Assembly: GCA_002256025.1 (NCBI GenBank)
Contig: NKIB01012322.1
Location: 1 to 64,000 of the forward strand
Reading direction: 5' to 3'
DNA length: 64,000 nt
Origin: Asterionella formosa
Lineage: Eukaryota
Shown here: in pieces, positions 1-64,000 of the stretch
How positions within the stretch are numbered: position 1 is the first letter of the stretch
How the letters are laid out: every line of letters begins with the position of its first letter
Program-made: the position numbers and the translations under genes
The notes under the pieces: model-generated
The model's input: only the letters and a program-made list of their open reading frames with translations
Databases searched by the model: none
Told to the model about the DNA's origin: nothing

Positions 1-127
1 ATCTAGCAGGAAGGCTAGAAGCAGAGACAAGAGAGAAAGTGAGTGGTACTAGGTAGTACTACGATCACGTAAGAGTCTACGTGAAGAGAGACCCAACCCG
101 CGGGAAGGAGTACGGACCATTTCAACA
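1..127. mobile_element. possible 3' end of an LTR fragment
   Basis: Non-coding stretch ending CATTTCAACA (118-127). It shares the ATTTCAACA terminus of the LTR at 54218-54417 but otherwise does not align with it. Confidence 0.3.
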
Positions 128-165
128 CCAGGTTAGACCTAGGAGTAGAGTACCAGGGTACCTGA

Positions 166-363
166 TGTTGAAATATATGGCGCTACTCTAGCGCGCTCCA
201 GTACTGCCCTGGAATGACCGGTCAAGATCTTTCTCACGCCGCTCGTCTGCAGATTCTTCTGCTATATAATTTAAATCCTGTCTATTTCCGTTTAGACATT
301 CCTCAGACTACCTAGTCTTCGGACACCTGTCGACATCAACAGCCTAACAGACACACTCTGACA
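166..363 (-). mobile_element. solo LTR (~200 bp) of an LTR retrotransposon
   Basis: Near-identical reverse complement of 54218-54417. Ends read TGTCAGA...TTTCAACA on the minus strand. Flanked by CCTGA at 161-165 and 365-369 (5-bp TSD, one extra A at 364). Confidence 0.7.
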
Positions 364-864
364 ACCTGATACTGTATCACCAGTTTTTGCATACGTACGG
401 TTAATCTGATCCATAATCCATACTACCTGGTACGGTTGTGTCGTAAATGTTACGGTACCTGGTACCAGGTACCCGATACTGGTCCCAGTAGACGTTATTA
501 CCGATGATACATAACGGTACTCATTCCAGTACCGGTAGACTAGTCCATAAAATTTATGTTGTATAACGGTAAATATTAGCTTGTATTTATTTTGTATTCA
601 ATGCGCGAAAATGTTGCTTCCATGCACACGCGGGAACAATGTATCATAGATCACATGCTCACCGCCCCGCCGGTATACAACAGTGTCCCCTCGGCCGATC
701 GTGATGCGTGTAGCCATGTAACCCATCACCACACCATGCAGCCACAATGACGATGAGTGGCGGGCAATATCGCCGGATTATCAGTCATTTCGAGCAAACC
801 AACATCCTCATTCCCCGCCGTTGCATGCATGACGACAAACTACGCAGTATACCGCTAATACAAT

Positions 865-3159
865 ATGAGCGAGGAGAACGACGAATATGCGCATGCAAGG
901 AAACTCGTGCTGCGAGCAACAAAGCGCAAAAAGCTTCTATCTGGAGGTGCTGACGAAAACGCCGATGGCTCCTTCAACGTCGTACGCGCAGACTTCTCGA
1001 ACCTTCCCCTTAAGCAAGATCACATACAGCGCCCTTGTTGGACATGCCCTGATGGAACTATTTATTTAGAAGCCTTTCACGATTTGTACACTCAAGCCTA
1101 TGATTTCTTGGTTGCCATTGCTGAACCCGTTGCCCGTCCAGAGTTTATGCATCAGTACAAACTCACGCCTTACTCGTTATATGCCGCCGTGGCCACTAAT
1201 ATTGATACCGAACGTATCATCGCCGTCTTGGAGCGGTTATCAAAGAATAAGCTGCCCAAGCAAATCAGGTCCTTCATTCAAGATTGCACGCAGAAATACG
1301 GAAAAGCCAAGTTGGTTTTAAAACACAATAAATTTTACGTCGAATCGGAATTTCCTATGGTTCTTCGCGAATTATTGCGTGACCCTACCATTGCGCAAGC
1401 CAGAGTCAAGGAAGATGTGAATACGGCCAATATCGATTCGGAAGGATTCGTCACGACCAACAAGGCCGAAGAAATGAAGGAGAATCTGAATATTCTCGAA
1501 GAAGACAGCGAAGATGAGGATAACGACGACGAAGAGAGTTCCTCCAAGAAACCAGCAACCGTTGTGAGTTTTCAAGTCAAAGGAGAAGCAGTCGAGTCGG
1601 TGAAACGTCAAGCTATCGAACTGGACTACCCCTTGATGGAAGAGTACGACTTTAGAAATGACAACATCAACCCAAATCTCCCAATGGACTTGAAGCCCCA
1701 CACTCGTATTCGACGCTACCAAGAAAGGAGTTTGGCCAAAATGTTTGGAAATGGACGTGCTCGATCTGGTATCATTGTGCTGCCATGCGGAGCCGGAAAG
1801 ACATTGACAGGCGTCACAGCAGCCCAAACAATTAAGAAATCAGTCGTCTGTCTTGCTACCAATGCAGTGTCAGTCTTACAATGGAAGCATCAATTTCAGT
1901 TATGGACTAACTTGCCTGACGATCGAATATCTGTATTCACCAGTGATCGCAAAGATCCAATTCACCCTGATGGATGTGTTTTGATCACCACCTACACCAT
2001 GATTTCGTATTCTGGCAAACGAGCCGACAAGTCCCAAGAAATTATGGATGTGATTTGTTCTCGTGAATGGGGTCTTTTATTGATGGATGAAGTACATGTT
2101 GTGCCCGCCAAAATGTTTCGTCGAGTAGTGGGAAGTGTCAAAGCGCATTGTCGATTGGGACTCACAGCTACATTGGTCCGGGAAGATGATTTGATTTCTG
2201 ATTTGAATTTCTTGATTGGACCGAAATTATATGAAGCCAATTGGATGGATTTGACTGCTCAAGGATTTTTGGCCAATGTGCAGTGTGTTGAAGTGTGGTG
2301 TCCGATGACTGGACCTTTCATGAAGGAATATTTGCTTGCTAAGAATGCTCGCCTCAAGCAGTTGCTGTACGTGATGAATCCATCCAAAATCAGAGCTGTT
2401 GAGTTTCTGGTTCGGTTTCACGAAGCACGTGGTGACAAGATCATCGTATTTTCCGATCTGGTCTACTCGTTGAAGCTCTATGCTGAAATGCTGAAGAAAC
2501 CACTGATATATGGCGAGACGCCAGAACGCGAACGTCAAGCTATTCTCGGAACTTTCCGTGCCTCTGACGCGTTGAGAACCATTTGCATTAGCAAGGTTGG
2601 AGACACCTCAATTGATTTACCAGAAGCCAATGTGATTATTCAAGTTAGTTCGCACTTTGGATCTCGACGTCAAGAAGCCCAACGCTTGGGACGTATTTTG
2701 CGTCCTAAATCCTTTACCGCTCGTGATGGAACGAACCGGTCAAGCTTCAATGCCTTCTTTTACACACTGGTCAGTAGTGATACTCAAGAAATGTTCTATT
2801 CCGCTAAGCGGCAGCAGTACCTTATTGATCAGGGATATACATTCAAAATTGTGACAAATCTTTGTGAAAAGGCGGACGAGGAAGCAAAGACGCAGAAGTA
2901 TGCTTTCGCAACACCCGAGGATGATCGCAAGCTTTTGCGAACGGTGTTGAACTCGGAGAATGACATGGAGAGGGAACAGCGAGCTGAAGATACAGCTATT
3001 CGCAAGAACAATGCCGATGGAGCAGCCTTGGCAGATGCCGGGGTGAAACGCAGCACTTCGTCGATGTCATCGATCAGTGGAGGTGCTGGTATGCGCTACC
3101 GCGAAATGGGAGGATCTAACAAGCGTCATCCACTTTTTCAGAAGAGAACTAGGCGCTAA
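865..3159 (+). CDS. XPB: TFIIH DNA helicase/translocase XPB (ERCC3/Ssl2)
   Basis: 764-aa ORF with FLVAIAEPVARP..YKLTPYSLYAAV, YPLMEEYDFRND, MFGNGRARSGIIVLPCGAGKT (Walker A), DEVH box and SSHFGSRRQEAQRLGRILR, all XPB-diagnostic. Confidence 0.97.
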   Translation: MSEENDEYAHARKLVLRATKRKKLLSGGADENADGSFNVVRADFSNLPLKQDHIQRPCWTCPDGTIYLEAFHDLYTQAYDFLVAIAEPVARPEFMHQYKLTPYSLYAAVATNIDTERIIAVLERLSKNKLPKQIRSFIQDCTQKYGKAKLVLKHNKFYVESEFPMVLRELLRDPTIAQARVKEDVNTANIDSEGFVTTNKAEEMKENLNILEEDSEDEDNDDEESSSKKPATVVSFQVKGEAVESVKRQAIELDYPLMEEYDFRNDNINPNLPMDLKPHTRIRRYQERSLAKMFGNGRARSGIIVLPCGAGKTLTGVTAAQTIKKSVVCLATNAVSVLQWKHQFQLWTNLPDDRISVFTSDRKDPIHPDGCVLITTYTMISYSGKRADKSQEIMDVICSREWGLLLMDEVHVVPAKMFRRVVGSVKAHCRLGLTATLVREDDLISDLNFLIGPKLYEANWMDLTAQGFLANVQCVEVWCPMTGPFMKEYLLAKNARLKQLLYVMNPSKIRAVEFLVRFHEARGDKIIVFSDLVYSLKLYAEMLKKPLIYGETPERERQAILGTFRASDALRTICISKVGDTSIDLPEANVIIQVSSHFGSRRQEAQRLGRILRPKSFTARDGTNRSSFNAFFYTLVSSDTQEMFYSAKRQQYLIDQGYTFKIVTNLCEKADEEAKTQKYAFATPEDDRKLLRTVLNSENDMEREQRAEDTAIRKNNADGAALADAGVKRSTSSMSSISGGAGMRYREMGGSNKRHPLFQKRTRR

Positions 3160-3579
3160 AAACATTCCAATTAGCAAATGAGAATAATTTATTTGAATGT
3201 TAACATCACGAGATTGTTGATTATGAGATGCGTTCCCTGAGGCACACCCAATATGCTTGAAAGTTCAGACTGAATGGGGATGCAGATCACAAATAGATCC
3301 ACTTTTCAACCGCATGGAAATACATAAACTGAGAATCGAATGCGAAGTCTGGACTTATAATGTTAACTTTTAAACTACTTTGTCCAGCCTTACCTAGACT
3401 AGTCAAACGAAATTAAGTCAGCAATTGATGCATGTATCCGATAAAAGCAATTTGAATGACCTCGCTCACCTAGGGACTACGAGTACCAGGTACCGTGTGT
3501 ATATAGTCTTTCGGTATGCATACGGCTGACGACAGACGTGTTCCGAAGTTCTTATGATAAGAAGCAATGCATTACTTCG

Positions 3580-3745
3580 TGGAGGTACCAGTACCAGTAC
3601 CCTGGTACATGGTACTGGTACCTGGTACTACCAGGTACCTAGTAACCAGGTACGAGGTACCTGGTACCTGGTAGTCACAAAAAGGTAGCAGATGATTGTG
3701 AACTACCGGTAGAGAAGTACCGGACCGGGGTACAAGGTACCAGAC
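3580..3745. repeat. TACCWGGTA/TACCGGTA motif cluster (densest of many)
   Basis: Runs such as GGTACCAGTACCAGTACCCTGGTACATGGTACTGGTACCTGGTACTACCAGGTACC just upstream of the LENG8-like gene. Confidence 0.8.
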
Positions 3746-3864
3746 CAGCAGAACGAAGCGGTAACACCATTGTCCTCAAAGAAATCAACCTAAGACAGCA
3801 AACATTGCTCGACAAACAGAAGATTTGTTGTTCTCCTACTGGTATCCTCACTCGCATTATCTTC

Positions 3865-5847
3865 ATGTACTCACAGTATCAGCAATACCGGCAACCGACT
3901 GCAACGGTAACGCAGCAGCCCGGCGTGGTCGTGAACAGCGCTTCGTTCCCAGTCAGCACCGTGCAGCAGCTTGCGACGCCCGTGGAAACTTACACTACCT
4001 ACTATAATGGCTGGACGGCCAGAGAAAAAGAGGAAACAATCAAGGCCAACACCTTGCACGGAGAACTGAAGGCTGAAGCCCAGAGGCAGGCTGCTTGGGC
4101 CAAGTATTATGCTGACCTGTCTAGTCGTGCAGCGCATCACTTTTACAATTCTCCTGGTGTCGCCTTTCCACATGGGGACTTACCACCAGCGCCCCCTGCG
4201 CCTATTCATTATCAGTCGCAACAATCCAGGCAAATCAATGCAATTCAACAACAGAGTCAATTTCAATTTCAGCAACAAACCTCAACTAATAGCGTTAATT
4301 CTACCTCAACACAGCAATCTCCTGATGGTCTCAAGCGGTATGTACACAGGTGTCTATCGAGATGTATTAACAAAGAGCAACTCCTAGATATGCAAAAACT
4401 TGTCGAAGAGCGAATTTCAGCCGCCTTGAATGCCGGAACTATGCACACCACCGATTGGGAGGAACAAGAATTGCTCCCGTTGAAGATAAATAGTAGTAAG
4501 TACACGAGTCAACCTACGCAAGTGCCATTGCCAAACCCGAAAAATTATTCCAGTGAAAACAATGGGGATTCTTCTTTTTCTCAGCCGGCAGCTCTCTCGA
4601 CCAGTTACTACGGCGAAAATAAGCAGCGAAATCAGACAGGAGATACAACCTATTATAGCTATTCAAATCCTACAAACGAAAGTAAGTGTGACCAAGCATC
4701 GTTGAGTGGTGATTTCATTGCATTTTCCAAAAAAGAGACAAAGGGGGAACGAAAGGCTGCCAAGCTTTCCATCAAATTAGAAACAGCCAAGAAAAAACTG
4801 GAATCAGCCAAGGCAAAGAAAAAGCGAACAGTTGATGATGCTTTGGGTTTTGAATTGTCAAATTCTGCCCTGGCTAAACGGGCTCATCGATTTGCTGGTG
4901 CAGGTGGTATATCGGAAGCATCAGCTGCGGGGTCATCATTGAATGGGGAGTATGCAAAATATATGGGGAAGTCTGTGATTGGAGGCTCAACGAAAGGAGA
5001 ATTGGATGAAGACGATTATGTCAGAATGACTGTCAAGGGTACGTGTGTGAGATTGGAAAAGGAGTATCTTCGTCTAACTGCACCACCAAAGGCCGAGTTG
5101 GTTCGCCCGCAAGGCATATTGGAAAAACACTTACAGAATTTACAAACTAGTTGGAATTCACCTGAACGTCGAGACTACGTCTGGTTTTGCTCGCAATTAA
5201 AGGCGATTCGACAAGACATGACTGTCCAGCGTATCTTCAATGGTTTTGCGGTACAGGTCTACGAGACACATGCTAGAATTGCATTGGAGCAAGGAGATTT
5301 AAACGAATACAATCAATGCCAAACTCAATTGAAGGAACTGTATACGAAGCAAGATAACAATGTGACCTTGACGAACATGAATGAATTCATTGCATTTCGT
5401 CTAATTTATTACGTACATCAGACTGGAAACAAGAAGTATGAAGGAGGATCGTCTGACTTGTTCAAGATTATGTTGTCACTCACTTTGGAGCAACGCGGAG
5501 ACCCCTGCATAGCTCATGCCCTCGAGGTTCGAGCTGCAGTTGCCGAATTTGATTATCATGCATTTTTCACTCTCCTTAAGGCGTGTCCGAGCAAGCATGC
5601 TACGTTTCTCATGAAATTTCTTGTCCCAAATGTTCGCTACTGGGCCCTGCAACGTATATGTAAGGCTTACCGTCCGTCTGTATCGTTGAATTTTGTGTTG
5701 CAAGAATTAGGCTTTGACTCCGATGGGGTTGAAAAAGGGAAAACATGGCTGGAGAGTTGTGGAGTGGTCATGACACAAGACGAAATTGTCACCAAGGACA
5801 CGGTTGTACACGAAAGCATCTTGAAGGCTCAAAACTCACTTATTTGA
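3865..5847 (+). CDS. SAC3/GANP/THP3-domain protein (LENG8/Thp3-like)
   Basis: KGTCVRLEKEYLRLTAPPKAELVRP, CSQLKAIRQDMTVQRI, VYETHARIALEQGDLNEYNQCQTQLKELY. Gln-rich N-terminus. First ATG at 3865; the ORF-track start is TTG. Confidence 0.9.
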   Translation: MYSQYQQYRQPTATVTQQPGVVVNSASFPVSTVQQLATPVETYTTYYNGWTAREKEETIKANTLHGELKAEAQRQAAWAKYYADLSSRAAHHFYNSPGVAFPHGDLPPAPPAPIHYQSQQSRQINAIQQQSQFQFQQQTSTNSVNSTSTQQSPDGLKRYVHRCLSRCINKEQLLDMQKLVEERISAALNAGTMHTTDWEEQELLPLKINSSKYTSQPTQVPLPNPKNYSSENNGDSSFSQPAALSTSYYGENKQRNQTGDTTYYSYSNPTNESKCDQASLSGDFIAFSKKETKGERKAAKLSIKLETAKKKLESAKAKKKRTVDDALGFELSNSALAKRAHRFAGAGGISEASAAGSSLNGEYAKYMGKSVIGGSTKGELDEDDYVRMTVKGTCVRLEKEYLRLTAPPKAELVRPQGILEKHLQNLQTSWNSPERRDYVWFCSQLKAIRQDMTVQRIFNGFAVQVYETHARIALEQGDLNEYNQCQTQLKELYTKQDNNVTLTNMNEFIAFRLIYYVHQTGNKKYEGGSSDLFKIMLSLTLEQRGDPCIAHALEVRAAVAEFDYHAFFTLLKACPSKHATFLMKFLVPNVRYWALQRICKAYRPSVSLNFVLQELGFDSDGVEKGKTWLESCGVVMTQDEIVTKDTVVHESILKAQNSLI

Positions 5848-6195
5848 AATGACTTGTTTGTGTTTGTGTCGGATGCCCCTTGAGAGCACGAACATTTCCC
5901 TGTTGTATCCCCCTTTATCACTCCTGACTGCGATAGAATACCCTGTTGATGTATCGTTTTGCATAGAAATTATATAGATTAAATTGGAAACTTAGGAAGC
6001 CCGTTCAAAATTACCTGAATTTACTAGGTAGTTCCAGAAGAACAATATACCCTTCACGCAAGATTTGATACTGCGATATAGAACATTTGGTGCAATTAAA
6101 ATTAGACTTCATCAATGCATCAACGTGTTATTAACATTATTACTGTAGGATATAGGATTCATATTTGTACTAGTAAAAGGTACAATTGCCTTCAG

Positions 6196-8094
6196 TTACA
6201 CAGGAGCAGCTGCCGGTGCCGATTCTACTGGACCCGCGACAATAGTGAACATTGCACTCTTGGCAAAGGAAAGATTCGACCCCGTACCTCTCAACAAACG
6301 CATTAAATAGGTCCCAGCGTTCAGCTGAGCGAAGCCTGGCATTTCTGGACCAAATGAAATGGTTCCTCCTGAACTTGCTCCTTGACAGGTTTGAGTTCCG
6401 CAAGTATTAACCCACATGGCAGCAGTGAAGGTGCTACTAACCCCATTCGTCACGTCCTGCATAGCTATCCAGTCATTGCTCAGCGGTGGAATATTCTTGA
6501 AAGTGACGAGAATTTTTTCCCCTTGCATGTATGTGGACTTGTCGACTTGAATGGATGCATCGACAGTAGTAGTCGACGGAGCGATCAGTGTCAGTGACGG
6601 ACTTAGAGTTGATGGAGACAGTGTTGGCGATTCAGTAGAAAATCGAAATGGCGTGATTGTTGGCGGAACAAAAACAGTTGGAGACAACGTTGGCGGAACA
6701 AAAACAGTTGGAGACAACGTTGGTGGAACAAAAACAGTTGGCGGTATAGTTGGTGCCACAGAAGGACTCAAAGTTGCGGGTGGCGTTGTCGGCGAATCGG
6801 TTGGAGATGGGCTCGGTGGGAACGTAGGTGGTGGATTAGTTGGAGCAGGAGCACCCGGAGTCGGTGAATTTGTAGGTTTCAGTGATGGCTGAGAAGTCGG
6901 TTCATGTGTAGGATCTGGTGTTGCGGAGACTGATGTTACAGCAGGCGTCGGCACGTCTGTTGGTAGTGACGATGGTACGAGCGACGGATAGGGACTCGGA
7001 ATGGGTGTCGGGCTTAACGACACTATACTTGTGGGATCCAGAGATTTTGTATACGTCGGATATTGTGATGGCGAGAGAGTAGAACCCACAGTTGGTGTTC
7101 TCGTTGCATACGGAAATCTACTCTGAGAAGGGGAGAATGATACATCACCATTTGGCGCAGGAGCATGTGTATGCTTACTTATTGGCGTTGGCCGTGGCGA
7201 TCTAGCAGTGGGTGCATTTGTCTTTCGAAAGGGAGCAGCAGTTGGTGAGTTGGAAGGTACCGGAGAAAATTGACTGTCAGTGGGGGAAGTCGTATTTCCA
7301 TTGGATACTGGAATCATGGTGGGAGCTGGCGATGCCGAACCCGACTGATTAAGGGAGTTTACCATATTATTACCTCCAGACAATGAACTGTTTGGAGAGG
7401 TATTGTGACTCTTTTGCAGTGAAAGTGCAATGAATGTAGTCGACAAAACAACCCCCAGAAATAGAAGAAAAACAAAGGCGGCAAGCAGTCGACGACTGTA
7501 AGGTAAAGATAGGAAACTTGACATGCTTGTCGTGTCCCCCGACCCAAAGCCGAACCGTCGCGTTTGAGGGTGTTCGTCGCCACCGAGGTAAATGACGGAA
7601 GGCACATCTTTCGCGTTTGTCGGCAATGACTGGTGCAACGAGTTGGGGGCCACCACAAGGATCGCTCCGTTCCTTGGAGGCGCTGGAGGATGGTAGTCCA
7701 GGTGTTCGTTTTCCAACGAGAATCCATTGACGTTTCCTGCACTGCCTTTTGGTGAGCTCGTAGCGCTGGAGTCGAAAGTCGTATCAATGGTTGGCCCCGG
7801 GATCATTTTCGAAATTCTAGTTGCGTCGTCCTTCATACTATCACCTCCAGCAATAGTGTAGTTGTCGAGGGTTTTGCTGTACTCCTTCTCTGTTTCCATC
7901 ATGTAATCAAAATAGCTCTTGTTTGGGTCGTTGCCCCACAGAATTTGGTCCTCAAAGTAGACATCATTTGCGGCTTCGCTGACATTGACTCGTCGCTCAT
8001 TTTCCCTTTGAGCTGTGAAGGTGGTCGACACTGAGTGCTGCGAGTAGCCTTCCCAGTCAGAGACTGATCGATCTTCGTCCTTGGATAATGACAT
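6196..8094 (-). CDS. type II membrane protein with Pro/Ser/Thr-rich stalk and C-terminal Ig/SKICH-like domain
   Basis: First ATG at 8094 (MSLSKDED). One hydrophobic segment LLAAFVFLLFLGVVLSTTFIAL, long PT/PS stalk, then DKSTY..GEKILVTF..NDWIA..MWVNTCG..GTISFG..LNAGTY. Domain name is tentative. Confidence 0.72.
   Translation of the reverse strand: MSLSKDEDRSVSDWEGYSQHSVSTTFTAQRENERRVNVSEAANDVYFEDQILWGNDPNKSYFDYMMETEKEYSKTLDNYTIAGGDSMKDDATRISKMIPGPTIDTTFDSSATSSPKGSAGNVNGFSLENEHLDYHPPAPPRNGAILVVAPNSLHQSLPTNAKDVPSVIYLGGDEHPQTRRFGFGSGDTTSMSSFLSLPYSRRLLAAFVFLLFLGVVLSTTFIALSLQKSHNTSPNSSLSGGNNMVNSLNQSGSASPAPTMIPVSNGNTTSPTDSQFSPVPSNSPTAAPFRKTNAPTARSPRPTPISKHTHAPAPNGDVSFSPSQSRFPYATRTPTVGSTLSPSQYPTYTKSLDPTSIVSLSPTPIPSPYPSLVPSSLPTDVPTPAVTSVSATPDPTHEPTSQPSLKPTNSPTPGAPAPTNPPPTFPPSPSPTDSPTTPPATLSPSVAPTIPPTVFVPPTLSPTVFVPPTLSPTVFVPPTITPFRFSTESPTLSPSTLSPSLTLIAPSTTTVDASIQVDKSTYMQGEKILVTFKNIPPLSNDWIAMQDVTNGVSSTFTAAMWVNTCGTQTCQGASSGGTISFGPEMPGFAQLNAGTYLMRLLRGTGSNLSFAKSAMFTIVAGPVESAPAAAPV
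6659..6741. repeat. coding 30-bp tandem repeat (~2.8 copies)
   Basis: Unit GTTGGCGGAACAAAAACAGTTGGAGACAAC at 6659, 6689 and 6719; encodes PTVFVPPTLS. Confidence 0.9.
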
Positions 8095-10189
8095 GATGTC
8101 TTCAAACAATGAGATTTCTGAAATTTTGTCGAACCTATGTATACCGGTACCAGGTACCAGGTAGTTTGTACAAGTCAGTGCACACTTTCGGGGACTGACT
8201 TGATTTTGAACATGAAGAAACAGGACATGAACAAACAATTGATTTGTGTGTACCGGCTATCGTACTGTCATATCATACATGGGGTAGGCAAAGTGTGAAT
8301 TCAGTATTCCTATGTTTAATTGTGTACCTGGAGCAAAGGTTCTGTACACTACAACGCAGATATGGTGTCCTGAGCTTTGAGTCTTGACTAATTTGTATTC
8401 ACATCCGTGCCTACTACCGGTACACCAGTGCGTATTCCCGCGATGATGGAGGGAAAGGTACCAGGTGCATGAGTACCGGTATGTAAGCTATAGCTGGTAC
8501 CAGGTACCCGGTATACTAACTACATAAAACATCAGCAAGGGGGATCACAAGCAAGAACACGTTGCGCGCAAACGGGACTAATAAAGGGCACGATGTAACA
8601 TCCATTTCAAACCAGACCCGGTAAATTTGAATGATCATACTTCATGTGCTATGATATACATAATTCGATTCGTTTTCATTTGATGATATTGAAATGTACA
8701 TAAGTCAAAGAGAGGTATCCATTATTACAAACGACTCCATGTAACGGTATACATAGAGCAGGCGAATCGGAAGACTGAGTCGTGCGATCCGACAAGGAAT
8801 ATTCTTAAATATACATATGTACATGGAGTGACTTAGAAAACACCGGGAACTAAAACAGCACCCCACACATAAAACGTAAAACCAACAGCATCATGGGTTG
8901 CGCTAGCTGTATCTGGTACATCAGGCAGGCAGTACATGGTCAACCAGGTAAACCTACAGTGTTAGGAGTACCTGGCGCCAGTCGGTACATCTGGCACAAC
9001 AACCATCCCGGTTTGTATGTATTCTTAGTGTTTTATATAGACATATTTGGATCATCTTTATCCTATACCAGCATATATATAACAATTTTGCTGGTATAGC
9101 ACAAAACACAATTGATAGGGTATAAATACAGTATTCAGATGAATGAAGCAAATGCTGCACCAGTCAAAAGTGAATTGATAGCTGAAGGAATGTTGGAAGC
9201 TTGTGCAAGGCAGCATGATTGATTTGCTGGTAATCAAAAAGGATAGAAGAAACACATGGATGGAAGCATTATATTGATGATAGCAAGCAAGGGAGCAAGG
9301 TATTACCAGAGCTGGCATCAACTTGTTCTGAGGCAGTGTAATTGATTGAAATTGAAGTGTTGACAGGCTTAGACAATACATTATTGTGCAATACGTGATG
9401 AAAAGATGAATCTGATGGTAGATTAGGAGTCAAGAGAGGAGATACTTAGATTTTTCTTGACAACAAGGAAGTGATATACCTGCCTTTGGTGCCTGATGGA
9501 AGAGAGTGTGGACAGCAGCAATAGAAAGCAGAATTTTCGAACTTCCGGAGGGTCTGGGGGTCTTCCAGATGAATATGAGAGAGAAGTGGATGTGGTAGAG
9601 AGGAGGGGAAGGTTATGGGAGAAGGAATAAGCATTCATTTGATGAATAGGATGTGAGAAGTAGTCGGCAACGTCCTTTTCTCTGGAGGTAAAGGGCGGTT
9701 TCTGCTGTGGAGGAACCAGCAGGTATAGCAGAGCAATATGATTCTGGATTGCTAACCACAAAAGTGGCAATGATGCAAAGGAAGAAAAAGATAGTATGAA
9801 CGTTTTGATGATTGGAACCATTAAATATCTGGCAGTATGGTCCATCTAATTTAACAACCGAAAACATTATATGGAGCGACTGTGATTCTATTTATATTAT
9901 AATTATGATAGTTACATTTGTTATTCTATTTCACTTGAAATATTTGAGTAAGCGGCCAATATAAAACAGCATGGTGAGGATATGTAGATGAACCAAATGT
10001 ACTAGATATGTATGTTAAATTGGTTTCGAATATTTATTTACATGCTAATAATTCAATGACAGAAGCAGTAAAAATGTTCACATAAAAACTGATTTTTCGA
10101 GTCATCCAACAACCCTCACGTAGAAAAATGTTTTGTTGTCCATGTAATCCGTCCTAGAAAAAGCTGCTCGGCACTAGGGGTTTCCGAAA

Positions 10190-10221
10190 ATCGATGCAAC
10201 TAATATTGGACAGAGGGAGTA
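10190..10221 (-). mobile_element. Stowaway/mariner-like terminal inverted repeat with flanking TA
   Basis: Reverse complement reads TA|CTCCCTCTGTCCAATATTAGTTGCATCGAT. A matching end TA|CTCCTTCCGTCCGATATTAATTGCATCGAT is at 56777-56808. Confidence 0.55.
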
Positions 10222-10228
10222 CCAGGTA

Positions 10229-10450
10229 CCAGCAGGCTGCGGTGGTAAATTTGCTGAAATGAGGATTTGGATATCGCGGATATTCACGCCTGCTGATCCA
10301 GTACTTAAATAAATACACTGCCTAGCTCATGGGACAACAGTTATATTTCATTCATGGTATGATCGTTTTGAATACAATTATGCTGGAATACGATTTGGCA
10401 GGAACTATTTTAGGGTAAAACTCATTCCCAAAATCTCAAACCCCCAACTC
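10229..10450 (+). mobile_element. MITE family B copy (TA|CCWGC termini)
   Basis: Aligns by eye with 57197-57400 (CCTGCTGATCCAG, TATGCTGGAAT, GTRAAACTCATTC) and with the reverse complement of 20430-20575. Confidence 0.6.
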
Positions 10451-11695
10451 GAAAAAACATGGGTTTTACCAGAGAGCTTGATTCCATTGGGGTCAGAGGC
10501 GCACATAGAGTGATCATAGAAAATGTTAACCGACCGACATTGAGTGTACATATATTAGTCTATGCAAAGACTAAACATGTATGGTAATATATGCATACCG
10601 ACATAGACGATGCAGAAAATATGTAGTCTCTACATTCCCGAATACATTATTTACTAGTTAGTGCCGTTGTATGTATACTGAAATGATAAAATAAATAAAC
10701 ATCATTGTTATTGTTGTTTTCAGCTACTGATGTTGTATTTATGTCTACTTTATTTACAACGGTTATGTACGAGCAATCCGGGTTTTGATCTCCTGGCAAG
10801 AAGTCAAGGAGATATTGTTGCTGTGGTCATTCATGCGTCATTTTGCTTCCGCCGATTTTCTGTTTTACTTATTTTGCAATGAATATCCAAGCTACTATGT
10901 GAACATTTGTTTCACTAGTATTTTCTAGCGATATATAAATTTTATCTAACAAACTATTTAAAGTGTAAATCAGTTATACAGATTTAACAACCATTTGTTT
11001 CTTATCATAGTCTGTTATAATGGTAATTCTTGGGAATTTCCATTGTTCGATTCATTGCATTTATAAATATGTGCACATAGAAAAAGCCTGTTACCGGGGG
11101 TATGTATGTTCATTTGTACCACCACCGTTTGCACTTCTGTACATTCATAGTATGAAATGCATGTAGCTAAATGAGGAGATTTCTGGAATAAGGAATCATG
11201 ACACTCAGAAGCGAGGTTGGGGAAAACCCAATCCGAACCCCCCAATCGAAAAAACCCAAACATAGCTAGCAAGGTTCGGATATCCATCAGATCATGAAAG
11301 TGTCCCAAAACATATAATAATATCTTATCAATAATTCCCTAATTTTGTTGTCAATATCCTGTTTGTTAGGTCACCGACACTACCAAAAGCACCACCATTG
11401 TTGATCAGCTGATCAATTTAACATTGCTAGTGATTTCTCGTGTTATATTGTGCTAGAGGGATATTTCAATGGCCGATTTTTCCAAAATAAGCAAGGAGTA
11501 ACATAAAGTACTATAGGTATTATTAAGAGGCTCCACTAAATTTTCAGCGAAACTCGAAGAAGTACTACCTACCAGTATGCATATGAAGCACAGGCTAAAA
11601 CAACCCGGCTTTTACAAACGTTTTACTACATACGGCAAAGGTTGCTTGTGTTGTCGGTATACCCTTGGAGCTTCTCATATACCTCGGACTCGTCA

Positions 11696-11892
11696 TGCTG
11701 AAGGCAATACACGCCCGAGGTGGTCTCATGCCTGCGAGTATACATGTGTTCGAGGCTGGGTGGCGCGAGTAGGTTTACCGTGCGAGTGGCGCCCCTGGCG
11801 CTGTGAGAAGGTCACCCTACGAGTGCCATCCCAGTCGAGTACACATGTGTACGAGAAGGCATGTAGCCACCGAGAAGGGTATTGCTGAGGCA
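11696..11892 (+). other. long imperfect hairpin with periodic CGAG/CGAG internal motifs (candidate structured RNA/ssDNA element)
   Basis: CGAG at 11716, 11735, 11751, 11766 and 11783; loop CCT at 11794-96; YGAG at 11804, 11820, 11836, 11852, 11871 and 11886. Intervening segments pair across the loop. Confidence 0.8.
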
Positions 11893-13430
11893 ATTCACAA
11901 ACTAGCTAACGTCGCGCCATTTGCTTACCTCCTGCCCACTCTTTGAGTGTAAATGTCAATTTTAGCTTGTTGCTATAGCCCATCATATAAAATATATTTC
12001 CTATCTTCACATCGAAATTTGCAATGGGTACAATATTGCCCATCATTAAAATACATTTTGAATATTTCCTATGTTCGCATTTTGGCATTACAACTTGTAG
12101 CAATTGCCCCTTGGTTGTCCAGCCCTGGGATTGCCGAAATTGGCAAGGGGTCTACTTAAGGAAACCATTTTATATACTTTACAGATTTCACTGAATGTGA
12201 TCGTAGAGAGTAGTACTAATTGTCGAATTTCCGATTTGATTGCTTCCGTGGTTTGTTTTGATCGCTTCCATCGTTGTTTGTCATTCCGCACTGTCGTTTT
12301 GTTTCGATTGTATCTATCTACATAAGAACCAATCTATTTATCGATGACTACTCTTTGACGACGTATTGTGGTTATCGACATGTCATTTACCATGATGCCA
12401 ATATTGCCGCCAAGCAATGCTTTTCTTGTACCAATGCGCTTTGCTACATTTCTACTACGAGTTCGTATCACAAGCTACATAAATACTCAGCTAGAGAGAT
12501 TCAATAGTGCTGGAGCAGCGTGGCGATCACGCTTGCTCAGAATGGAATGATCAGGGTTGCTTGTTGCTTTGGTGGGCAGAGAGGAATGACTGTGGCGGAA
12601 ATACTGCTACTGGCTGGTGTCAGGCTACTACAGCGATACGCATGGCTGCAGCAACCAGACCGTTTACGCTACATAACAATGCAGGTCTAAATTGGGTTCA
12701 ACTTTTTTTCTTCTTTGGGTCTTCGATTGTGTGGTGATGGAAAGTCAATTTTGCCTGTGTAAGTACTACAATGATTCACAATGCATACGTCTCCATTGAA
12801 ACTACTATTTTTTACTTCATTTCTAACCCAAAACAATTTTTTCTCTTTCTTATTTGATGCAACTCATTTCATCGCATTTCATACTTTGGTTGCTCCAAAC
12901 ATCATGTTCAATTTTCATTGATGTTGCATGTTATTGCAATCATTCTCGTGTGTTTTACGCTTGTTGTACCATCTCCATACCGTTACTCGGTCTGCCATGC
13001 TAAAATCGGCAATTTTATTGCCGAAAAATTCGATGTGCCCCATATTGCCCCTAAATAAAATTTACCGTACTTTAGAAATTACTTAGAGCCTAAAGCACCC
13101 GAATGGCAAGACAATACCGGTAGCTGGAGCGGGAATTGCTACCGGTACTGGTGGTATAATTATTTTTTTAATCACATGTCGTATACAGAAACAACCTGCG
13201 ATGTCACACTGACACAAGACTCATCTTTCACTTTCGAGCTTTGGTAATGAAAAACGACATGGGATGAGAGAAATGAGTTTTCGCATGTTGACACGGATTT
13301 GAAGAATTTTGAACTTTTTTGTGAGCGAGGCAGTAACTAGAATGCTGAAGGGCTCATTGGTTTGGTCCTGTGATTGGAAATGCTCGGGATTCTTCCTTTT
13401 CTCATTTTTCTTTGCACAAAACTCACAACA

Positions 13431-14477
13431 ATGTCAGGTGAGGACGGCAGCCCAAAAATGATGAAAGCAATTGTTTACGGCAAACCAAATATACAGTTCA
13501 AGCTCAAGCCAATCCCCATTCCCAGTCTCCATGAAACCCTGGTTCGAGTTTTCGCTGCAGGTCTAAACCCAGTCGACGCCAAAGGCGTTGTCGGAGACAA
13601 GTTTCCACACACTTGGACGACACTACGGTACATGTCTGATCGAGCCATTGCCGGTAGGACCATTGGGTTTGAATTTTCGGGCCAAGTAGTGGATTGTCCG
13701 TCCAACAAGTATCAACCCGGTGACGAAGTCTATGGCAGTATGCCGCCCTTAGGTGGGACGTTGTCGGAGTATATATGTGCACCACTGGATCAAATTTTTC
13801 GGAAGCCTGCAAAGCTGACTCATGAACAAGCTGCCTCCTTGGTATTGGTCGGGATGACAGCAATTCAAGCCTTGCGGCCTGAATTCGACAAGGGGTGCTC
13901 GTCAATTTTGATTGTGGGAGCTAGTGGAGGGACTGGACATGTTTCCGTGCAAGTCAGCCGCTGTTTGGGAGCATCGATGATTGTAGGACTGTGCTCGGCC
14001 CGGAACACTGAATTCGTCAAATCGTGTGGAGCTACTCATGTCGTCAACTACAATTCTGACGATTTCTTGGAGAAGCTACACCGGCTGGGCCCGTTTGACG
14101 TGATTTTTGATTGTGTCACTTCGTCAGATCCACAAGATTACCAATTTATGTATCCCAAGAGGCTTTTGCCCATCTGCACACAAAGATACCTTCGCTTGGG
14201 AGGCACTTCGATAGAATGGTGGAAAGCTGGGTGTGAGAGAATCTTTGGAGGGAACTGGTTTGGCAAGGAAAAACTCTTTTGGATTCGATTTCCTAATTCT
14301 AGCCAAGATTTGAAACAGCTAACCGAGTGGTCAGAACAGTTGAGACTAGTGCCAAAAGTGAGTACATTTATAAAGTTTACGCCAGTTGATGTCCAAGATG
14401 CATTTGACCAAATCAATAACCGGCGAGTTAAAGGAAAACTTGTTGTAGTCATTGTCCAGAGTAACAAAATCATATAA
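13431..14477 (+). CDS. MDR-superfamily NAD(P)H quinone oxidoreductase-like protein (RTN4IP1/zeta-crystallin-like)
   Basis: LVRVFAAGLNPVD, IGFEFSGQVV, QPGDEVYG, GTLSEY, ILIVGASGGTG (Rossmann), VKGKLVV. First ATG at 13431. Confidence 0.9.
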   Translation: MSGEDGSPKMMKAIVYGKPNIQFKLKPIPIPSLHETLVRVFAAGLNPVDAKGVVGDKFPHTWTTLRYMSDRAIAGRTIGFEFSGQVVDCPSNKYQPGDEVYGSMPPLGGTLSEYICAPLDQIFRKPAKLTHEQAASLVLVGMTAIQALRPEFDKGCSSILIVGASGGTGHVSVQVSRCLGASMIVGLCSARNTEFVKSCGATHVVNYNSDDFLEKLHRLGPFDVIFDCVTSSDPQDYQFMYPKRLLPICTQRYLRLGGTSIEWWKAGCERIFGGNWFGKEKLFWIRFPNSSQDLKQLTEWSEQLRLVPKVSTFIKFTPVDVQDAFDQINNRRVKGKLVVVIVQSNKII

Positions 14478-14716
14478 AGCGGCATTATTATCATTATGAT
14501 ACAGTTACCTAAGACTGATACAGCAGTCCATCTTGAATATGAGAACTCCGAATTGCTTCATCGTATTGACACCACTTCTGTAGCAATGCCAAACTCCCCT
14601 TGCTAGACAAGGCATTTTTCTTTCCATGTAATCAATACACTAGTGGTGATCTGTAAACCAAACAACGTACCAGCGGAAGAACTGACAGTCGAGTGGGGAA
14701 GGGAACAATTGTATCA

Positions 14717-17236
14717 TCATTTTTTAGGCCTGAATACATCGCCGTTTGTGTACCGTTGGACTGCTGGCATGGTAGAATCAGTCCATCCTAGCACTCGCAG
14801 TGAATAATGACCAATTAAAATAGCTTCATGGGCATCCACTGACAGCTTTGCAGACTCATATTCGGTTCCAACCAAGAATTGTTTTGCAATCAGAGACGCT
14901 GCTTCCTTCGCTTTGTATGCATTCATTTGCTCTCTTTTCAGAAGGAAATCTTGTCGCCAATCGTCAGCAATAACCCTAGCCAGGTTCACATTTCCTGGTA
15001 GTTGTTCAATAGCCTTCTTCCATATATTGAAAAGCTTTCGATCTTCACCTTCGATGACCACATCTGTAACACCACTCTTGATAATCAGGTCATCCAATCC
15101 TTGTTTCAAGGCATCATGGTCATTAAAACGGCAACTGTCTACTCGTATGATTTTGCCGTCTTGGTCAAATAGTGCAGCCCCGGTACGAAGGCCCAAATCA
15201 ACAGCCAACAATCTTCGAGGTTTGCTGGAATCAGCACCATTTGAATGGCCCGCAATCAAAGCATCTAATGAATCAGGCCTCATCAACTTCGCAACACTGC
15301 GGAGCATAGTACCCCCTTCGATTGTCGAAGCAGCCCACTCCGACACGGTGTAATCTTCTCCTTCCCGTTTCTCCACAAAATCAATGAGAATAGGTCCATT
15401 GACAACTCGATTGGCTTTACCAGAGTTAGCATTTGCCGCATTCACCACCCAAGTGCTATCAATTGTAGTTCCGGGACGGGGAGGTCGGGCTGAAAAGGCA
15501 TGCTGGACAGCGCCTCGCCCCTCATGAATATGTCCACAAAGCCATAGAGCAGGCTTTGCTTGAGAAGACTCCACACAAGTACGAAGGGGCACAGATCCCG
15601 CCCGTTGATTGTGGTAAGTGTAGTCCAATATTCCGTACGGAGGTTCATGACTGATGAGAATATCGCAGTTCGGTGGCATCAACACGTCATTTCGGGTTCT
15701 TGAATGGGGTCGGAGGGCAAGAACAATGCCTCCTTCCAATTCCATAGTCATTGGTGCTGTAACAAATAATGCTTGGCTTCGGGGAAACAGGGCACTGCCT
15801 GGCATTCTAGGGTCGTGGTTACCTCGAACAACGATCTTTGTTGGAATGTGCGTTTGAGCTGCCAGGAAGTTATCCAACCCATTCCTGTTGGACCCAGCAT
15901 GACCGTGGAAATCTCCACAATGAATCAAAATATCCGCTGGTGGAAGTTGGTATGGACTCAGCTCGATTTCTCCGTATGAATTGTAATCCACGTATTGGAA
16001 AAGCTGGTTTTCGCAACCGTGGGTATCTGAAATGACAACAAGGCGGAGTGGACGAGAAAGAGGATTACCCCCGGATCTGTGTCGTGAAACCACCAAAACA
16101 GAGGAAGAAAGCTCGTGACCATCCATAGTGTTTCGCGCCATTTTGATGTCAGGATTATTGAATCGCTGTCCACTTTGGTGCGGGTTGTCTGCTAACTTCT
16201 TTACCATTATTGTGAGTTTGTTCAGAACGGACGAGGCTCCGTAATCTGTCGATGTTGTTGCGCCCGCTTCTGCCAATCGTCTCCGCAGCCGTTCCGAAAG
16301 TAACTGTCGTTCGTACGTTGTCTCTGTTCCCCGTCGTATTTGTTGTTTGGACGTTGCCTCTATGCCCTTGACCGCGGCATCTAGTTGTTCCATGTCTCCG
16401 CCTTCTACAACTGCCTTGAGGTTAGGCGTGCCAGTCCGAAGTGATATTTCCAAGACCCCATCGAGGCGTTCTCTGGCCTTGTCTCGTCTAACTATCAACT
16501 TGGTTCGTTGCTTGCGAGAGACGCCTTTGCCGCTGCTCTTGTTTCCACGACGAGGATGAAGCAATCGATCGAGCAGCTGCAGTTCTTGCCTAACTGCAAC
16601 TTCTTTCTGCAGCAAACGAGACGAATCGAGACTTTCGTCGAGATTTGGTGGTCCAAGAAGCTCTTCTACCGATTCAAGGCCCTTGAGTTGATCCATGTAC
16701 TTGACGGGATCAATAAATGAAAGATCAATGGTCGACCTTCCCTTGATAGCCTCCGTGCATCGGTTCATCAGTTCATTATCACTCGTAACAACAATTGTCG
16801 TGTTCCTTGTGCTCCGTACCATGTTAACAATAGTATCGTCCGCTTTCTCCGCGGTTCCTGAAAAGACAACTGCCACTTGTTGGCCTAGTGGGCCTCCAAC
16901 TTGAATAGTGCCATTGGCTCCATGGTCTACCACAAGAACCATCAAGTGCGACGGGTCTTTTGCTGCAATGGCCTTGGCCAAGAGGGATTCGTGAGAGCAC
17001 TTGAAGTTGGACTTGCCTCTAACGTTTTCAGTATCCACGAGAAACAGAATGGCATGTTGCTCGAGACTTTCCTGCACAACTACCGGTATCGGTGGCGCAG
17101 ATTCGACGCTGACAAATCGAGTATGAATCGACAGCGATCTTGCTGTCCAAGGAGCAAAGCAAGTTCCACCTTGCAACAAGTATGCTAATATGAGAAACGG
17201 TCTCGTCCTAGCAGTCACGGATTTAAGGGTTCTCAT
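14717..17236 (-). CDS. three-domain fusion: YacP-like NYN/PIN nuclease + calcineurin-like metallophosphoesterase + RuvC/RNase H-fold domain, putatively plastid-targeted
   Basis: NYN: FLVDTENVRG, VVDHG, EKADDTI, VVTSDNEL. Phosphoesterase: ISDTHG, IHCGDF, RGNHD, SHEPPYG, CGHIHEG. RuvC-like: LLAVDLGLRTG, VVIEG, VDAHEAILIG. First ATG at 17236, then a hydrophobic signal and GTC|FAP. Confidence 0.85.
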   Translation of the reverse strand: MRTLKSVTARTRPFLILAYLLQGGTCFAPWTARSLSIHTRFVSVESAPPIPVVVQESLEQHAILFLVDTENVRGKSNFKCSHESLLAKAIAAKDPSHLMVLVVDHGANGTIQVGGPLGQQVAVVFSGTAEKADDTIVNMVRSTRNTTIVVTSDNELMNRCTEAIKGRSTIDLSFIDPVKYMDQLKGLESVEELLGPPNLDESLDSSRLLQKEVAVRQELQLLDRLLHPRRGNKSSGKGVSRKQRTKLIVRRDKARERLDGVLEISLRTGTPNLKAVVEGGDMEQLDAAVKGIEATSKQQIRRGTETTYERQLLSERLRRRLAEAGATTSTDYGASSVLNKLTIMVKKLADNPHQSGQRFNNPDIKMARNTMDGHELSSSVLVVSRHRSGGNPLSRPLRLVVISDTHGCENQLFQYVDYNSYGEIELSPYQLPPADILIHCGDFHGHAGSNRNGLDNFLAAQTHIPTKIVVRGNHDPRMPGSALFPRSQALFVTAPMTMELEGGIVLALRPHSRTRNDVLMPPNCDILISHEPPYGILDYTYHNQRAGSVPLRTCVESSQAKPALWLCGHIHEGRGAVQHAFSARPPRPGTTIDSTWVVNAANANSGKANRVVNGPILIDFVEKREGEDYTVSEWAASTIEGGTMLRSVAKLMRPDSLDALIAGHSNGADSSKPRRLLAVDLGLRTGAALFDQDGKIIRVDSCRFNDHDALKQGLDDLIIKSGVTDVVIEGEDRKLFNIWKKAIEQLPGNVNLARVIADDWRQDFLLKREQMNAYKAKEAASLIAKQFLVGTEYESAKLSVDAHEAILIGHYSLRVLGWTDSTMPAVQRYTNGDVFRPKK

Positions 17237-17561
17237 TAGGAGATGAGGAAGCCCAAAGTTCGGACGAAAACGGCTCAACAATGCATACGGTAGAAGCGAT
17301 CGGCTCTGATGCAGTGGTGACGATGATTTTTTGATATTACTGTCAACTGTATTGGTTTCTAAATTTTTCTGGTGGTTTTAGTGATGACTGTATACAAGTA
17401 TTGCCTGTAATACAACATTCATCGTATCATGACTCATATAAAAATCAGATTAAATATACTCTACATACCGGTATTCATATGATACAAACCGGCATTCAAA
17501 AGGGTGAATGCAGAGAGGGACCATTCCGACATCGATTATTATTAGATGTATATTAATACTT

Positions 17562-17639
17562 TTGATTGTCACGGAGTTGGCTTCCGGGGTGCGACCCATA
17601 TTGATTGTCACGGAGTTGGCTACCGAGATGCGACCCAAC
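17562..17639 (+). repeat. 39-bp tandem duplication overlapping the start of the pyruvyl transferase gene
   Basis: TTGATTGTCACGGAGTTGGCTTCCGGGGTGCGACCCATA followed by TTGATTGTCACGGAGTTGGCTACCGAGATGCGACCCAAC. Confidence 0.9.
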
Positions 17640-19110
17640 GACAAAGACAGCAAAGAACGAGTGATGTTGTACCCAAGGAAGGAGTGGTATTGTTATTACG
17701 GCGTTGCTGCTGTGGTGGTTCTTGTTTTCGTGCTGGGTTTTCAGAGCATTCCTACAACTTCTACTACTGCTAAACGAACTATAACTGCTACCGCGGGTAC
17801 TCATCAGACGCTGCCAATACCTGATGATGATCCTTTTGCGGAAGAAGCAGATTCTGTCCTCAGCTCAGATCATCAGGAAGGAACACTGGCAAAGGTCCGA
17901 GCTCAATGCATTGACGCAATTAGAGCCAAGCACAACCAGCTATTCTTGCCACTGCTTCAGAATCACGCATCTGTGCTTCTAGTGGACCCAGCATATCATG
18001 AAAACGTCGGTACGTGACATAAACGTCTGCATATATATGATAGTAGATTCACAATGGTATGTACGGTACGGAATATATGTGATACATCCACTTCTTCATA
18101 AACTTTTCCTTCAACCCAACAATCCAGGTGACACCCTGCTCACACTTGGCGAACTTGCATTCCTACGTGATGGTGGGAACTTTACTGTTACCGAATGCAA
18201 GTACGTACAGGCAAAAGCACACGCACCTCCTTGTCATGACGTGTTGCTATCAGGAACTTGCAATGCCACGGTCGCGCTATGGCAAGCGGGAGGAAATTGG
18301 GGAGACTTGTACCTACCCATACAATCCAAACGAATGAAATCATTTGTTGATTTGCTTCACTATGGATTTACAATTGTTGGTATGCCACAGTCGATGTACT
18401 ACAGGAATGCAACTATACGAACACAGCATGCCGACATGTTAAAACGGAACATTATGGAAGGCTTGCAATTGACCGAATTAGAGTCATCCAAGAATCTACA
18501 TTTGGTACGCTCCAAAGTGATTTTAACTTGGAGAGAACAAGAATCATATAAACAAGCAAGAAAACTATACCCTTTTGCTACCAACAAACTTGTTCCTGAC
18601 ATTGCCTTTCAACTTGGACCATTTGAACCAATTCGAACAGAGAACAATATGGTGGATATTCTGCTCTTTTTAAGAAATGATAGAGAATCTAAACTGGGAA
18701 AAAAGGGACGGTCCCGCAACAATATTCAGCAAATCCTCAACCAACTCCCAAATGGATTGGGAGTGACTTTTACAATTGTGGACTGGAATGATCGATTGGA
18801 AATATTTAGAACAACAAATATACTATTTGATGAATCAGCCATCAAACTGGTATCTTTAGGAAAGGTGGTCATTTGCGATCGATTGCATGCAGCTGTCTTG
18901 TCATATTTATCAAGAATACCTATTGTATACATGGATCAAGAGAGTAACAAGTTGACAAATGTGCTAGATGTTGCCTTTTCAAGTGCAGACATTTGTATGG
19001 ATAACCAGAACATGGTGTTTAAGGGATCCTTGCTTCAGGATTCCTTGGAAAAGGCTCTCGACATTCTTGCAGCTGGTGATTTGCAGTTGCAACTTTATCA
19101 TCAAGTATAG
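17628..19110 (+). CDS. polysaccharide pyruvyl transferase family protein (EpsI/Pvg1-like), 2 exons: 17628-18009 and 18128-19110
   Basis: Removing intron 18010-18127 (GTACGT...TCCAG) restores DPAYHENVGDTLLTLGE. Also AGGNWGDLY, GMPQS, TWREQESY, VPDIAFQLG, RNDRES, VICDRLHAAVLS. N-terminal TM segment. Start codon is uncertain. Confidence 0.85.
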
Positions 19111-20168
19111 CTAGCCACTTCATACAAATATTCATCATTGTAGACATCAGAAAATCAATTGGTGACAGTGCAGCAACTTCATTGAGGAGTTTTGCTGAAT
19201 AGTAAAACAACGATACCATAACATGACACACAAAGGCGAACATCATTAATATATGGGCAATGTCTGAAAAGCCTGGAATCGTCAAGAGTGGGACATGACA
19301 AACAAAACCAACTGCCATTCATGATGTTGCAGCCCTAATTCGTCCAGTCACTCCCAATAAACTGATGAAGAAGAAAACCCGAACCAGTCATGATTGGTGG
19401 TGAATGTAGAAGAATCTGCTTAATCCAGCAACTTTGTCATATAAATATATGTATGGAATCCATGTAAGGGTTCACATCTGTCTCAATAAATTGACTTGAA
19501 TGATTTGAACAGGGATGGTTGCACTGCTTTGGCCATATTGACTGAAAGGACTTCAATCCCCTGAGATACAACATCAGTAAATATCAAGACACATGATTCA
19601 CCCTTGCCAAACCTGGCAATGGCAGCATTTCATGTCAAATGGAACTAACCACCATGAGTTACATCTACATAATACTGTCAAAAATCTGGAAACAGAATTC
19701 TTGTTTTTGCTTGGGACTTGATGAGTACAATGAGGGGAGGCTGTAGCACCTTCTCATATGTTGATTCTTATGGCTCCAATATTTCCATTCTGTTTTGGAA
19801 ATGGTTGATTTCTGTACTGATGAGACCTCAATGTACAACTCATTCAATTTGCATTTTCTCTCTAAAGGATAGGCAACACAGAGCTCATGAAAGGCCATCA
19901 TTTCGAACACAAATAAAAGATGTGGAGCACATTTTACCAGAGTTCCAGTTAACCCAGGGATTCATATTGTGATTTCTGATTGGGTTTCATGGTAGGTTAC
20001 CCATACACCAGTGAGTGCTCTATAATAATAACCATGTCATCCCTCCCATGGGTGATTGTCAAATTCTGTACAGTCCTGGAACTGTATGAAATATGGGGGC
20101 TAATTGATATTGAATGATTTGCTGTTACTAGTGTTTGTTCTTATTAGAGCTGCTTAGGAGCATGTTTG

Positions 20169-20340
20169 TGTCAGAGCTGTCTTTTAGGCTTTTGATGTTG
20201 ACAGGTCTCAAGCAACTAGATGAAGTCTGAGGAGTATCTGAATGGAAATATACATTATTTATATAGAATAGTGATATACAAAAGAATCATTGTGAGAAAG
20301 ACCTTGACTGGCCATTCCAGGGAAGTACTGGAGCATGTTA
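20169..20340 (+). mobile_element. older, diverged copy of the ~200-bp LTR
   Basis: TGTCAGAG...TTAGGCTTTTGATGTTGACAGGT...CCATTCCAGGGAAGTACTGGAGC aligns with 54218-54385, with several CG>TG/CA changes. Confidence 0.65.
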
Positions 20341-20429
20341 GGAAGAGAAAGCAAGCGCAGCTTATTTTAGCATGAAGATTGCTCATTAGTACAAGTGATA
20401 TGGCTGAGCAAAAATGAAAACTAGGTTGG

Positions 20430-20575
20430 ATTGAGGGGTTTGAGATTGGGGGAATGAGTTTCACTATAACTTTTGTCCAAGCTAACCAGCAAATTAATGT
20501 AAGGATTGGATCAGCAGGCGTGAATATCCGTGATGTCCAAATCATTATTTCGGCAAATTTACGGCAACTTGCAGG
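20430..20575 (-). mobile_element. MITE family B copy (internally deleted)
   Basis: Reverse complement of 10229-10450 with a gap; ends ...GCAACTTGCAGG|TA. Confidence 0.55.
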
Positions 20576-20757
20576 TACCTTGTATCTGTACTGGGCTACT
20601 CCCCCTTCCTCTCATCCTCACTCGACTTGCTCTATATGCCAATACCAGAGTCCATAAACTCTACTAGTACATAGATTTACTCCTGAATAGTTAGTCCTCC
20701 TCGCATTACGTAGTAGTAGGTATAGCTATTGCTTAAGAATGACGTCAAATACTGGTA

Positions 20758-23095
20758 CCAGTAGCTAAAAACTGGTGCTGTGACCCACTAAAAAGAATTT
20801 GGAACTGTTGTGAAGCACGACTGAACAGGAGAAAACACGGCCGGTTTGCCCCCACCAAATTCCAATATGTTCATTTTAAAACTTTGACCTAAATACCGAG
20901 AATGTACGCTTTAAGGCTATACCATTAGATTTAATTTTATAGCAGTTGGTTTGTCCTAAAATGTTGATTAAAAAGTGTAATCAACGAAAATATGATTGCC
21001 AGAACACGGATTACCCGATGTCTTGAGAAATAATTGTTATATGATATATGCAGTTATTAACAAAAATATAGCATTCGATTTATTTGTTGCCTGATTCGTG
21101 TCATATCACTATCCCTGTCACCTGTTATTGCCTAAGTAACTTGAGCATTCATAAATTGGCGCGCCAAGGTAGACTCACATACCATCATCCCCCACCATCA
21201 TCTAAGCCGCAAAATATGCCACTTTTCGAAATTTAATTTACGTAGGAGTGTTAATGATGGGGTACTTGACATGAATTAATGCCACTCTTCCAGTAAAAAA
21301 GGTTGCTTTTAACGTTTTCATGTGAAGTTTTCACAATGAACTTTGAACTCAAGACTGAATTAGTTGATGTTTCAAATAATTCATTTCAAAGTTCAACTAA
21401 TATCCTGCTCTCGTGGCTAATTCATTTACTACACGCATCTTTATTTGTGAAATAGTAAGGATATTTGTGCTGTCTTATTTCATGCATGGGCAATCTACAG
21501 TTTATAGTTGTGCACTTCATGTAAATAATATGAACTATTATAGTGAACAAGACTTCTCTTCGAGGTTTTCATGTGATGGTTCAGAATCATACAGTGATTT
21601 CCAAGACAAAACTAGTTGATGTTACAACTAGATATTTAAAAAATCAAGATAAAATTGATTTCTTAGAGGATAAATCATTGCGAAAGACAACTCAAGTAAT
21701 GTGTGGTATATATGCCGAGAAGGTATGAATTGGCCAAGAAATGACAGTGAAAAGAGTTTTCGCCATCATCATGCACCAAATTGATGCAACCATAAACATC
21801 GCCGCTGTAGGCTGAAGTAAGTGCGCATTGTCAATGTAAAATTGACAAATTGAACTCGCACTACGCCAAAGCAACGCCGACTCTAGAGAGTGTCCTTCAG
21901 TGCTTATCAGAAGCACTCATGCGACGATAGCTAACCAAGTTAAGTACTGGTACAAGCACCCCAAGTGCGTGTTGTTATCTTGCGCTGTGTCGTGCTGGCT
22001 CAGTTGTTCTACCCCTTGGCGATTTTTTCCCTCAAATACTCCATCCGTACTCACGATTGGTAGATTAATTATCACAGTGAGGATTGCAGTCATCGGATGC
22101 ACGCTTAGTCAAAGTGGCCCTGCTGCAGAATTCAAATCTTTCCATTCTGAAACCAGGTTACAACAACTTGGGCAACGAAGATATGTTTTAAAATGTTGGC
22201 TGTCGGGATTTCAGCACACCGCGCTTTGGGATTGTTGGATCTTGGATTCAACCAAGTCGGCGATGATGGGACTAGATCATAGGCATGTGCTTTGATTGGA
22301 TCTGCCTTGCATATGCTCTACTTGGCAGGGAATCACATGCGGGAAGAAGGAGGACCATGGCATTGGCTGATGCTGGGATCAGGAGAGGGTGCGCTGTGAC
22401 CAAACTGTATTTGACTGGAAACCGATTAGGGCCAGATGGAGTGAAATCAGTAATAGAAGCCATTCTAGAAGATGAGCTGAGAAGGAGAAAAACGTCTTAT
22501 GGACTCAATGACACTCAGGCAAAATTTCTTGGCAAGATGCTTTGATACTTATTGCCATAGTGGAGAGAAGGATTCTTTATATCCACTTCAACCTTGCTCT
22601 TGATATTGTGCTGGTTGGAGGGCAGGAGCTGAGGGATGAGAACAATGGTACAGTGGCTTTGTTAATGGGCACAACCATTTTATGTGGCTGAATGCTTTGG
22701 TGTCATACCAGTATATTTGTGTGGTGAGTATGGTATATATATTACTCATGTTAAATCCGGATGCGAAAATTCTTTTAAAATTTTTTAGCGAAAGCCGAAC
22801 AGGGTTATCCATGATCGAAATGGAAATGGTATATAAAATTATATGCAATTATGGATATAAATTTAAGAACTGGTTGCTGTGACCCATTACCAGCAAATTA
22901 TGCCCACCTAGAAGAAGGGATCATATCTCAGGTCCTTGACCTTCCTCAATGAGAATATTGACCCACCCACAACATGCTGGCACCTTTGGTTAACATGACC
23001 TAGAAGTTTGTTTCTCGCAAAGCAAAGAATAATTCTAGTCAAATAATCAAACCAATAGGAGAATTCAGGAGTGGGTCACAGCAGTTTCTTACTGG
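20758..23095. mobile_element. non-autonomous pogo-family TIR element (~2.3 kb) carrying a gene fragment
   Basis: Left end TA|CCAGTAGCTAAAAACTGGTGCTGTGACCCACT; right end AGTGGGTCACAGCAGTTTCTTACTGG. 22745-23095 aligns with 51945-52269. Confidence 0.7.
22196..22500 (+). pseudogene. leucine-rich-repeat (RI-like) gene fragment inside the TIR element
   Basis: LAVGISAHRALGLLDLGFNQVGDDG and AVTKLYLTGNRLGPDGVKSVIEAI fit LxxLxLxxNxxGxxG; interrupted by a stop/frameshift. Confidence 0.65.
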
Positions 23096-24748
23096 TGGTA
23101 TCAGTACCTGGTACCACATGAAAACTGTAAGCAACTGCTATGACGACTTTTGAACTGTCAGCCACTGCTAAATGGAGTAAACGCACGGTTTGAACTTAGT
23201 TTGCAAGATACGTTAATTATTGTCACAAAGGAGCTGTTCAGATTTAAATAGCAAGTAAATACTTACGTACTTCTATAGTTGCATTGTGTAAGCTGCTAAA
23301 TACTTCTTATGGCTCAAAGGTTGCTGTCAACAAGAAATTGCGAAAAATGGATATTTTCACGTTTACTCTATTGAGTTGGTATCGCCTTTTCTATACGTGT
23401 ATTATGTGTAAGGATAATAATGTTCTTCCTAGCAGAGGAATATTGCAGCATACCTCTGATAAAGTCACTCAATGGTGAACATCAACAGTAGTATGTTGGA
23501 TGTTACGTATGTCCAATATGTATGTATGTTCCAGTACTAGAATATATGGATTTATGACAGACAGTATACTGCTACCAGCAGTGTGCAGACCCAACAAGGA
23601 ATGCAATAAATTTATAGAGCACATTAGTAGAAGTAAACAATTGGTAACTGTATTTCTCTGTGTCCGGTGGCATATACTTTCGTCGTGAAATGTTCAGCGC
23701 TTGTTTATATTTGCTTACTTCCGATCGAATTAATTTAGTATAATTAAATGTGTGTTACGAGGTCATTATGCTTTCGAATACACTACTATGGGTCAGAAGA
23801 ATTTGGTGTTGATGCAAGCGCCAAAAGCACATTGTATAACAGGTACAGTGATACAAAACGAATTTCCGTAATATAAACAGAGTAAAAATAATCACGGTTT
23901 GGGTGGAAAATAAATTCATTGTAACTTATTCGTTGAATAGAGGGCATCGTCTAAAAACATACACTTCCCTACTTGCATCAGATTTCGTTTTAATAAATTA
24001 CTTCAATATTTTCAGTCGGAGGATGGAGTAGAATAACGGTGGCTTCCAGTTTTAAGTCTTATTATGGTACCAGGGTACCCGGGTATCTGTCGGAGTTGTG
24101 GTAAAAGACGGTTCTTACTACAAGGAAAGCAAAGCTAAATTTATTATTACCGTATCTTGCTCTGGTACAACCTCTTGGTACTTGGTGGTACCATGTACCA
24201 GGTAGCTGGTACCACGCACTACATACTGATTCTGACTGACGCTTGTTCGTTTTGTTAACAATCATCATTGGATGACGTTTTGTTGGCGGTGTCGTTTTTG
24301 CTCATGTACTCAGGAGTCCGGAGTACAGTACGGTACCGGACCTGGTACCCTGGTATACTACTTATGATTTTTTTGTTGAGAACTACCGGTAGACCGGTCG
24401 TATGTTCGTACATAGCATACAGGAGTCGGCCGTATTACTCTCGCGTGGAAATAACTTCGGGTAACTGCTACCTAGAACTACTACGTACTACCGGTATTCT
24501 GGTATACGACATCCCATCATGTCGTAGGATATGCATAATGTAGAGTACCTGGTACCATGTACCTGTTTCCCTGGTACACTGGTACCTGGTAGCATTTGCT
24601 TCAAACAAGCAGGAGCATCCTCATGCCGTGAGGAAGGGGAGAAGAACACCATGCATCATGGGTGATGCACGAGAATCTGTGTATGGATGTTACATATGTG
24701 ACAACAACTTCTTTCATCGTCATGTCCTTTCCTCTTTGCTGATTTACA

Positions 24749-25903
24749 ATGCCGATATTTTCTTCTCTCCAGTCTCGTCCCTCATTGCGGGTGACTGCCT
24801 TGGTCGCTAGATGCCAAAGCACTGCAAGGCCGACCAAAAAGACAAACAACAAGAAAACCGCGGAATCTTCCAAAATAGAAACTAATATAGCCCCTGAAGT
24901 GGATGTCGCACCGAAAGTTCCGGCAACGTTAGAGGCTACTTTGGACTCTAAATATCCTTCATATGCAGGCACAACTGATGCGAGTAAATTGTACAAGGAT
25001 TTCAAGAAAGCCAAAGAGTTCACGCAGCTATTTAACTTTGGGGTGCCGATTCTGACCCCTCCCGTTCCTCGCGATAAGGACGAATTCACTCCATTTTGGG
25101 GTGCACGTGGGGTAACGTACCGTTTATCTCAGACCTTACCTACCTTAAATGCGGCAGCCATCCTGGATCCGAGAGGATACTGCCAAAACTCTGCGTCAGC
25201 AGCAACAAGTAAAAGCGGAACTGATGCTGCGAAGCGCCTACTACGAGGGAAGGACGAATTGATCAATGTCATGAAGCAGGAACTAAACAAGAATCGGCGG
25301 CCTTCGTCCTATTTACTCAAAGGGCATGGTATTCCGGAACAGCTACTTCAAAATCACCTCAATTTAGCTGACACTTTGCTGAGAACTCATAGAAACGCTC
25401 GACTTCTGTCCTTCAACAACACCACGGGTGACCTTTCCTTTGATGTGTTGCGCATCCGAGCAAGGGACGGCGGCAACACACATGCATCGTGGGATCAAGA
25501 CAGCATTGACGAATGCATTGATATGGAATTGTATCTGACGGTCATGAACAGATTAGCAAATCACCTCAGTGAATGCTTGAATTGGAACAATCCTCCTCCT
25601 GTAGCGTGTGATCTTGAAAATGATGATTTTACTCCTACCCCTATGCGTACTTCGCCGCGTCCTCGTCGTTGGAATGTGGACATTTTGCGAGGGTCTGTAT
25701 TTCCAAATATGGAAGAGGAACTGACCCCCATAATTGAATGGACGCCGCGGGAAGGATCACTGGCGCCTGGCCATGTGTGTATTCGCCTTCAGGGAGCACC
25801 GAACTACACTGGCGAATCGCTACGTCGCAAGAAGAAGTCGCCGGTGACTTTGGTATTCGATGCATGTTATCGAAATGACGAGTGTCCCAATCTAGCTAGA
25901 TAA
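24749..25903 (+). CDS. hypothetical protein with basic, Ser/Arg-rich N-terminus (possible mitochondrial presequence)
   Basis: 384-aa intact ORF with gene-like composition; no confident family motif. Confidence 0.7.
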   Translation: MPIFSSLQSRPSLRVTALVARCQSTARPTKKTNNKKTAESSKIETNIAPEVDVAPKVPATLEATLDSKYPSYAGTTDASKLYKDFKKAKEFTQLFNFGVPILTPPVPRDKDEFTPFWGARGVTYRLSQTLPTLNAAAILDPRGYCQNSASAATSKSGTDAAKRLLRGKDELINVMKQELNKNRRPSSYLLKGHGIPEQLLQNHLNLADTLLRTHRNARLLSFNNTTGDLSFDVLRIRARDGGNTHASWDQDSIDECIDMELYLTVMNRLANHLSECLNWNNPPPVACDLENDDFTPTPMRTSPRPRRWNVDILRGSVFPNMEEELTPIIEWTPREGSLAPGHVCIRLQGAPNYTGESLRRKKKSPVTLVFDACYRNDECPNLAR

Positions 25904-26949
25904 GGAAAACCAACCATGTGGCCCTGTTGCACAACTAGGCAAGATTTTCGAAAACTGAATATTGCGCAACTCCCATCATGAACATTGCGCAGTGTTGAGC
26001 AATTATGATTAGCATTGATTCACAACATTGAAAAATGGAGCGCATTAGCAATTTGCTTGATAATGGACAACTTGCTTTTCATGTGAGTCTGAGGATGTAT
26101 TAAAGTAGTGATAGTTTAGGAGTGTTAATTGTCAATGTGCAAGTTGATTGACTGCACAATTGAGGATGGTTCCTGCATTTAAAACCCTACAAAAGAAAAA
26201 TTAAAACATTGCTTAGGGATGCCGAAATTCCTTGGAACTGAGAGTTTTTAGGAGGTAGCTAGATGTAATTTTGAATGATTTCATTTGATATATTTAAACC
26301 TGTAGAAATTGGCTTATAAGCATGTAGATTCCTTCTCCAAGTTGCTAAATATATATACCAGTATATATGTATTTACCGGTAAATACATTCTGCATTGCTC
26401 CATGTATATGCACTCAAAAGTGAAAAGCAACAATCATTTTATGACATACAAGCCGGCAGTGTGGGGCACCAAATATCGGTTGATGATTCAGAAAAAAATG
26501 TAACAATCAACCATGAGTGAAATAAAACATCATCATGACAACAACCATGATCGCCAATTCAACTAGTACAGTCATGATATATGTCCTACATGAAAAAACC
26601 GGTTGATTGAAGAGTCGGAAGTGGAGGGATGTGAGGATCACATCTTCTGTGAATACTGTGATTTTTGTTGCCCTGAACAAGATTTGCAAAAGTTGTGTCA
26701 ATTCATTTGTCAAAGAATATTGTAATCAAACTTTTCATGATTTTTAACTTACCTTCATGGCAACAGCGCCTATCACATTATCATGGAACAGAAATGCGAA
26801 TCTTTTTTGGTCGAACAGGCGCACCTTGTTAGAAACCGAAACAAAATAAACCTTGATTGTTGTGTCTTCAGAAAACGTCGGGTTGGCAAACAAAATAAAA
26901 ATTACCTGCTTGACCTGCCAGAATGATTGCTAAACTCGAATCTGCAACA

Positions 26950-28110
26950 AGAATCAACAACACTGATGACCATATCATAGTGAATTAATAAATAAGAAAA
27001 TAGAAGGAAAACACGCACTTTTCAATCAACAAACAGTTTATTCTGGACTGTCACAAAGCCGGAATAGGATCTGGTGATGCAGACATTGTTTATTGATACG
27101 CCATGAACTTATCAATTGCATTTGGATTTTGTTACATCCAAACAAAGTTATTTCACTTCCATAGACAAGCTGGTTGACAAGGCGGAAGTGGCAAGCACAG
27201 CTCTTGCTATGGAAGAGGCTTGTCGGTAAGAATTTATATCAAACACCAATATGCATTAACGAGGCGATTGGGCTGAAAAAGGACGAGGTTTACATTGGTG
27301 AAACAGGCTACCTGGTACAGACCACTTGTCCTTAATAAATATTCAACAACTCACCATTTTTTATAATATGGGCTGGCAACAGCGAGCCAGTGATAAGTAC
27401 AACTCTGCAAGTGGACATGCGTTTTGTATTGGTGGCTGCATAAGAAAGAAACTAGACTATCGAGTAAAATCGAGAGTCGGTAATGTGTTCAACAGAGCTA
27501 TCTGGTACAAGAAACCAATTAAGCAGCATTCTTGCCCCAAAAATCATGTAACTGGAAGTTCAAAGGAAATGGATCCAGATGCAGGTGTGGAAAGTATGGT
27601 TGATGCAGATTCATGTACACTGTTATCCATTCTACAATCATCTGTGATAATGATTCATCTATTAGAGCTTTTTCAAAATGGTCCTATAAAGAATTATCAA
27701 ATCTATAGCCTGAGTTTCAATGGCCAAGAACACTGAAAGGAAAAAACCCGAGAAATGATGCCTTCCACTAAATGTTCCAGAACCAAGGTTTCTTTCCGAT
27801 CCATCTCACAAGGTCCGCATTCTCCTTCTCCCTACCTTCCTGAAACCCGATGGCCCAGTTTGTTTAGAATGCTATTCAAAATCAGATTGTCTCCGACTAA
27901 AGATTTATTACAGCGGCTGCCTAGATGAAGAAAAACCAGAACCTCTCTGACTGAATTCACTGAATCATCCAAGTAGACCGCACCAATCAACCACTTGTTT
28001 GGCTGCCATCATGACTATTGTTCTGAGAAATGGTGTCTTGTAAAATCACAAAAAAATGTGAGCAATGGAATATATCACTGCATGAAAATGGAAAGTGAAT
28101 TTTTTGATTG
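26950..28110 (+). pseudogene. degenerate Mutator-like transposase
   Basis: Across frames: INKQFILDCHKAGIGSGDAD, NMGWQQRASDKYNSASGHAFCIG, HSCPKNHVTGSSKEMDPDA, ICDNDSSIRA, EPRFLSDPSHKVR. Multiple stops and frameshifts. Confidence 0.7.
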
Positions 28111-29380
28111 GTAAATTTTGAATGTTGTAACAAAAGTAGAAGGCGAAAGCTGCTCTAATTGGCAGGATCTGGTGGCCTTCAACTCGAAAACGCTGTTTAC
28201 GGCACTTATTCGAATTTATGTCTAAAGTTAAGTATTTATGTTACTTTTCTAAAATATTAGGTCACTTTTTTGGATTTTTTTGTGTCAAACCATAATTTAT
28301 ATGTACTAAAACAAAATTTATTTCACTTATCGAATAATTATGTGTTCAAACCAATAATTATGTGTATTAGCAAAAACATTTTTTACTAACTAGCTATCAC
28401 GCTGACAGTATAATGTCAATCCCCAACCTAGCTACTGTCGTGCTGTTCGATGAGAGCTGTAGGTGTCTAAGAAAATTTTGGTATCTCTAAGTAGTTTTAC
28501 TTGTATCTCTAAGTAGTTTAATTTAGGGGCAAATATAGGGGCACAGTGGATTTTTCGGCAGTTCAATTTTAGGTTTGAGCAGGGACCATAAAGCAATGTC
28601 AGGAGAAGAATTTTAATGCAGGAAGAAAATTTTAGAAATCAAGCAATAGATGGCCCATCAAGAAAAAGTACTAGATGCCACATCAAAATTGAACGGACCA
28701 CTGAATACTGGTTGTTATCTGCATGAAAAATGGTCATACAAAAATGATTTTAACAAGCATCAAAAATTTCGACACGATGTTGCTAAACAACCAAAGTATG
28801 AAGCAGAAATCGAAAGGTAATGCGTGACAATGACAAGTAGGGAGAATAAAAAGTGAAAAAGAAAATGGTTCAGTGGAAAAATGGTGCTGATGTGAAAAAT
28901 TGTCAATGCATTTTCATTAACCATTGTCAACTCACACATTTTTGTCGTAGCAACGAAATTTCAGAAATGTTCAGTTCGGGCCTGGAGGAGCAGAAACCGA
29001 TGCATGAATTGATTTTGAGGGAGTGCTGGATTGTGGAGGAGTAGGTGTTGTTGTTGGATGAGCAACAGCTTGATAGTGGTAGGTTTGGTGGTGAAGGTGC
29101 AGACTGCTGGTATTATCCGGCAGGAGGAGGAGCAGGATCCGTCGAAAAATATATTGGCTGATTTCTGCGGTGGTGGCTTGGTATCATTAGAAGGACAGGT
29201 TTGAGAAGGATGATAGGGAGCAATTGAGGGATATGTTGTTGGTGCTGGCGGACATGTGTTTCCGACATAGTTTGCATCCTGGTGACTTTGCAATCTTGGT
29301 GTTTATATTAAAGGTGGCTTGTTATGATTGGAAAACAAGAATGAAATAATGGAAGTTTGCATATATTATACCTCGTAAAA

Positions 29381-29408
29381 ACAACAACAACAACAACAAC
29401 AACAACAA
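29381..29408 (+). repeat. (CAA)n microsatellite
   Basis: About nine ACA/CAA units in tandem. Confidence 0.9.
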
Positions 29409-32400
29409 TCAACTGGCAACATACCTCACCTCATTGTACAAGCTGGTTCGACTTGTGGATAGTCTTTTGTTGACTTCGACAGGAAGAGGAGGAGGAGTAT
29501 GACAGATTGCTTTCATCAACATTCTAAAGAGAAATAATTATGTATTATAATTAGTATGCTCAACCATGGTGGTAACAAGTCAAACATATAACAACAATCA
29601 ACATGCGCATACCTATCCTCTTAAGAACACCGTTTTCATCAGCCATGTTCTGGCTGCTTTGCTGATTTCGAGATAACTCATTGAGATTGACGACTTTTTG
29701 TTGTCATTGTAGATGATTATACAGAAGTAACAACAGTAATATTGTGATTAGAAACAATGAAGAGAACGACGCTTTGCTATTTGGTACGTAAAAGCATGAC
29801 ATAGACAATACAATTGTACAAGAAAGAATTTTTTTAATTATTAATATTGACAAAAAAGGGAAGTCATTATTTTCATCTTGGTCAAGGCTGAGATGACATG
29901 ATGCAGAATTCTCTAGCCTTTCAGAACGATTACACTGTAGTCATTCATATATAGAAACAAATCACAACATCTGGTAGGCTAAATAATTACATACTAGCTA
30001 GCATCGCTCTTCAAAGGCTACTTTGGGTATCTGATACCCTGAGCATATCATATATCCCAGCTATAGTAGTAAGTGATATGTGATACTATATGATATTTAG
30101 CGGTACCCTGGTGGTACTAGGCTATTGCATCAGGCATTTGTGACAATGACTGTGACCATGTATAGTAAAAAATTGACAATTAAATTTTATAGTCTTTTAA
30201 ACGTTGTTTCCAAGGGAATGGCTTATGGTAGTTAGTTGAGCACATTGCTGTTGATCTGAAATTGTGTGGTTTGATTCCCGCAATCTTTTTGAGAAGGAAT
30301 TGTTGGGCTTGACTCCTCCCACACTCCTAACCATCCTGCATGGTCTTGCCTGGTGTGCAAGAAATAGTAGTGGGCTTGCCCTCTACATCACAATTCTTCC
30401 ATTAAAGTGTAGCCACTTGTTTGCAGGGAGGCAGCTCAAGAATTTTTGAGTATCACTAAAGGCTTTGTTGATGAGGTACATTAGCTACATGGAGACAAGC
30501 AAATGTTGGCTAGTATTCGAAAGAAGCAAACAATCTTTTTCTACCACTTTTTGATTATGAAACTGCACATGATGCAGCATTGGAAATGTGCAAGGCTATC
30601 TTGTAGCTGTAAACAATACCTGGTCAATGATGGAGTTGATTGACAGGTGTGTAGGCAGGGCTGGAGTAGGAGTTGCCACATCCAAAAGGGGAACTTCTAT
30701 TTCAACTCTCCATACAGCTGGCCTGCTACCTTGGCATGTTCCTCTTGGAATACATAGAGCACGCGCATCTTTCGATGCAACAGCCAAATCGTCCATGGCA
30801 GCCGCATTCTTCGCAAATTTCTTGTTCGCCTCTGGATTTTGTTGGTTGTTGCGAGGGAGGAAGTAGAATGTAACTGTCAGACACTGCTGCTTGTTGATTA
30901 CTTACATACCATTGCAAGCTTTACTGTGGTCTCCTTGATCTTTTGATTGCCGTACCGCCCAAATGCTACTTTGGCTGTTTGCTCCTCCGCCAATCGATGA
31001 GCATCAGCCACTCGAAATGCATCAATTTTGCTTCATTCAATTTACTTCAAACTCCTTCTTTCTGTCAGAGTAAAAACGTCAAAACAGCGCTTGCACAACC
31101 AATTGGGGCTCATTTGAAGCAAAGCTAACAATGTGCAATCATGGGGTCATGGAGAGCATGTATATCAGGGACACCATGGCGTTGACAGCTCACGTTGCTC
31201 TGGTCATCCTCAGTCGATTATATGAGGACGAATTTGAAGGTTTGTATGTTTATAAATTGTATGCATTTTATACTGTTATAAATATATATATATATTCAAA
31301 TACCTATATTTGATCGGCTGAGAAGAATTCTGGACATACCTGCAAAATGTAGAATCTACGCTATGTCAGACTCAGACCAACCACAGATATATTTCCAGGT
31401 ACAAGTACCTGGTACCTGGAGTAGGTACCAGGGGCAACCAGATACACAATCATGCCCTGAACAATTCTATAATCACTCATCACTTCAGTTCTACCGGACA
31501 AAGTACCAGGATTCTGTGTACCTCCACCGAACAATCGTCCGGTATTTGAGAAAATGATAAGACTACCTGGTACTGTTGATCATCAAGATAAACACGGTGA
31601 AGCTAAGATAGTGATTTTCAGTAACATCACCTTCATGGCGTTCTCCCGGATGATTGTCCGGTACCTGCCTGCTATTAGATTGTAGTAGCATCCAACCAAA
31701 GGCTAAATTAATTTATGGAATCCTTGTGTTGTGTACACGGATCAGTTTTTCGTGAGTTCAAGTGTGTTTGAAAGAATTTGAGACATGCATCACGATCAAC
31801 ACACTTACTTACACACCAGCATGGCATCATTGTTCCATCATTTCATTGCTGCAAGACTTGATGGCTACCCACATTAATCATTCTTTTGGCGAATGCTAAT
31901 TGCGTTGCTTTGGTAGGCCTGCTTGCAGGAAGTCATTGAATAGTTGATGCAGGTTGAAATGCACACCAAACTAAGCAAGTTAAGTAGTAAAGCATGTTTC
32001 AAAATGTCGAAATAATCCTACAAATCAAAAAGGATAGCATGATTTATGGCCCATTCATACTCCCCTATTTGTAGGCAAGTCTTTTATTGTGCTCAAAACA
32101 ACATATTCCATGTGAATTATTATTCATGAGTGATACTTTGTCAAACAAAGGTTGACTCAAGTAAATGATTGCGTACATAATCTGTCAGCTAGTCACCCCA
32201 AATTAGTTTTCGCTTGTTTACTTCCAGACCAAATGAATTTTTATTCTTCATTGTGACCATAGATCTTTTCCAACAACTCAAAACATAACTATGCTGGTCC
32301 TTCTTCATGCAAGTTGTCCTCCATGATGACCTAATTACCTAGCAAATCAAAGCAGTAAATTTTGTATTTTTTGTTCTTTTTGATTTCAGTTAAATCTTAG

Positions 32401-33139
32401 CAGGCCAAAAAATTTCGATCTGAATTGTTTTTTACTGTCATGATGTGAGATCATATCAAACACCGCCTCGAAATAGCATGACACTGATAGTGCTAGCTAG
32501 TAACTCAAAATGCTACGTAGTCGCACGCATTGAGTGTTTTATGTTTAATTCATGCACGATTTCATACATGCATTGTGTGTTCATAATTTGTTGCCGCATT
32601 TCGACATCAAGTATGGCATACGAACGGATTCTGGATTCCGTTCTGTGGTAGACTCGTGTGTAGAATTCATTGTATGTAGCCTGTTCATATCTCATCTACA
32701 TAAATTCGAAGCGTCCGGTAAACCTGAAATGCAACTCATCTTTCTTGTTCCGACCTGGTGGTACTCGAGTGTGCCTGGTACTACTCGAGTGTGCCTGGTG
32801 CAGTACCTGGTACCTGGTGCCTGACAACAAAGAATGGATCACATGACTCAAAATCTTTGGGAATTCATTTGAAGGCAAGAGGTGCACACCGGTGTACATG
32901 TATGTACTGACAATATATCACATAAAAATCAGACCAGAAATTGTGCAAAATTGTACCATCACTCCATCACTCCAATACCTCGAACGACACCAATAAGAAT
33001 GTTCCCATTCGCTCATGTGAATAAGCAGATCCACAACATTTTCCCGTACTCGCGTTCGAATAAGCAGATCCCTAATATCGCAGCCCTGTTGGCGACTGCT
33101 GCAGTGTTTACTGTTGTACTTGATGTCAGAGAAACGCAA

Positions 33140-34213
33140 ATGACAAGGAACAGTCAACATAACGAAGGGAACGATGTATCAACGGAGATTCCTCTCGTAG
33201 CTTCTCATCAAGAACATGGAATGCCTCCACCGGAATATTCACCTCGTGAAGATGAAACGAATTCTTTGTTGAAACTGGCGTGTGGTCTAGTTCTAGGTAC
33301 TGTTGCCATAACAAAGGAACGTTCGAAGACAAAAACTGCTCCCTTGACTATTCCTTGATTGACTCTGACGACGCTCGCCATTCTTTCAATGTCCATGTAT
33401 ACACTCACCATGTAGGTCATGTATTTATAACATATTTAGCTCTCCCTCTGAGGTCAGCAGTCATCCAATACTTGGATCACTGCTGACTTAGATATTTCTT
33501 CCAAGCGATTTCAAATCTGATTCCTTGCCTTTGATGATCCTTGCAAATCACTCTCTTGTGAAAAACTTATCATGTAAAAATAAATTGCATTAATTCTATT
33601 TCAGAACGAATTCGGCAGGTACATTAATTATCCAAACATTTATCTCCATCCCTTGATCACAATGAGATTTTAGGGCAGTACTAACTGGTACAGCTAGCGT
33701 AGTTACAGATTCATAATCTTTGTGCTCCATGGCCCACATAAATAAGGTGGGATAGCAGAACATTTAAGGTAATTATCGTCCCTCCTGTGGGAGTATGGTA
33801 AACAAAGTGTGCTTCTGTGAACTTCCCTGGTGCCTAGTCCTATGGGATTTTATGACTCACGAGGAGGACCTAGGAACTCATGTTTACAAGTGATGGGCGA
33901 AGACATACTACCTCTCTGTCCTTGGATTGATAGACTTGGTTTTGACATATCCATGGATTTTGAATGCAGGAACTTTGATTGTCCTAGAAGTCTCGATAGT
34001 TTTCTGAGCAATGCTGTGACAAAAGGTAGTTGTTCCACAAACATACATAATCGAGCTTTATCGTTTAGTTCCGTTCTGCTTGAGAAGTTTTTGAATTCTT
34101 ATCCTCATCCTCATCTAAGGAGTTTTGAGCAGTCCAAAATGCTCTACATACCATGTATGCCACACGTCTGTGATATTGCTGTTCGCACCCAATTGTTTCT
34201 TGCACCGGTGTGA
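33140..34213 (+). pseudogene. possible decayed gene of unknown family
   Basis: Protein-like start MTRNSQHNEGNDVSTEIPLV... downstream of a TACCTGG cluster. ORF 33830-34213 is in the same frame, but many stops lie between. Confidence 0.25.
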
Positions 34214-34668
34214 TGTTCCCTTCAGCACGTGCTTTCTCTGCTGTTCATTACAGTGCAAAGCTGAGTGCTGGTCTCATTTGTTCTTCATCCAAACATAACT
34301 AGAAGGAGTCTACAAAAAAAAGGTTGCAATTCTATAAATCAAAACCTACTATTGAATATTCAGATGTAGTTAAAGGGAAGTCGGTTAAATGATGACTGAG
34401 AAAAAAGTCCCTTACTCATCGTCCTCACGGAACCTTGAACTGAAAACACCATTTCCGTACACGGTGATTTCACAGCAAGAGGCCGCTACCGGTATATGAT
34501 TTGCTCTCTCCCTTTGTAAGAAATACTGGTTAATTGAGAAGCAATAGATGGGCTCGAAGAATAAAAACGAGCGTCGTTCTTACTCTTCGAGGCCATAAAC
34601 ACTCTTTCCATTCGAAAGCGCTTCCTCCTTGTCTCTTTTCATCCTCCGCTCCACAGCCTTCAAAAGGC

Positions 34669-36468
34669 TTACATTCCCCCACTGAAATCGAACTGCTGGT
34701 TTTGCTCTCCACCACCAGCTCCAAAAGTGAACTGCTCGTTCTCCATGTTAGGAGCCAGCATAGCCATTTCTTCTTCGTCTTCGACACCGAAGTACGTTTC
34801 CAAAATCTTGATGCACTTCTCGTAAATGTCATTGTTAGAGTGCTGTTGTAGTTCCTCAATTTTGGACAAACCTTCGGCTTCAGCAATATACGTTGCCATG
34901 ACGTTGTGCAGCCCAGTAGTCTTTGCATCTTCCTCGCCAATCTTCAAAATGTTTTCTAAACCTTCCAAAGCAATCGTGACGATCTTGCTATCATTGACAC
35001 TGAGCAAGTCACATAGGGGGCGGATGCATCCTTGTTGCACCAAAAATTTGATTTGATTCGGAGACCCACCACTGGTGGCGTTGGAAATGGCCCATGCTGA
35101 CTCTTTACGGATGTCAAACTCGGCATTTGTTAAGAGCTGAATAAGCGGAGGGATGATGTTGTTTTCAATAACAGCTTGGATTTGTTCCTTATTTCCAGCT
35201 GTAATGTTTGAAATGGTCCAGCAAGCCTCTTTTCGGATGCCTTTCTTAGGGTTAGATAAGAGCGCCAGCAAACAAGGAAGAGCATTATTGTTAATCACAA
35301 ACTGAGTTTGCAAGTCATTTCCGGTGACAATATTACCAACAGTCCTCAAAGCGGGTGTCTGAACAGCAGGAGAAGGATTCAAAAGTAATTCAACCAAACG
35401 ACGACAGACGCCCGCTTCGATAACTGCTTGAATCTTTTCGTTGGGTCCGTCACTCAAGTAACTGAGAGCCCAGCATGCATCAGTCAGTACTTCTTCGTCA
35501 GGGCTAAAAATCAACTGTGCCAGTGTGGGTAGGGCAGGACGGACAGCTTCAAAGTCAGGTTGTGGTTTTCCACGGCAAAAATTGGATAAGGTCCAAGTAG
35601 CGTTGCGTAGCATTGAGAGTTTCGAGTTCTGGTGCAGCTGCTGCAACAAAGGAGCCATGGCACCCACAGAAAGAACCAAATCACGGCAAGGAGGCGAGTC
35701 TCCTGCAATATTTCCAAGTGCCCAAACAGCTTGCTCACGGACATCATCGTTTGGAGACATCAAGAGACGGCAAAATATTGGAACAGCTCCAACTTCCATC
35801 ACAACCTTGGTGTGCTCGCTCGTCCCAGATGCGATGTTGGTCAAAGCCCAAGCCGCTTCAAACTGAAGGGCAGGATTGTCATCTCGGCTCAGAAATTCCA
35901 CAAATCGAGGCACCACACCAGACTCGATAACCTGTTGGATAGGAGGGTTCTTCTCAATACTCAACAAGCGTCTAAACTGAGTTGTACACTCGGTCTGAAC
36001 AGCAGGATCATTTCCCATGACGCCCTGGACCATTTGAGGGAGCTGCTCGAGTCTTGACTGCGCCACACGTGAGACAGGTGCGTCAGTCGCAGTTGCAGTG
36101 TCCATCATATGCGAATATGTGTCAGTTCCTTGACCCATGAGCATGGAAGCCGCCGCCATACCAGCAGGAGTAACGGCAGAAGGAGGGCCAGAGGGCATCT
36201 GACGGCGCTTGGCCAAGTTTCCTTCCTTTTTCGTCTTTCGAATTTGAATAGAGGTTTCTTCACGACGGCGACGACCATCTTCGGCGTCCACAGTTTTCTT
36301 GAAACCCTTAAGGCGCTGTAAGAGTTACAGAGAGAAATGCTGAGAATTAGTGCTGCCACTGTTGTGGTATTAAACCTACGTATTCTACCGAGACAAAAAA
36401 TGAACCATGACCACTTCCGTGCGGTGCTTTGATTGACTTACGTCTTGTTCTTTGGAACTCATTTCCAT
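34669..36468 (-). CDS. KPNA: importin subunit alpha, 2 exons: 36468-36442 and 36315-34669
   Basis: IBB domain ([20 protein letters not shown]) and ARM repeats ([40 protein letters not shown]). Intron 36441-36316 (GTAAGT...TACAG) joins MEMSSKEQD to [14 protein letters not shown] in frame. Confidence 0.95.
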
Positions 36469-37217
36469 CTTTCAGCTTCTTATTATCTATGAAATGGCGT
36501 TCTTGAGTGCAGTCTTTCTGTCGATGAAAGAAGTAACCAACGAGTGGAACGATACAACAGAAATGTTAGAAACGTTGTTTCAGCTTGGCTACATACAGGT
36601 AATAATATATACCGGTATTCTATGTTCATATACCTGTATTTATTGTACCAGGTACCTGGTACCAAGTAGCAGGGGCAACATGTAGTACCAGGTACCTGGC
36701 AACGGTACTCCTGGATATGGAATGTAGACTACCTGGTACCGAAGTACAGTACCAAGTGAGCTCATCTACCGGTACGCAGTTAGGACTCGGAGTCAAACAA
36801 GTCAAACGATTCGAATGAGTCAACTTTGATGTACCAAACTCTCATCAACCACACATTAAACCTTGTTACTCCACCTATAATGAGCCGGACGATATAAGCT
36901 ATTTCGGAAGACCGATAGTTTGAAAATGAATGATCATGGTTAAAAACCTATGATCAGTAAGTGTGAGATAGACATGGGTCTATCTATGATTGAATGTTTC
37001 TAGAAATGCAAACAGCATTTGGAGAATATTTCGTTTGTTTGTTCAAACAGAACAACCTAAAACTAGATTAGTAAACTCACAATAAGAATATAGAAACGGA
37101 AAGAGAAACGAACGTCTCTATTTATAGTCTTCTTTGTCTAATGATATAGATCTATACAAAAAGGTAATACTTTAACACATTTATAAACAAACTTAAGTGT
37201 TTAACATGTCTACAGAA

Positions 37218-38556
37218 ATGTCTGAAAAGAGCACCATGAGGCTCATCAAGTTTGATGGCAACGAAACAAACTGGTACCAGTGGAGCGTTAAAACGCTTGC
37301 TCTGGCGAAGGCAAGAGGATTCTGAACGATGTACTCCAAGAACCACTACCCGTGTTCTGACGAAGAGTACGAATTGGAGACAGACAAAAGAGGCAGGGCA
37401 ATCTACGAGGCCAACGACAAGGCTTACCGGCTGCTCATCATGAGCTGCACCGGAATTGCCTTCAGACTTGTAAATCAAGACAAAACGAAAACGTTGATTG
37501 ATGGCGATGCATACATGGCGTGGAAGAACCTCGAAGCGAGGTATGCCCCCCACTCGGTGTCGGACTTGATCCAGCTGGCAAGCGATTTCAACAAATGCAA
37601 GCTGAACGATAGCTCCTCTGATCCAGACAAATGGTTCATTGAGCTCGATCTAATACAAAGCAAGATGATGGCGATCTACCCGTCATTTGAGAAGAAATAA
37701 ATGGAAGTGATTGCGAACATTATCGAAAAGCTTCCAGTGGAGTACAGCGAGGTTGTTACAGTCGTCGAGGGCATGACAACAATCAGCCTCAACAAATTGA
37801 AAGGCAAGATCCGATCATTCTACAAACGAAAGCTTAAGGGCACGGAGAGCACAAAGGAGATCGCCCTATTCACGCAGAAATACAAAGGTATCTGAACACA
37901 AGTGGAACGAATGCAAACGGTACGAACAAAAAAATGAGATAAAGTGCAATACTTGCAATAAATATGTCGGGCATATTGCAAGAGACTGCCCGGAACCAAA
38001 ACGCGCACTACGCGGCGAGAAGAAAATAGAAACCGACATGTACTACGTCGGAATGTGTGAGGAGATTACCAGTACGGAGGCGATGGACGCTATCCCTGGT
38101 ACCAGGTACCGTGGACGTGATGCAGAATACTACCGAGACTCCTACTGAAGAACTCCTAAGCGTGTGTTTCGTCCCTACAATGGAAGATGAATGGTACGAA
38201 GATCAATACTGCGCGTCAAGCAACGGAACGGAGCGCTGGCTCGCGGACACTGGGGCTACCACACACATCACTATGACTGACGAATACATGACCACCGTCG
38301 AAAATGTCAAGGTCTCGGTCATTGTTGGTTACGGTAAAGAGGTGGTATGCACGAAACGGGGTGATATTCTGATTTCCAATAAAACGTGCTCCATGTTACC
38401 CAGCAGGGTATTCAGATTGAGTATACTGCCCCCCATACTTCTCAACAGAACGGAGTTGTGGAACGAAAATTTGTGACGATACGAGACCGAGCATGCGCCT
38501 TCATGTTCAGCGCAAAATTGTCAAACGAATACCAGGGGCTTCTGTGGGCCGAGAGT
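37218..38556 (+). mobile_element. Ty1/copia retrotransposon, 5' part (gag, protease, partial integrase), degenerate
   Basis: Gag IKFDGNETNWYQWSVK and AWKNLEARYAP; Zn knuckle KCNTCNKYVGHIARDCP; protease WLADTGATTHIT; integrase TAPHTSQQNGVVERK...LWAES. Stops and an internal deletion. Confidence 0.9.
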
Positions 38557-38788
38557 CGTCTGCGAATAAAAAAGTATCATGCATATAGGATCAAGGGTAT
38601 CGTACGCTAAGTGGCACAGGATTTTCGTCTATTTAATAATCTTTGGATCAAAACTAGTATGATCAAGGTATCCTATAACTATGATGATTTTTTATATTTT
38701 ACTGACCTTGAAGTATAATGATAATAAGAACATTATCATCACACAATGTATATCAACTGATCAACAACATTACTCATCATCATCATAA

Positions 38789-41700
38789 ATGTTGCAATGG
38801 TGTTATCTGTGTAACTACAAATTTCGGAAGAACAAATCCCCATCTGAGTCTAACAATCGAAATTGTAGCAACCGTGTTTTCTATTCATATGGTCACTTTC
38901 AACATTGCATGCAAGAACATCGAGTTCCTGGAATACATAATGAAACTATGTATTGCGGTAGTGCATCGAATCATTCAAGGAAAGAAGTTAATGGCAGTGT
39001 AACTGCTACAGCATTTAGGGAGAGTAGACAAAAAGAAGAGATAATGTGTCCTTTCCTTGAATCAAGTGACTACAATCAGCCATCCATTTAATGACGACAG
39101 CGACGATTCAGTTTATAACAATATTCAGTTACAACAAGACAAACAATTGAGACTAAAAACTCTCCAAGGATTGAATTCAGAGACCATGCAATATTCAGAT
39201 TTCCAAAATCACACCGGCTTTCTCCCTGAAAATGCAATGGAAATGCCCCTTCCTCCTCAATTTCAACTTCAAAGTAAACATTCCATAAACATGCGCGCAT
39301 CCAATCGAATTAGAACTCATGTTATTCCTTAACGAGAATTACCTTCCACCAGTTTATTTTGATCATCTAATGAAATGGCTGTTCAAGGCCAAAGCAATGA
39401 AATATTTTGATGGAAGCAAGGTATCAAGCTCCATCCTACCAGACTTTGAAAAAACGCATGGATATTTCATTTCCACCAACATTAGCTAGTGGTCAACTGT
39501 TGACCAAACAAATACAGATTGATAACAATTCAAACATTATCATCCCACGCACACTCCATTATTTCGAACCAGTACAGCTCATGGCAGGATCTTTATGTGA
39601 TTACGATATCATGCAACATTTTGTATGTCACCCACAAGTGAAACTTACAACTTGTGGAGAACATATGCATATATGACAAAGTAGCTTCCGCGACTTGGTT
39701 TGAAAATGCATTCAACAATTCTCCTGCATCAGAAAATGGAGTGTTGAAGGCAAGACATGGTATTTATTTGTTGCCCTAGCAGTTTTCAGTGATGGTTCAC
39801 CTATTGATAAACAAATGAAACATTCCGAGCATCCGTTTTTATTGACAATGTTAAACTCAACGTTAGAAGGAAGGAAAGATTTGATGGATAGCAATTGGTA
39901 TCTCTTTTGCCAGACATTGAAGTCAGTGATCTGGAGAAACAAATGAATAATAAGTTATCTGGTGACAACTTGTCCTTATGTCGACTCAAATTATACCATT
40001 CTGTTTACAGGATTTCTATTGTCGCCTTTCGAAGAGCGATCCAAACAAGTCATACGATATTTGGTTTCATGGTCTTGGTATGACAAAAGTTTATTTCCAG
40101 ATTGGAATGATCATTGGTGATACAGACGAGCACAACAAAATTTGTGGTTTCAGGGGTGGTTATGGATTATATCGACGATATGTTTGTCGTGATTGCCTGG
40201 TTTCAACTGAAGATGCTGATAATCCCGATATTGGATGTGAACGTCGTAAAGTGTCAGATGTTAAAAAGTTTGTAAAAACATTTCTTGACAAAAATGCATA
40301 TCCCGATGGAAAATTACCATGTATCTCACCTGAGTATTGTGTCTCCCAGTCTAATGGCAAATACGCAACAGCAAAGGAGTGGTGCCATGTTACATCGCAT
40401 AATACAATTATGCCTGCACTAATAAATCATTTCTTGGTGGTGACTTAGACGGATTATTTGGTGCAACTCCGTTTGAGGTTCTTCATCAATAACTTCTTGG
40501 AATATTTAAGTACATCACAGTACATTTTGGAATCATTGCACTATCATCGGACTATCCCTGAAGAATGGACATGTTTTTTAAAAGAAAGAAAATCTCCAGA
40601 TATTCCAGAGAACATCTCTGATCAGAAACGTATCACTGAAACAACAGACACTGCTTTTCTTGATCAAGAGCAACCGAAGAAACGGGCAAAGACCAAAAAG
40701 GACACAGGCACCAGTTACCAAAAATATCTACACTGGCAAAAATCAAGACCCAACACTTGTACCAGCACCGGAAATGTATTTTCGAAACTATACTTCGAAC
40801 AAAGTGCTAGATATCTCAATAGTCATTTGGAAAGCAAAGCAAAGCGATCGTGATATTCCGAAATTGTCATACAGATCTGGGATGACAGCTTTCTCAAAAA
40901 TGTCAGGGCAAGAAATTCCCGGATTATGTCTGTTAACTATTTTTTCAATGGGTGGAATGATGGGTTCAGAGAACACCATGCACCTAGAAAAGGATTTCAT
41001 ATTGCTGTTATGGTTATGTCTATCGATCAATGACACTTTATTCATACCGCAGTATACATCAACATCTATTGATATTTTAGAGGAAAGGGTTAAGAGATTT
41101 ATGTCAGTTACTAAGATTATGATTCCAACAGGAAATGATATCTCAAATTGACTTTGTCTGTAAATAAAAAATATCATGAAAATATGATCAAGGGTATCGT
41201 ACGCTAAGTGGCATAGGATTTTCACACATATGATAGTTTTTCGATCAAAAATACGATCAATGTATCATATAATTATGATCATGCAGTAAACTTTTACCGA
41301 GCTTGAAGTATGATGAGACTATCATAGTTATAATACTATTGCATCATATAATTAGTTAAAGATGGTCATATGATGTGTATACTTTTGTCATACATCTATC
41401 TTAGCATGATCCTAATTCTCATCAATATCACTGTCTAAAATAGGATGAAATTGATCGAAATTTAGAACTATATTTAGCTAAGAATGGTTCTATGATTCTA
41501 TATCTTAAGTGGATACAGAATGTTCTACAATGCTCTCATCGCAATGATTGTTGGTGCCGCTTTCACTTCCACCTTCCCCCCAATCCAATTCTGAAGGTTG
41601 TTGTACTGGTTGCCTTGCCATTGTTCCCCTGCTTGCTTTGTTCCATTTACTCCTGAGGGTTGTTCTGAGTTTGCATTCACGCATATTTCTATTACTATTG

Positions 41701-44700
41701 AATCCGTTTCGTTGTTCCAATCAGCCATACTAACAAAGAGAAGCGACAATTCATTGTTAGCTGTTCATGTTTTGCTTACACAACAACATGCATTTCGCTT
41801 CTATCTTGCTTCACTTACCACAAATTGAGGAAGTAACTGATGCATACTATTTCTGTAGAAGAATGTGTCAGTCGAAGATTGAATGAGAAGCAAAGTATCG
41901 ATCAATAAATGGGCTCCAACACTGCTCTTTGTAACTTACAAATACTGTTTGTCTACCATTATCCTGAAAGAAGCAACACATATGTGTCAGTTTTTCTAAC
42001 AGTTGTGGATTGATCCAAAGATGGCTGATAGGCAGCCCTTACCGGTTTCTTTTGTCCACATTGATGGTTGACCAGCCACCAAATCGAAAAGGAGCTATTG
42101 AATCACTGAAAGCAAGGGGACGAGTCATTCCGTATTTGTAATCCCAGCAATTGATCATCTTGGCATTTGCTCATGACAAACCGTGATGCTATGCACAGCT
42201 TGTTCATTCCGCCCTTCTCCATCATATTCACTCATTCTTATCATGCTGTATTGTCACTTCAGTTTTTCGCATCATGTGTTGCTTGAGATCCTTCATTTGA
42301 GGAAGTGGATGCAGCATGACAAGGAACATGAAAGGCATCTGCTCTTGACTTCTTACCATCAATTGATTCAGCCCTTCTCTTCTAAGCCGCAAGTATCATT
42401 GTGCTTTATTATCACTTTAGTTTTCCGCGTCATCATCTGTGTTAATCCTTCAATTCAGGAGCAAAGTGTATGCATGACAAGGAACATGAAAACACGATTT
42501 CAAATGTTTCAGCCATGAATACATATATATAAAGATTTGTAAGAAATTTAAATGTATACATGGCCTACCGGTAGTACTGTATAATTGCTGGCAATTACTT
42601 CTATCATGGAAATACCACAATGGAAATGATCAAATATAGTCTACACAAGGAGCAGTGCATCATATATGCCCTGCTCTTGTTATTGTGATTCCTATGAAAT
42701 CTCATGATCTGTTCTGCGCTTTTTCGCCACAATTGTTTTCATTGGCTGTTTCACTGGACAGCATTCGAATTGATTGTGCTTTGAACAAAGCAATGATCAA
42801 AGTCCACCCCATTGCAGAATGGTGAGTCTCACAACTAAGTATCAGCCAGTCGATTAAACTTGGACTGTCTTTTGTGCACCCTCGTTGTGTTTGTACTTGA
42901 CTTGGCAGCTGTCAGCCAAGAGCAGCCATGGCATGCCACCATTTATTGTCTATACATGTTTCGAATGCGTTCAGCTATGATAACTTTTGCTCCCCCCTCC
43001 TAGACACTATCTCACCACCCTTGTCATCGATTTTTCTTTATCCTTTGGCTTCACAGGCCCAGGTTACTCAATGCCTTCATCTTCAAGGAGTTCAGCCAAG
43101 CAGGTCCACGTTGGCGTCAAGAAAACATCAACCCCAATTTTCCTCACATGCTCCACCCATCAAATTCTTCATTGATGAATTCAAGGAAGCTATATTCACA
43201 ACATCAGGTGGCGCAGGCTTGTGTATAGATTGATGATGCCGAAAGCAATGCTTCCTTTTCCTGTAGGTATTGTCCTGATGTTTGCAGAGCATTTTTAGTT
43301 TGATTTTTCCACTGGTTTCGATCCCTTTTGCACCATTCAATTCAAGAAACAAGCAACACATTGAGATTTCTGGAGGTCTCGGTCAGTGGCACCATAAAGC
43401 AACAATCAACAGATCATGGCGGCTGTTCTATATTTTCTGTAGCAAGTGACATTCAAAAAGGGTCTGGGATCATTGGGGAGAAAAATTAGTAGGATTCTCT
43501 GTGTTTGCCCCCGCCCGTTTGGCAGCCATTCTACCACCATCATGGTGGTAGATTGAGAGGAAGCAATGATTGCTTCCTCTCAATCAATACTAGCTAGTAG
43601 TATAGCTTATGAAAACCGTAATTAGATGAAATGTGACTTCCGGTTTCTAATGTTTTAGTACATTGTTGCAATACTGAAATTTGAATCCATTAATGGGCAT
43701 TCAACTTGTGCTTCTTGCATTTTTGCAGTATAGACTGGCTGGTGGTCGATAGAAAAACGTGTCTGGCTCTTTATGAACATCTACAAAGTCCTAGTGCTTT
43801 TGTCGAGGTTCGTGTCTAATACCAACTGCTGCCATCCATTGAAACATTCCAGATACATAAAAGAATACGCTCTTGTCTTTAAAGGTAAGGAACTAGAACG
43901 ATGACAAAGAAAATCTAATGAGACATGAAAATTAAGAAACCAGAATCAGCCACTCTGTTACTATAAATAGACAGTCTCATGCTTCTTTGTGCATATCGCC
44001 TGCTATGCTGCGTTTCAATTCTAGATGTATTACGTTCTTGTTAGAGAGACGATGTTATGGAGAAGTAGATTGTGCTGTTCTATAATGGATGTTGTTTAGC
44101 TATGATTGAGGTTGTAACACTGATTGATGCTCTGGTGACAGACCAGCCGGAAATTTTCGTCTTGCTGTGTGATGAGCCATTTCGTTTTCATTGGATTTCT
44201 TTTCAAGCTCTTAACGGATTGCATATTACGAACATACTGTACAATGTAGATGATGATTCATCGAAGACAGCTGATGACTTGAACGACAAATGAAGATTTT
44301 GTCACAAACATTCGTTCCTCTTGACATGGCTGCTTTGTCGTGGTTGTTGCAAGAATCAGAGTGAGGACTGGCGAGGATGATGAGCCAAACCACATTACTC
44401 TAACTGGTACATTATCCTACCAAGAAATTTAAATAAAAAAAAATAAAAGAAACAATACATATATTAATTAAATTTCCATAGTCAAAAGGGTTACTATTTA
44501 AATTACGAGGGCATTTATCAAAATTATTAGATGATATAGCGAAAAATTATGATCAGATGATCATAATCCTATGATGCATCATGGAAATGTGATAGTTTTC
44601 ATGTGCAGACGTTACGAATGGCAAAATTTCATGGAATGAAACATTACCCTCATCTGATTAGGAAGTTTGGATCTCCTCTTAATTTCTTTGGTGGATATTT

Positions 44701-45361
44701 GGAGTCTTTTTCGAAAGACAAATTGAAACGACCCAGTAAGCGTATCAATGGAAAATTACATCGATTAAAGCATGACATTTTAACAAGGTCATATCAAACA
44801 AGGCAGTTTTCCTTGGCACGAAAAATTGTTTTAGCAAGTGATACATTACATACAGAGAACGTTCCCGGCCAAACTACTATTTTCAGATGCCATCCGAAAT
44901 GGAATAAAGATTCAAATCCAGGAATCTCTGGTCGTGAATGTTTTGACTGAGTCGAAGTGAACTGGGAGAAAGGAGATTGATCAAGTTCCTACGCAGTTCA
45001 GTTACGGCAAAACTACTTCTTTGGGAAAATGTTATTTTTTCCAACACAACAACCATTCTCTTAGCGTGTATTCGTTCCTTGAAAAGTTCAACTGAAATGA
45101 AAATTCATTAACCTATGCTGCTTTTTTGCAAGAGGAGACACCTTATGCAATGATACAACTGAATTGAGCGTTGTTGAATTTCATAACATACTTTCGGCAG
45201 CATTTGTTGTTCCTGCTTTGAAACCACAGGAATCAAGGAAATCTCTGAAACCGCAAGAAGTTTTGGAACAGATACGTAAAGATAATTTTTATGTTGCCAT
45301 GCCTCCACGTCAATTATGGAAATCAATTGGGTGGGACCAAAAACTAACAAGCGAACGTTGA
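38789..45361 (+). pseudogene. Plavaka-type transposase, degenerate and split by a nested element
   Basis: N-terminal CYLC..H Zn-finger-like segment, AVFSDGSPID, IIGDTDEHNKICG, CRDC, ATPFEVLHQ, SKMSGQE, AKFHGMKHYPHLIRKFGSPLNFFGG..E and FRCHPKW, in the order expected for Plavaka/CACTA-like transposases. Confidence 0.75.
41155..44611 (+). mobile_element. nested non-autonomous sister element (3457 bp) of the same Plavaka-like family
   Basis: Ends TGTCTGTAAATAAAAAA and TTTTCATGTGCAGACG with TT duplicated. Left ~70 bp and right ~270 bp align with the outer element's ends. Confidence 0.88.
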
Positions 45362-45489
45362 TAAATACAGAATAATAATATAAATAATAGTGATAATTTA
45401 GTTTCACATACTAGTTAAGTTATTAGAAGGTTTTTACAAAATAAAATGTCCTGAGGAATGATGAGATTGGATGATCCCAATGGTCCGCC

Positions 45490-47720
45490 CATTATTTGTT
45501 CTTTTTCACTCCCAAAGAACCTAAGATGGTCCTTCTCGTTTCGTCCGAAATTTTTCTTCTCCACTTTTCAACTGCAGTTCGATATGAGGAGTCTGTAAAC
45601 TTTTTCAATTTGATTCCAGAAGGGCCATCATCAGTTACAAAATAACTTTTTGTCAATTTTGATGCATCCAGAAATTTGGCCAAGAGGTAGATGGATATAC
45701 CATCTGAAGGGAGCAACTTTTTCATTCATTTGTTGGATCATGGATTTCACCTTGACAACGACATCATCCTTCTTGAAAGATGAATTGCAAGGAAGTCGTC
45801 CAAATACTTCGTTCAACATTTTTTAGTCTAAATAGGAGCTCAAAATTTTGTCGATACAAAATTGAAGAGCAGTTATTTCCAACTGAAACATATCCTCACG
45901 AGAATTTGTCGTTGTCACTTGAGGCCAAACTGTTCCAGGATGAAAGTAGTCTATGTTGACTTGGTTGGTGGGTCAGATTTAACAGATAACAAATCGTCTG
46001 TTCGATCAGTTGCTACCACCTGCCTGACGTCTTTTTAAAACTTTCCAGGACTCCATCTCCAAACGGAATTGTGCGGGCCTGGTTACCAAGAAATTTGGTT
46101 TTGCCATTTCTTTCTAGTTGCAATAGAGTTTCCAATACTTTCAATATTGTAAATGGTCCACATGACCATCCACTATCAACTTCTGGTTGAAATAACATGG
46201 AATCATGTTCAGTGGCCATTATGATCTGCAATGGTGCTTTGGTGTCAGTATAGAAAGATTCCGATAAACCAATTTCTTCAGGTGTATGGTATTCTTGTGG
46301 AAGATATCCTGTATCAGTGCGAAACAATTCCAATTGTCTGCAGCATCCAGGGATGATGCAGTACTTACGGGCAAGGTGAAATATTTGATCATAATGTTCA
46401 TCCAAACTTGCATCTTTTCCTGGATCACGGGCTTGACATAATCCATCATTTATAGCGAAAAGATAATGCACAAAATGGTTGTTTTCCTCCTCATCTTGTG
46501 ATCTTTTGCATTAAACAATTAGCACATAGTTACTGTCATGATGAAGTGGATGACAATCACCTTGGTATATATACGGTTTGTCATTACCCTTTTATGGGTT
46601 CTCATCCAGATCAAATATAAGTCAACCTTTACATTAGTTGGATGAAGTTCATGAATTATATAATGGATCATAGGGATAATTTTTTCAAGGTCCCAATATG
46701 CAAGATCTTTAAAATCTGAAGATGATTTTTTGATACCTTTGACTTCATAAAAGACAGTGGCGTAATTGCATATTTCTTGTGGGGTACGTGTGTACAAATC
46801 TTTCCACACTTTTAGTTGTCCATGCGTTTTTGGCAAACTCAAGGAAAATGCAGTTTGCTTTGGCATTTTAACTCTACACATTTCACATGCTGACTCTTCA
46901 CAAAAGTAGGCTAGCTCCCTTCGGGATTGTTCTCGATGATTTTACAGAGAAATTCTTTTTCTTCCATGTATGATTTGGAAAAAGATTCAATTTTTTCTTC
47001 AAACTTCGTTCCCAACTCAGTGCATCAACTGGGCTGCCTTAGCCAGCATGGTCATCACATCTCTGTCTGCATTGATCCTCTTGAATTCGAGGTCTTGATC
47101 TAGCTCGGACTTTTTCTTGAATACCTTGCTTTTCATTTAGAAATACAATAGTTTCTCTGCTTTCATGATGTTCATCTTGATGTTCTGGATGATTAGTGAG
47201 ACATATTTCTTGGTTTTGCAACTTTTCAACCATTTCTACTTCAGAAGTGATGTCTCCTACATTTCCGCCGGTATTTTCATTCGTCGCATGAATTTATTCA
47301 TCAAATGAATGAGAACCACTGAGTTCTTCTTCATTATCAGCGATTTCAGGAGAATGAGCAAAATACGACACTGGATGAAACTGTGACTCTGTAGGAATAG
47401 AGTCGCTCTTCATCCGCGAAGAACAACTGTTTGGGTTTCCTCTGCTCGTCGAAAGCAATCTTTCCTTCTTTTCAATCTCTGCCACTATTGTATCGGCATA
47501 CTTCATGATTTTTCTGGAGTATTATGAATCTGTTCAAATTCATTTGATCTTTGAGTGTATTCAAAGGAATCTTCGATTGATTTCAAAAGTTTCTTCATCT
47601 TCTTTTCCGAAAACATAAAGTCGTCGTGTAGTGTAAACAATGGAAGTAAGTCACGTTTCTTGTTTGACTGATCCTTTGCATGAAATCCATGAAATGCCAT
47701 TTGGAAAGTTGTCAAAGGGC
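45490..47720 (-). pseudogene. second gene of the outer element with Ulp1/C48-like cysteine protease motifs, fragmented
   Basis: NNHFVHYLF (His), ARDPG (Asp) and FQPEVDSGWSCGPF (Gln/Cys) around 46150-46490; surrounding ORF fragments are on the same strand. Confidence 0.55.
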
Positions 47721-48450
47721 CAGGAGACTATGATGTAAAACAGTGAAAGGGAAACGCGGAGCCTTTTGCGGCGCTTGTGGAGGTGCAACTGGTGTGATGG
47801 TAACCAAGTGTAGTAATTGTTGAACAGAGCACAGTGTGATATGCATGTTCCGCCAGCGTAGTGTTTGCACAATTCATATGCAGGTACATATAGCTATAAC
47901 AAGGAAAAACGACATGACAATGAACGTGATGGCTGGTTGTTGAGGATACCGGTTTGTGATATGCATCAATCCATATCACAAATCATATTATAGTGATGTA
48001 CATATCAACGCATCCATATACTTAGATCCTATCCACCATAAAATACTATCATATTAACTGTTGGCTTTTACTGTATACATTAAAAGTCGAATTTATATAT
48101 TAAGTAACATAATTATGATTTATTTATTTATTTTCTGTGATGTATCAATAACACTTGCGTACATATTTACATTTTAAGAAATCATCACAGTTCTATGAAC
48201 AATGTATCATAGTTATGTGATATACTTTATTCAATATTATGTATCATACTTTGGTGATGTATGCATCGATGTAAACCTATCATGATATCACATTATCATC
48301 TTATCAATCATGATGAGATGATTGGGAACTGTAGTATTCTGCATCGAACTACGGAGTATGATATTATAACACGCACTTTAGTAGCTAAGTCACTCCTGTA
48401 ATGTACACAAGTTGACAGTGCACGAAAACACGTACACACATGTTAATCAG

Positions 48451-48900
48451 GTTTGAGGCAACGGACAGTGGTTCCAACGAGCAAATGACGATACCACGGG
48501 TACCAATTTTTCCAGCGGCAAACCGCAATGATGAAGGACACTTGTCCCTCTATTGATAAGGATGACACGGACACCGACTTTTCCAGGAGCAAACAACAAT
48601 GAAGAGACCCACTTGTCGCTCTATTGATGGTAACAAAGATGCGGACAAGTTCAACAGTGAATACAAGAATAACATACCAATGAAAACAAGTCGGCAGTGT
48701 GTGTACGCACACGCCAAGCAGGTTTGAGGCAACGGACAGTTCCAACAAGCAAATGACAAAACGGATATCAAATATTTCCTACAAGCAAACAACAATGAAG
48801 AGAGCCACTTGCAGTCGCTCTCTTGATGGTATCAAAGATGCGGAAAAATTCAATTGTAAATACAAGTACAGCATGCCAAATGCAGAAACGAGCGACATGA
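48451..48900 (+). repeat. diverged ~270-bp internal duplication in the transposon's right arm
   Basis: GGTTTGAGGCAACGGACAGT at 48451 and 48721; AAACAACAATGAAGAGA...AAAGATGCGGA also occurs twice. Mirrored at 61500-62030. Confidence 0.7.
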
Positions 48901-49572
48901 AAAATAAATTGTAGAATCATCATTCTATAACTATAGCTATGTGGACAGTAGTCTTTTACATTTTTGTATCTCCTTCTATGATGAATCTCAATATAAGATG
49001 TAGTATCATGTGAGAATTTAAAATGTCAACGAGAACAAGTAGAATGTGTTTGTTTACTGGTTGGTTGGCGAGATTGTAATGCTGCTGGTCGACAAAACGT
49101 ATAAACGGATTTACAATGTGCGCTGTGTGCGGAACCATTACGAGTTCGAATGATTTCTTCTCTGTAAACTCTTAATTTAATGATTATGAACATAGGCTCA
49201 CTGCACATGACGATTACTCAAAGATATATTGATCACTTGACCAACAATTGAAGACGTCGTTATCGCAAACAATCATTCCACTTGTCATCGCTAGAATTTC
49301 GTTGTTGTTGCAAAAATCAGAGTGATGACGGATGGAAATGACGAGCCAAATTACATTACTTCTGCTGGTACATTATCCTACCAAGAAATTCAAATACAGG
49401 AATCTAATAGAATCAATAGATATAATAATTAAATATATGTAGTCAAAAGGGTTACTTTTTAAATTACAAGGGCATTTATCAAAATTATTGGATGATATAA
49501 CAAAAAATGATGATCAGATGATCACAATCTTATGATGCATCATGGAAATATTATAGTTTTTATTTGCAGACA

Positions 49573-50535
49573 GTGTCCACATGCACACGCGACTAACAAA
49601 CTTTGTTGCTAACTCGAATACGGAAAAACGCCCCGATTGGTTTTTCTACGGTTTTCAGCCTAAAATTTATCCTCACCTGATTTAGTTTGGAAGGGTGGGG
49701 TGGGCCATGATTCGGATGCCAAGGCAGAAATTAACCCCAAAGAGTGGTGTCAAATGTGTCATTCTTGGCTACAGCCATGACCACTCCGGTGACACCTACC
49801 GCATGTACAACGTTGCCACAAAAAGGCCTTCAACACAAGAGACCTTAAATGGGCCGACTGGCATGGAAATGCCAAACCCACAGCGGACATGGACGAATTC
49901 ACCACAGACGGATCCGGTATAGATGAGGAATTCGACACTCCTACTAAACCAACCAACGCAATACCTCCTGACAAACAAGGGGCTACTATACTACTACCAA
50001 CGAAACACGACGATCCCAGTGCTCCCAAGGGAGTGAGCTTTGCAGATTCCATCGCAGGTGGAATGAATACGAACGAGCCTCATACAAATAATGCTACGAA
50101 ATCTACAAAGCTCGATCGAGAAATGAATTGGGTGTCTACAGGCTTTGTGACCTCACCTACGCCTACTCGTGCAGGCACACGTCAGCAATCATCCGCAGCA
50201 CATACGCTAATATTGGATGATTATACCAACAAAGAGACCAACGAAAACCTCGAAGAGCACCAAACTAGTGAGGAAGCACACTCAACAAGCCTAGCTTCGG
50301 ACCCAATGGAACCCAAGAGCTACAAGCAGGCACTACTAAGCAACGAAAAAGACGAATGGACCAAGTCAATCAAAGCTGAGATTGAAAACTTCTACTCCCG
50401 CAAAGAGTGGAAATTTCATCCTCGGAAGAACCTAAATGGACGAAAGCCACTTGGAACAAAATGGGTATTTAAGAATAAGAACGAGCACGACAACACTACG
50501 CGCTACAAGGGCCGTATTGTGGTAAAAGGCTATTT
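49573..50535 (+). mobile_element. Ty1/copia retrotransposon, 3' part (integrase C-terminus, start of RT), truncated
   Basis: KCVILGYSHDHSGDTYRMYN, EPKSYKQAL, GTKWVFKNK and RYKGRIVVKGY, then abrupt loss of similarity. Confidence 0.9.
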
Positions 50536-50850
50536 ATGGATGACCATGAGGTTGCTAGCTTTCCTACCAGGAGTACTCCGGCGGACTCGAAATGCATTGC
50601 TTTCATTAGATTTATTCCGACCTGTTGGGGGCAGGGCGATACCTAGTACGAGAGAATTTGCTTAATCTTTTCCTAAGTTAAAGCGAGTTTTACTGGACCT
50701 TCCAGAAACCTATGTATGTACAAGTTGCGGTAATTTTGATGATAATAACAATTTAGCTTTCTTTATCCCATATTAAAATGTTAGTTTAAGCAAAATGACC
50801 GCAACTTGCTGGAAGATTGTGCATACGACAATACCACCTGGTACAAGGTA

Positions 50851-52269
50851 CCAGTAAAAACTGCGATGACCAATTGAGTTAGGGTTTTGTTTGACTTCTC
50901 TGACAAAAGGTAAATTCTATCGAATTTCGGACCTATCTGTTCGATAGTGTCAGAACAGCATTAATCAATCAAGCTGTTGTGTTGAAATTCTAATTGAACG
51001 ATTATATCAGAAGATAAAATGATAATAAAACAGCCAAGAAGTGATTCGAATGCTTTATGGCAGTATATACTTTTTTCTCGATAAATTTATATACATTTTC
51101 GAGGATGGATTAGTTCATGTGTTAAAGCACTTTTATTTCATTATACCTTTTTACTACTAAAACATTTATTCATGATGCTCCTCCAACTTTCAAGTCCAAT
51201 GGTTGGATCATTGCAATCCCATTGGCCTCCGTAATGTGCACCAGTCAGCACGCTTCCCATCGAATTTGACACCTTTCTTTGCCTTAACATGAAGCCAATT
51301 GCGACTCATGAATCCCCTCCAGTACCCTGATCCCACCAGTGGTTTACACACCAATGTTGGATCCTCTCTGAATGAAATGCAATGTTTCTGCCTCCACAGC
51401 ACAATATTTTCCATGATGGATTTACCAGACACAAGTGAGCTAGTAAGTTCCAGCAGTCCCTGCCAACATGTAATTGGGACTCGCATTTTGGAGAGTTGCT
51501 TGGTCAATCAGCACAATAATGTATGGCTCAACTTCGAGCATTGGTGATGTTGAAGCTTCGTTTTTCCCTGGGTTTTTTTCATTTTGCCCAAGATCTCACT
51601 GTTTCTATATTTATTTCAACCAGGAGGAATACCAAGTGCCTCTGTTCTCTATGTTTGTTATTTAGTCGATTCACTATTTCCGGCAATCTATAGAGATGAA
51701 AAATTGACTCCAAATCTCAAATTAAATATATAGTTGACTAGCCTACATGCTCGAGAAGGAGCCAGAACTCTTATAATTTACATTTACTTAAGTTTTGATA
51801 ACAAAACGTGTTATTCTGCATTCAATGGCGGGTCTTGGCAGTTTTTTACTACCGGTAGTGTTGATGGCTGAATGTACTTGTGTGTGATTATGTACCGGTA
51901 TGTACCTGTGGTACCCTGGCACCTGGTACCTGGTACTCTCAGATAAATATGGACACGAAAATTCTTAAAAAAATAAATTTGCGAAAACCAAATGGGGTAA
52001 TCCGTGATCGTAATGGTATATAAAATTATATTCAACTATAAATAAAAAATTAATTACAACTGTGACCCATTACCGGCAAATTTTGTCCACATAAAAGGGT
52101 TCGTATCTCAGTGCCTCGACCTTCAATGAGAATATCGACAGATCCACAACCTGCTGACTCCTTTGGTTAACAAGACCTGGAAGTTTGATTCTCGCAAGCA
52201 TGGAATTGGTCTAGTCGAACTAATCAAACGAATAGGAGAACTCAGTGAGTCACAGGAGTTCTTTACTGG
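50851..52269 (-). mobile_element. pogo-like (Tc1/mariner superfamily) element, internally deleted
   Basis: TA|CCAGTAAAAACTGCGATGACCAATTGAGTT ... AACTCAGTGAGTCACAGGAGTTCTTTACTGG|TA. Internal 51208-51600 encodes a CENP-B-HTH-like fragment GSGYWRGFMSRN..KAKKGVKFDGKRADWCT. Confidence 0.72.
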
Positions 52270-53769
52270 TACCAGGTACACTACAATTATTGGCACATTC
52301 CCGAGAGCCACATAAAGTTTGAGTATATTCCTACGTAGATGGTTACAGGGGGCTCTACAGCATCGGTGCGTGGAAGTTGTGGTAAACGACAGTGCTTACT
52401 ACCAGGTACCTGGTACCGGTGTACAGGAAACTAAGTTAAAGTTCTCATTTACCTCCAACTTCGGAACGTACTCTCTTCTAGTATGGTATAGTATGTACCG
52501 GCAAGAAATATTTATTACTGTGCACACTATCATATATAGTATCGCTACGGTACCTTTTACCAGGTACCAGACTCCAGGTAGCAGGTACAATACGCACATA
52601 GAATCATGATTACTGTATACGTAGACTAGACTACTCCGTTTCAGTGTATGTAGGGTAGGTACCCTGGTACCAGATGATAGTACAAACATCATAGTGCGTG
52701 TACAAAGGTATATGATATATATAGTACTATACAAATAAAATATAGCACTGATGTGGTTTCAAACATCGAGGGAAATATCGACATTCATCATTGCATGGCC
52801 ATAAATATAATTACAAAATTATTTCACTATTAATTTTTTTGCAACAATTGCTCATCATTGGATCTATCAGTACTGGTTTACACACTGATGATTCATAGCT
52901 TTGCTCAAGGTGCATCATGTATTATTATCAAAGTGAAACAGTGGATCCTTCCTGTTGACTAGTCAGCCAGTACTGTCTCTTAAACAAGTACAAGGCCTTC
53001 ATACCAAATTTTTCCCTAGATTCAAAATGAAAACCGAATCTGTTGCCAGGCGCCTCCTCCTCCTTCTCTCCCAAGAATGCCTCAGAGATGACACTCAGTT
53101 TTCAAGTTTTGACTTGGATCAGCATTGCAGTAGTAAATGATCAAGACTTGCAAAGCAGTCATTTACATCCTGCATCCCCTTATCCATTTTTCAGTCACTA
53201 TCATCCCTTCTAATTCAGCGATTGAATACAAAGCACTGAATTGGTTGAAAGATTGGAGTACTTGTTGATCAAACACAAAAAGGTCACTGCGAAATTGCAG
53301 GAGAAGGAATCAAAAACAAGAATTTTTACTCTGCCTCGTGTTGATATTAGGAGGAAGCAGGCTCTACTGTTGCTTGCTATTACTAGGAGAAAGCAGCCAG
53401 CAGGGGATCGATAATTTTAGGTCTATGGTGCACAAAATCATGCACAAAATCATGTCAAGGCAGGAACAAAATATTAAGAACACCATGAAAGGATCAGAAA
53501 TTTTTCATGAAAATCAATGCTGTATGTATGTCGTGCATACTAGCACTACTTTAAGATCTGAAAATATCTTGACAAATAAAGAGATAACAGGACATAGAAC
53601 AATGTTAACATGCCACACAAAGCCGAATCTCTCAGCATTGAGAAGTATGTCAAATGATTCAAAAAAATTGCTTTGCCCTCGGTTTTGACCCAACTTTGTG
53701 TATGGCAACTCATGTGCTGATTTGACAAAGCAGGACAGAGTTTCCAAGTAAACAAGGAGCGAGGAGCAA

Positions 53770-53940
53770 TCAACAATCCACAATCCACAATGCACAAGAA
53801 TGGAAAAGAATGGACAATTTAGTCCATCAATGGACAAGAATGAACAATGGACAATGGACAATGGACAATGGATAATAGATAATGGATAATGGATAATGAA
53901 CAATGAACAATGAACAATCAACAGTCAACAGTCAACAACA
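53770..53940 (+). repeat. 7-bp minisatellite (AATGGAC/AATGGAT/AATGAAC/AATCCAC variants)
   Basis: CAATGGACAATGGACAATGGACAATGGATAATAGATAATGGATAATGGATAATGAACAATGAAC and similar. Confidence 0.9.
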
Positions 53941-54208
53941 GATTGATGTGTCTACCTTTTGTGGAAAATAAGAGAAGGCAAAGATCTGGAATATTTCTTC
54001 AATTTTGTGTTGTGTTGGTCACAATTTTCAACTACTAGTTAATCAATAACTAAAAAATGTATTAGGATTATATATGCTAAAAACCAAAGAGAAAAAGAAG
54101 AACAGAGACGTAGAAAACGAGAAGGCACTATGACAATTCCTGTAGGAAAGGATGTGTTGAGCATACCGGTACACATTATTAGGATGATGTGGTATGTCGA
54201 GCATCAAC

Positions 54209-54417
54209 AGGGGAGGGTGTCAGAATGTGTCTGTTAGGCTGTTGATGTTGACAGGTGTCCGAAGACTAGGTAGTCTGAGGAATGTCTAAACGGAAATAGA
54301 CAGGATTTATATAGCACAAGAATCTGCAGACGAGCGGCGTGAGAAAGATCTTGACCGGTCATTCCAGGGCAGTACTGGAGCGTACTAGAGTACCCGGCAG
54401 CGGCATATATTTCAACA
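54209..54417 (+). mobile_element. polypurine tract plus 3' LTR (54218-54417)
   Basis: AGGGGAGGG immediately followed by TGTCAGAATG...ATTTCAACA; other copies at 166-363 and 20169-20340. Confidence 0.8.
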
Positions 54418-54576
54418 CGACCGTACGTGTCATCTCAAGCAGGCGGCACAAATCTAAGGAGGGCAAAGTACCAGGTAGCATGGTTGACAGCAAGGACCAA
54501 CTTCCGACTTGCCGTTGCCAAACACACCTCACGAACCCAAGTATATTAAATACCGACAACCGTTCCTGTTTTCAAC

Positions 54577-56361
54577 ATGGCAAGCCATGCGACAAAAGAT
54601 TCACATTGTTCGACTTCTGTTCGATCCATAATCCTACTTGCAACGCACATTCTTTGTTGTGTCGTCTACATCCTTCCAATCGTCACTCATCCTTTCCCTG
54701 GAGGTCCGGTGCTTGACGAATCGCACATTGTCTCATCAACCAACGCAGATGTAGCTGGCACCACTCCCCTTAAGAATGTCTTTGTCAATGATTACTGGGG
54801 ACGACCCATGGATTCAACCAGCAGCCACAAATCATGGAGGCCTCTTTCGATTCTTTCTTTTCGATGGCTCAAGGGAGGATCCCTAATTGATACGCTCTCA
54901 GCATATCGGCTCCTGAATATTATTGCGAACGCCGCGACTGCAGAATTCGTATCGATTCTAGCGGCTCAGATATTTCCAGACTTGCCTGAGCTACCTCTCC
55001 GCGTGATTTGCAAGCTTATTTTTGCTCTGCATCCTACTCATGTCGAAGTGACGGTAAATGCTGCCAACCGACCGCACTTGCTTGCGGTCTTGTGCGCGAC
55101 GGCCATGGCGTCGCCCCAATTGGATATATTTTGGGTCATGGTGTTGCAAGTGGCAGGTCTGCTTTGCTCGGAAACCTTTATTTTCCAATTGCCGGCAGTA
55201 TGCTTCACGCTCCTGGTGATCACTTGGAGGCAGCAGGGAAGTCGGCCTTCGGGTGAAGCCATTGCCGAAGCCGTCGTGCCATTACTGCCAAGGGTTGTTG
55301 TCTTGTTCGTTTCAAGTTTAGCATATTTGGCGTTGAGATTTATTCTCGACTGGATATCAATTCCAGAAGGTCTCATTCGACCGGCAGAGAATCCCTTCTT
55401 TCTGCTTCATGGCTGGAATCGAGTTAGAAGTTACAGCTACATTCTCGCAATTCATATATTTAAATCCTTTCAGTTAGATTTTGTGGGCTTATCCCAAGAA
55501 TACGGTTTTGATTGCATCCGAGAATTGCGTCAATGGGCTGATCCGAGGTTTGGAGTGCCAGTTTTGGTAGCTTTGATCATGGTCAATGTTGGGAAGAAGT
55601 GCTGGGATCATGGCATGGAATACAGGTTGCTTTATCTATTGCATTTGAGCTGGTTGCTCACATTATTTCCCATATCTGGTCTGGTCAAGGTTGGAACATT
55701 TGTCAGTGATCGCATTGTTGTGGCTAGTACAGTCCCATACTCAATTTTTTTCGGAGCTTATCTATGCCATTGGGTGATGCAAACTCAAAACCTCAAATTG
55801 AAGCGCAGTAAAGTGGTTCCTATTGTCGTGATGATTATAATCATGTGGTTTCGAGCTCATCAACGATCATTAGCTTGGATGGACTCCTTTGAATTACTGA
55901 GTACATCGTTAAAATCTTGTCCCCGATCAGCCAAGAATCATCTTGAAATAAGTAAGGTGTATTCAGGGAATTTCCGAGATAAATTTGATTTGAAACAAGC
56001 TTTGTACCACTTACAAACAGCAGAGTCCATTGATCCTACCTACTGTGACATCCATCAACAAATGGCTCACATTCACATCCAAATGCAAGAGACAAATAAG
56101 TTTGAGACGAGGCTGGCCAAGGCAATCCTTTGTCCATTCAGTGTTGGTGGAGCCATGGAATTATGGAGACGTTACTGGCAGGTAGCAACTGCATCAGACC
56201 CTGCAGCAAAAAAGAGGATGGATCAATTCCATGCGAAGATTCAGAAAGCTGTTGAGCGACAAACAATTCTTCAAGAACAATACAATGTACCACAGTGGAT
56301 GGGTGCAACACTGGAGGCTGATGATGATCAACTTTATTTTTCTAAAATTTTAAGTTTGTGA
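54577..56361 (+). CDS. TMTC-like protein O-mannosyltransferase (multi-pass membrane, DUF1736-like region, short TPR-like tail)
   Basis: NDYWGRPMDSTSSHKSWRPLSILSFR, FALHPTHVE, ENPF, YGFDCI, LFPISGLVKVGTFVSDR and CPRSAKNH parallel TMTC1-4 motifs. Confidence 0.85.
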   Translation: MASHATKDSHCSTSVRSIILLATHILCCVVYILPIVTHPFPGGPVLDESHIVSSTNADVAGTTPLKNVFVNDYWGRPMDSTSSHKSWRPLSILSFRWLKGGSLIDTLSAYRLLNIIANAATAEFVSILAAQIFPDLPELPLRVICKLIFALHPTHVEVTVNAANRPHLLAVLCATAMASPQLDIFWVMVLQVAGLLCSETFIFQLPAVCFTLLVITWRQQGSRPSGEAIAEAVVPLLPRVVVLFVSSLAYLALRFILDWISIPEGLIRPAENPFFLLHGWNRVRSYSYILAIHIFKSFQLDFVGLSQEYGFDCIRELRQWADPRFGVPVLVALIMVNVGKKCWDHGMEYRLLYLLHLSWLLTLFPISGLVKVGTFVSDRIVVASTVPYSIFFGAYLCHWVMQTQNLKLKRSKVVPIVVMIIIMWFRAHQRSLAWMDSFELLSTSLKSCPRSAKNHLEISKVYSGNFRDKFDLKQALYHLQTAESIDPTYCDIHQQMAHIHIQMQETNKFETRLAKAILCPFSVGGAMELWRRYWQVATASDPAAKKRMDQFHAKIQKAVERQTILQEQYNVPQWMGATLEADDDQLYFSKILSL

Positions 56362-57196
56362 GTTATGAAGATCCCAGTAGTCTACGCTAGCATTGAATAA
56401 ATATATCTCAATATTCAATGCATTGATAGCAACAATGACAAAAATACAGAATATACATTGAATGATATATTGCGGTTGCATGTTACTCGCAAAATTATAG
56501 ATTTGTTGTGCTGGCAATTTCACCTCACTTTTTGGAAGAAGTTCTTTTTGAGCATGTTGTATCTACCAGTATGTATCAGTTACATTTCTTTTGTTTATTG
56601 GGTTTCTGATTTCTTATTGCCACTGTAGCAAGATATTTCAGTAGCAGTCAGGATGCTTTGGGTGAAAGCTGTGCAAAACAACAACAATTCTATAGCTCAA
56701 GGAACCAGCCATATGAAAAATATTGAAGAAACATATGAAGGGTATTGGGTCACATCACAGTGCAGGTTCTGGTGAATACTCCTTCCGTCCGATATTAATT
56801 GCATCGATGATAGAAGTTTCTCCAGAGCCATATGACTCCTAATATTTTCCTCATCTTAATTGCCCTATTGTGCGTCTTGCCCTATTCTACAGATCCACGT
56901 GCGTTTTCGATTTTCTTTTTTGCCCATCTCGAGCAAAATACAGACGATGCATGAGGATTTTTTTCCTCGAACGAACTATTCTCAACATACATACGAAGTA
57001 GGATATTTTCTTTTTTCAGCCATTTGCCTCGTTTTGACGTTTCCGTGTTCTTGACGAATTAATTATTCACATCACTAACAAGTTGTGATACTATCGACTC
57101 AAAGAGAGAGTTGATATCGTTCTCTATTTAGTCGTTTTGAGTGCCTGTCCTGCGTTATGTTGTCAATTTCAGCAAAATGACCGCAACTTGCAGTTA

Positions 57197-57565
57197 CCAG
57201 CAAATTGCGGTGAATAGTCGAAATGACAATTTGGGTATAGCGATGATAATCACCCCTCCCCTGCTGATCCAGGACTTACATAAATATGCTGGTTAGCTCA
57301 GACAACGGTTATTTTTGATTCGTGGCATGATAATTTTGAATACTGTTATGCTGGAATTCGATTCAGCAGGACCTATTTTCGGGTGAAACTCATTCAACTA
57401 ATCCAAGATGCCGCAATTGCAGCATGGCTCGGAAACTGTTTTTTTCAGAAAATCACTCCTTAAAATTAGATTTTAATAAAATTGAAATTACTGGGCCAGC
57501 GCGAAACCGTTGGAAATTTCTAAATGCCAAATTTCAGCTTTGGCAAAATGACCGCAATCTGCAGG
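57197..57565 (+). mobile_element. MITE family B, complete copy (~370 bp) with TA TSD
   Basis: TA|CCAGCAAATTGCGGTG ... AAAATGACCGCAATCTGCAGG|TA. Another right end abuts at 57170-57194, and a ~90-bp mini copy lies at 50721-50812. Confidence 0.7.
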
Positions 57566-60329
57566 TACCAGACAGGTATCATGCTAGGATGAAGCAATGC
57601 ACCGTAACAAAGCAAAGCTGGTGTCTCGTATTCCCACATATACCTATATCCCCTTTTTACTTCTGGTGCAACAGTACCAAATATTTTATGCCTACAGAAA
57701 TAACAGCATATTATTGCTTTCTAGATATTTGTTAAAAAAACTATAATTGTATTCTTGCCAGTCAACATCATGAAGAAACAAGAACAATCGACAACAACCA
57801 CATGAGCGATGCTAATGATATAATTGTATTCTTGCCTGTCACCATCATGAAACAACAATCAACAACAACATTATTAGCGATGATGCCAATGACTTTTGCG
57901 ATGGCGATATCCTTGGCCTGAACATAATTCAATAGTCGAAGCTGCAAGTTGCAAGAAGCTTGTTGTGGCGCGATTGTCAAGCTGAATGCTACAGGCTCAG
58001 GCAGTGCTACTTTAGAGAGAACATTATATTCAGCAAATATGACAAAGGGTTCAGTTGTTGTTTTAGACTCGGCCATTCCAAATTTATTGCCCTTCTTTGA
58101 GGCGCAAGAGTTTTCATGCTTTAATTGGGCTCCTGGTCAGCCTGGTCAGACCAATCTGGTAAAATGTTAGAATAGACTGAATATTTCGTGGCTCATATGT
58201 GACCCTGCAATGTATCTTGATGCGGAAATGTGTTCTCTCTACGCAGTACTCACATGCCAATAGAGCTCGTTTATGTTTTTCGAGCCGCAATGTACAGCCT
58301 TGGTATGGGATTTCCATGCTCGATCATCTTCCAAAAATACCTTACCGCATTAATGGCAAGGGTCGTTTTTCCCTTTTTTTGTGCTCTTTTAAATGCAAGT
58401 GTTGACAAGGGAAGCAGGTTGCTTTGAGCAGCAATGCTTCCACCTTTCTTGCAGAATTCGTGGAAATAAATCTTCATCCTTTGTGGCATTAAATGCTGAG
58501 TAATAATGGAGACAAATTCGAATGCTCTGATGCACATGTTTGCGGAGACACGAAAAAAAGGCTAACTGTTTTGCTGTTACTAAGATATATTTGTGAAATG
58601 TATCTCTGTAAACATTCATGTTGGTTAACAATTTTACAAACTCCCATGCCGCTTGATATATCAACATTACCGCCATGATCAGCGCTTTCAGTAAACGCAT
58701 CAAGCGGCGTGGGACCACACGACTTCGTTTATAAACGACCTATTTAGCATTGATCATGGCAAATCCACGCCTACATGACCAACCAAATCACGTGCAAAAC
58801 CACTTGAGCTTGACAGTCGTAGGGTATTGGGAGTTGACACTGTACAAGGATTACTCAAATAGGGTGCTATAGCAGTTACAATATAGTTGCTGCAACGATT
58901 TCACAACTATCGCTGTGCAATGGACTTCAATTTCATGGTCGTCATGAATGAACTTAACAATGACAACAAGGAGATTGGATGTTGAAATTATTTAACTGTA
59001 TGCATAAAAATTTATTCATGTGTATGTTATTTATGCACAAAATTTTACTTGTGCTAAAATTATGTTGTAGCTACTGGTAACTATGGTGGCTACCAAATGT
59101 AGTTTCAGGATGCAGCCAGCCATGTAATATTTATTGAAGAATATTTCGTACATAACTCTCTATATTGATAAAATGTGGGCCAGCTCCTGCTATTACCGGT
59201 AACTATTTGAAAATGAAATAGTTCGTGGCAATGAGCAAATTATTTTAGCAATGAGCAAATGCTCTGCTGAGTGATGAACAAAAATTTTGTTTAGTGAGCA
59301 AATTGGAGGGTTTATCAAGGAGGGAATGCCAAATCTCTAAGCAAATTTATAATTTGAATTTACTTCGAAGGAACATGGACAGGACGCCAGCCGACTCCAA
59401 TGGTCAGTTGTAGTTGCAAAGCCCTGAAGGCAGGCTGAAACCAAAAAAGTGTGCAGTTGGCGCAATTACAGCACCTTCCTGTACATGTTGCTGTAAATGA
59501 GTACTTTATTTTTATATTCCTTATAGTAAGAACCGTCTTTTACCTGCACTCCCGGTTGTTGTCAAAGATCAAGCAATGGTCGTACACAGTACATAGGAGA
59601 ACTGACGGTATGTACCAACCGGTACTCTGAGCACAAGTTACCTGTTATAGCCCCAGAAGTTAACTTTTGGCGAGAAAGTGCAGAAAGGAACTTCTGCTTT
59701 TAACTAGGCCAAATAGAGTTGGCCAAATCTTGTCTTGGTGATGGCCTGGAGACAACTAATATCTTCAACTGCTGCATTGAATTGACATAAATAAATTCCA
59801 AGTGCAAAGATTAGACAGATAACCATTGAATTGGGATAATCAGGCCTTGAGAATCTTGACTGGTCACCTTTTAAATATTTATCCCTAAAAAACGCTTGTT
59901 ATTTGGTCATCACAACGGCCATTGCAATGGTCATCGCTAGCCTTCTCTTCTCTTTGTTCCTTACTGTGATCTTTTGGATTGCTTGTTCACTGCTGGTTCA
60001 AGAATTGTAACATTGGACTTATAGAATGATCTAATGGTTCCTTGAGGGCACTCATTCCAATTTAGTTTTGAGCAATTTTAATATTGGTTGTCAAGGCAAG
60101 CACCAGCGAACATCTTGAAATTATAAAGCAAAATGCAGAGGACATTTGGTCTGAGAAGGAGGAATGAACCATTACAAGTTTGATGAGCCTCAAAACTTCT
60201 AAGGAAGGTAATTGATGCTAGAATATAATTAATAACATAAATTAGTAAGTGGAAAGGATTAGTAAGTTCAATTATATAGCACCATTATGAATCGTATGTG
60301 GTTGAGAACAAGCACCTTTGCCCTACGGT

Positions 60330-60834
60330 TGTCAGGATTTAACAAGTAGGTTATGGGTAATTATGAGCTTAATGATTAGTGTATCTATATTAGCTCTTAG
60401 TTAAGGGGACTCACAAGGGCCTTAATGAGAAGGATACGTACTAGGCGTCAAGAGTCCATATTACTAGGTGTCATGTTAGTCTACCAGTAGCATTGTTACT
60501 TGCGTCTATTCTAGAGGTACATGTATACCAATAGTTATCACGTAGCATATATAGCTGCGGGTACATAATGCAATATGTACTACGAGCTAAGATAGTATAT
60601 AGCATCACGTACTAATCATGATCAATCCCGTGTACATGTACATGTACTTCATATGGGTACCATGATAGTCGTGTGCATAATATGAAAGGGTACACCTTTC
60701 ATTAGGGTTGACGTGGTATCATACACAGTGTGTATTGTGTAAATCTCTACGGTGAGAGTAAACAAGTACAAGGTCTGTATAGAAGAGCCTATAAGGTTAA
60801 CATTATATAGGACTTAAACCATCTAATATAGTTT
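60330..60834. mobile_element. possible LTR fragment rich in short hairpins, interrupted by the third Plavaka-like element
   Basis: Starts TGTCAGGA; palindromic stems ATGAAAGG..CCTTTCAT, ATACACAGTGTGTAT and GTACATA..TATGTAC. Confidence 0.3.
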
Positions 60835-63800
60835 CGACTGCAAATAAAAACTATCATCTTTCCATGATGCATCATAGGATTGTGATCATCTGATCATAAG
60901 TTCTCGTTATATCATCTAATAATTTTGATAAATGCCCTTGTAATTTGAATTGTAACCCTTTTGACTATGTATATTTGATCATTATATGTATTGTTTCTAT
61001 TAGATTCCTGTATTTGAATTTCTTGGTAGGATAATGTACCAGCTAAAGTAATTTAATTTGGCTCGTCATTTCCATCCGTCATCACTCTGATTTTTGCGAC
61101 AACAACGAAATACTAGTGATGACAAGTGGAATGATTGTTTCCGATAATGTCTTCAATTGTTGGTCAAGTGATCAATATATCTTTGAGTAATCCTCATGTG
61201 CAGTGAGCCTATGTTCATAATCATTAAATTAAGAGTTTACAGAGAAGAAATCATTCGAACTCGGAATGGTTCTGCACACAGCACATATAGTAAATCCGTT
61301 TCGTCAACCACCAGCATTACAATCTCACAAATCAACTTGTAAACAAACACATTCTACTTGTTCTTGTTAACATTTTCAATTCTCAAATGATACTACATCT
61401 ACTATTGAGATTCAGCATAAAAGGAGATACAAAAATGTAAACAGACTGCTATCCACATAGTTATAGTTATAGAATGATTCTGATTACAATTTCTTTTTCA
61501 TGTCGCTCGTTTCTGCATTTGGCATGCTGTACTTGTATTTTCTATTGAATTTTTCCGCATCTTTGATACCATCAAGAGAGCGACAGCAAGTGGCTCTCTT
61601 CATTGTTGTTTGCTCATGGAAAACCCGCCCGGTATCGGTATCATCAACAATAGAGGGACGAATGTCCTTCATCATTATCATTGTAGTTTGCCGTAGGAAA
61701 TATTTGATATCTGTATTGTCATTGGCTTGTTGGAACTGTCCGTTGCCTCAAATCTGCTTAGCATGTGCATACACACACTGTCGACTTGTTTTCATTGGTA
61801 TGTTATTCTTGTATTCACTGTTGAACTTGTCCGCATCTTTGTTACCAACAATAGAGCGACAAGTGGGTCTCTTCATTGTTGTTGCTCCTGGAAAAGTCGG
61901 TGTCCGTGTCATCCTCATCAATAGAGGGACAAGTGTCCTTCATCATTGCGGTTTGCCGCTGGAAAAATTGGTACCCGTGGTATCGTCATTTGCTCGTTGG
62001 AACCACTGTCCGTTGCCTCAAACCTGATTAACATGTGTGTACGTGTTTTCGTGCACTGTCAACTTGTGTACATTACAGGAGTGACTTAGCTACTAAAGTG
62101 CGTGTTATAATATCATACTCTGTAGTACGATGCAGAATACTACAGTTCCCGATCATCTCATCATGATTGATAAGATGATAATGTGATATCATGATAGGTT
62201 TACATCGATGCATACATCACCAAAGTATGATATGTAATATTGAATAAAGTATATCACATAACTATGATACATTGATCATAGAACTGTGATGATTTCTTAA
62301 AATGTTTATGATATAATTTTGATCAAAATATGATCATGTTAAAATAATACAATGACAATAAAATACGATAAAATATGTACGCAAGTGTTATTGATACATC
62401 ACAGAAAATAAATGAATAAATCATAATTATATTACTTAATATATAAATTCGACTTTTAATGTATACAGTAAAAGCCAACATTTAATATGATAGTATTATT
62501 TGGTGGAAAGGATCTAAGTATACAGATGCGTTGAAATGTACATCACCATAATATGATTTGTGATATGGATTGATGCATATCACAAACCGGTATCCTCAAA
62601 AACCAGCCATCACATTCATTGTCGTGTTTTTCCTTGTTATAGCTATATATTTCTGCATATGTATTGTGTAAACACTACGCTGGCGGATCATGCATATTAC
62701 CACAATGTAATCTAAACGTGCCTTGTTGGTACGTTCAATGGTCTGATTCATCGGAAGTAGTGCATCAGAACCATTCCATATGAAATCGGCAAGCTCTGGG
62801 TCACTCTCCACTTCTTTGCCTAACTCCGGTTTCACTGTGTATAGCTGAGTTAGGCAGGTCAACATTGGGCAAACCAATCCTGTTTGTGATTGGAAATGCC
62901 TTTCATACCACTTGGACCAGATAGGCAGGGCGGGATGTTTGATTCTCTTTTGGGACCAGAAAAAAGCACATTAGATTGATTTTTTGTTTTACAGTACCTG
63001 TAATTCACGAACTATAACCTCAAACTTACATCATGTTCACAGCAAAACTTCTTGGTCTTGATAATAAAACTCACAACCTTTGTGACGATTGAGGATCGGA
63101 TCAATTTTAGCTAAGCGGGAACGACGTTCTGATAAGGCTGCTGAAATTGAAGATTCTTGATGACCTCGTATGGACAAGCGAGTTTTGAAACGAATTACGA
63201 CCTTTGTAGTGATTGAGTTCATTGATCAATTGATAATATCCTTTGGCAAGTGCAAAATGTTTTTCCCTCATGTACTTGTTGGTCCGGTACCATGTCGTCC
63301 ATCTGCATCCGGGAGTTATTAATGGCATCATCGACAGGAGCCTTTTATCTTGTATCAACAACTGAAAAAGAAACGTCATCATCGGTTTCAGTGTCAAATA
63401 GGTGATCCTGTGTAGCTGATGGTATCCCCATCAACTATGGGGTAGCACCCCCACTAACTACCTATCGCCTATTTGGTTCCTTTGGATAATCGCCTATTCG
63501 CTTTTTCTTTGTTGAATCATTTTGGTACTTGCTTCTGTGTTCCATACCGGCAGTATTTGCCACATGTCTCTTGTTTCCATGAACCTCTTTATGATTTTTT
63601 GAAGACATTGTACTACTAAATAACTGTTGTCGTTGTCTTGCTTAAGTTCGATGATCTTAAAATCAGGTGATGCTAACTACAATGAAATGAATCATCAGCC
63701 ACCACTACATTTAATATTTTACGCTATCTAGATATGATACCATAAAACCAACAGTGCTATTTACATTATCATATACAAAATCAGAACCGACTTTGAGTAA

Positions 63801-64000
63801 TAGCATATCTTGTTTTCAATTATACAATAATACAATCCTAAAAATATGATGATTTACTGTCCCGCTGCAGTAGCAGCAGTCATGAACATATGGTGTTCTG
63901 TTGCTTGCTTACTACTCCAACTACTCTCTTTCAATTTTACGATCGTACAATCCTAAAACTATGATGATGTACTGTCCCGCTGCAGTAGCAACAGTCATGA
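60835..64000 (-). mobile_element. third Plavaka-like family member, inverted, probably running off the window
   Basis: Begins CGACTGCAAATAAAAACTATC. 60835-62705 is the reverse complement of ~47830-49572 at high identity; the sequence beyond differs. Confidence 0.85.
63831..64000 (+). repeat. direct repeat, 115-bp period
   Basis: TACAATCCTAAAA-TATGATGAT-TACTGTCCCGCTGCAGTAGCA-CAGTCATGA at 63831 and 63946. Confidence 0.85.

Follow-up and report, generated by a model that had tools for sequence, protein, structure and literature searches.

The described transposons that come closest to the locus reported here are the HLE2 elements (Helitron2, Helentron, HINE/DINE-1), whose layout is given in PMC3627910, PMC4067079 and PMC11417382. 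In these descriptions, only one of the two inverted repeats is terminal, the partner being subterminal and placed beside a terminal stem-loop, and insertion takes place between T and T, no target-site duplication (TSD) being made. They also tell of joined ends or tandem copies, of non-autonomous copies far more abundant than autonomous ones and of associated microsatellite-like repeats. Bao and Jurka proposed for Helitron2 (PMC3627910) that the ends are recognized by the pairing of both repeats. Circles with joined ends, as well as elements with a 5' hairpin alone, are mentioned in PMC5148889. A variant called 'HLE2-reverse', in which the element begins with T and the stem-loop stands upstream of the left repeat, is described in PMC11417382 for FoHeli3-5 and for the Phytophthora proto-Helentron. 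The published dimensions are small, with stems of 5-10 bp or palindromes of 16-20 nt (PMC3627910, PMC4067079) and inverted repeats of 8-16 nt (PMC3627910, PMC11417382).

The sequence examined here lies at 11696-11892 of the window, that is, of the whole 64,000-nucleotide stretch of DNA that was analysed and to which all coordinates refer. It forms a single rod of 197 nt. We favour, with a confidence slightly better than even, the view that this rod forms the stem-loop at one terminus of a DNA transposon that is non-autonomous, present in many copies and built on the HLE2 (Helitron2/Helentron) layout, corresponding on the + strand to the 'HLE2-reverse' or proto-Helentron type. The term HLE2-like is used for the architecture of the element and falls short of a proof of membership. 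The best reading of the rod itself is that of a strand-selective single-stranded-DNA signal of a non-autonomous transposon of the rolling-circle type.

On the + strand the rod folds around the loop CCT (11794-11796). Its minimum free energy (MFE) with RNA parameters was -107.6 kcal/mol (z = -8.7), a value that none of 200 shuffled sequences equalled, compared with -84.3 (z = -5.2) for the - strand. With DNA parameters, the values were -48.3 for the + strand and -42.2 for the - strand. Nine G-U pairs are formed on the + strand of the window rod and two on the - strand. Helices of 7-15 bp alternate with tandem G·A loops. The MFE structure contains five 2x2 loops of CGAG facing CGAG, the innermost being CGAG/TGAG, and a further, outer purine loop in which TGAAG (11699-11703) faces TGAG (11886-11889), which makes six purine loops in total. 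The motifs of the 5' arm (11716-11786) are five CGAG starting at 11716, 11735, 11751, 11766 and 11783, with gaps of 19, 16, 15 and 17 nt. Opposite them in the 3' arm (11804-11874), a TGAG starts at 11804 and four CGAG start at 11820, 11836, 11852 and 11871, with gaps of 16, 16, 16 and 19 nt. The stems, the CCT loop, the spacing of the motifs and the strand-specific folding had all been claimed in the initial annotation, and each was recovered here.

CGAG is found nine times in these 197 nt versus 0.45 expected from its 147 occurrences in the 64-kb window (Poisson P of about 1.5e-9). All six purine loops have an identical polarity and the same pyrimidine-GA-purine context, YGAR facing YGAR. NMR and thermodynamic work has established that, in RNA as in DNA, tandem sheared G·A pairs are favoured where 5'-YGAR-3' faces 5'-YGAR-3'. 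Tandem sheared G·A is known as an isolated motif; to our knowledge, no periodic array of it in a transposon end is known. A literature search for such an array found none, a result that does not prove absence. In the literature searched, no rod of such length with tandem G·A loops at periodic intervals is described; the kind of element that carries it is known. None of the other CGAG clusters of the 64-kb window is a hairpin, and those at 16371-16770 and 27272-27484 correspond to coding or ordinary sequence. It was concluded that the rod is non-random and that the + strand is favoured.

A side observation concerns the second helix (11739-11750 / 11840-11851), which is made of two near-identical self-palindromes (TAYACATGTGTW) that are direct as well as inverted repeats. 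Some contigs jump from 11734 to 11836 (101 nt), a deletion expected from recombination between the two TAYACATGTGTW palindromes.

Related copies were collected by a pattern scan of metagenome contigs, which gave five loci. Two of them, L001 and L005, hold the complete rod and about 300 nt beyond it, with 88% identity overall to the window copy; L002 holds only the first 65 nt of the rod and has a different flank. The loci L003 and L004, which matched by chance over 25 nt, were discarded, and pattern scans of viral contigs returned no match. Among the three complete copies (window, L001, L005), the identity of the rod was 94.9, 93.9 and 98.0%, compared with 83.3, 82.8 and 88.7% for the following 300 nt or so. 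Since the related copies keep the rod better than its surroundings, the rod looks selected as a single-strand structure. The folding energies of the three copies were -107.6, -111.5 and -109.6 on the + strand and -84.3, -83.8 and -83.4 on the - strand, and the number of G-U pairs per copy was 9-10 and 2-3, respectively. In addition, the six purine loops, including the outermost TGAAG loop, are kept in 3/3 complete copies.

The 71 base pairs of the rod were then compared over the three copies: 62 are invariant, six show a change on one side, one is compensatory (columns 33/167, A-U to U-A) and two are broken. The six one-sided changes are all exchanges between G-C and G-U or between A-U and G-U, which are neutral for the + strand and leave the - strand mismatched. 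The covariation test on these three copies was not significant, the observed value being reached in 144 of 500 shuffles. This pattern is compatible with structural conservation without proving it. The excess of G·T pairs could come from a strand-biased C>T mutation instead of selection; if the cause were C>T damage to a strand frequently exposed in single-stranded form, this would still indicate the + strand.

The majority of the contigs assembled from public runs differs from the window at four positions of the rod. At 11776, T>G creates a G-C pair; at 11804, T>C converts TGAG into CGAG (25-44 contigs per run); at 11885, C>T changes a G-C pair into G-U; and at 11782, G>A affects an unpaired position. 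Peptides predicted on further copies, which are indirect samples of these copies only, carry residues mostly compatible with the motif, the nucleotides inferred from them being ambiguous. Apparent losses of a single motif were found in P0001 (site 8), P0002 (site 6), P0003 (site 7) and P0058 (site 8). An apparent minus-strand open reading frame (ORF) in the tails of L001 and L005 was set aside, its amino-acid identity not exceeding the neutral expectation.

The position of the rod within a repeat was established with contigs of public runs aligned over 10800-12800, one run being an RNA library (X15) and three being DNA (X2, X4, X5). The runs in which the stretch occurs carry the labels of algal and freshwater metagenomes, X15 being a metatranscriptome. 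From bin 11604-11670 to bin 11671-11737, the summed contig depth rose from 230 to 84,646 in X2, from 24 to 4,175 in X4, from 7.5 to 1,007 in X5 and from 4.3 to 5,629 in X15. The depth thus steps up at 11696 by about 100- to 1300-fold across the four runs, and it stays high through to 12800. Directly before 11696, unrelated sequence was found in 56 contigs of X2 and 35 of X4, with a consensus agreement of 0.35-0.37. On account of this depth step and of the unrelated sequences that precede 11696 in dozens of contigs, the rod is the left terminus of a dispersed high-copy repeat that ends at 13139. The TGTCGG at 11652, put forward earlier as a possible LTR start, falls in the unique flank and outside the repeat, which starts at 11696. 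An X2 contig that spans 11492-11722 without differences, and is single-copy, has a depth of 72; set against the depth of the repeat in the same run, this corresponds to roughly a thousand copy-equivalents, a rough figure since summing depths does not count copies and some of the contigs may stem from other organisms.

The right-end region (12719-13139, 86% identity to L001) happens to be an open frame, and a search with its peptide gave 54 proteins. Over all three protein searches, the end of the element is present in 41 proteins, in which the similarity stops after the C codon of ...AATTGC. This C residue (TGC codon) is found in 38 of the 41 peptides and Y in none, and the residue that comes next is of 12 different kinds. 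In five of the 41 the sequence after the right end is the rod in reverse complement, so that an inverted right-end copy of more than 200 nt adjoins the rod there; in a single case, that of L001, the rod comes next in direct orientation. In L001, the homologue of window 12719-13139 stands directly upstream of the rod, which is a head-to-tail junction, and a second junction of this type, from a diverged subfamily, was seen in the peptide P0001.

The 28 nt that follow the rod (11890-11917) recur in inverted orientation at the right end, in the last 30 nt of the element (13110-13139), which finish with AATTGC. In the window copy this subterminal repeat has decayed. The L001 fold crosses the junction and gains two helices of 13 and 10 bp, formed with the right end of the preceding copy, by which the rod is extended to about 245 nt. 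With DNA parameters, the junction fold reached -77 kcal/mol (z = -10.2) on the strand equivalent to the + strand of the window, versus -70.3 (z = -7.6) on the other strand. The two extreme termini of the element are not inverted repeats of each other.

TGC is present at both boundaries, at 11696-11698, where the depth jump and the loose ends of contigs mark the limit, and at 13137-13139. The left TGC may still belong to the target, as its final three bases, or may already open the element. Eight left junctions were compared, four in DNA (window, L001, L005, L002) and four inferred from peptides (P0001, P0027, P0058, P0060). The trinucleotide was TGC in six of them and TAC in two. Because the left end has TGC or TAC and the right end never has TAC (0/41), the boundary TGC is not a target-site duplication. 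AT precedes the left TGC in three of the four DNA junctions and in the consensus of the loose ends. Insertion takes place either after an ATTGC-like target that resembles the right end of the element, or between T and TGC. A T|T insertion holds when the element is taken as TGC...GGGAAT and fails when the left TGC is counted as target. No TSD of 4-11 nt was found around the window copy, the sole copy with both ends and both flanks; a 9-mer candidate at 13218 matched at 7/9 positions (2 mismatches), which is at chance level (about 0.4 expected), and was rejected.

The left-junction 10-mer ATGCTGAAGG (11695-11704) is met again at 13342-13351, about 200 nt past the right end and just upstream of the ATG of a dehydrogenase gene, where the rest of the rod is absent. 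This second ATGCTGAAGG could be a target-like site, a footprint or a chance occurrence. The right-flank peptides P0005 and P0054 start with W-R-I, which would fit the first bases of ATGCTGAAGG if TGA were read as W, as in P0006. The latter, a protein of the L001 contig, reads the TGA directly after the right end as W, which indicates that TGA was decoded as W when genes were called on this contig; proteins predicted on contigs of this kind are to be used with care.

Between its two ends, the element measures about 1.44 kb in the window copy (11696 or 11699 to 13139). The internal part at 11918-12188 is conserved across the family, with 88% identity to L001 and L005, and is rich in ATTGCC/GGCAAT, nine of the 37 occurrences in the window being inside the element. 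The window copy shows a rearrangement at 12189-12381, where the sequences of L001 and L005 take another course and most members carry another sequence, the contigs having loose ends behind 12188 and before 12382. The depth remains high over this segment, which is itself repetitive. The right flank (13140-13165) contains degenerate GGTACC-type 7-mers. Similar GGTACC(W) arrays occur in the left flanks of L002 and L005 and in eight of the 41 right-flank peptides, and one seems to be inside the rod in peptide P0059. They could be a preferred target, a tail borne by the element or a common microsatellite of the genome. A diverged copy of the right-end region only was noted at 28417-28802 (- strand), with about 77% identity over 68 nt and a weaker similarity further on; it ends with GGGGATTG. 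No rod was found near it, and the self-comparison of the window gave no second rod.

The window comes from an intron-poor eukaryote, with uninterrupted ORFs for XPB/RAD25, a SAC3 protein, importin alpha, a zinc-type dehydrogenase and others. The rod is placed in a 5-kb intergenic gap, with genes at 6196-8256 and 13380-14477 on either side. On the left is a 632-aa ORF (6196-8094, - strand) with long repeats rich in Pro, Thr and Ser (PTxSPT) and a single hydrophobic stretch by prediction. Pfam gave no match for it, and its appearance is that of a mucin-like or cell-surface protein. A 144-aa frame at 27302-27733 (+ strand) matches a Mutator-like transposase (PF20700, E = 8.9e-14, profile positions 150-234 of 357) and is annotated as a decayed MULE fragment. 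Furthermore, a repeat of about 320 nt is present three times (44272-44611, 49253-49569 and 60835-61174), two of the copies being direct and 4961 nt apart, and a 1.4-kb inverted duplication links 47836-49255 with 61149-62700 (89-98% identity). Together with an RVT_2 (copia-type) fragment at 49793-50665 and gag/Pol pieces at 37326-38473, they represent remnants of LTR retrotransposons.

When the element is set beside the HLE2 layout, the asymmetric inverted repeats are found, 11890-11917 pairing with 13110-13139, and the stem-loop lies at the expected place between the subterminal repeat and the terminus. Joined, head-to-tail copies, such as a circular intermediate would produce, are found as well (L001 junction, P0001). 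The lack of a TSD around the one complete copy, the abundance of non-autonomous copies and the microsatellite-like repeats beside them also resemble the features given for HLE2 in the descriptions cited above, and on the + strand the stem-loop stands upstream of the left repeat and the element begins with T, as in the 'HLE2-reverse' type. Other features speak against HLE2. The stem-loop, with 197 nt (about 245 nt over the junction), is far outside the described range; its six regularly spaced tandem G·A loops and its bias to one strand differ from HLE2; and the repeats are of 20-28 nt, exceeding 200 nt in some copies (the five peptides of 41 with a long inverted right-end copy). The T-T insertion of HLE2 agrees with the present element under only one of the two placements of TGC given above. 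The autonomous partner that mobilises HLE2 elements encodes a Rep protein (HUH, two tyrosines) fused to a helicase; no such Rep/helicase (RepHel) domain was found in the 88 ORFs of the window (Pfam scans of 10, 55 and 23), the transposon matches being limited to the Mutator-like fragment and copia pieces.

Two other systems are similar in their way of working. The IS200/IS605 elements (HUH Y1 transposase; IS608) have imperfect, strand-specific terminal hairpins, make no TSD and insert beside a short specific sequence, the bases at the foot of the hairpin being complementary to the cleavage sites. The rod may be likened to them, an analogy of mode of action and not of membership; IS200/IS605 elements belong to prokaryotes and carry a short hairpin at either end, and no Y1 gene was seen here. 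The integron attC site is a folded single-strand recombination site of 57-141 nt, bacterial and used by a tyrosine recombinase, in which mismatches choose the strand. By analogy, the boundary of our element would likewise fall inside a stem, the hairpin being complete only in a circle or array. However, attC has extrahelical bases where the rod has tandem G·A pairs.

From these features we infer the following mechanism, in which the enzyme would be of the HUH/RepHel type. During rolling-circle-type transposition, the + strand would become single-stranded. Only this strand would fold into a stable rod, by means of its tandem G·A loops and G·T wobbles, because its complement has C·T/T·C and A·C mismatches instead. 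From the rod, the transposase could then tell which strand and which end to act on, and in this way the rod would take part in the choice of the strand. The foot of the rod (GCAATT...) could pair with the right end (AATTGC) and with the ATTGC-like bases found ahead of most left junctions, the pairing with the target being suggested by the eight junctions examined. In a circle or tandem, both termini would be brought side by side in one continuous stem, which might serve as a splint for cleavage and joining.

The same features might also belong to a eukaryotic single-strand DNA transposon that possibly forms a lineage separate from the Helitron-like elements, in which the rod would act as strand-selective handle and its foot (GCAATT...) as a DNA guide to the right end and to ATTGC-like targets, so that a eukaryote would employ a logic akin to that of IS200/IS605 or attC; we regard this as unlikely. 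An equally unlikely candidate is a Crypton-like or other double-stranded-circle element that a tyrosine recombinase (YR) exchanges at an ATTGC/TGC core, the rod being accessory. It would account for the TGC, mostly ATTGC, at both boundaries, for the lack of a TSD and for the head-to-tail junctions, and Cryptons, according to PMC3212892, have terminal direct repeats of 4-6 bp and occur in diatoms and oomycetes. The same paper describes them without inverted repeats, however, and the present element has both an inverted repeat and a terminal hairpin. Furthermore, the right flanks differ directly after TGC (the 12 kinds of next residue), which leaves no overlap homology of 6-8 bp; a strand-biased fold would have no role in a double-stranded exchange, and no YR gene is among the 88 ORFs of the window. 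A cut-and-paste transposon with terminal inverted repeats (TIR), MULE-like or foldback, with long structured repeats and a one-ended or decayed copy in the window, is decidedly improbable. The five peptides in which the long inverted right-end copy adjoins the rod would suit such an element, as would the subterminal enrichment of ATTGCC/GGCAAT, and the Mutator-like fragment is only about 700 nt from the diverged right-end-like sequence at 28417-28802. Yet this fragment is outside the diverged copy, the complete copy has no TSD of 4-11 nt, and the inverted repeats of a MITE or TIR element at the extreme ends are missing, TGC itself not being a TSD.

We consider it improbable that the rod acts as RNA, in the form of a hairpin transcript of the element that would be processed into small RNAs, serve as a guide-type RNA or direct the packaging or priming of a retroelement. 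The difference between the strands is greatest with RNA parameters and contigs of the metatranscriptome X15 cover the element, but these contigs equally cover the unique flanks, with a flank-to-repeat ratio like that of the DNA runs, and such coverage does not demonstrate transcription. With Rfam 15, no match reached the gathering score in the whole window, and none was obtained over the rod at E up to 10 (10000-14000), self-cleaving ribozymes included. Thus, no RNA family described in Rfam matches the rod, and the stand-alone non-coding RNA gene once considered for it has to give way to one end of a repeat of about a thousand copy-equivalents. The packaging-signal or LTR hypothesis fared no better: the locus has no LTR pair, no tRNA-related or primer site, no poly-A tail and no linked reverse transcriptase, the tRNA scan of the window gave 0 genes, the window contains no second copy of the repeat, and the 4-6-bp TSD of a solo LTR is missing. 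Moreover, the 5' boundary is sharp and the copy number highest at the terminus, unlike in the 5'-truncated copies of LINE-type elements. What stands of the proposal of a selected RNA or single-stranded-DNA structure is its second half, which fits a single-strand structure that looks selected. Lastly, a neutral palindrome, with a motif pattern due to chance or arising as a by-product, is most improbable. Inverted duplications are common in repeats, but chance would hardly give the CGAG excess and the single polarity of the six purine loops, and the rod is more conserved than its neighbourhood, all the one-sided changes keeping the + strand pairing.

The HLE2-like transposon end, which we prefer, removes a tempting false lead, as the rod is neither a new non-coding RNA nor a viroid-like rod. 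The design of this transposon end is unusual: the long hairpin is interrupted at regular intervals by tandem G·A pairs and by no other regular defect, an arrangement that lets one DNA strand fold well but not the complementary one. Should the rod indeed serve in strand choice and as a splint, this family would offer a natural system for studying how eukaryotic rolling-circle-type transposases read the structure of single-stranded DNA. The rod would also be an annotation marker for a repeat that makes up perhaps a megabase or more, as a rough figure, of the genome of this freshwater alga.

Follow-up and report, generated by a model that had tools for sequence, protein, structure and literature searches.

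The ribosome-associated NYN endoribonuclease Rae1 (YacP) of B. subtilis, a free protein of 170 aa, is reported to have its cut site 12 nt upstream of stalled ribosomes, and its family has also been reported from cyanobacteria and chloroplasts (PMC12407103). Rae1 requires D7 and D81, the D7N D81N mutant being reported as inactive (PMC10351889), and it is described as feeding trans-translation (PMC13622287). The class III metallophosphodiesterases MPPED2, MPPED1 and dMpped (PDB 3rl3-3rl5) are free-standing animal proteins acting on small phosphodiesters, and enzymes of the MPPED type are reported to hydrolyse the small cyclic nucleotides cAMP and cGMP (PMC10547211). RuvC (PF02075), MOC1 and Pox_A22 are likewise free proteins. 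A metallophosphoesterase module is found on one chain with other enzymes in Pnkp of C. thermocellum, a multidomain RNA end-healing enzyme (PMC2190708), and an RNase H-fold nuclease is fused to a phosphatase in PRK07238, an actinobacterial bifunctional RNase H / acid phosphatase. Here we describe a gene from a diatom, Asterionella formosa, in which domains resembling Rae1, MPPED2 and the RuvC superfamily lie on a single chain with a predicted plastid address. The window, that is, the whole stretch of DNA analysed, is 64,000 nucleotides long.

The gene (Table 1) is a nuclear diatom gene, expressed and intronless. Its reading frame, which starts at the first in-frame ATG downstream of a stop, was crossed from end to end by one contig of a polyA RNA library without joints, so that the preliminary description of this DNA was right in taking it as one uninterrupted ORF and a single gene. 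On this contig (X3) the 5' UTR was ~76 nt and the 3' UTR ~187 nt. Two other RNA runs spanned 14300..17340 (X1) and 14300..17250 (X6), and positions 17378-17491 were covered by no RNA run. A family sequence of 887 aa was found in the Odontella aurita transcriptome. The domain boundaries given in the preliminary description lay within a few codons of ours, and every motif quoted there was present at its position.

Table 1. Features of the gene and of its predicted product (positions in the window; residue numbers refer to the predicted protein).
Feature	Positions	Strand	Basis
Whole ORF, 839 aa + stop, intronless	14717..17236	(-)	Uninterrupted frame; homologue coverage 92-100% of length
Minimum transcribed unit	14530..17312	(-)	Single polyA RNA-library contig, run X3 record 3, 2793 nt, no joints
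Signal-peptide-like N-terminus, residues 1-26: basic start, hydrophobic core 13-21, GTC end	17159..17236	(-)	Kyte-Doolittle
Transit-peptide-like stretch, residues 27-61, F-A-P at start	17054..17158	(-)	Composition and motif
YacP/Rae1-like NYN domain (predicted), residues 62-190; acidic D68, D104, D133, D153	16667..17053	(-)	Fold and profile match
Long helical linker, residues 191-395	16052..16666	(-)	Model secondary structure; coiled-coil-type fold matches only
Invariant linker motif E305, T307, R310, E315, R318	16280-16327	(-)	Alignment columns, 47 proteins
MPPED2-type metallophosphoesterase (predicted), residues 396-620, five motifs complete	15377..16051	(-)	Pfam and PDB profile
Low-confidence connector, residues 621-672	15221..15376	(-)	pLDDT
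RuvC-superfamily nuclease domain (predicted), residues 673-839; tetrad D680, E729, D801, E804	14720..15220	(-)	AF2 pLDDT 86.6 and fold matches

At E<=1e-3 the window's protein matched 132 database proteins. The three-part architecture was present in 61 of 121 related proteins, and the named full-length relatives were all diatoms. The NYN domain and the phosphoesterase were found in the same protein in 93 of the 121 relatives, whether the third domain was present or not, which argues that both act together. In 47 full-length relatives with 27-74% identity to the window's protein, none of the three domains varied at its catalytic residues, and this invariance, together with the 132 matches, places the motif set far beyond chance. 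The gene appears to encode a three-nuclease fusion conserved across diatoms, in which known kinds of domain are combined in a way for which a literature search, with most subscription journals outside its coverage, found no paper; the earlier impression that the architecture had not been described agrees with this.

The first domain is a predicted Rae1/YacP-type NYN domain and a putative endonuclease, as the preliminary description had proposed. It carries the motifs VDTENV (67-72), VVDH (102-105), KADD (131-134) and TSDN (151-154). Foldseek with this domain placed Rae1 (5mq9) at rank 1 among solved structures (E 5e-3), and Rae1 also ranked first when the N-terminal model was compared by VIA (Z 10.2, rmsd 2.9, 112 residues, 19% identity). 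The runner-up by VIA, with coiled-coil matches set aside, was T4 RNase H (Z 7.2); T4 RNase H and T5 flap nuclease were matched over model residues 18-320 with Z 6.7-7.2. NYN_YacP (PF05991) scored 21.4 bits against the window's protein, under its cut-off of 24.6, and was the sole PIN/NYN Pfam family matched (6 of 47 members at E<=1e-3). When the family profile was aligned by hhalign to two bacterial YacP proteins, both above the Pfam cut-off, the probability was 93.2% (E 3e-7) and D68, D104, D133/134 and D153 paired with YacP aspartates; D68, D104, D133 and D153 were invariant in the 47 full-length proteins. The window's domain and Rae1 have a PIN-like fold in common, with four aspartates at positions aligned through the YacP alignment, and the correspondence to Rae1 D7 and D81 is likewise drawn via other YacP proteins, not Rae1 directly. 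The part of Rae1 after residue 135 lies outside the alignment, and the NYN domain here forms the head of an 839-aa chain, in contrast to the free Rae1 protein. A search of a large protein collection with the NYN domain alone, through a word filter that lowers sensitivity, gave 27 candidates and none at E<=1e-3, and a single-sequence PDB search with it returned chance-level rows only (asparaginase, E 0.027).

Beyond the helical linker lies a domain predicted to be a binuclear metallophosphodiesterase of the MPPED2 type. Its five motifs are SDTHG (403-407), CGDF (440-443), GNHD (472-475), SHEPP (529-533) and GHIHEG (568-573), and D404, H406, D442, N473, H474, H530, H569 and H571 were invariant in 47 full-length proteins. 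Pfam Metallophos (PF00149) matched the window's protein with 46.5 bits (cut-off 21.5) and all 47 of the 47 family members, so the calcineurin-like phosphoesterase of the preliminary description is retained. Among PDB entries MPPED2 was matched with E 3.7e-8 by the single sequence and E 1.4e-26 by the family profile, the next profile match being at 1.4e-3; 'Nuclease MPE' 6nvo matched the profile weakly (E 0.012). All five motifs, including GHIHEG, are held in common with MPPED2, MPPED1 and dMpped, whereas the window's phosphoesterase is fused between two predicted nuclease domains, is predicted to be plastid-addressed, and has a His where two of three deposited MPPED2 sequences carry Gly.

The preliminary description had further proposed that the three domains form a cut-and-heal enzyme. 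The model behind this idea is Pnkp, which resembles the window's protein in carrying a binuclear metallophosphoesterase on one chain with other nucleic-acid enzymes. In contrast to Pnkp, the window's protein has no kinase- or ligase-type module, its phosphoesterase appears to be of the MPPED2 and not the lambda-phosphatase type, and its partners are predicted nucleases that would leave ends without need of healing. Nucleases of the PIN/NYN and RNase H-fold kinds use a two-metal mechanism, and their products carry 3'-OH and 5'-phosphate ends. A cyclic phosphodiesterase would have nothing to heal at such ends, and the cut-and-heal proposal is not supported.

The C-terminal domain is a predicted nuclease of the RuvC superfamily (RNase H fold), in line with the RuvC-like assignment made at first sight. 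In the model, block-mean pLDDT was 50-72 on residues 1-50 (protein residues 600-649) and then 88 and 80 until the start of the fold. Matches to the resolvase clade, from a Foldseek-seeded comparison and an independent search of 48,161 chains, had Z 12.5-14.9, with the top values for fowlpox 6p7b (14.9), canarypox 5e6f (14.2), ZmMOC1 (13.8) and D. radiodurans RuvC (13.5). The domain contains the motifs AVDLG (678-682), IEGED (728-732) and DAHEA (801-805). Its tetrad of D680, E729, D801 and E804 was invariant or nearly so, lies on strand 1, strand 4 and the last helix of the model, and was aligned by hhalign, at a low probability of 12%, to the D, E, D, D of RuvC; W760, R761, E769 and K777 were also conserved. 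The fold and the order of secondary-structure elements are the same as in RuvC, MOC1, poxvirus A22 and phage RuvC, but the tetrad here reads D-E-D-E and the domain sits at the C-terminus of a longer chain. The fold matches also included RuvX/YqgF and the YqgF-like domains of Tex and Spt6 (Z 10.3-11.9). To RuvX, hhalign gave 42% over the N-terminal 107 columns of the family and left its C-terminal D-x-x-E helix motif unaligned. The RuvC, RuvX and Pox_A22 Pfam models did not match the window's protein even at E<=1, nor any of 24 short relatives (143-195 aa) at E<=0.01, and a single-sequence PDB search with the domain returned chance-level rows only (HslV, E 0.33). A predicted complex of two copies of the domain had a median score of 0.15 (mark 0.32), which is neutral on dimerisation. 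DUF460 (PF04312) was considered and rejected, as its matches were partial and sub-threshold (E 0.14 with the window's protein; 22.1 bits among 28 longer relatives). One Atlas cluster of relatives carries the automatic name YqgF family.

This domain is a member of a bacterial family without a name, whose proteins measure ~155 aa; neither Pfam nor NCBIfam has a model for it. A locus search with a 12-sequence alignment confirmed the family at 329 places in a collection of species-representative genomes. The data support a descent of the C-terminal module from this small bacterial protein family; of the bacterial modules supposed in the preliminary description, the idea holds for this one at least. 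Genomes carrying the family also encoded canonical RuvC (5 of 5) and RuvX (4 of 5). The coexistence with canonical RuvC indicates that the family does not provide the main junction resolvase there. No neighbour recurred across lineages among 40 bacterial loci parsed with full flanks, of which 36 neighbouring ORFs were scanned, and PADLOC found nothing on the bacterial proteins of the family. One locus sits between MazG and MutY genes. Two scanned Caldilineaceae loci have a downstream flavin oxidoreductase gene in common, and at a third an equally long ORF stands in that place. Scans of the 28 longer relatives yielded metallophosphoesterase fragments and, once, a weak cobW-like N-terminus, but nothing else. 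One relative, P0249 (391 aa), joins a metallophosphoesterase to the C-terminal domain; it looks N-terminally cut, and it was not counted as a bacterial fusion. A bacterial member, P0205, is the sole example found with a fused histidine-phosphatase domain, which matched PRK07238 weakly. PRK07238 combines, as the window's protein does, an RNase H-fold nuclease with a phosphatase, but its nuclease clade and phosphatase fold are different ones, so that the likeness is an analogy from one example.

The N-terminus resembles the bipartite address of diatom plastid proteins. The Kyte-Doolittle plot peaked at 2.38 in the hydrophobic core, and the sequence GTC-FAP follows at residues 24-29, as had been noted. 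Inspected by eye, F stands at +1 of the presumed cleavage site and is followed by a hydroxylated, basic, acid-poor stretch (residues 27-44: five S/T, two R, no D/E), as in diatom stromal presequences. The canonical stromal signal reportedly has F at +1 with A-P after it. By eye, a similar pattern was seen in 15 of the 25 relatives closest to the window's protein: a hydrophobic stretch, then small-x-small, then F (L in one case). In the sister clade of the family, F was mostly missing after the hydrophobic N-terminus. The predicted signal peptide and F-A-P match the diatom stromal import pattern, and a plastid localisation is predicted. We hold the domain anatomy and the plastid address, taken together, with high confidence.

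What the fusion does can be proposed with less assurance. By analogy with Rae1 we tentatively favour a role in plastid RNA surveillance, at somewhat below an even chance, with processing of plastid DNA junctions or ends as a close rival. The NYN domain would cut mRNA at stalled or collided plastid ribosomes, and the truncated messages would be rescued by the plastid tmRNA/SmpB system, retained in diatoms; tmRNA is reported to be encoded in diatom plastid genomes (PMC4169464) and a plastid SmpB is reported for T. pseudonana (bioRxiv 10.1101/2025.09.02.673837). Tethered on the same chain through the long helical linker, the phosphodiesterase and the RuvC-like nuclease may process or destroy RNA fragments, RNA:DNA hybrids, structured RNA or nucleotide products. 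We counted for RNA surveillance that Rae1 is the best solved match of the NYN domain, that this domain is paired with the phosphoesterase in most relatives, that none of the three catalytic centres varies among the 47 full-length proteins, and that the bacterial family coexists with RuvC and mostly with RuvX. Counted against it were the distance of the NYN domain from Rae1 (low identity, Pfam score below the cut-off), the lack of a free-standing relative in the NYN-only search, and bacterial neighbourhoods that offer no functional hint. The closest characterised relatives of the phosphoesterase act, according to the report cited above, on small cyclic nucleotides and not on polynucleotide ends. 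A more specific version, which we consider unlikely as a whole, starts from the capture by diatoms of a RuvC-like nuclease whose bacterial family is undescribed and differs from both RuvC and RuvX. Fused to a Rae1-type ribosome-associated RNase and an MPPED-type phosphodiesterase, it would form one plastid enzyme able to sense stalled translation and to clear the message along with any hybrid or branched nucleic acid attached to it.

Structurally, the C-terminal domain is matched best by resolvases of DNA Holliday junctions, which favours a DNA substrate. As an enzyme of plastid DNA recombination or repair, the protein would resolve branched DNA, such as Holliday junctions, with its RuvC-like domain, as a diatom counterpart of the chloroplast resolvase MOC1 of the green lineage, trim flaps in the manner of FEN with its NYN domain, and clean ends with its phosphoesterase as Mre11/SbcD or the ligase-associated MPE nuclease does. 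The large inverted repeats reported for diatom plastid genomes (PMC4169464) are consistent with such a role, as are the place of the tetrad on the RuvC catalytic positions and a literature search in which no diatom plastid resolvase turned up by name. However, the absence of RuvC, RuvX and Pox_A22 Pfam matches and the low hhalign probability with RuvC speak against it, and in bacteria the family stands beside canonical RuvC, so it would have another job there. The resemblance of the N-terminal model to T4 RNase H and T5 flap nuclease also points to DNA, but the domain is clearly nearer to the RNA enzyme Rae1; similarly, the profile touches 'Nuclease MPE' weakly, but the phosphoesterase is far nearer to MPPED2 than to DNA nucleases. 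We regard this alternative as possible but doubtful.

We think it very unlikely that the protein is a signal-controlled or defence-type nuclease, in which the MPPED2-like domain would hydrolyse a cyclic nucleotide messenger and so tune or end the action of both nucleases, as in bacterial nucleotide-signalling immunity. The reported activity of MPPED-type enzymes on cAMP and cGMP would suit such a device, and the phosphoesterase matched the PADLOC phage-defence candidate PDC-S10 (97 bits, E 1.9e-28). This model found matches in 10 of 14 ordinary control genomes too. Its behaviour is that of a model for phosphoesterases in general, and we rejected it as evidence of defence. Moreover, the window's protein contains no cyclase or sensor domain, its diatom-wide conservation and plastid presequence look like housekeeping, and PADLOC was blank for the bacterial relatives. 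We give equally little credence to the idea that some of the domains are non-catalytic scaffolds, or that the protein acts outside the stroma, in the ER or the periplastidial space or as a secreted protein. TEFM, Spt6 and Tex, all among the fold matches, use RuvC-like folds without catalysis, the targeting call is based on a by-eye motif and a hydropathy window, and the sister clade mostly has no F. Inactive RuvC-like domains typically lose their catalytic residues, but here every catalytic residue of the three domains is invariant down to the most distant of the 47 proteins, and the F-A-P motif argues for the stroma.

To our knowledge, little is known about how red-lineage plastids cope with stalled ribosomes and how recombination intermediates are resolved in them. 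A 2025 preprint calls it an open question how trans-translation and MutS2-based rescue are balanced in diatoms (bioRxiv 10.1101/2025.09.02.673837). The gene in the window is a concrete candidate for either role, and its single exon makes cloning and knockout easy. The diatom fusion partners are also the only functional clue so far to the ~155-aa bacterial family. If the protein is indeed an enzyme of stalled translation, the fusion would show what a widespread orphan family of bacterial proteins does, and it would mark a quality-control route of red-lineage plastids without counterpart in plants.

The reading frame on the minus strand that was reported as a single uninterrupted ORF in the preliminary description is indeed open over all 839 codons and starts at the first ATG past a stop. 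The motifs quoted in that description were all found, with residues and window positions confirmed, and its three domain ranges agreed with ours within a few codons. A search of a large protein collection returned 132 relatives of the protein at E ≤ 1e-3; among the best 120 of these, one was 99% identical and others were 70–74% identical over 98% of the length. This is not a chance ORF. One relative, from the transcriptome of Odontella aurita, has a length of 887 aa.

RNA contigs, which by themselves do not prove transcription, covered the gene as a unit. A polyA metatranscriptome run (X3) gave a 2793-nt contig lying joint-free on 14530..17312, a second polyA run (X1) covered 14300..17340, run X6 covered 14300..17250, and run X7 covered the ORF with overlapping pieces. 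Window 17378–17491 had zero coverage in any RNA run. As three studies place the contig ends a little beyond the ORF and no run fills the intergenic gap, separate transcripts for the domains, the result named beforehand as refuting a fusion, were not seen.

The gene and the dehydrogenase-like gene convergent with it lie 240 bp apart from stop to stop, and X1 and X6 contigs continue from one into the other, so the 3' UTRs of the pair abut or overlap. On the divergent side, RNA contigs resume at about 17534–17580; the family-less ORF there may belong to the polysaccharide pyruvyl transferase gene as an upstream exon. The out-of-frame ATG in the 5' UTR, 50 nt upstream of the start codon, falls within RNA contigs and is a possible mini upstream ORF. 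In the 3' UTR, the X3 and X6 contigs carry 10 additional bases that are absent from the window and from X1, which looks like strain or allele variation.

Coordinates of the three-domain gene, its neighbours and smaller features in the window
Feature	Position	Strand	Remark
Zinc-type alcohol dehydrogenase/quinone oxidoreductase-like protein	13380-14477	+	365 aa; convergent neighbour
Additional bases in RNA contigs	behind 14636		3' UTR
NYN + metallophosphoesterase + RuvC-like gene	14717..17236	-	839 codons
Linker motif	16280-16327	-	residues 304-319
Out-of-frame ATG	17284-17286	-	two codons, then stop
Divergent neighbour, whole region	17508-19110	+	
Family-less ORF	17508-18017	+	hydrophobic start; overlaps 17998-19110 ORF
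Polysaccharide pyruvyl transferase ORF	17998-19110	+	PF04230

Pfam NYN_YacP stayed below its cut-off of 24.6 bits in the N-terminal part of the protein (21.4 bits, residues 117–156) and matched 6 of the 47 family members at E ≤ 1e-3; no other PIN or NYN Pfam family matched any of the 47. Residues 43–392, folded from an alignment of 61 relatives, gave a model with a mean pLDDT of 83.1, whose best solved match in Foldseek was B. subtilis Rae1/YacP (5mq9, E 5e-3). VIA-align superposed protein residues 62–190 (model 20..148) on Rae1 with Z 10.2 and an rmsd of 2.9 Å over 112 aligned residues. Z 8 was reached by only 4 of 1000 chains, the three besides Rae1 being coiled-coil matches to the linker, and T4 RNase H and T5 flap nuclease came next (Z 6.7–7.2). 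When the profile of the 47 full-length members was compared by hhalign with two bacterial YacP proteins above the Pfam cut-off, the probability was 93.2% (E 3e-7, 96 columns), and D68, D104, D133/D134 and D153, all invariant in the 47 relatives, aligned to YacP aspartates. The fold match, the profile match and the invariant aspartates together indicate, as had been proposed, a divergent NYN domain of the YacP/Rae1 type with a predicted intact active site. Searching the large collection with this domain alone found no free-standing close relatives. The linker (residues 191–395) forms long helices in the model, with fold matches to coiled coils only, and carries a motif at 305–318 (E305, T307, R310, E315, R318) that is invariant in the 47 relatives. 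This motif is without known counterpart.

The middle domain proved to be the calcineurin-like phosphoesterase with five motifs that was claimed. Pfam Metallophos matched it above the cut-off (46.5 bits, residues 397–572) and matched 47/47 relatives, and every one of the five motifs was invariant among the full-length sequences. The closest solved protein was MPPED2 (E 3.7e-8 for the sequence on its own and 1.4e-26 for the profile of the family), followed in the profile search by aq_1665 (E 1.4e-3) and 'Nuclease MPE' (E 0.012). A fly MPPED1/2 orthologue is reported to hydrolyse phosphodiesters including cAMP and cGMP (PMC10547211). The PADLOC candidate PDC-S10 matched the domain with E 1.9e-28; because this model also matches 10/14 ordinary control genomes, the match is uninformative and was discarded. 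A free-standing relative of 365 aa (P0318), labelled as coming from the haptophyte Pleurochrysis carterae, shares 40% identity across 98% of the domain; by this label, the middle module is not diatom-only.

Neither Pfam nor PDB gave sequence matches for the C-terminal domain. Residues 600–839, folded from 61 relatives, gave a pLDDT of 86.6, with the core (673–839) mostly above 90, and Foldseek found 28 solved matches at E ≤ 1e-3, including the Tex YqgF-like domain, RuvC, RuvX, Spt6, TEFM, fowlpox resolvase and maize MOC1. In a first, Foldseek-seeded VIA ranking, fowlpox resolvase (6p7b; Z 14.9, rmsd 2.2, 132 residues) led canarypox resolvase (14.2), ZmMOC1 (13.8), D. radiodurans RuvC (13.5), TEFM (13.0), Ydc2 (12.1), RuvX (11.9) and Tex (11.6). 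When 48,161 chains were scanned independently, 52 reached Z 8 or more and the same families came back in nearly unchanged order: canarypox resolvase (14.2), phage RuvC (13.2), TEFM (12.7), P. aeruginosa RuvC (12.6) and MOC1 (12.5). Strands and helices follow the RuvC order, with D680 at the end of strand 1, E729 at the end of strand 4 and D801 and E804 in the last helix of the model. Little or no variation occurs at these four positions across 62 eukaryotic sequences and a 65-sequence set including bacteria; W760, R761, E769 and K777 are invariant in the eukaryotic sequences as well. The RNase H-fold domain with RuvC-like acidic residues was thus correctly recognised (resolvase fold, Z 12.5–14.9). 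MOC1 itself is a dimer with a RuvC-like fold and four acidic catalytic residues (PMC7078210).

An exhaustive HMMER search with residues 650–839 recovered 311 proteins at E ≤ 1e-3, of which 127 also passed E ≤ 1e-10. Many of the 311 are free-standing, 143–190 aa long and 33–41% identical, and the consensus of the bacterial free-standing relatives shares its motifs with the domain of the diatoms. No Pfam family scored above cut-off in 24 short relatives scanned (143–195 aa), and no NCBIfam model matched any of six free-standing ones. A pattern search of species-representative genomes gave 360 matches, 329 of them verified as relatives; by record titles, the best 80 of the 329 belong to Planctomycetota, Chloroflexota, Desulfobacterota, Gemmatimonadota, Myxococcota, Armatimonadota, Nitrospirota and Rhodothermales. 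Five genomes carrying the family also encode canonical RuvC (5/5), RuvX (4/5) and YacP (2/5). Profile comparison of the family with the RuvC of those genomes gave 12% probability, with the four acidic positions aligned, and with RuvX 42%, over the N-terminal part only. This coexistence with RuvC and RuvX, and the weak profile similarity to both, mark the family as an unnamed third branch within the RuvC/YqgF-like group.

Conserved gene neighbours of the bacterial family were not found. At one Gemmatimonadota locus (L021, 5189–7591) the gene is flanked by MazG and MutY-like genes. Two Caldilineaceae loci (L030 and L056) have the same flavin oxidoreductase gene (388 aa) after it; L029, which with L030 represents two copies within one genome, has an ORF matching in size and place (about 6589–7822 across the three loci). 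In one bacterial fusion (P0205, 343 aa, on a bacterial-looking 32.6 kb contig), His_Phos_1 (E 1.7e-20) is joined to the RuvC-like domain; the histidine phosphatase is a second, unrelated phosphatase fold found joined to this family.

A quick maximum-likelihood tree of 116 C-terminal domains placed 62 fused sequences among the bacterial ones as a single group (SH-aLRT 96); as the root is a midpoint root only, the tree does not prove the direction of transfer. A 157-aa row, in our reading a fragment, also joins the fused group. Within this group there are two clades: clade A, with the window's protein (17 rows, support 99), and its sister clade B (44 rows, support 97).

The N-terminus of the protein has the hydrophobic signal and TC|FAP that had been noted: residues 1–12 are basic, 13–21 hydrophobic (Kyte-Doolittle 2.38), GTC precedes F-A-P, and residues 27–44 contain five S/T, two R and no acidic residue. 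F at +1 reportedly marks stromal import in diatoms. Among the 25 closest relatives, whose N-termini were read by eye, 15 have a hydrophobic stretch followed by small-x-small and F (L in one); the other 10 start inside the protein or are without clear motif. Motif and hydropathy thus predict a plastid-type presequence. Clade B proteins (P0026-P0037, P0047, P0051, P0056) keep the three domains, mostly without F after the hydrophobic N-terminus, and may belong to a different compartment.

Scored by BLAST coverage in the query plus the best 120 of the 132 matches, all three parts were present in 61/121 proteins, NYN and phosphoesterase in 32, phosphoesterase and C-terminal domain in 21, and phosphoesterase only in 7. 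Truncated gene models surely account for some of the shorter forms. The NYN-phosphoesterase form of about 490–560 aa is recurrent; one example is encoded on a 126-kb contig of Fragilaria crotonensis. Named relatives in the full-length and C-terminal-domain searches are diatoms without exception, most matches being nameless, so that a wider range is possible: Odontella aurita, Pseudo-nitzschia pungens, Dactyliosolen fragilissimus, Cylindrotheca fusiformis, Conticribra weissflogii, Mediolabrus comicus, Fragilaria crotonensis, Cyclostephanos tholiformis and a CCRYP-tagged record that we read as Cyclotella cryptica.

Two-metal PIN and RNase H-fold nucleases leave 3'-OH and 5'-phosphate products. 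Since both nuclease types in this chain should leave such ends, which need no healing, and neither a kinase nor a ligase is present, the cut-and-heal scheme of the preliminary description is unsupported. We favour RNA as the substrate, because the head domain is closest to Rae1, which cleaves mRNA 12 nt upstream of ribosomes that have stalled (PMC12407103) and creates substrates for trans-translation (PMC13622287). Diatom plastids retain tmRNA (PMC4169464) and reportedly SmpB (bioRxiv 10.1101/2025.09.02.673837). An RNA substrate would also suit the NYN-phosphoesterase pair as the constant core of the family, and a C-terminal family that, judging by canonical RuvC in 5/5 genomes, is not the main resolvase. 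Against this count the likeness of the C-terminal domain to DNA junction resolvases above all, the small substrates for which MPPED-type enzymes are known, and the lack of a link between this protein and ribosomes. A DNA enzyme that would be the functional analogue of MOC1, as a junction or branch nuclease which also processes flaps and ends, is nearly as likely as the RNA enzyme that we favour.

In databases these proteins go by 'predicted phosphodiesterase', 'calcineurin-like phosphoesterase' or 'hypothetical protein', and by no other name. The architecture had not been recognised as described when first noted, and the literature searched, with subscription journals mostly absent, likewise contained no description of it or of a diatom plastid resolvase. 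As judged from conservation, the gene encodes three intact catalytic centres in one chain, with a predicted plastid-type presequence, that is kept across diatoms. The three superfamilies are known; their combination is, as far as we can see, new, and the same holds for the unnamed RuvC-like family to which the third domain belongs.
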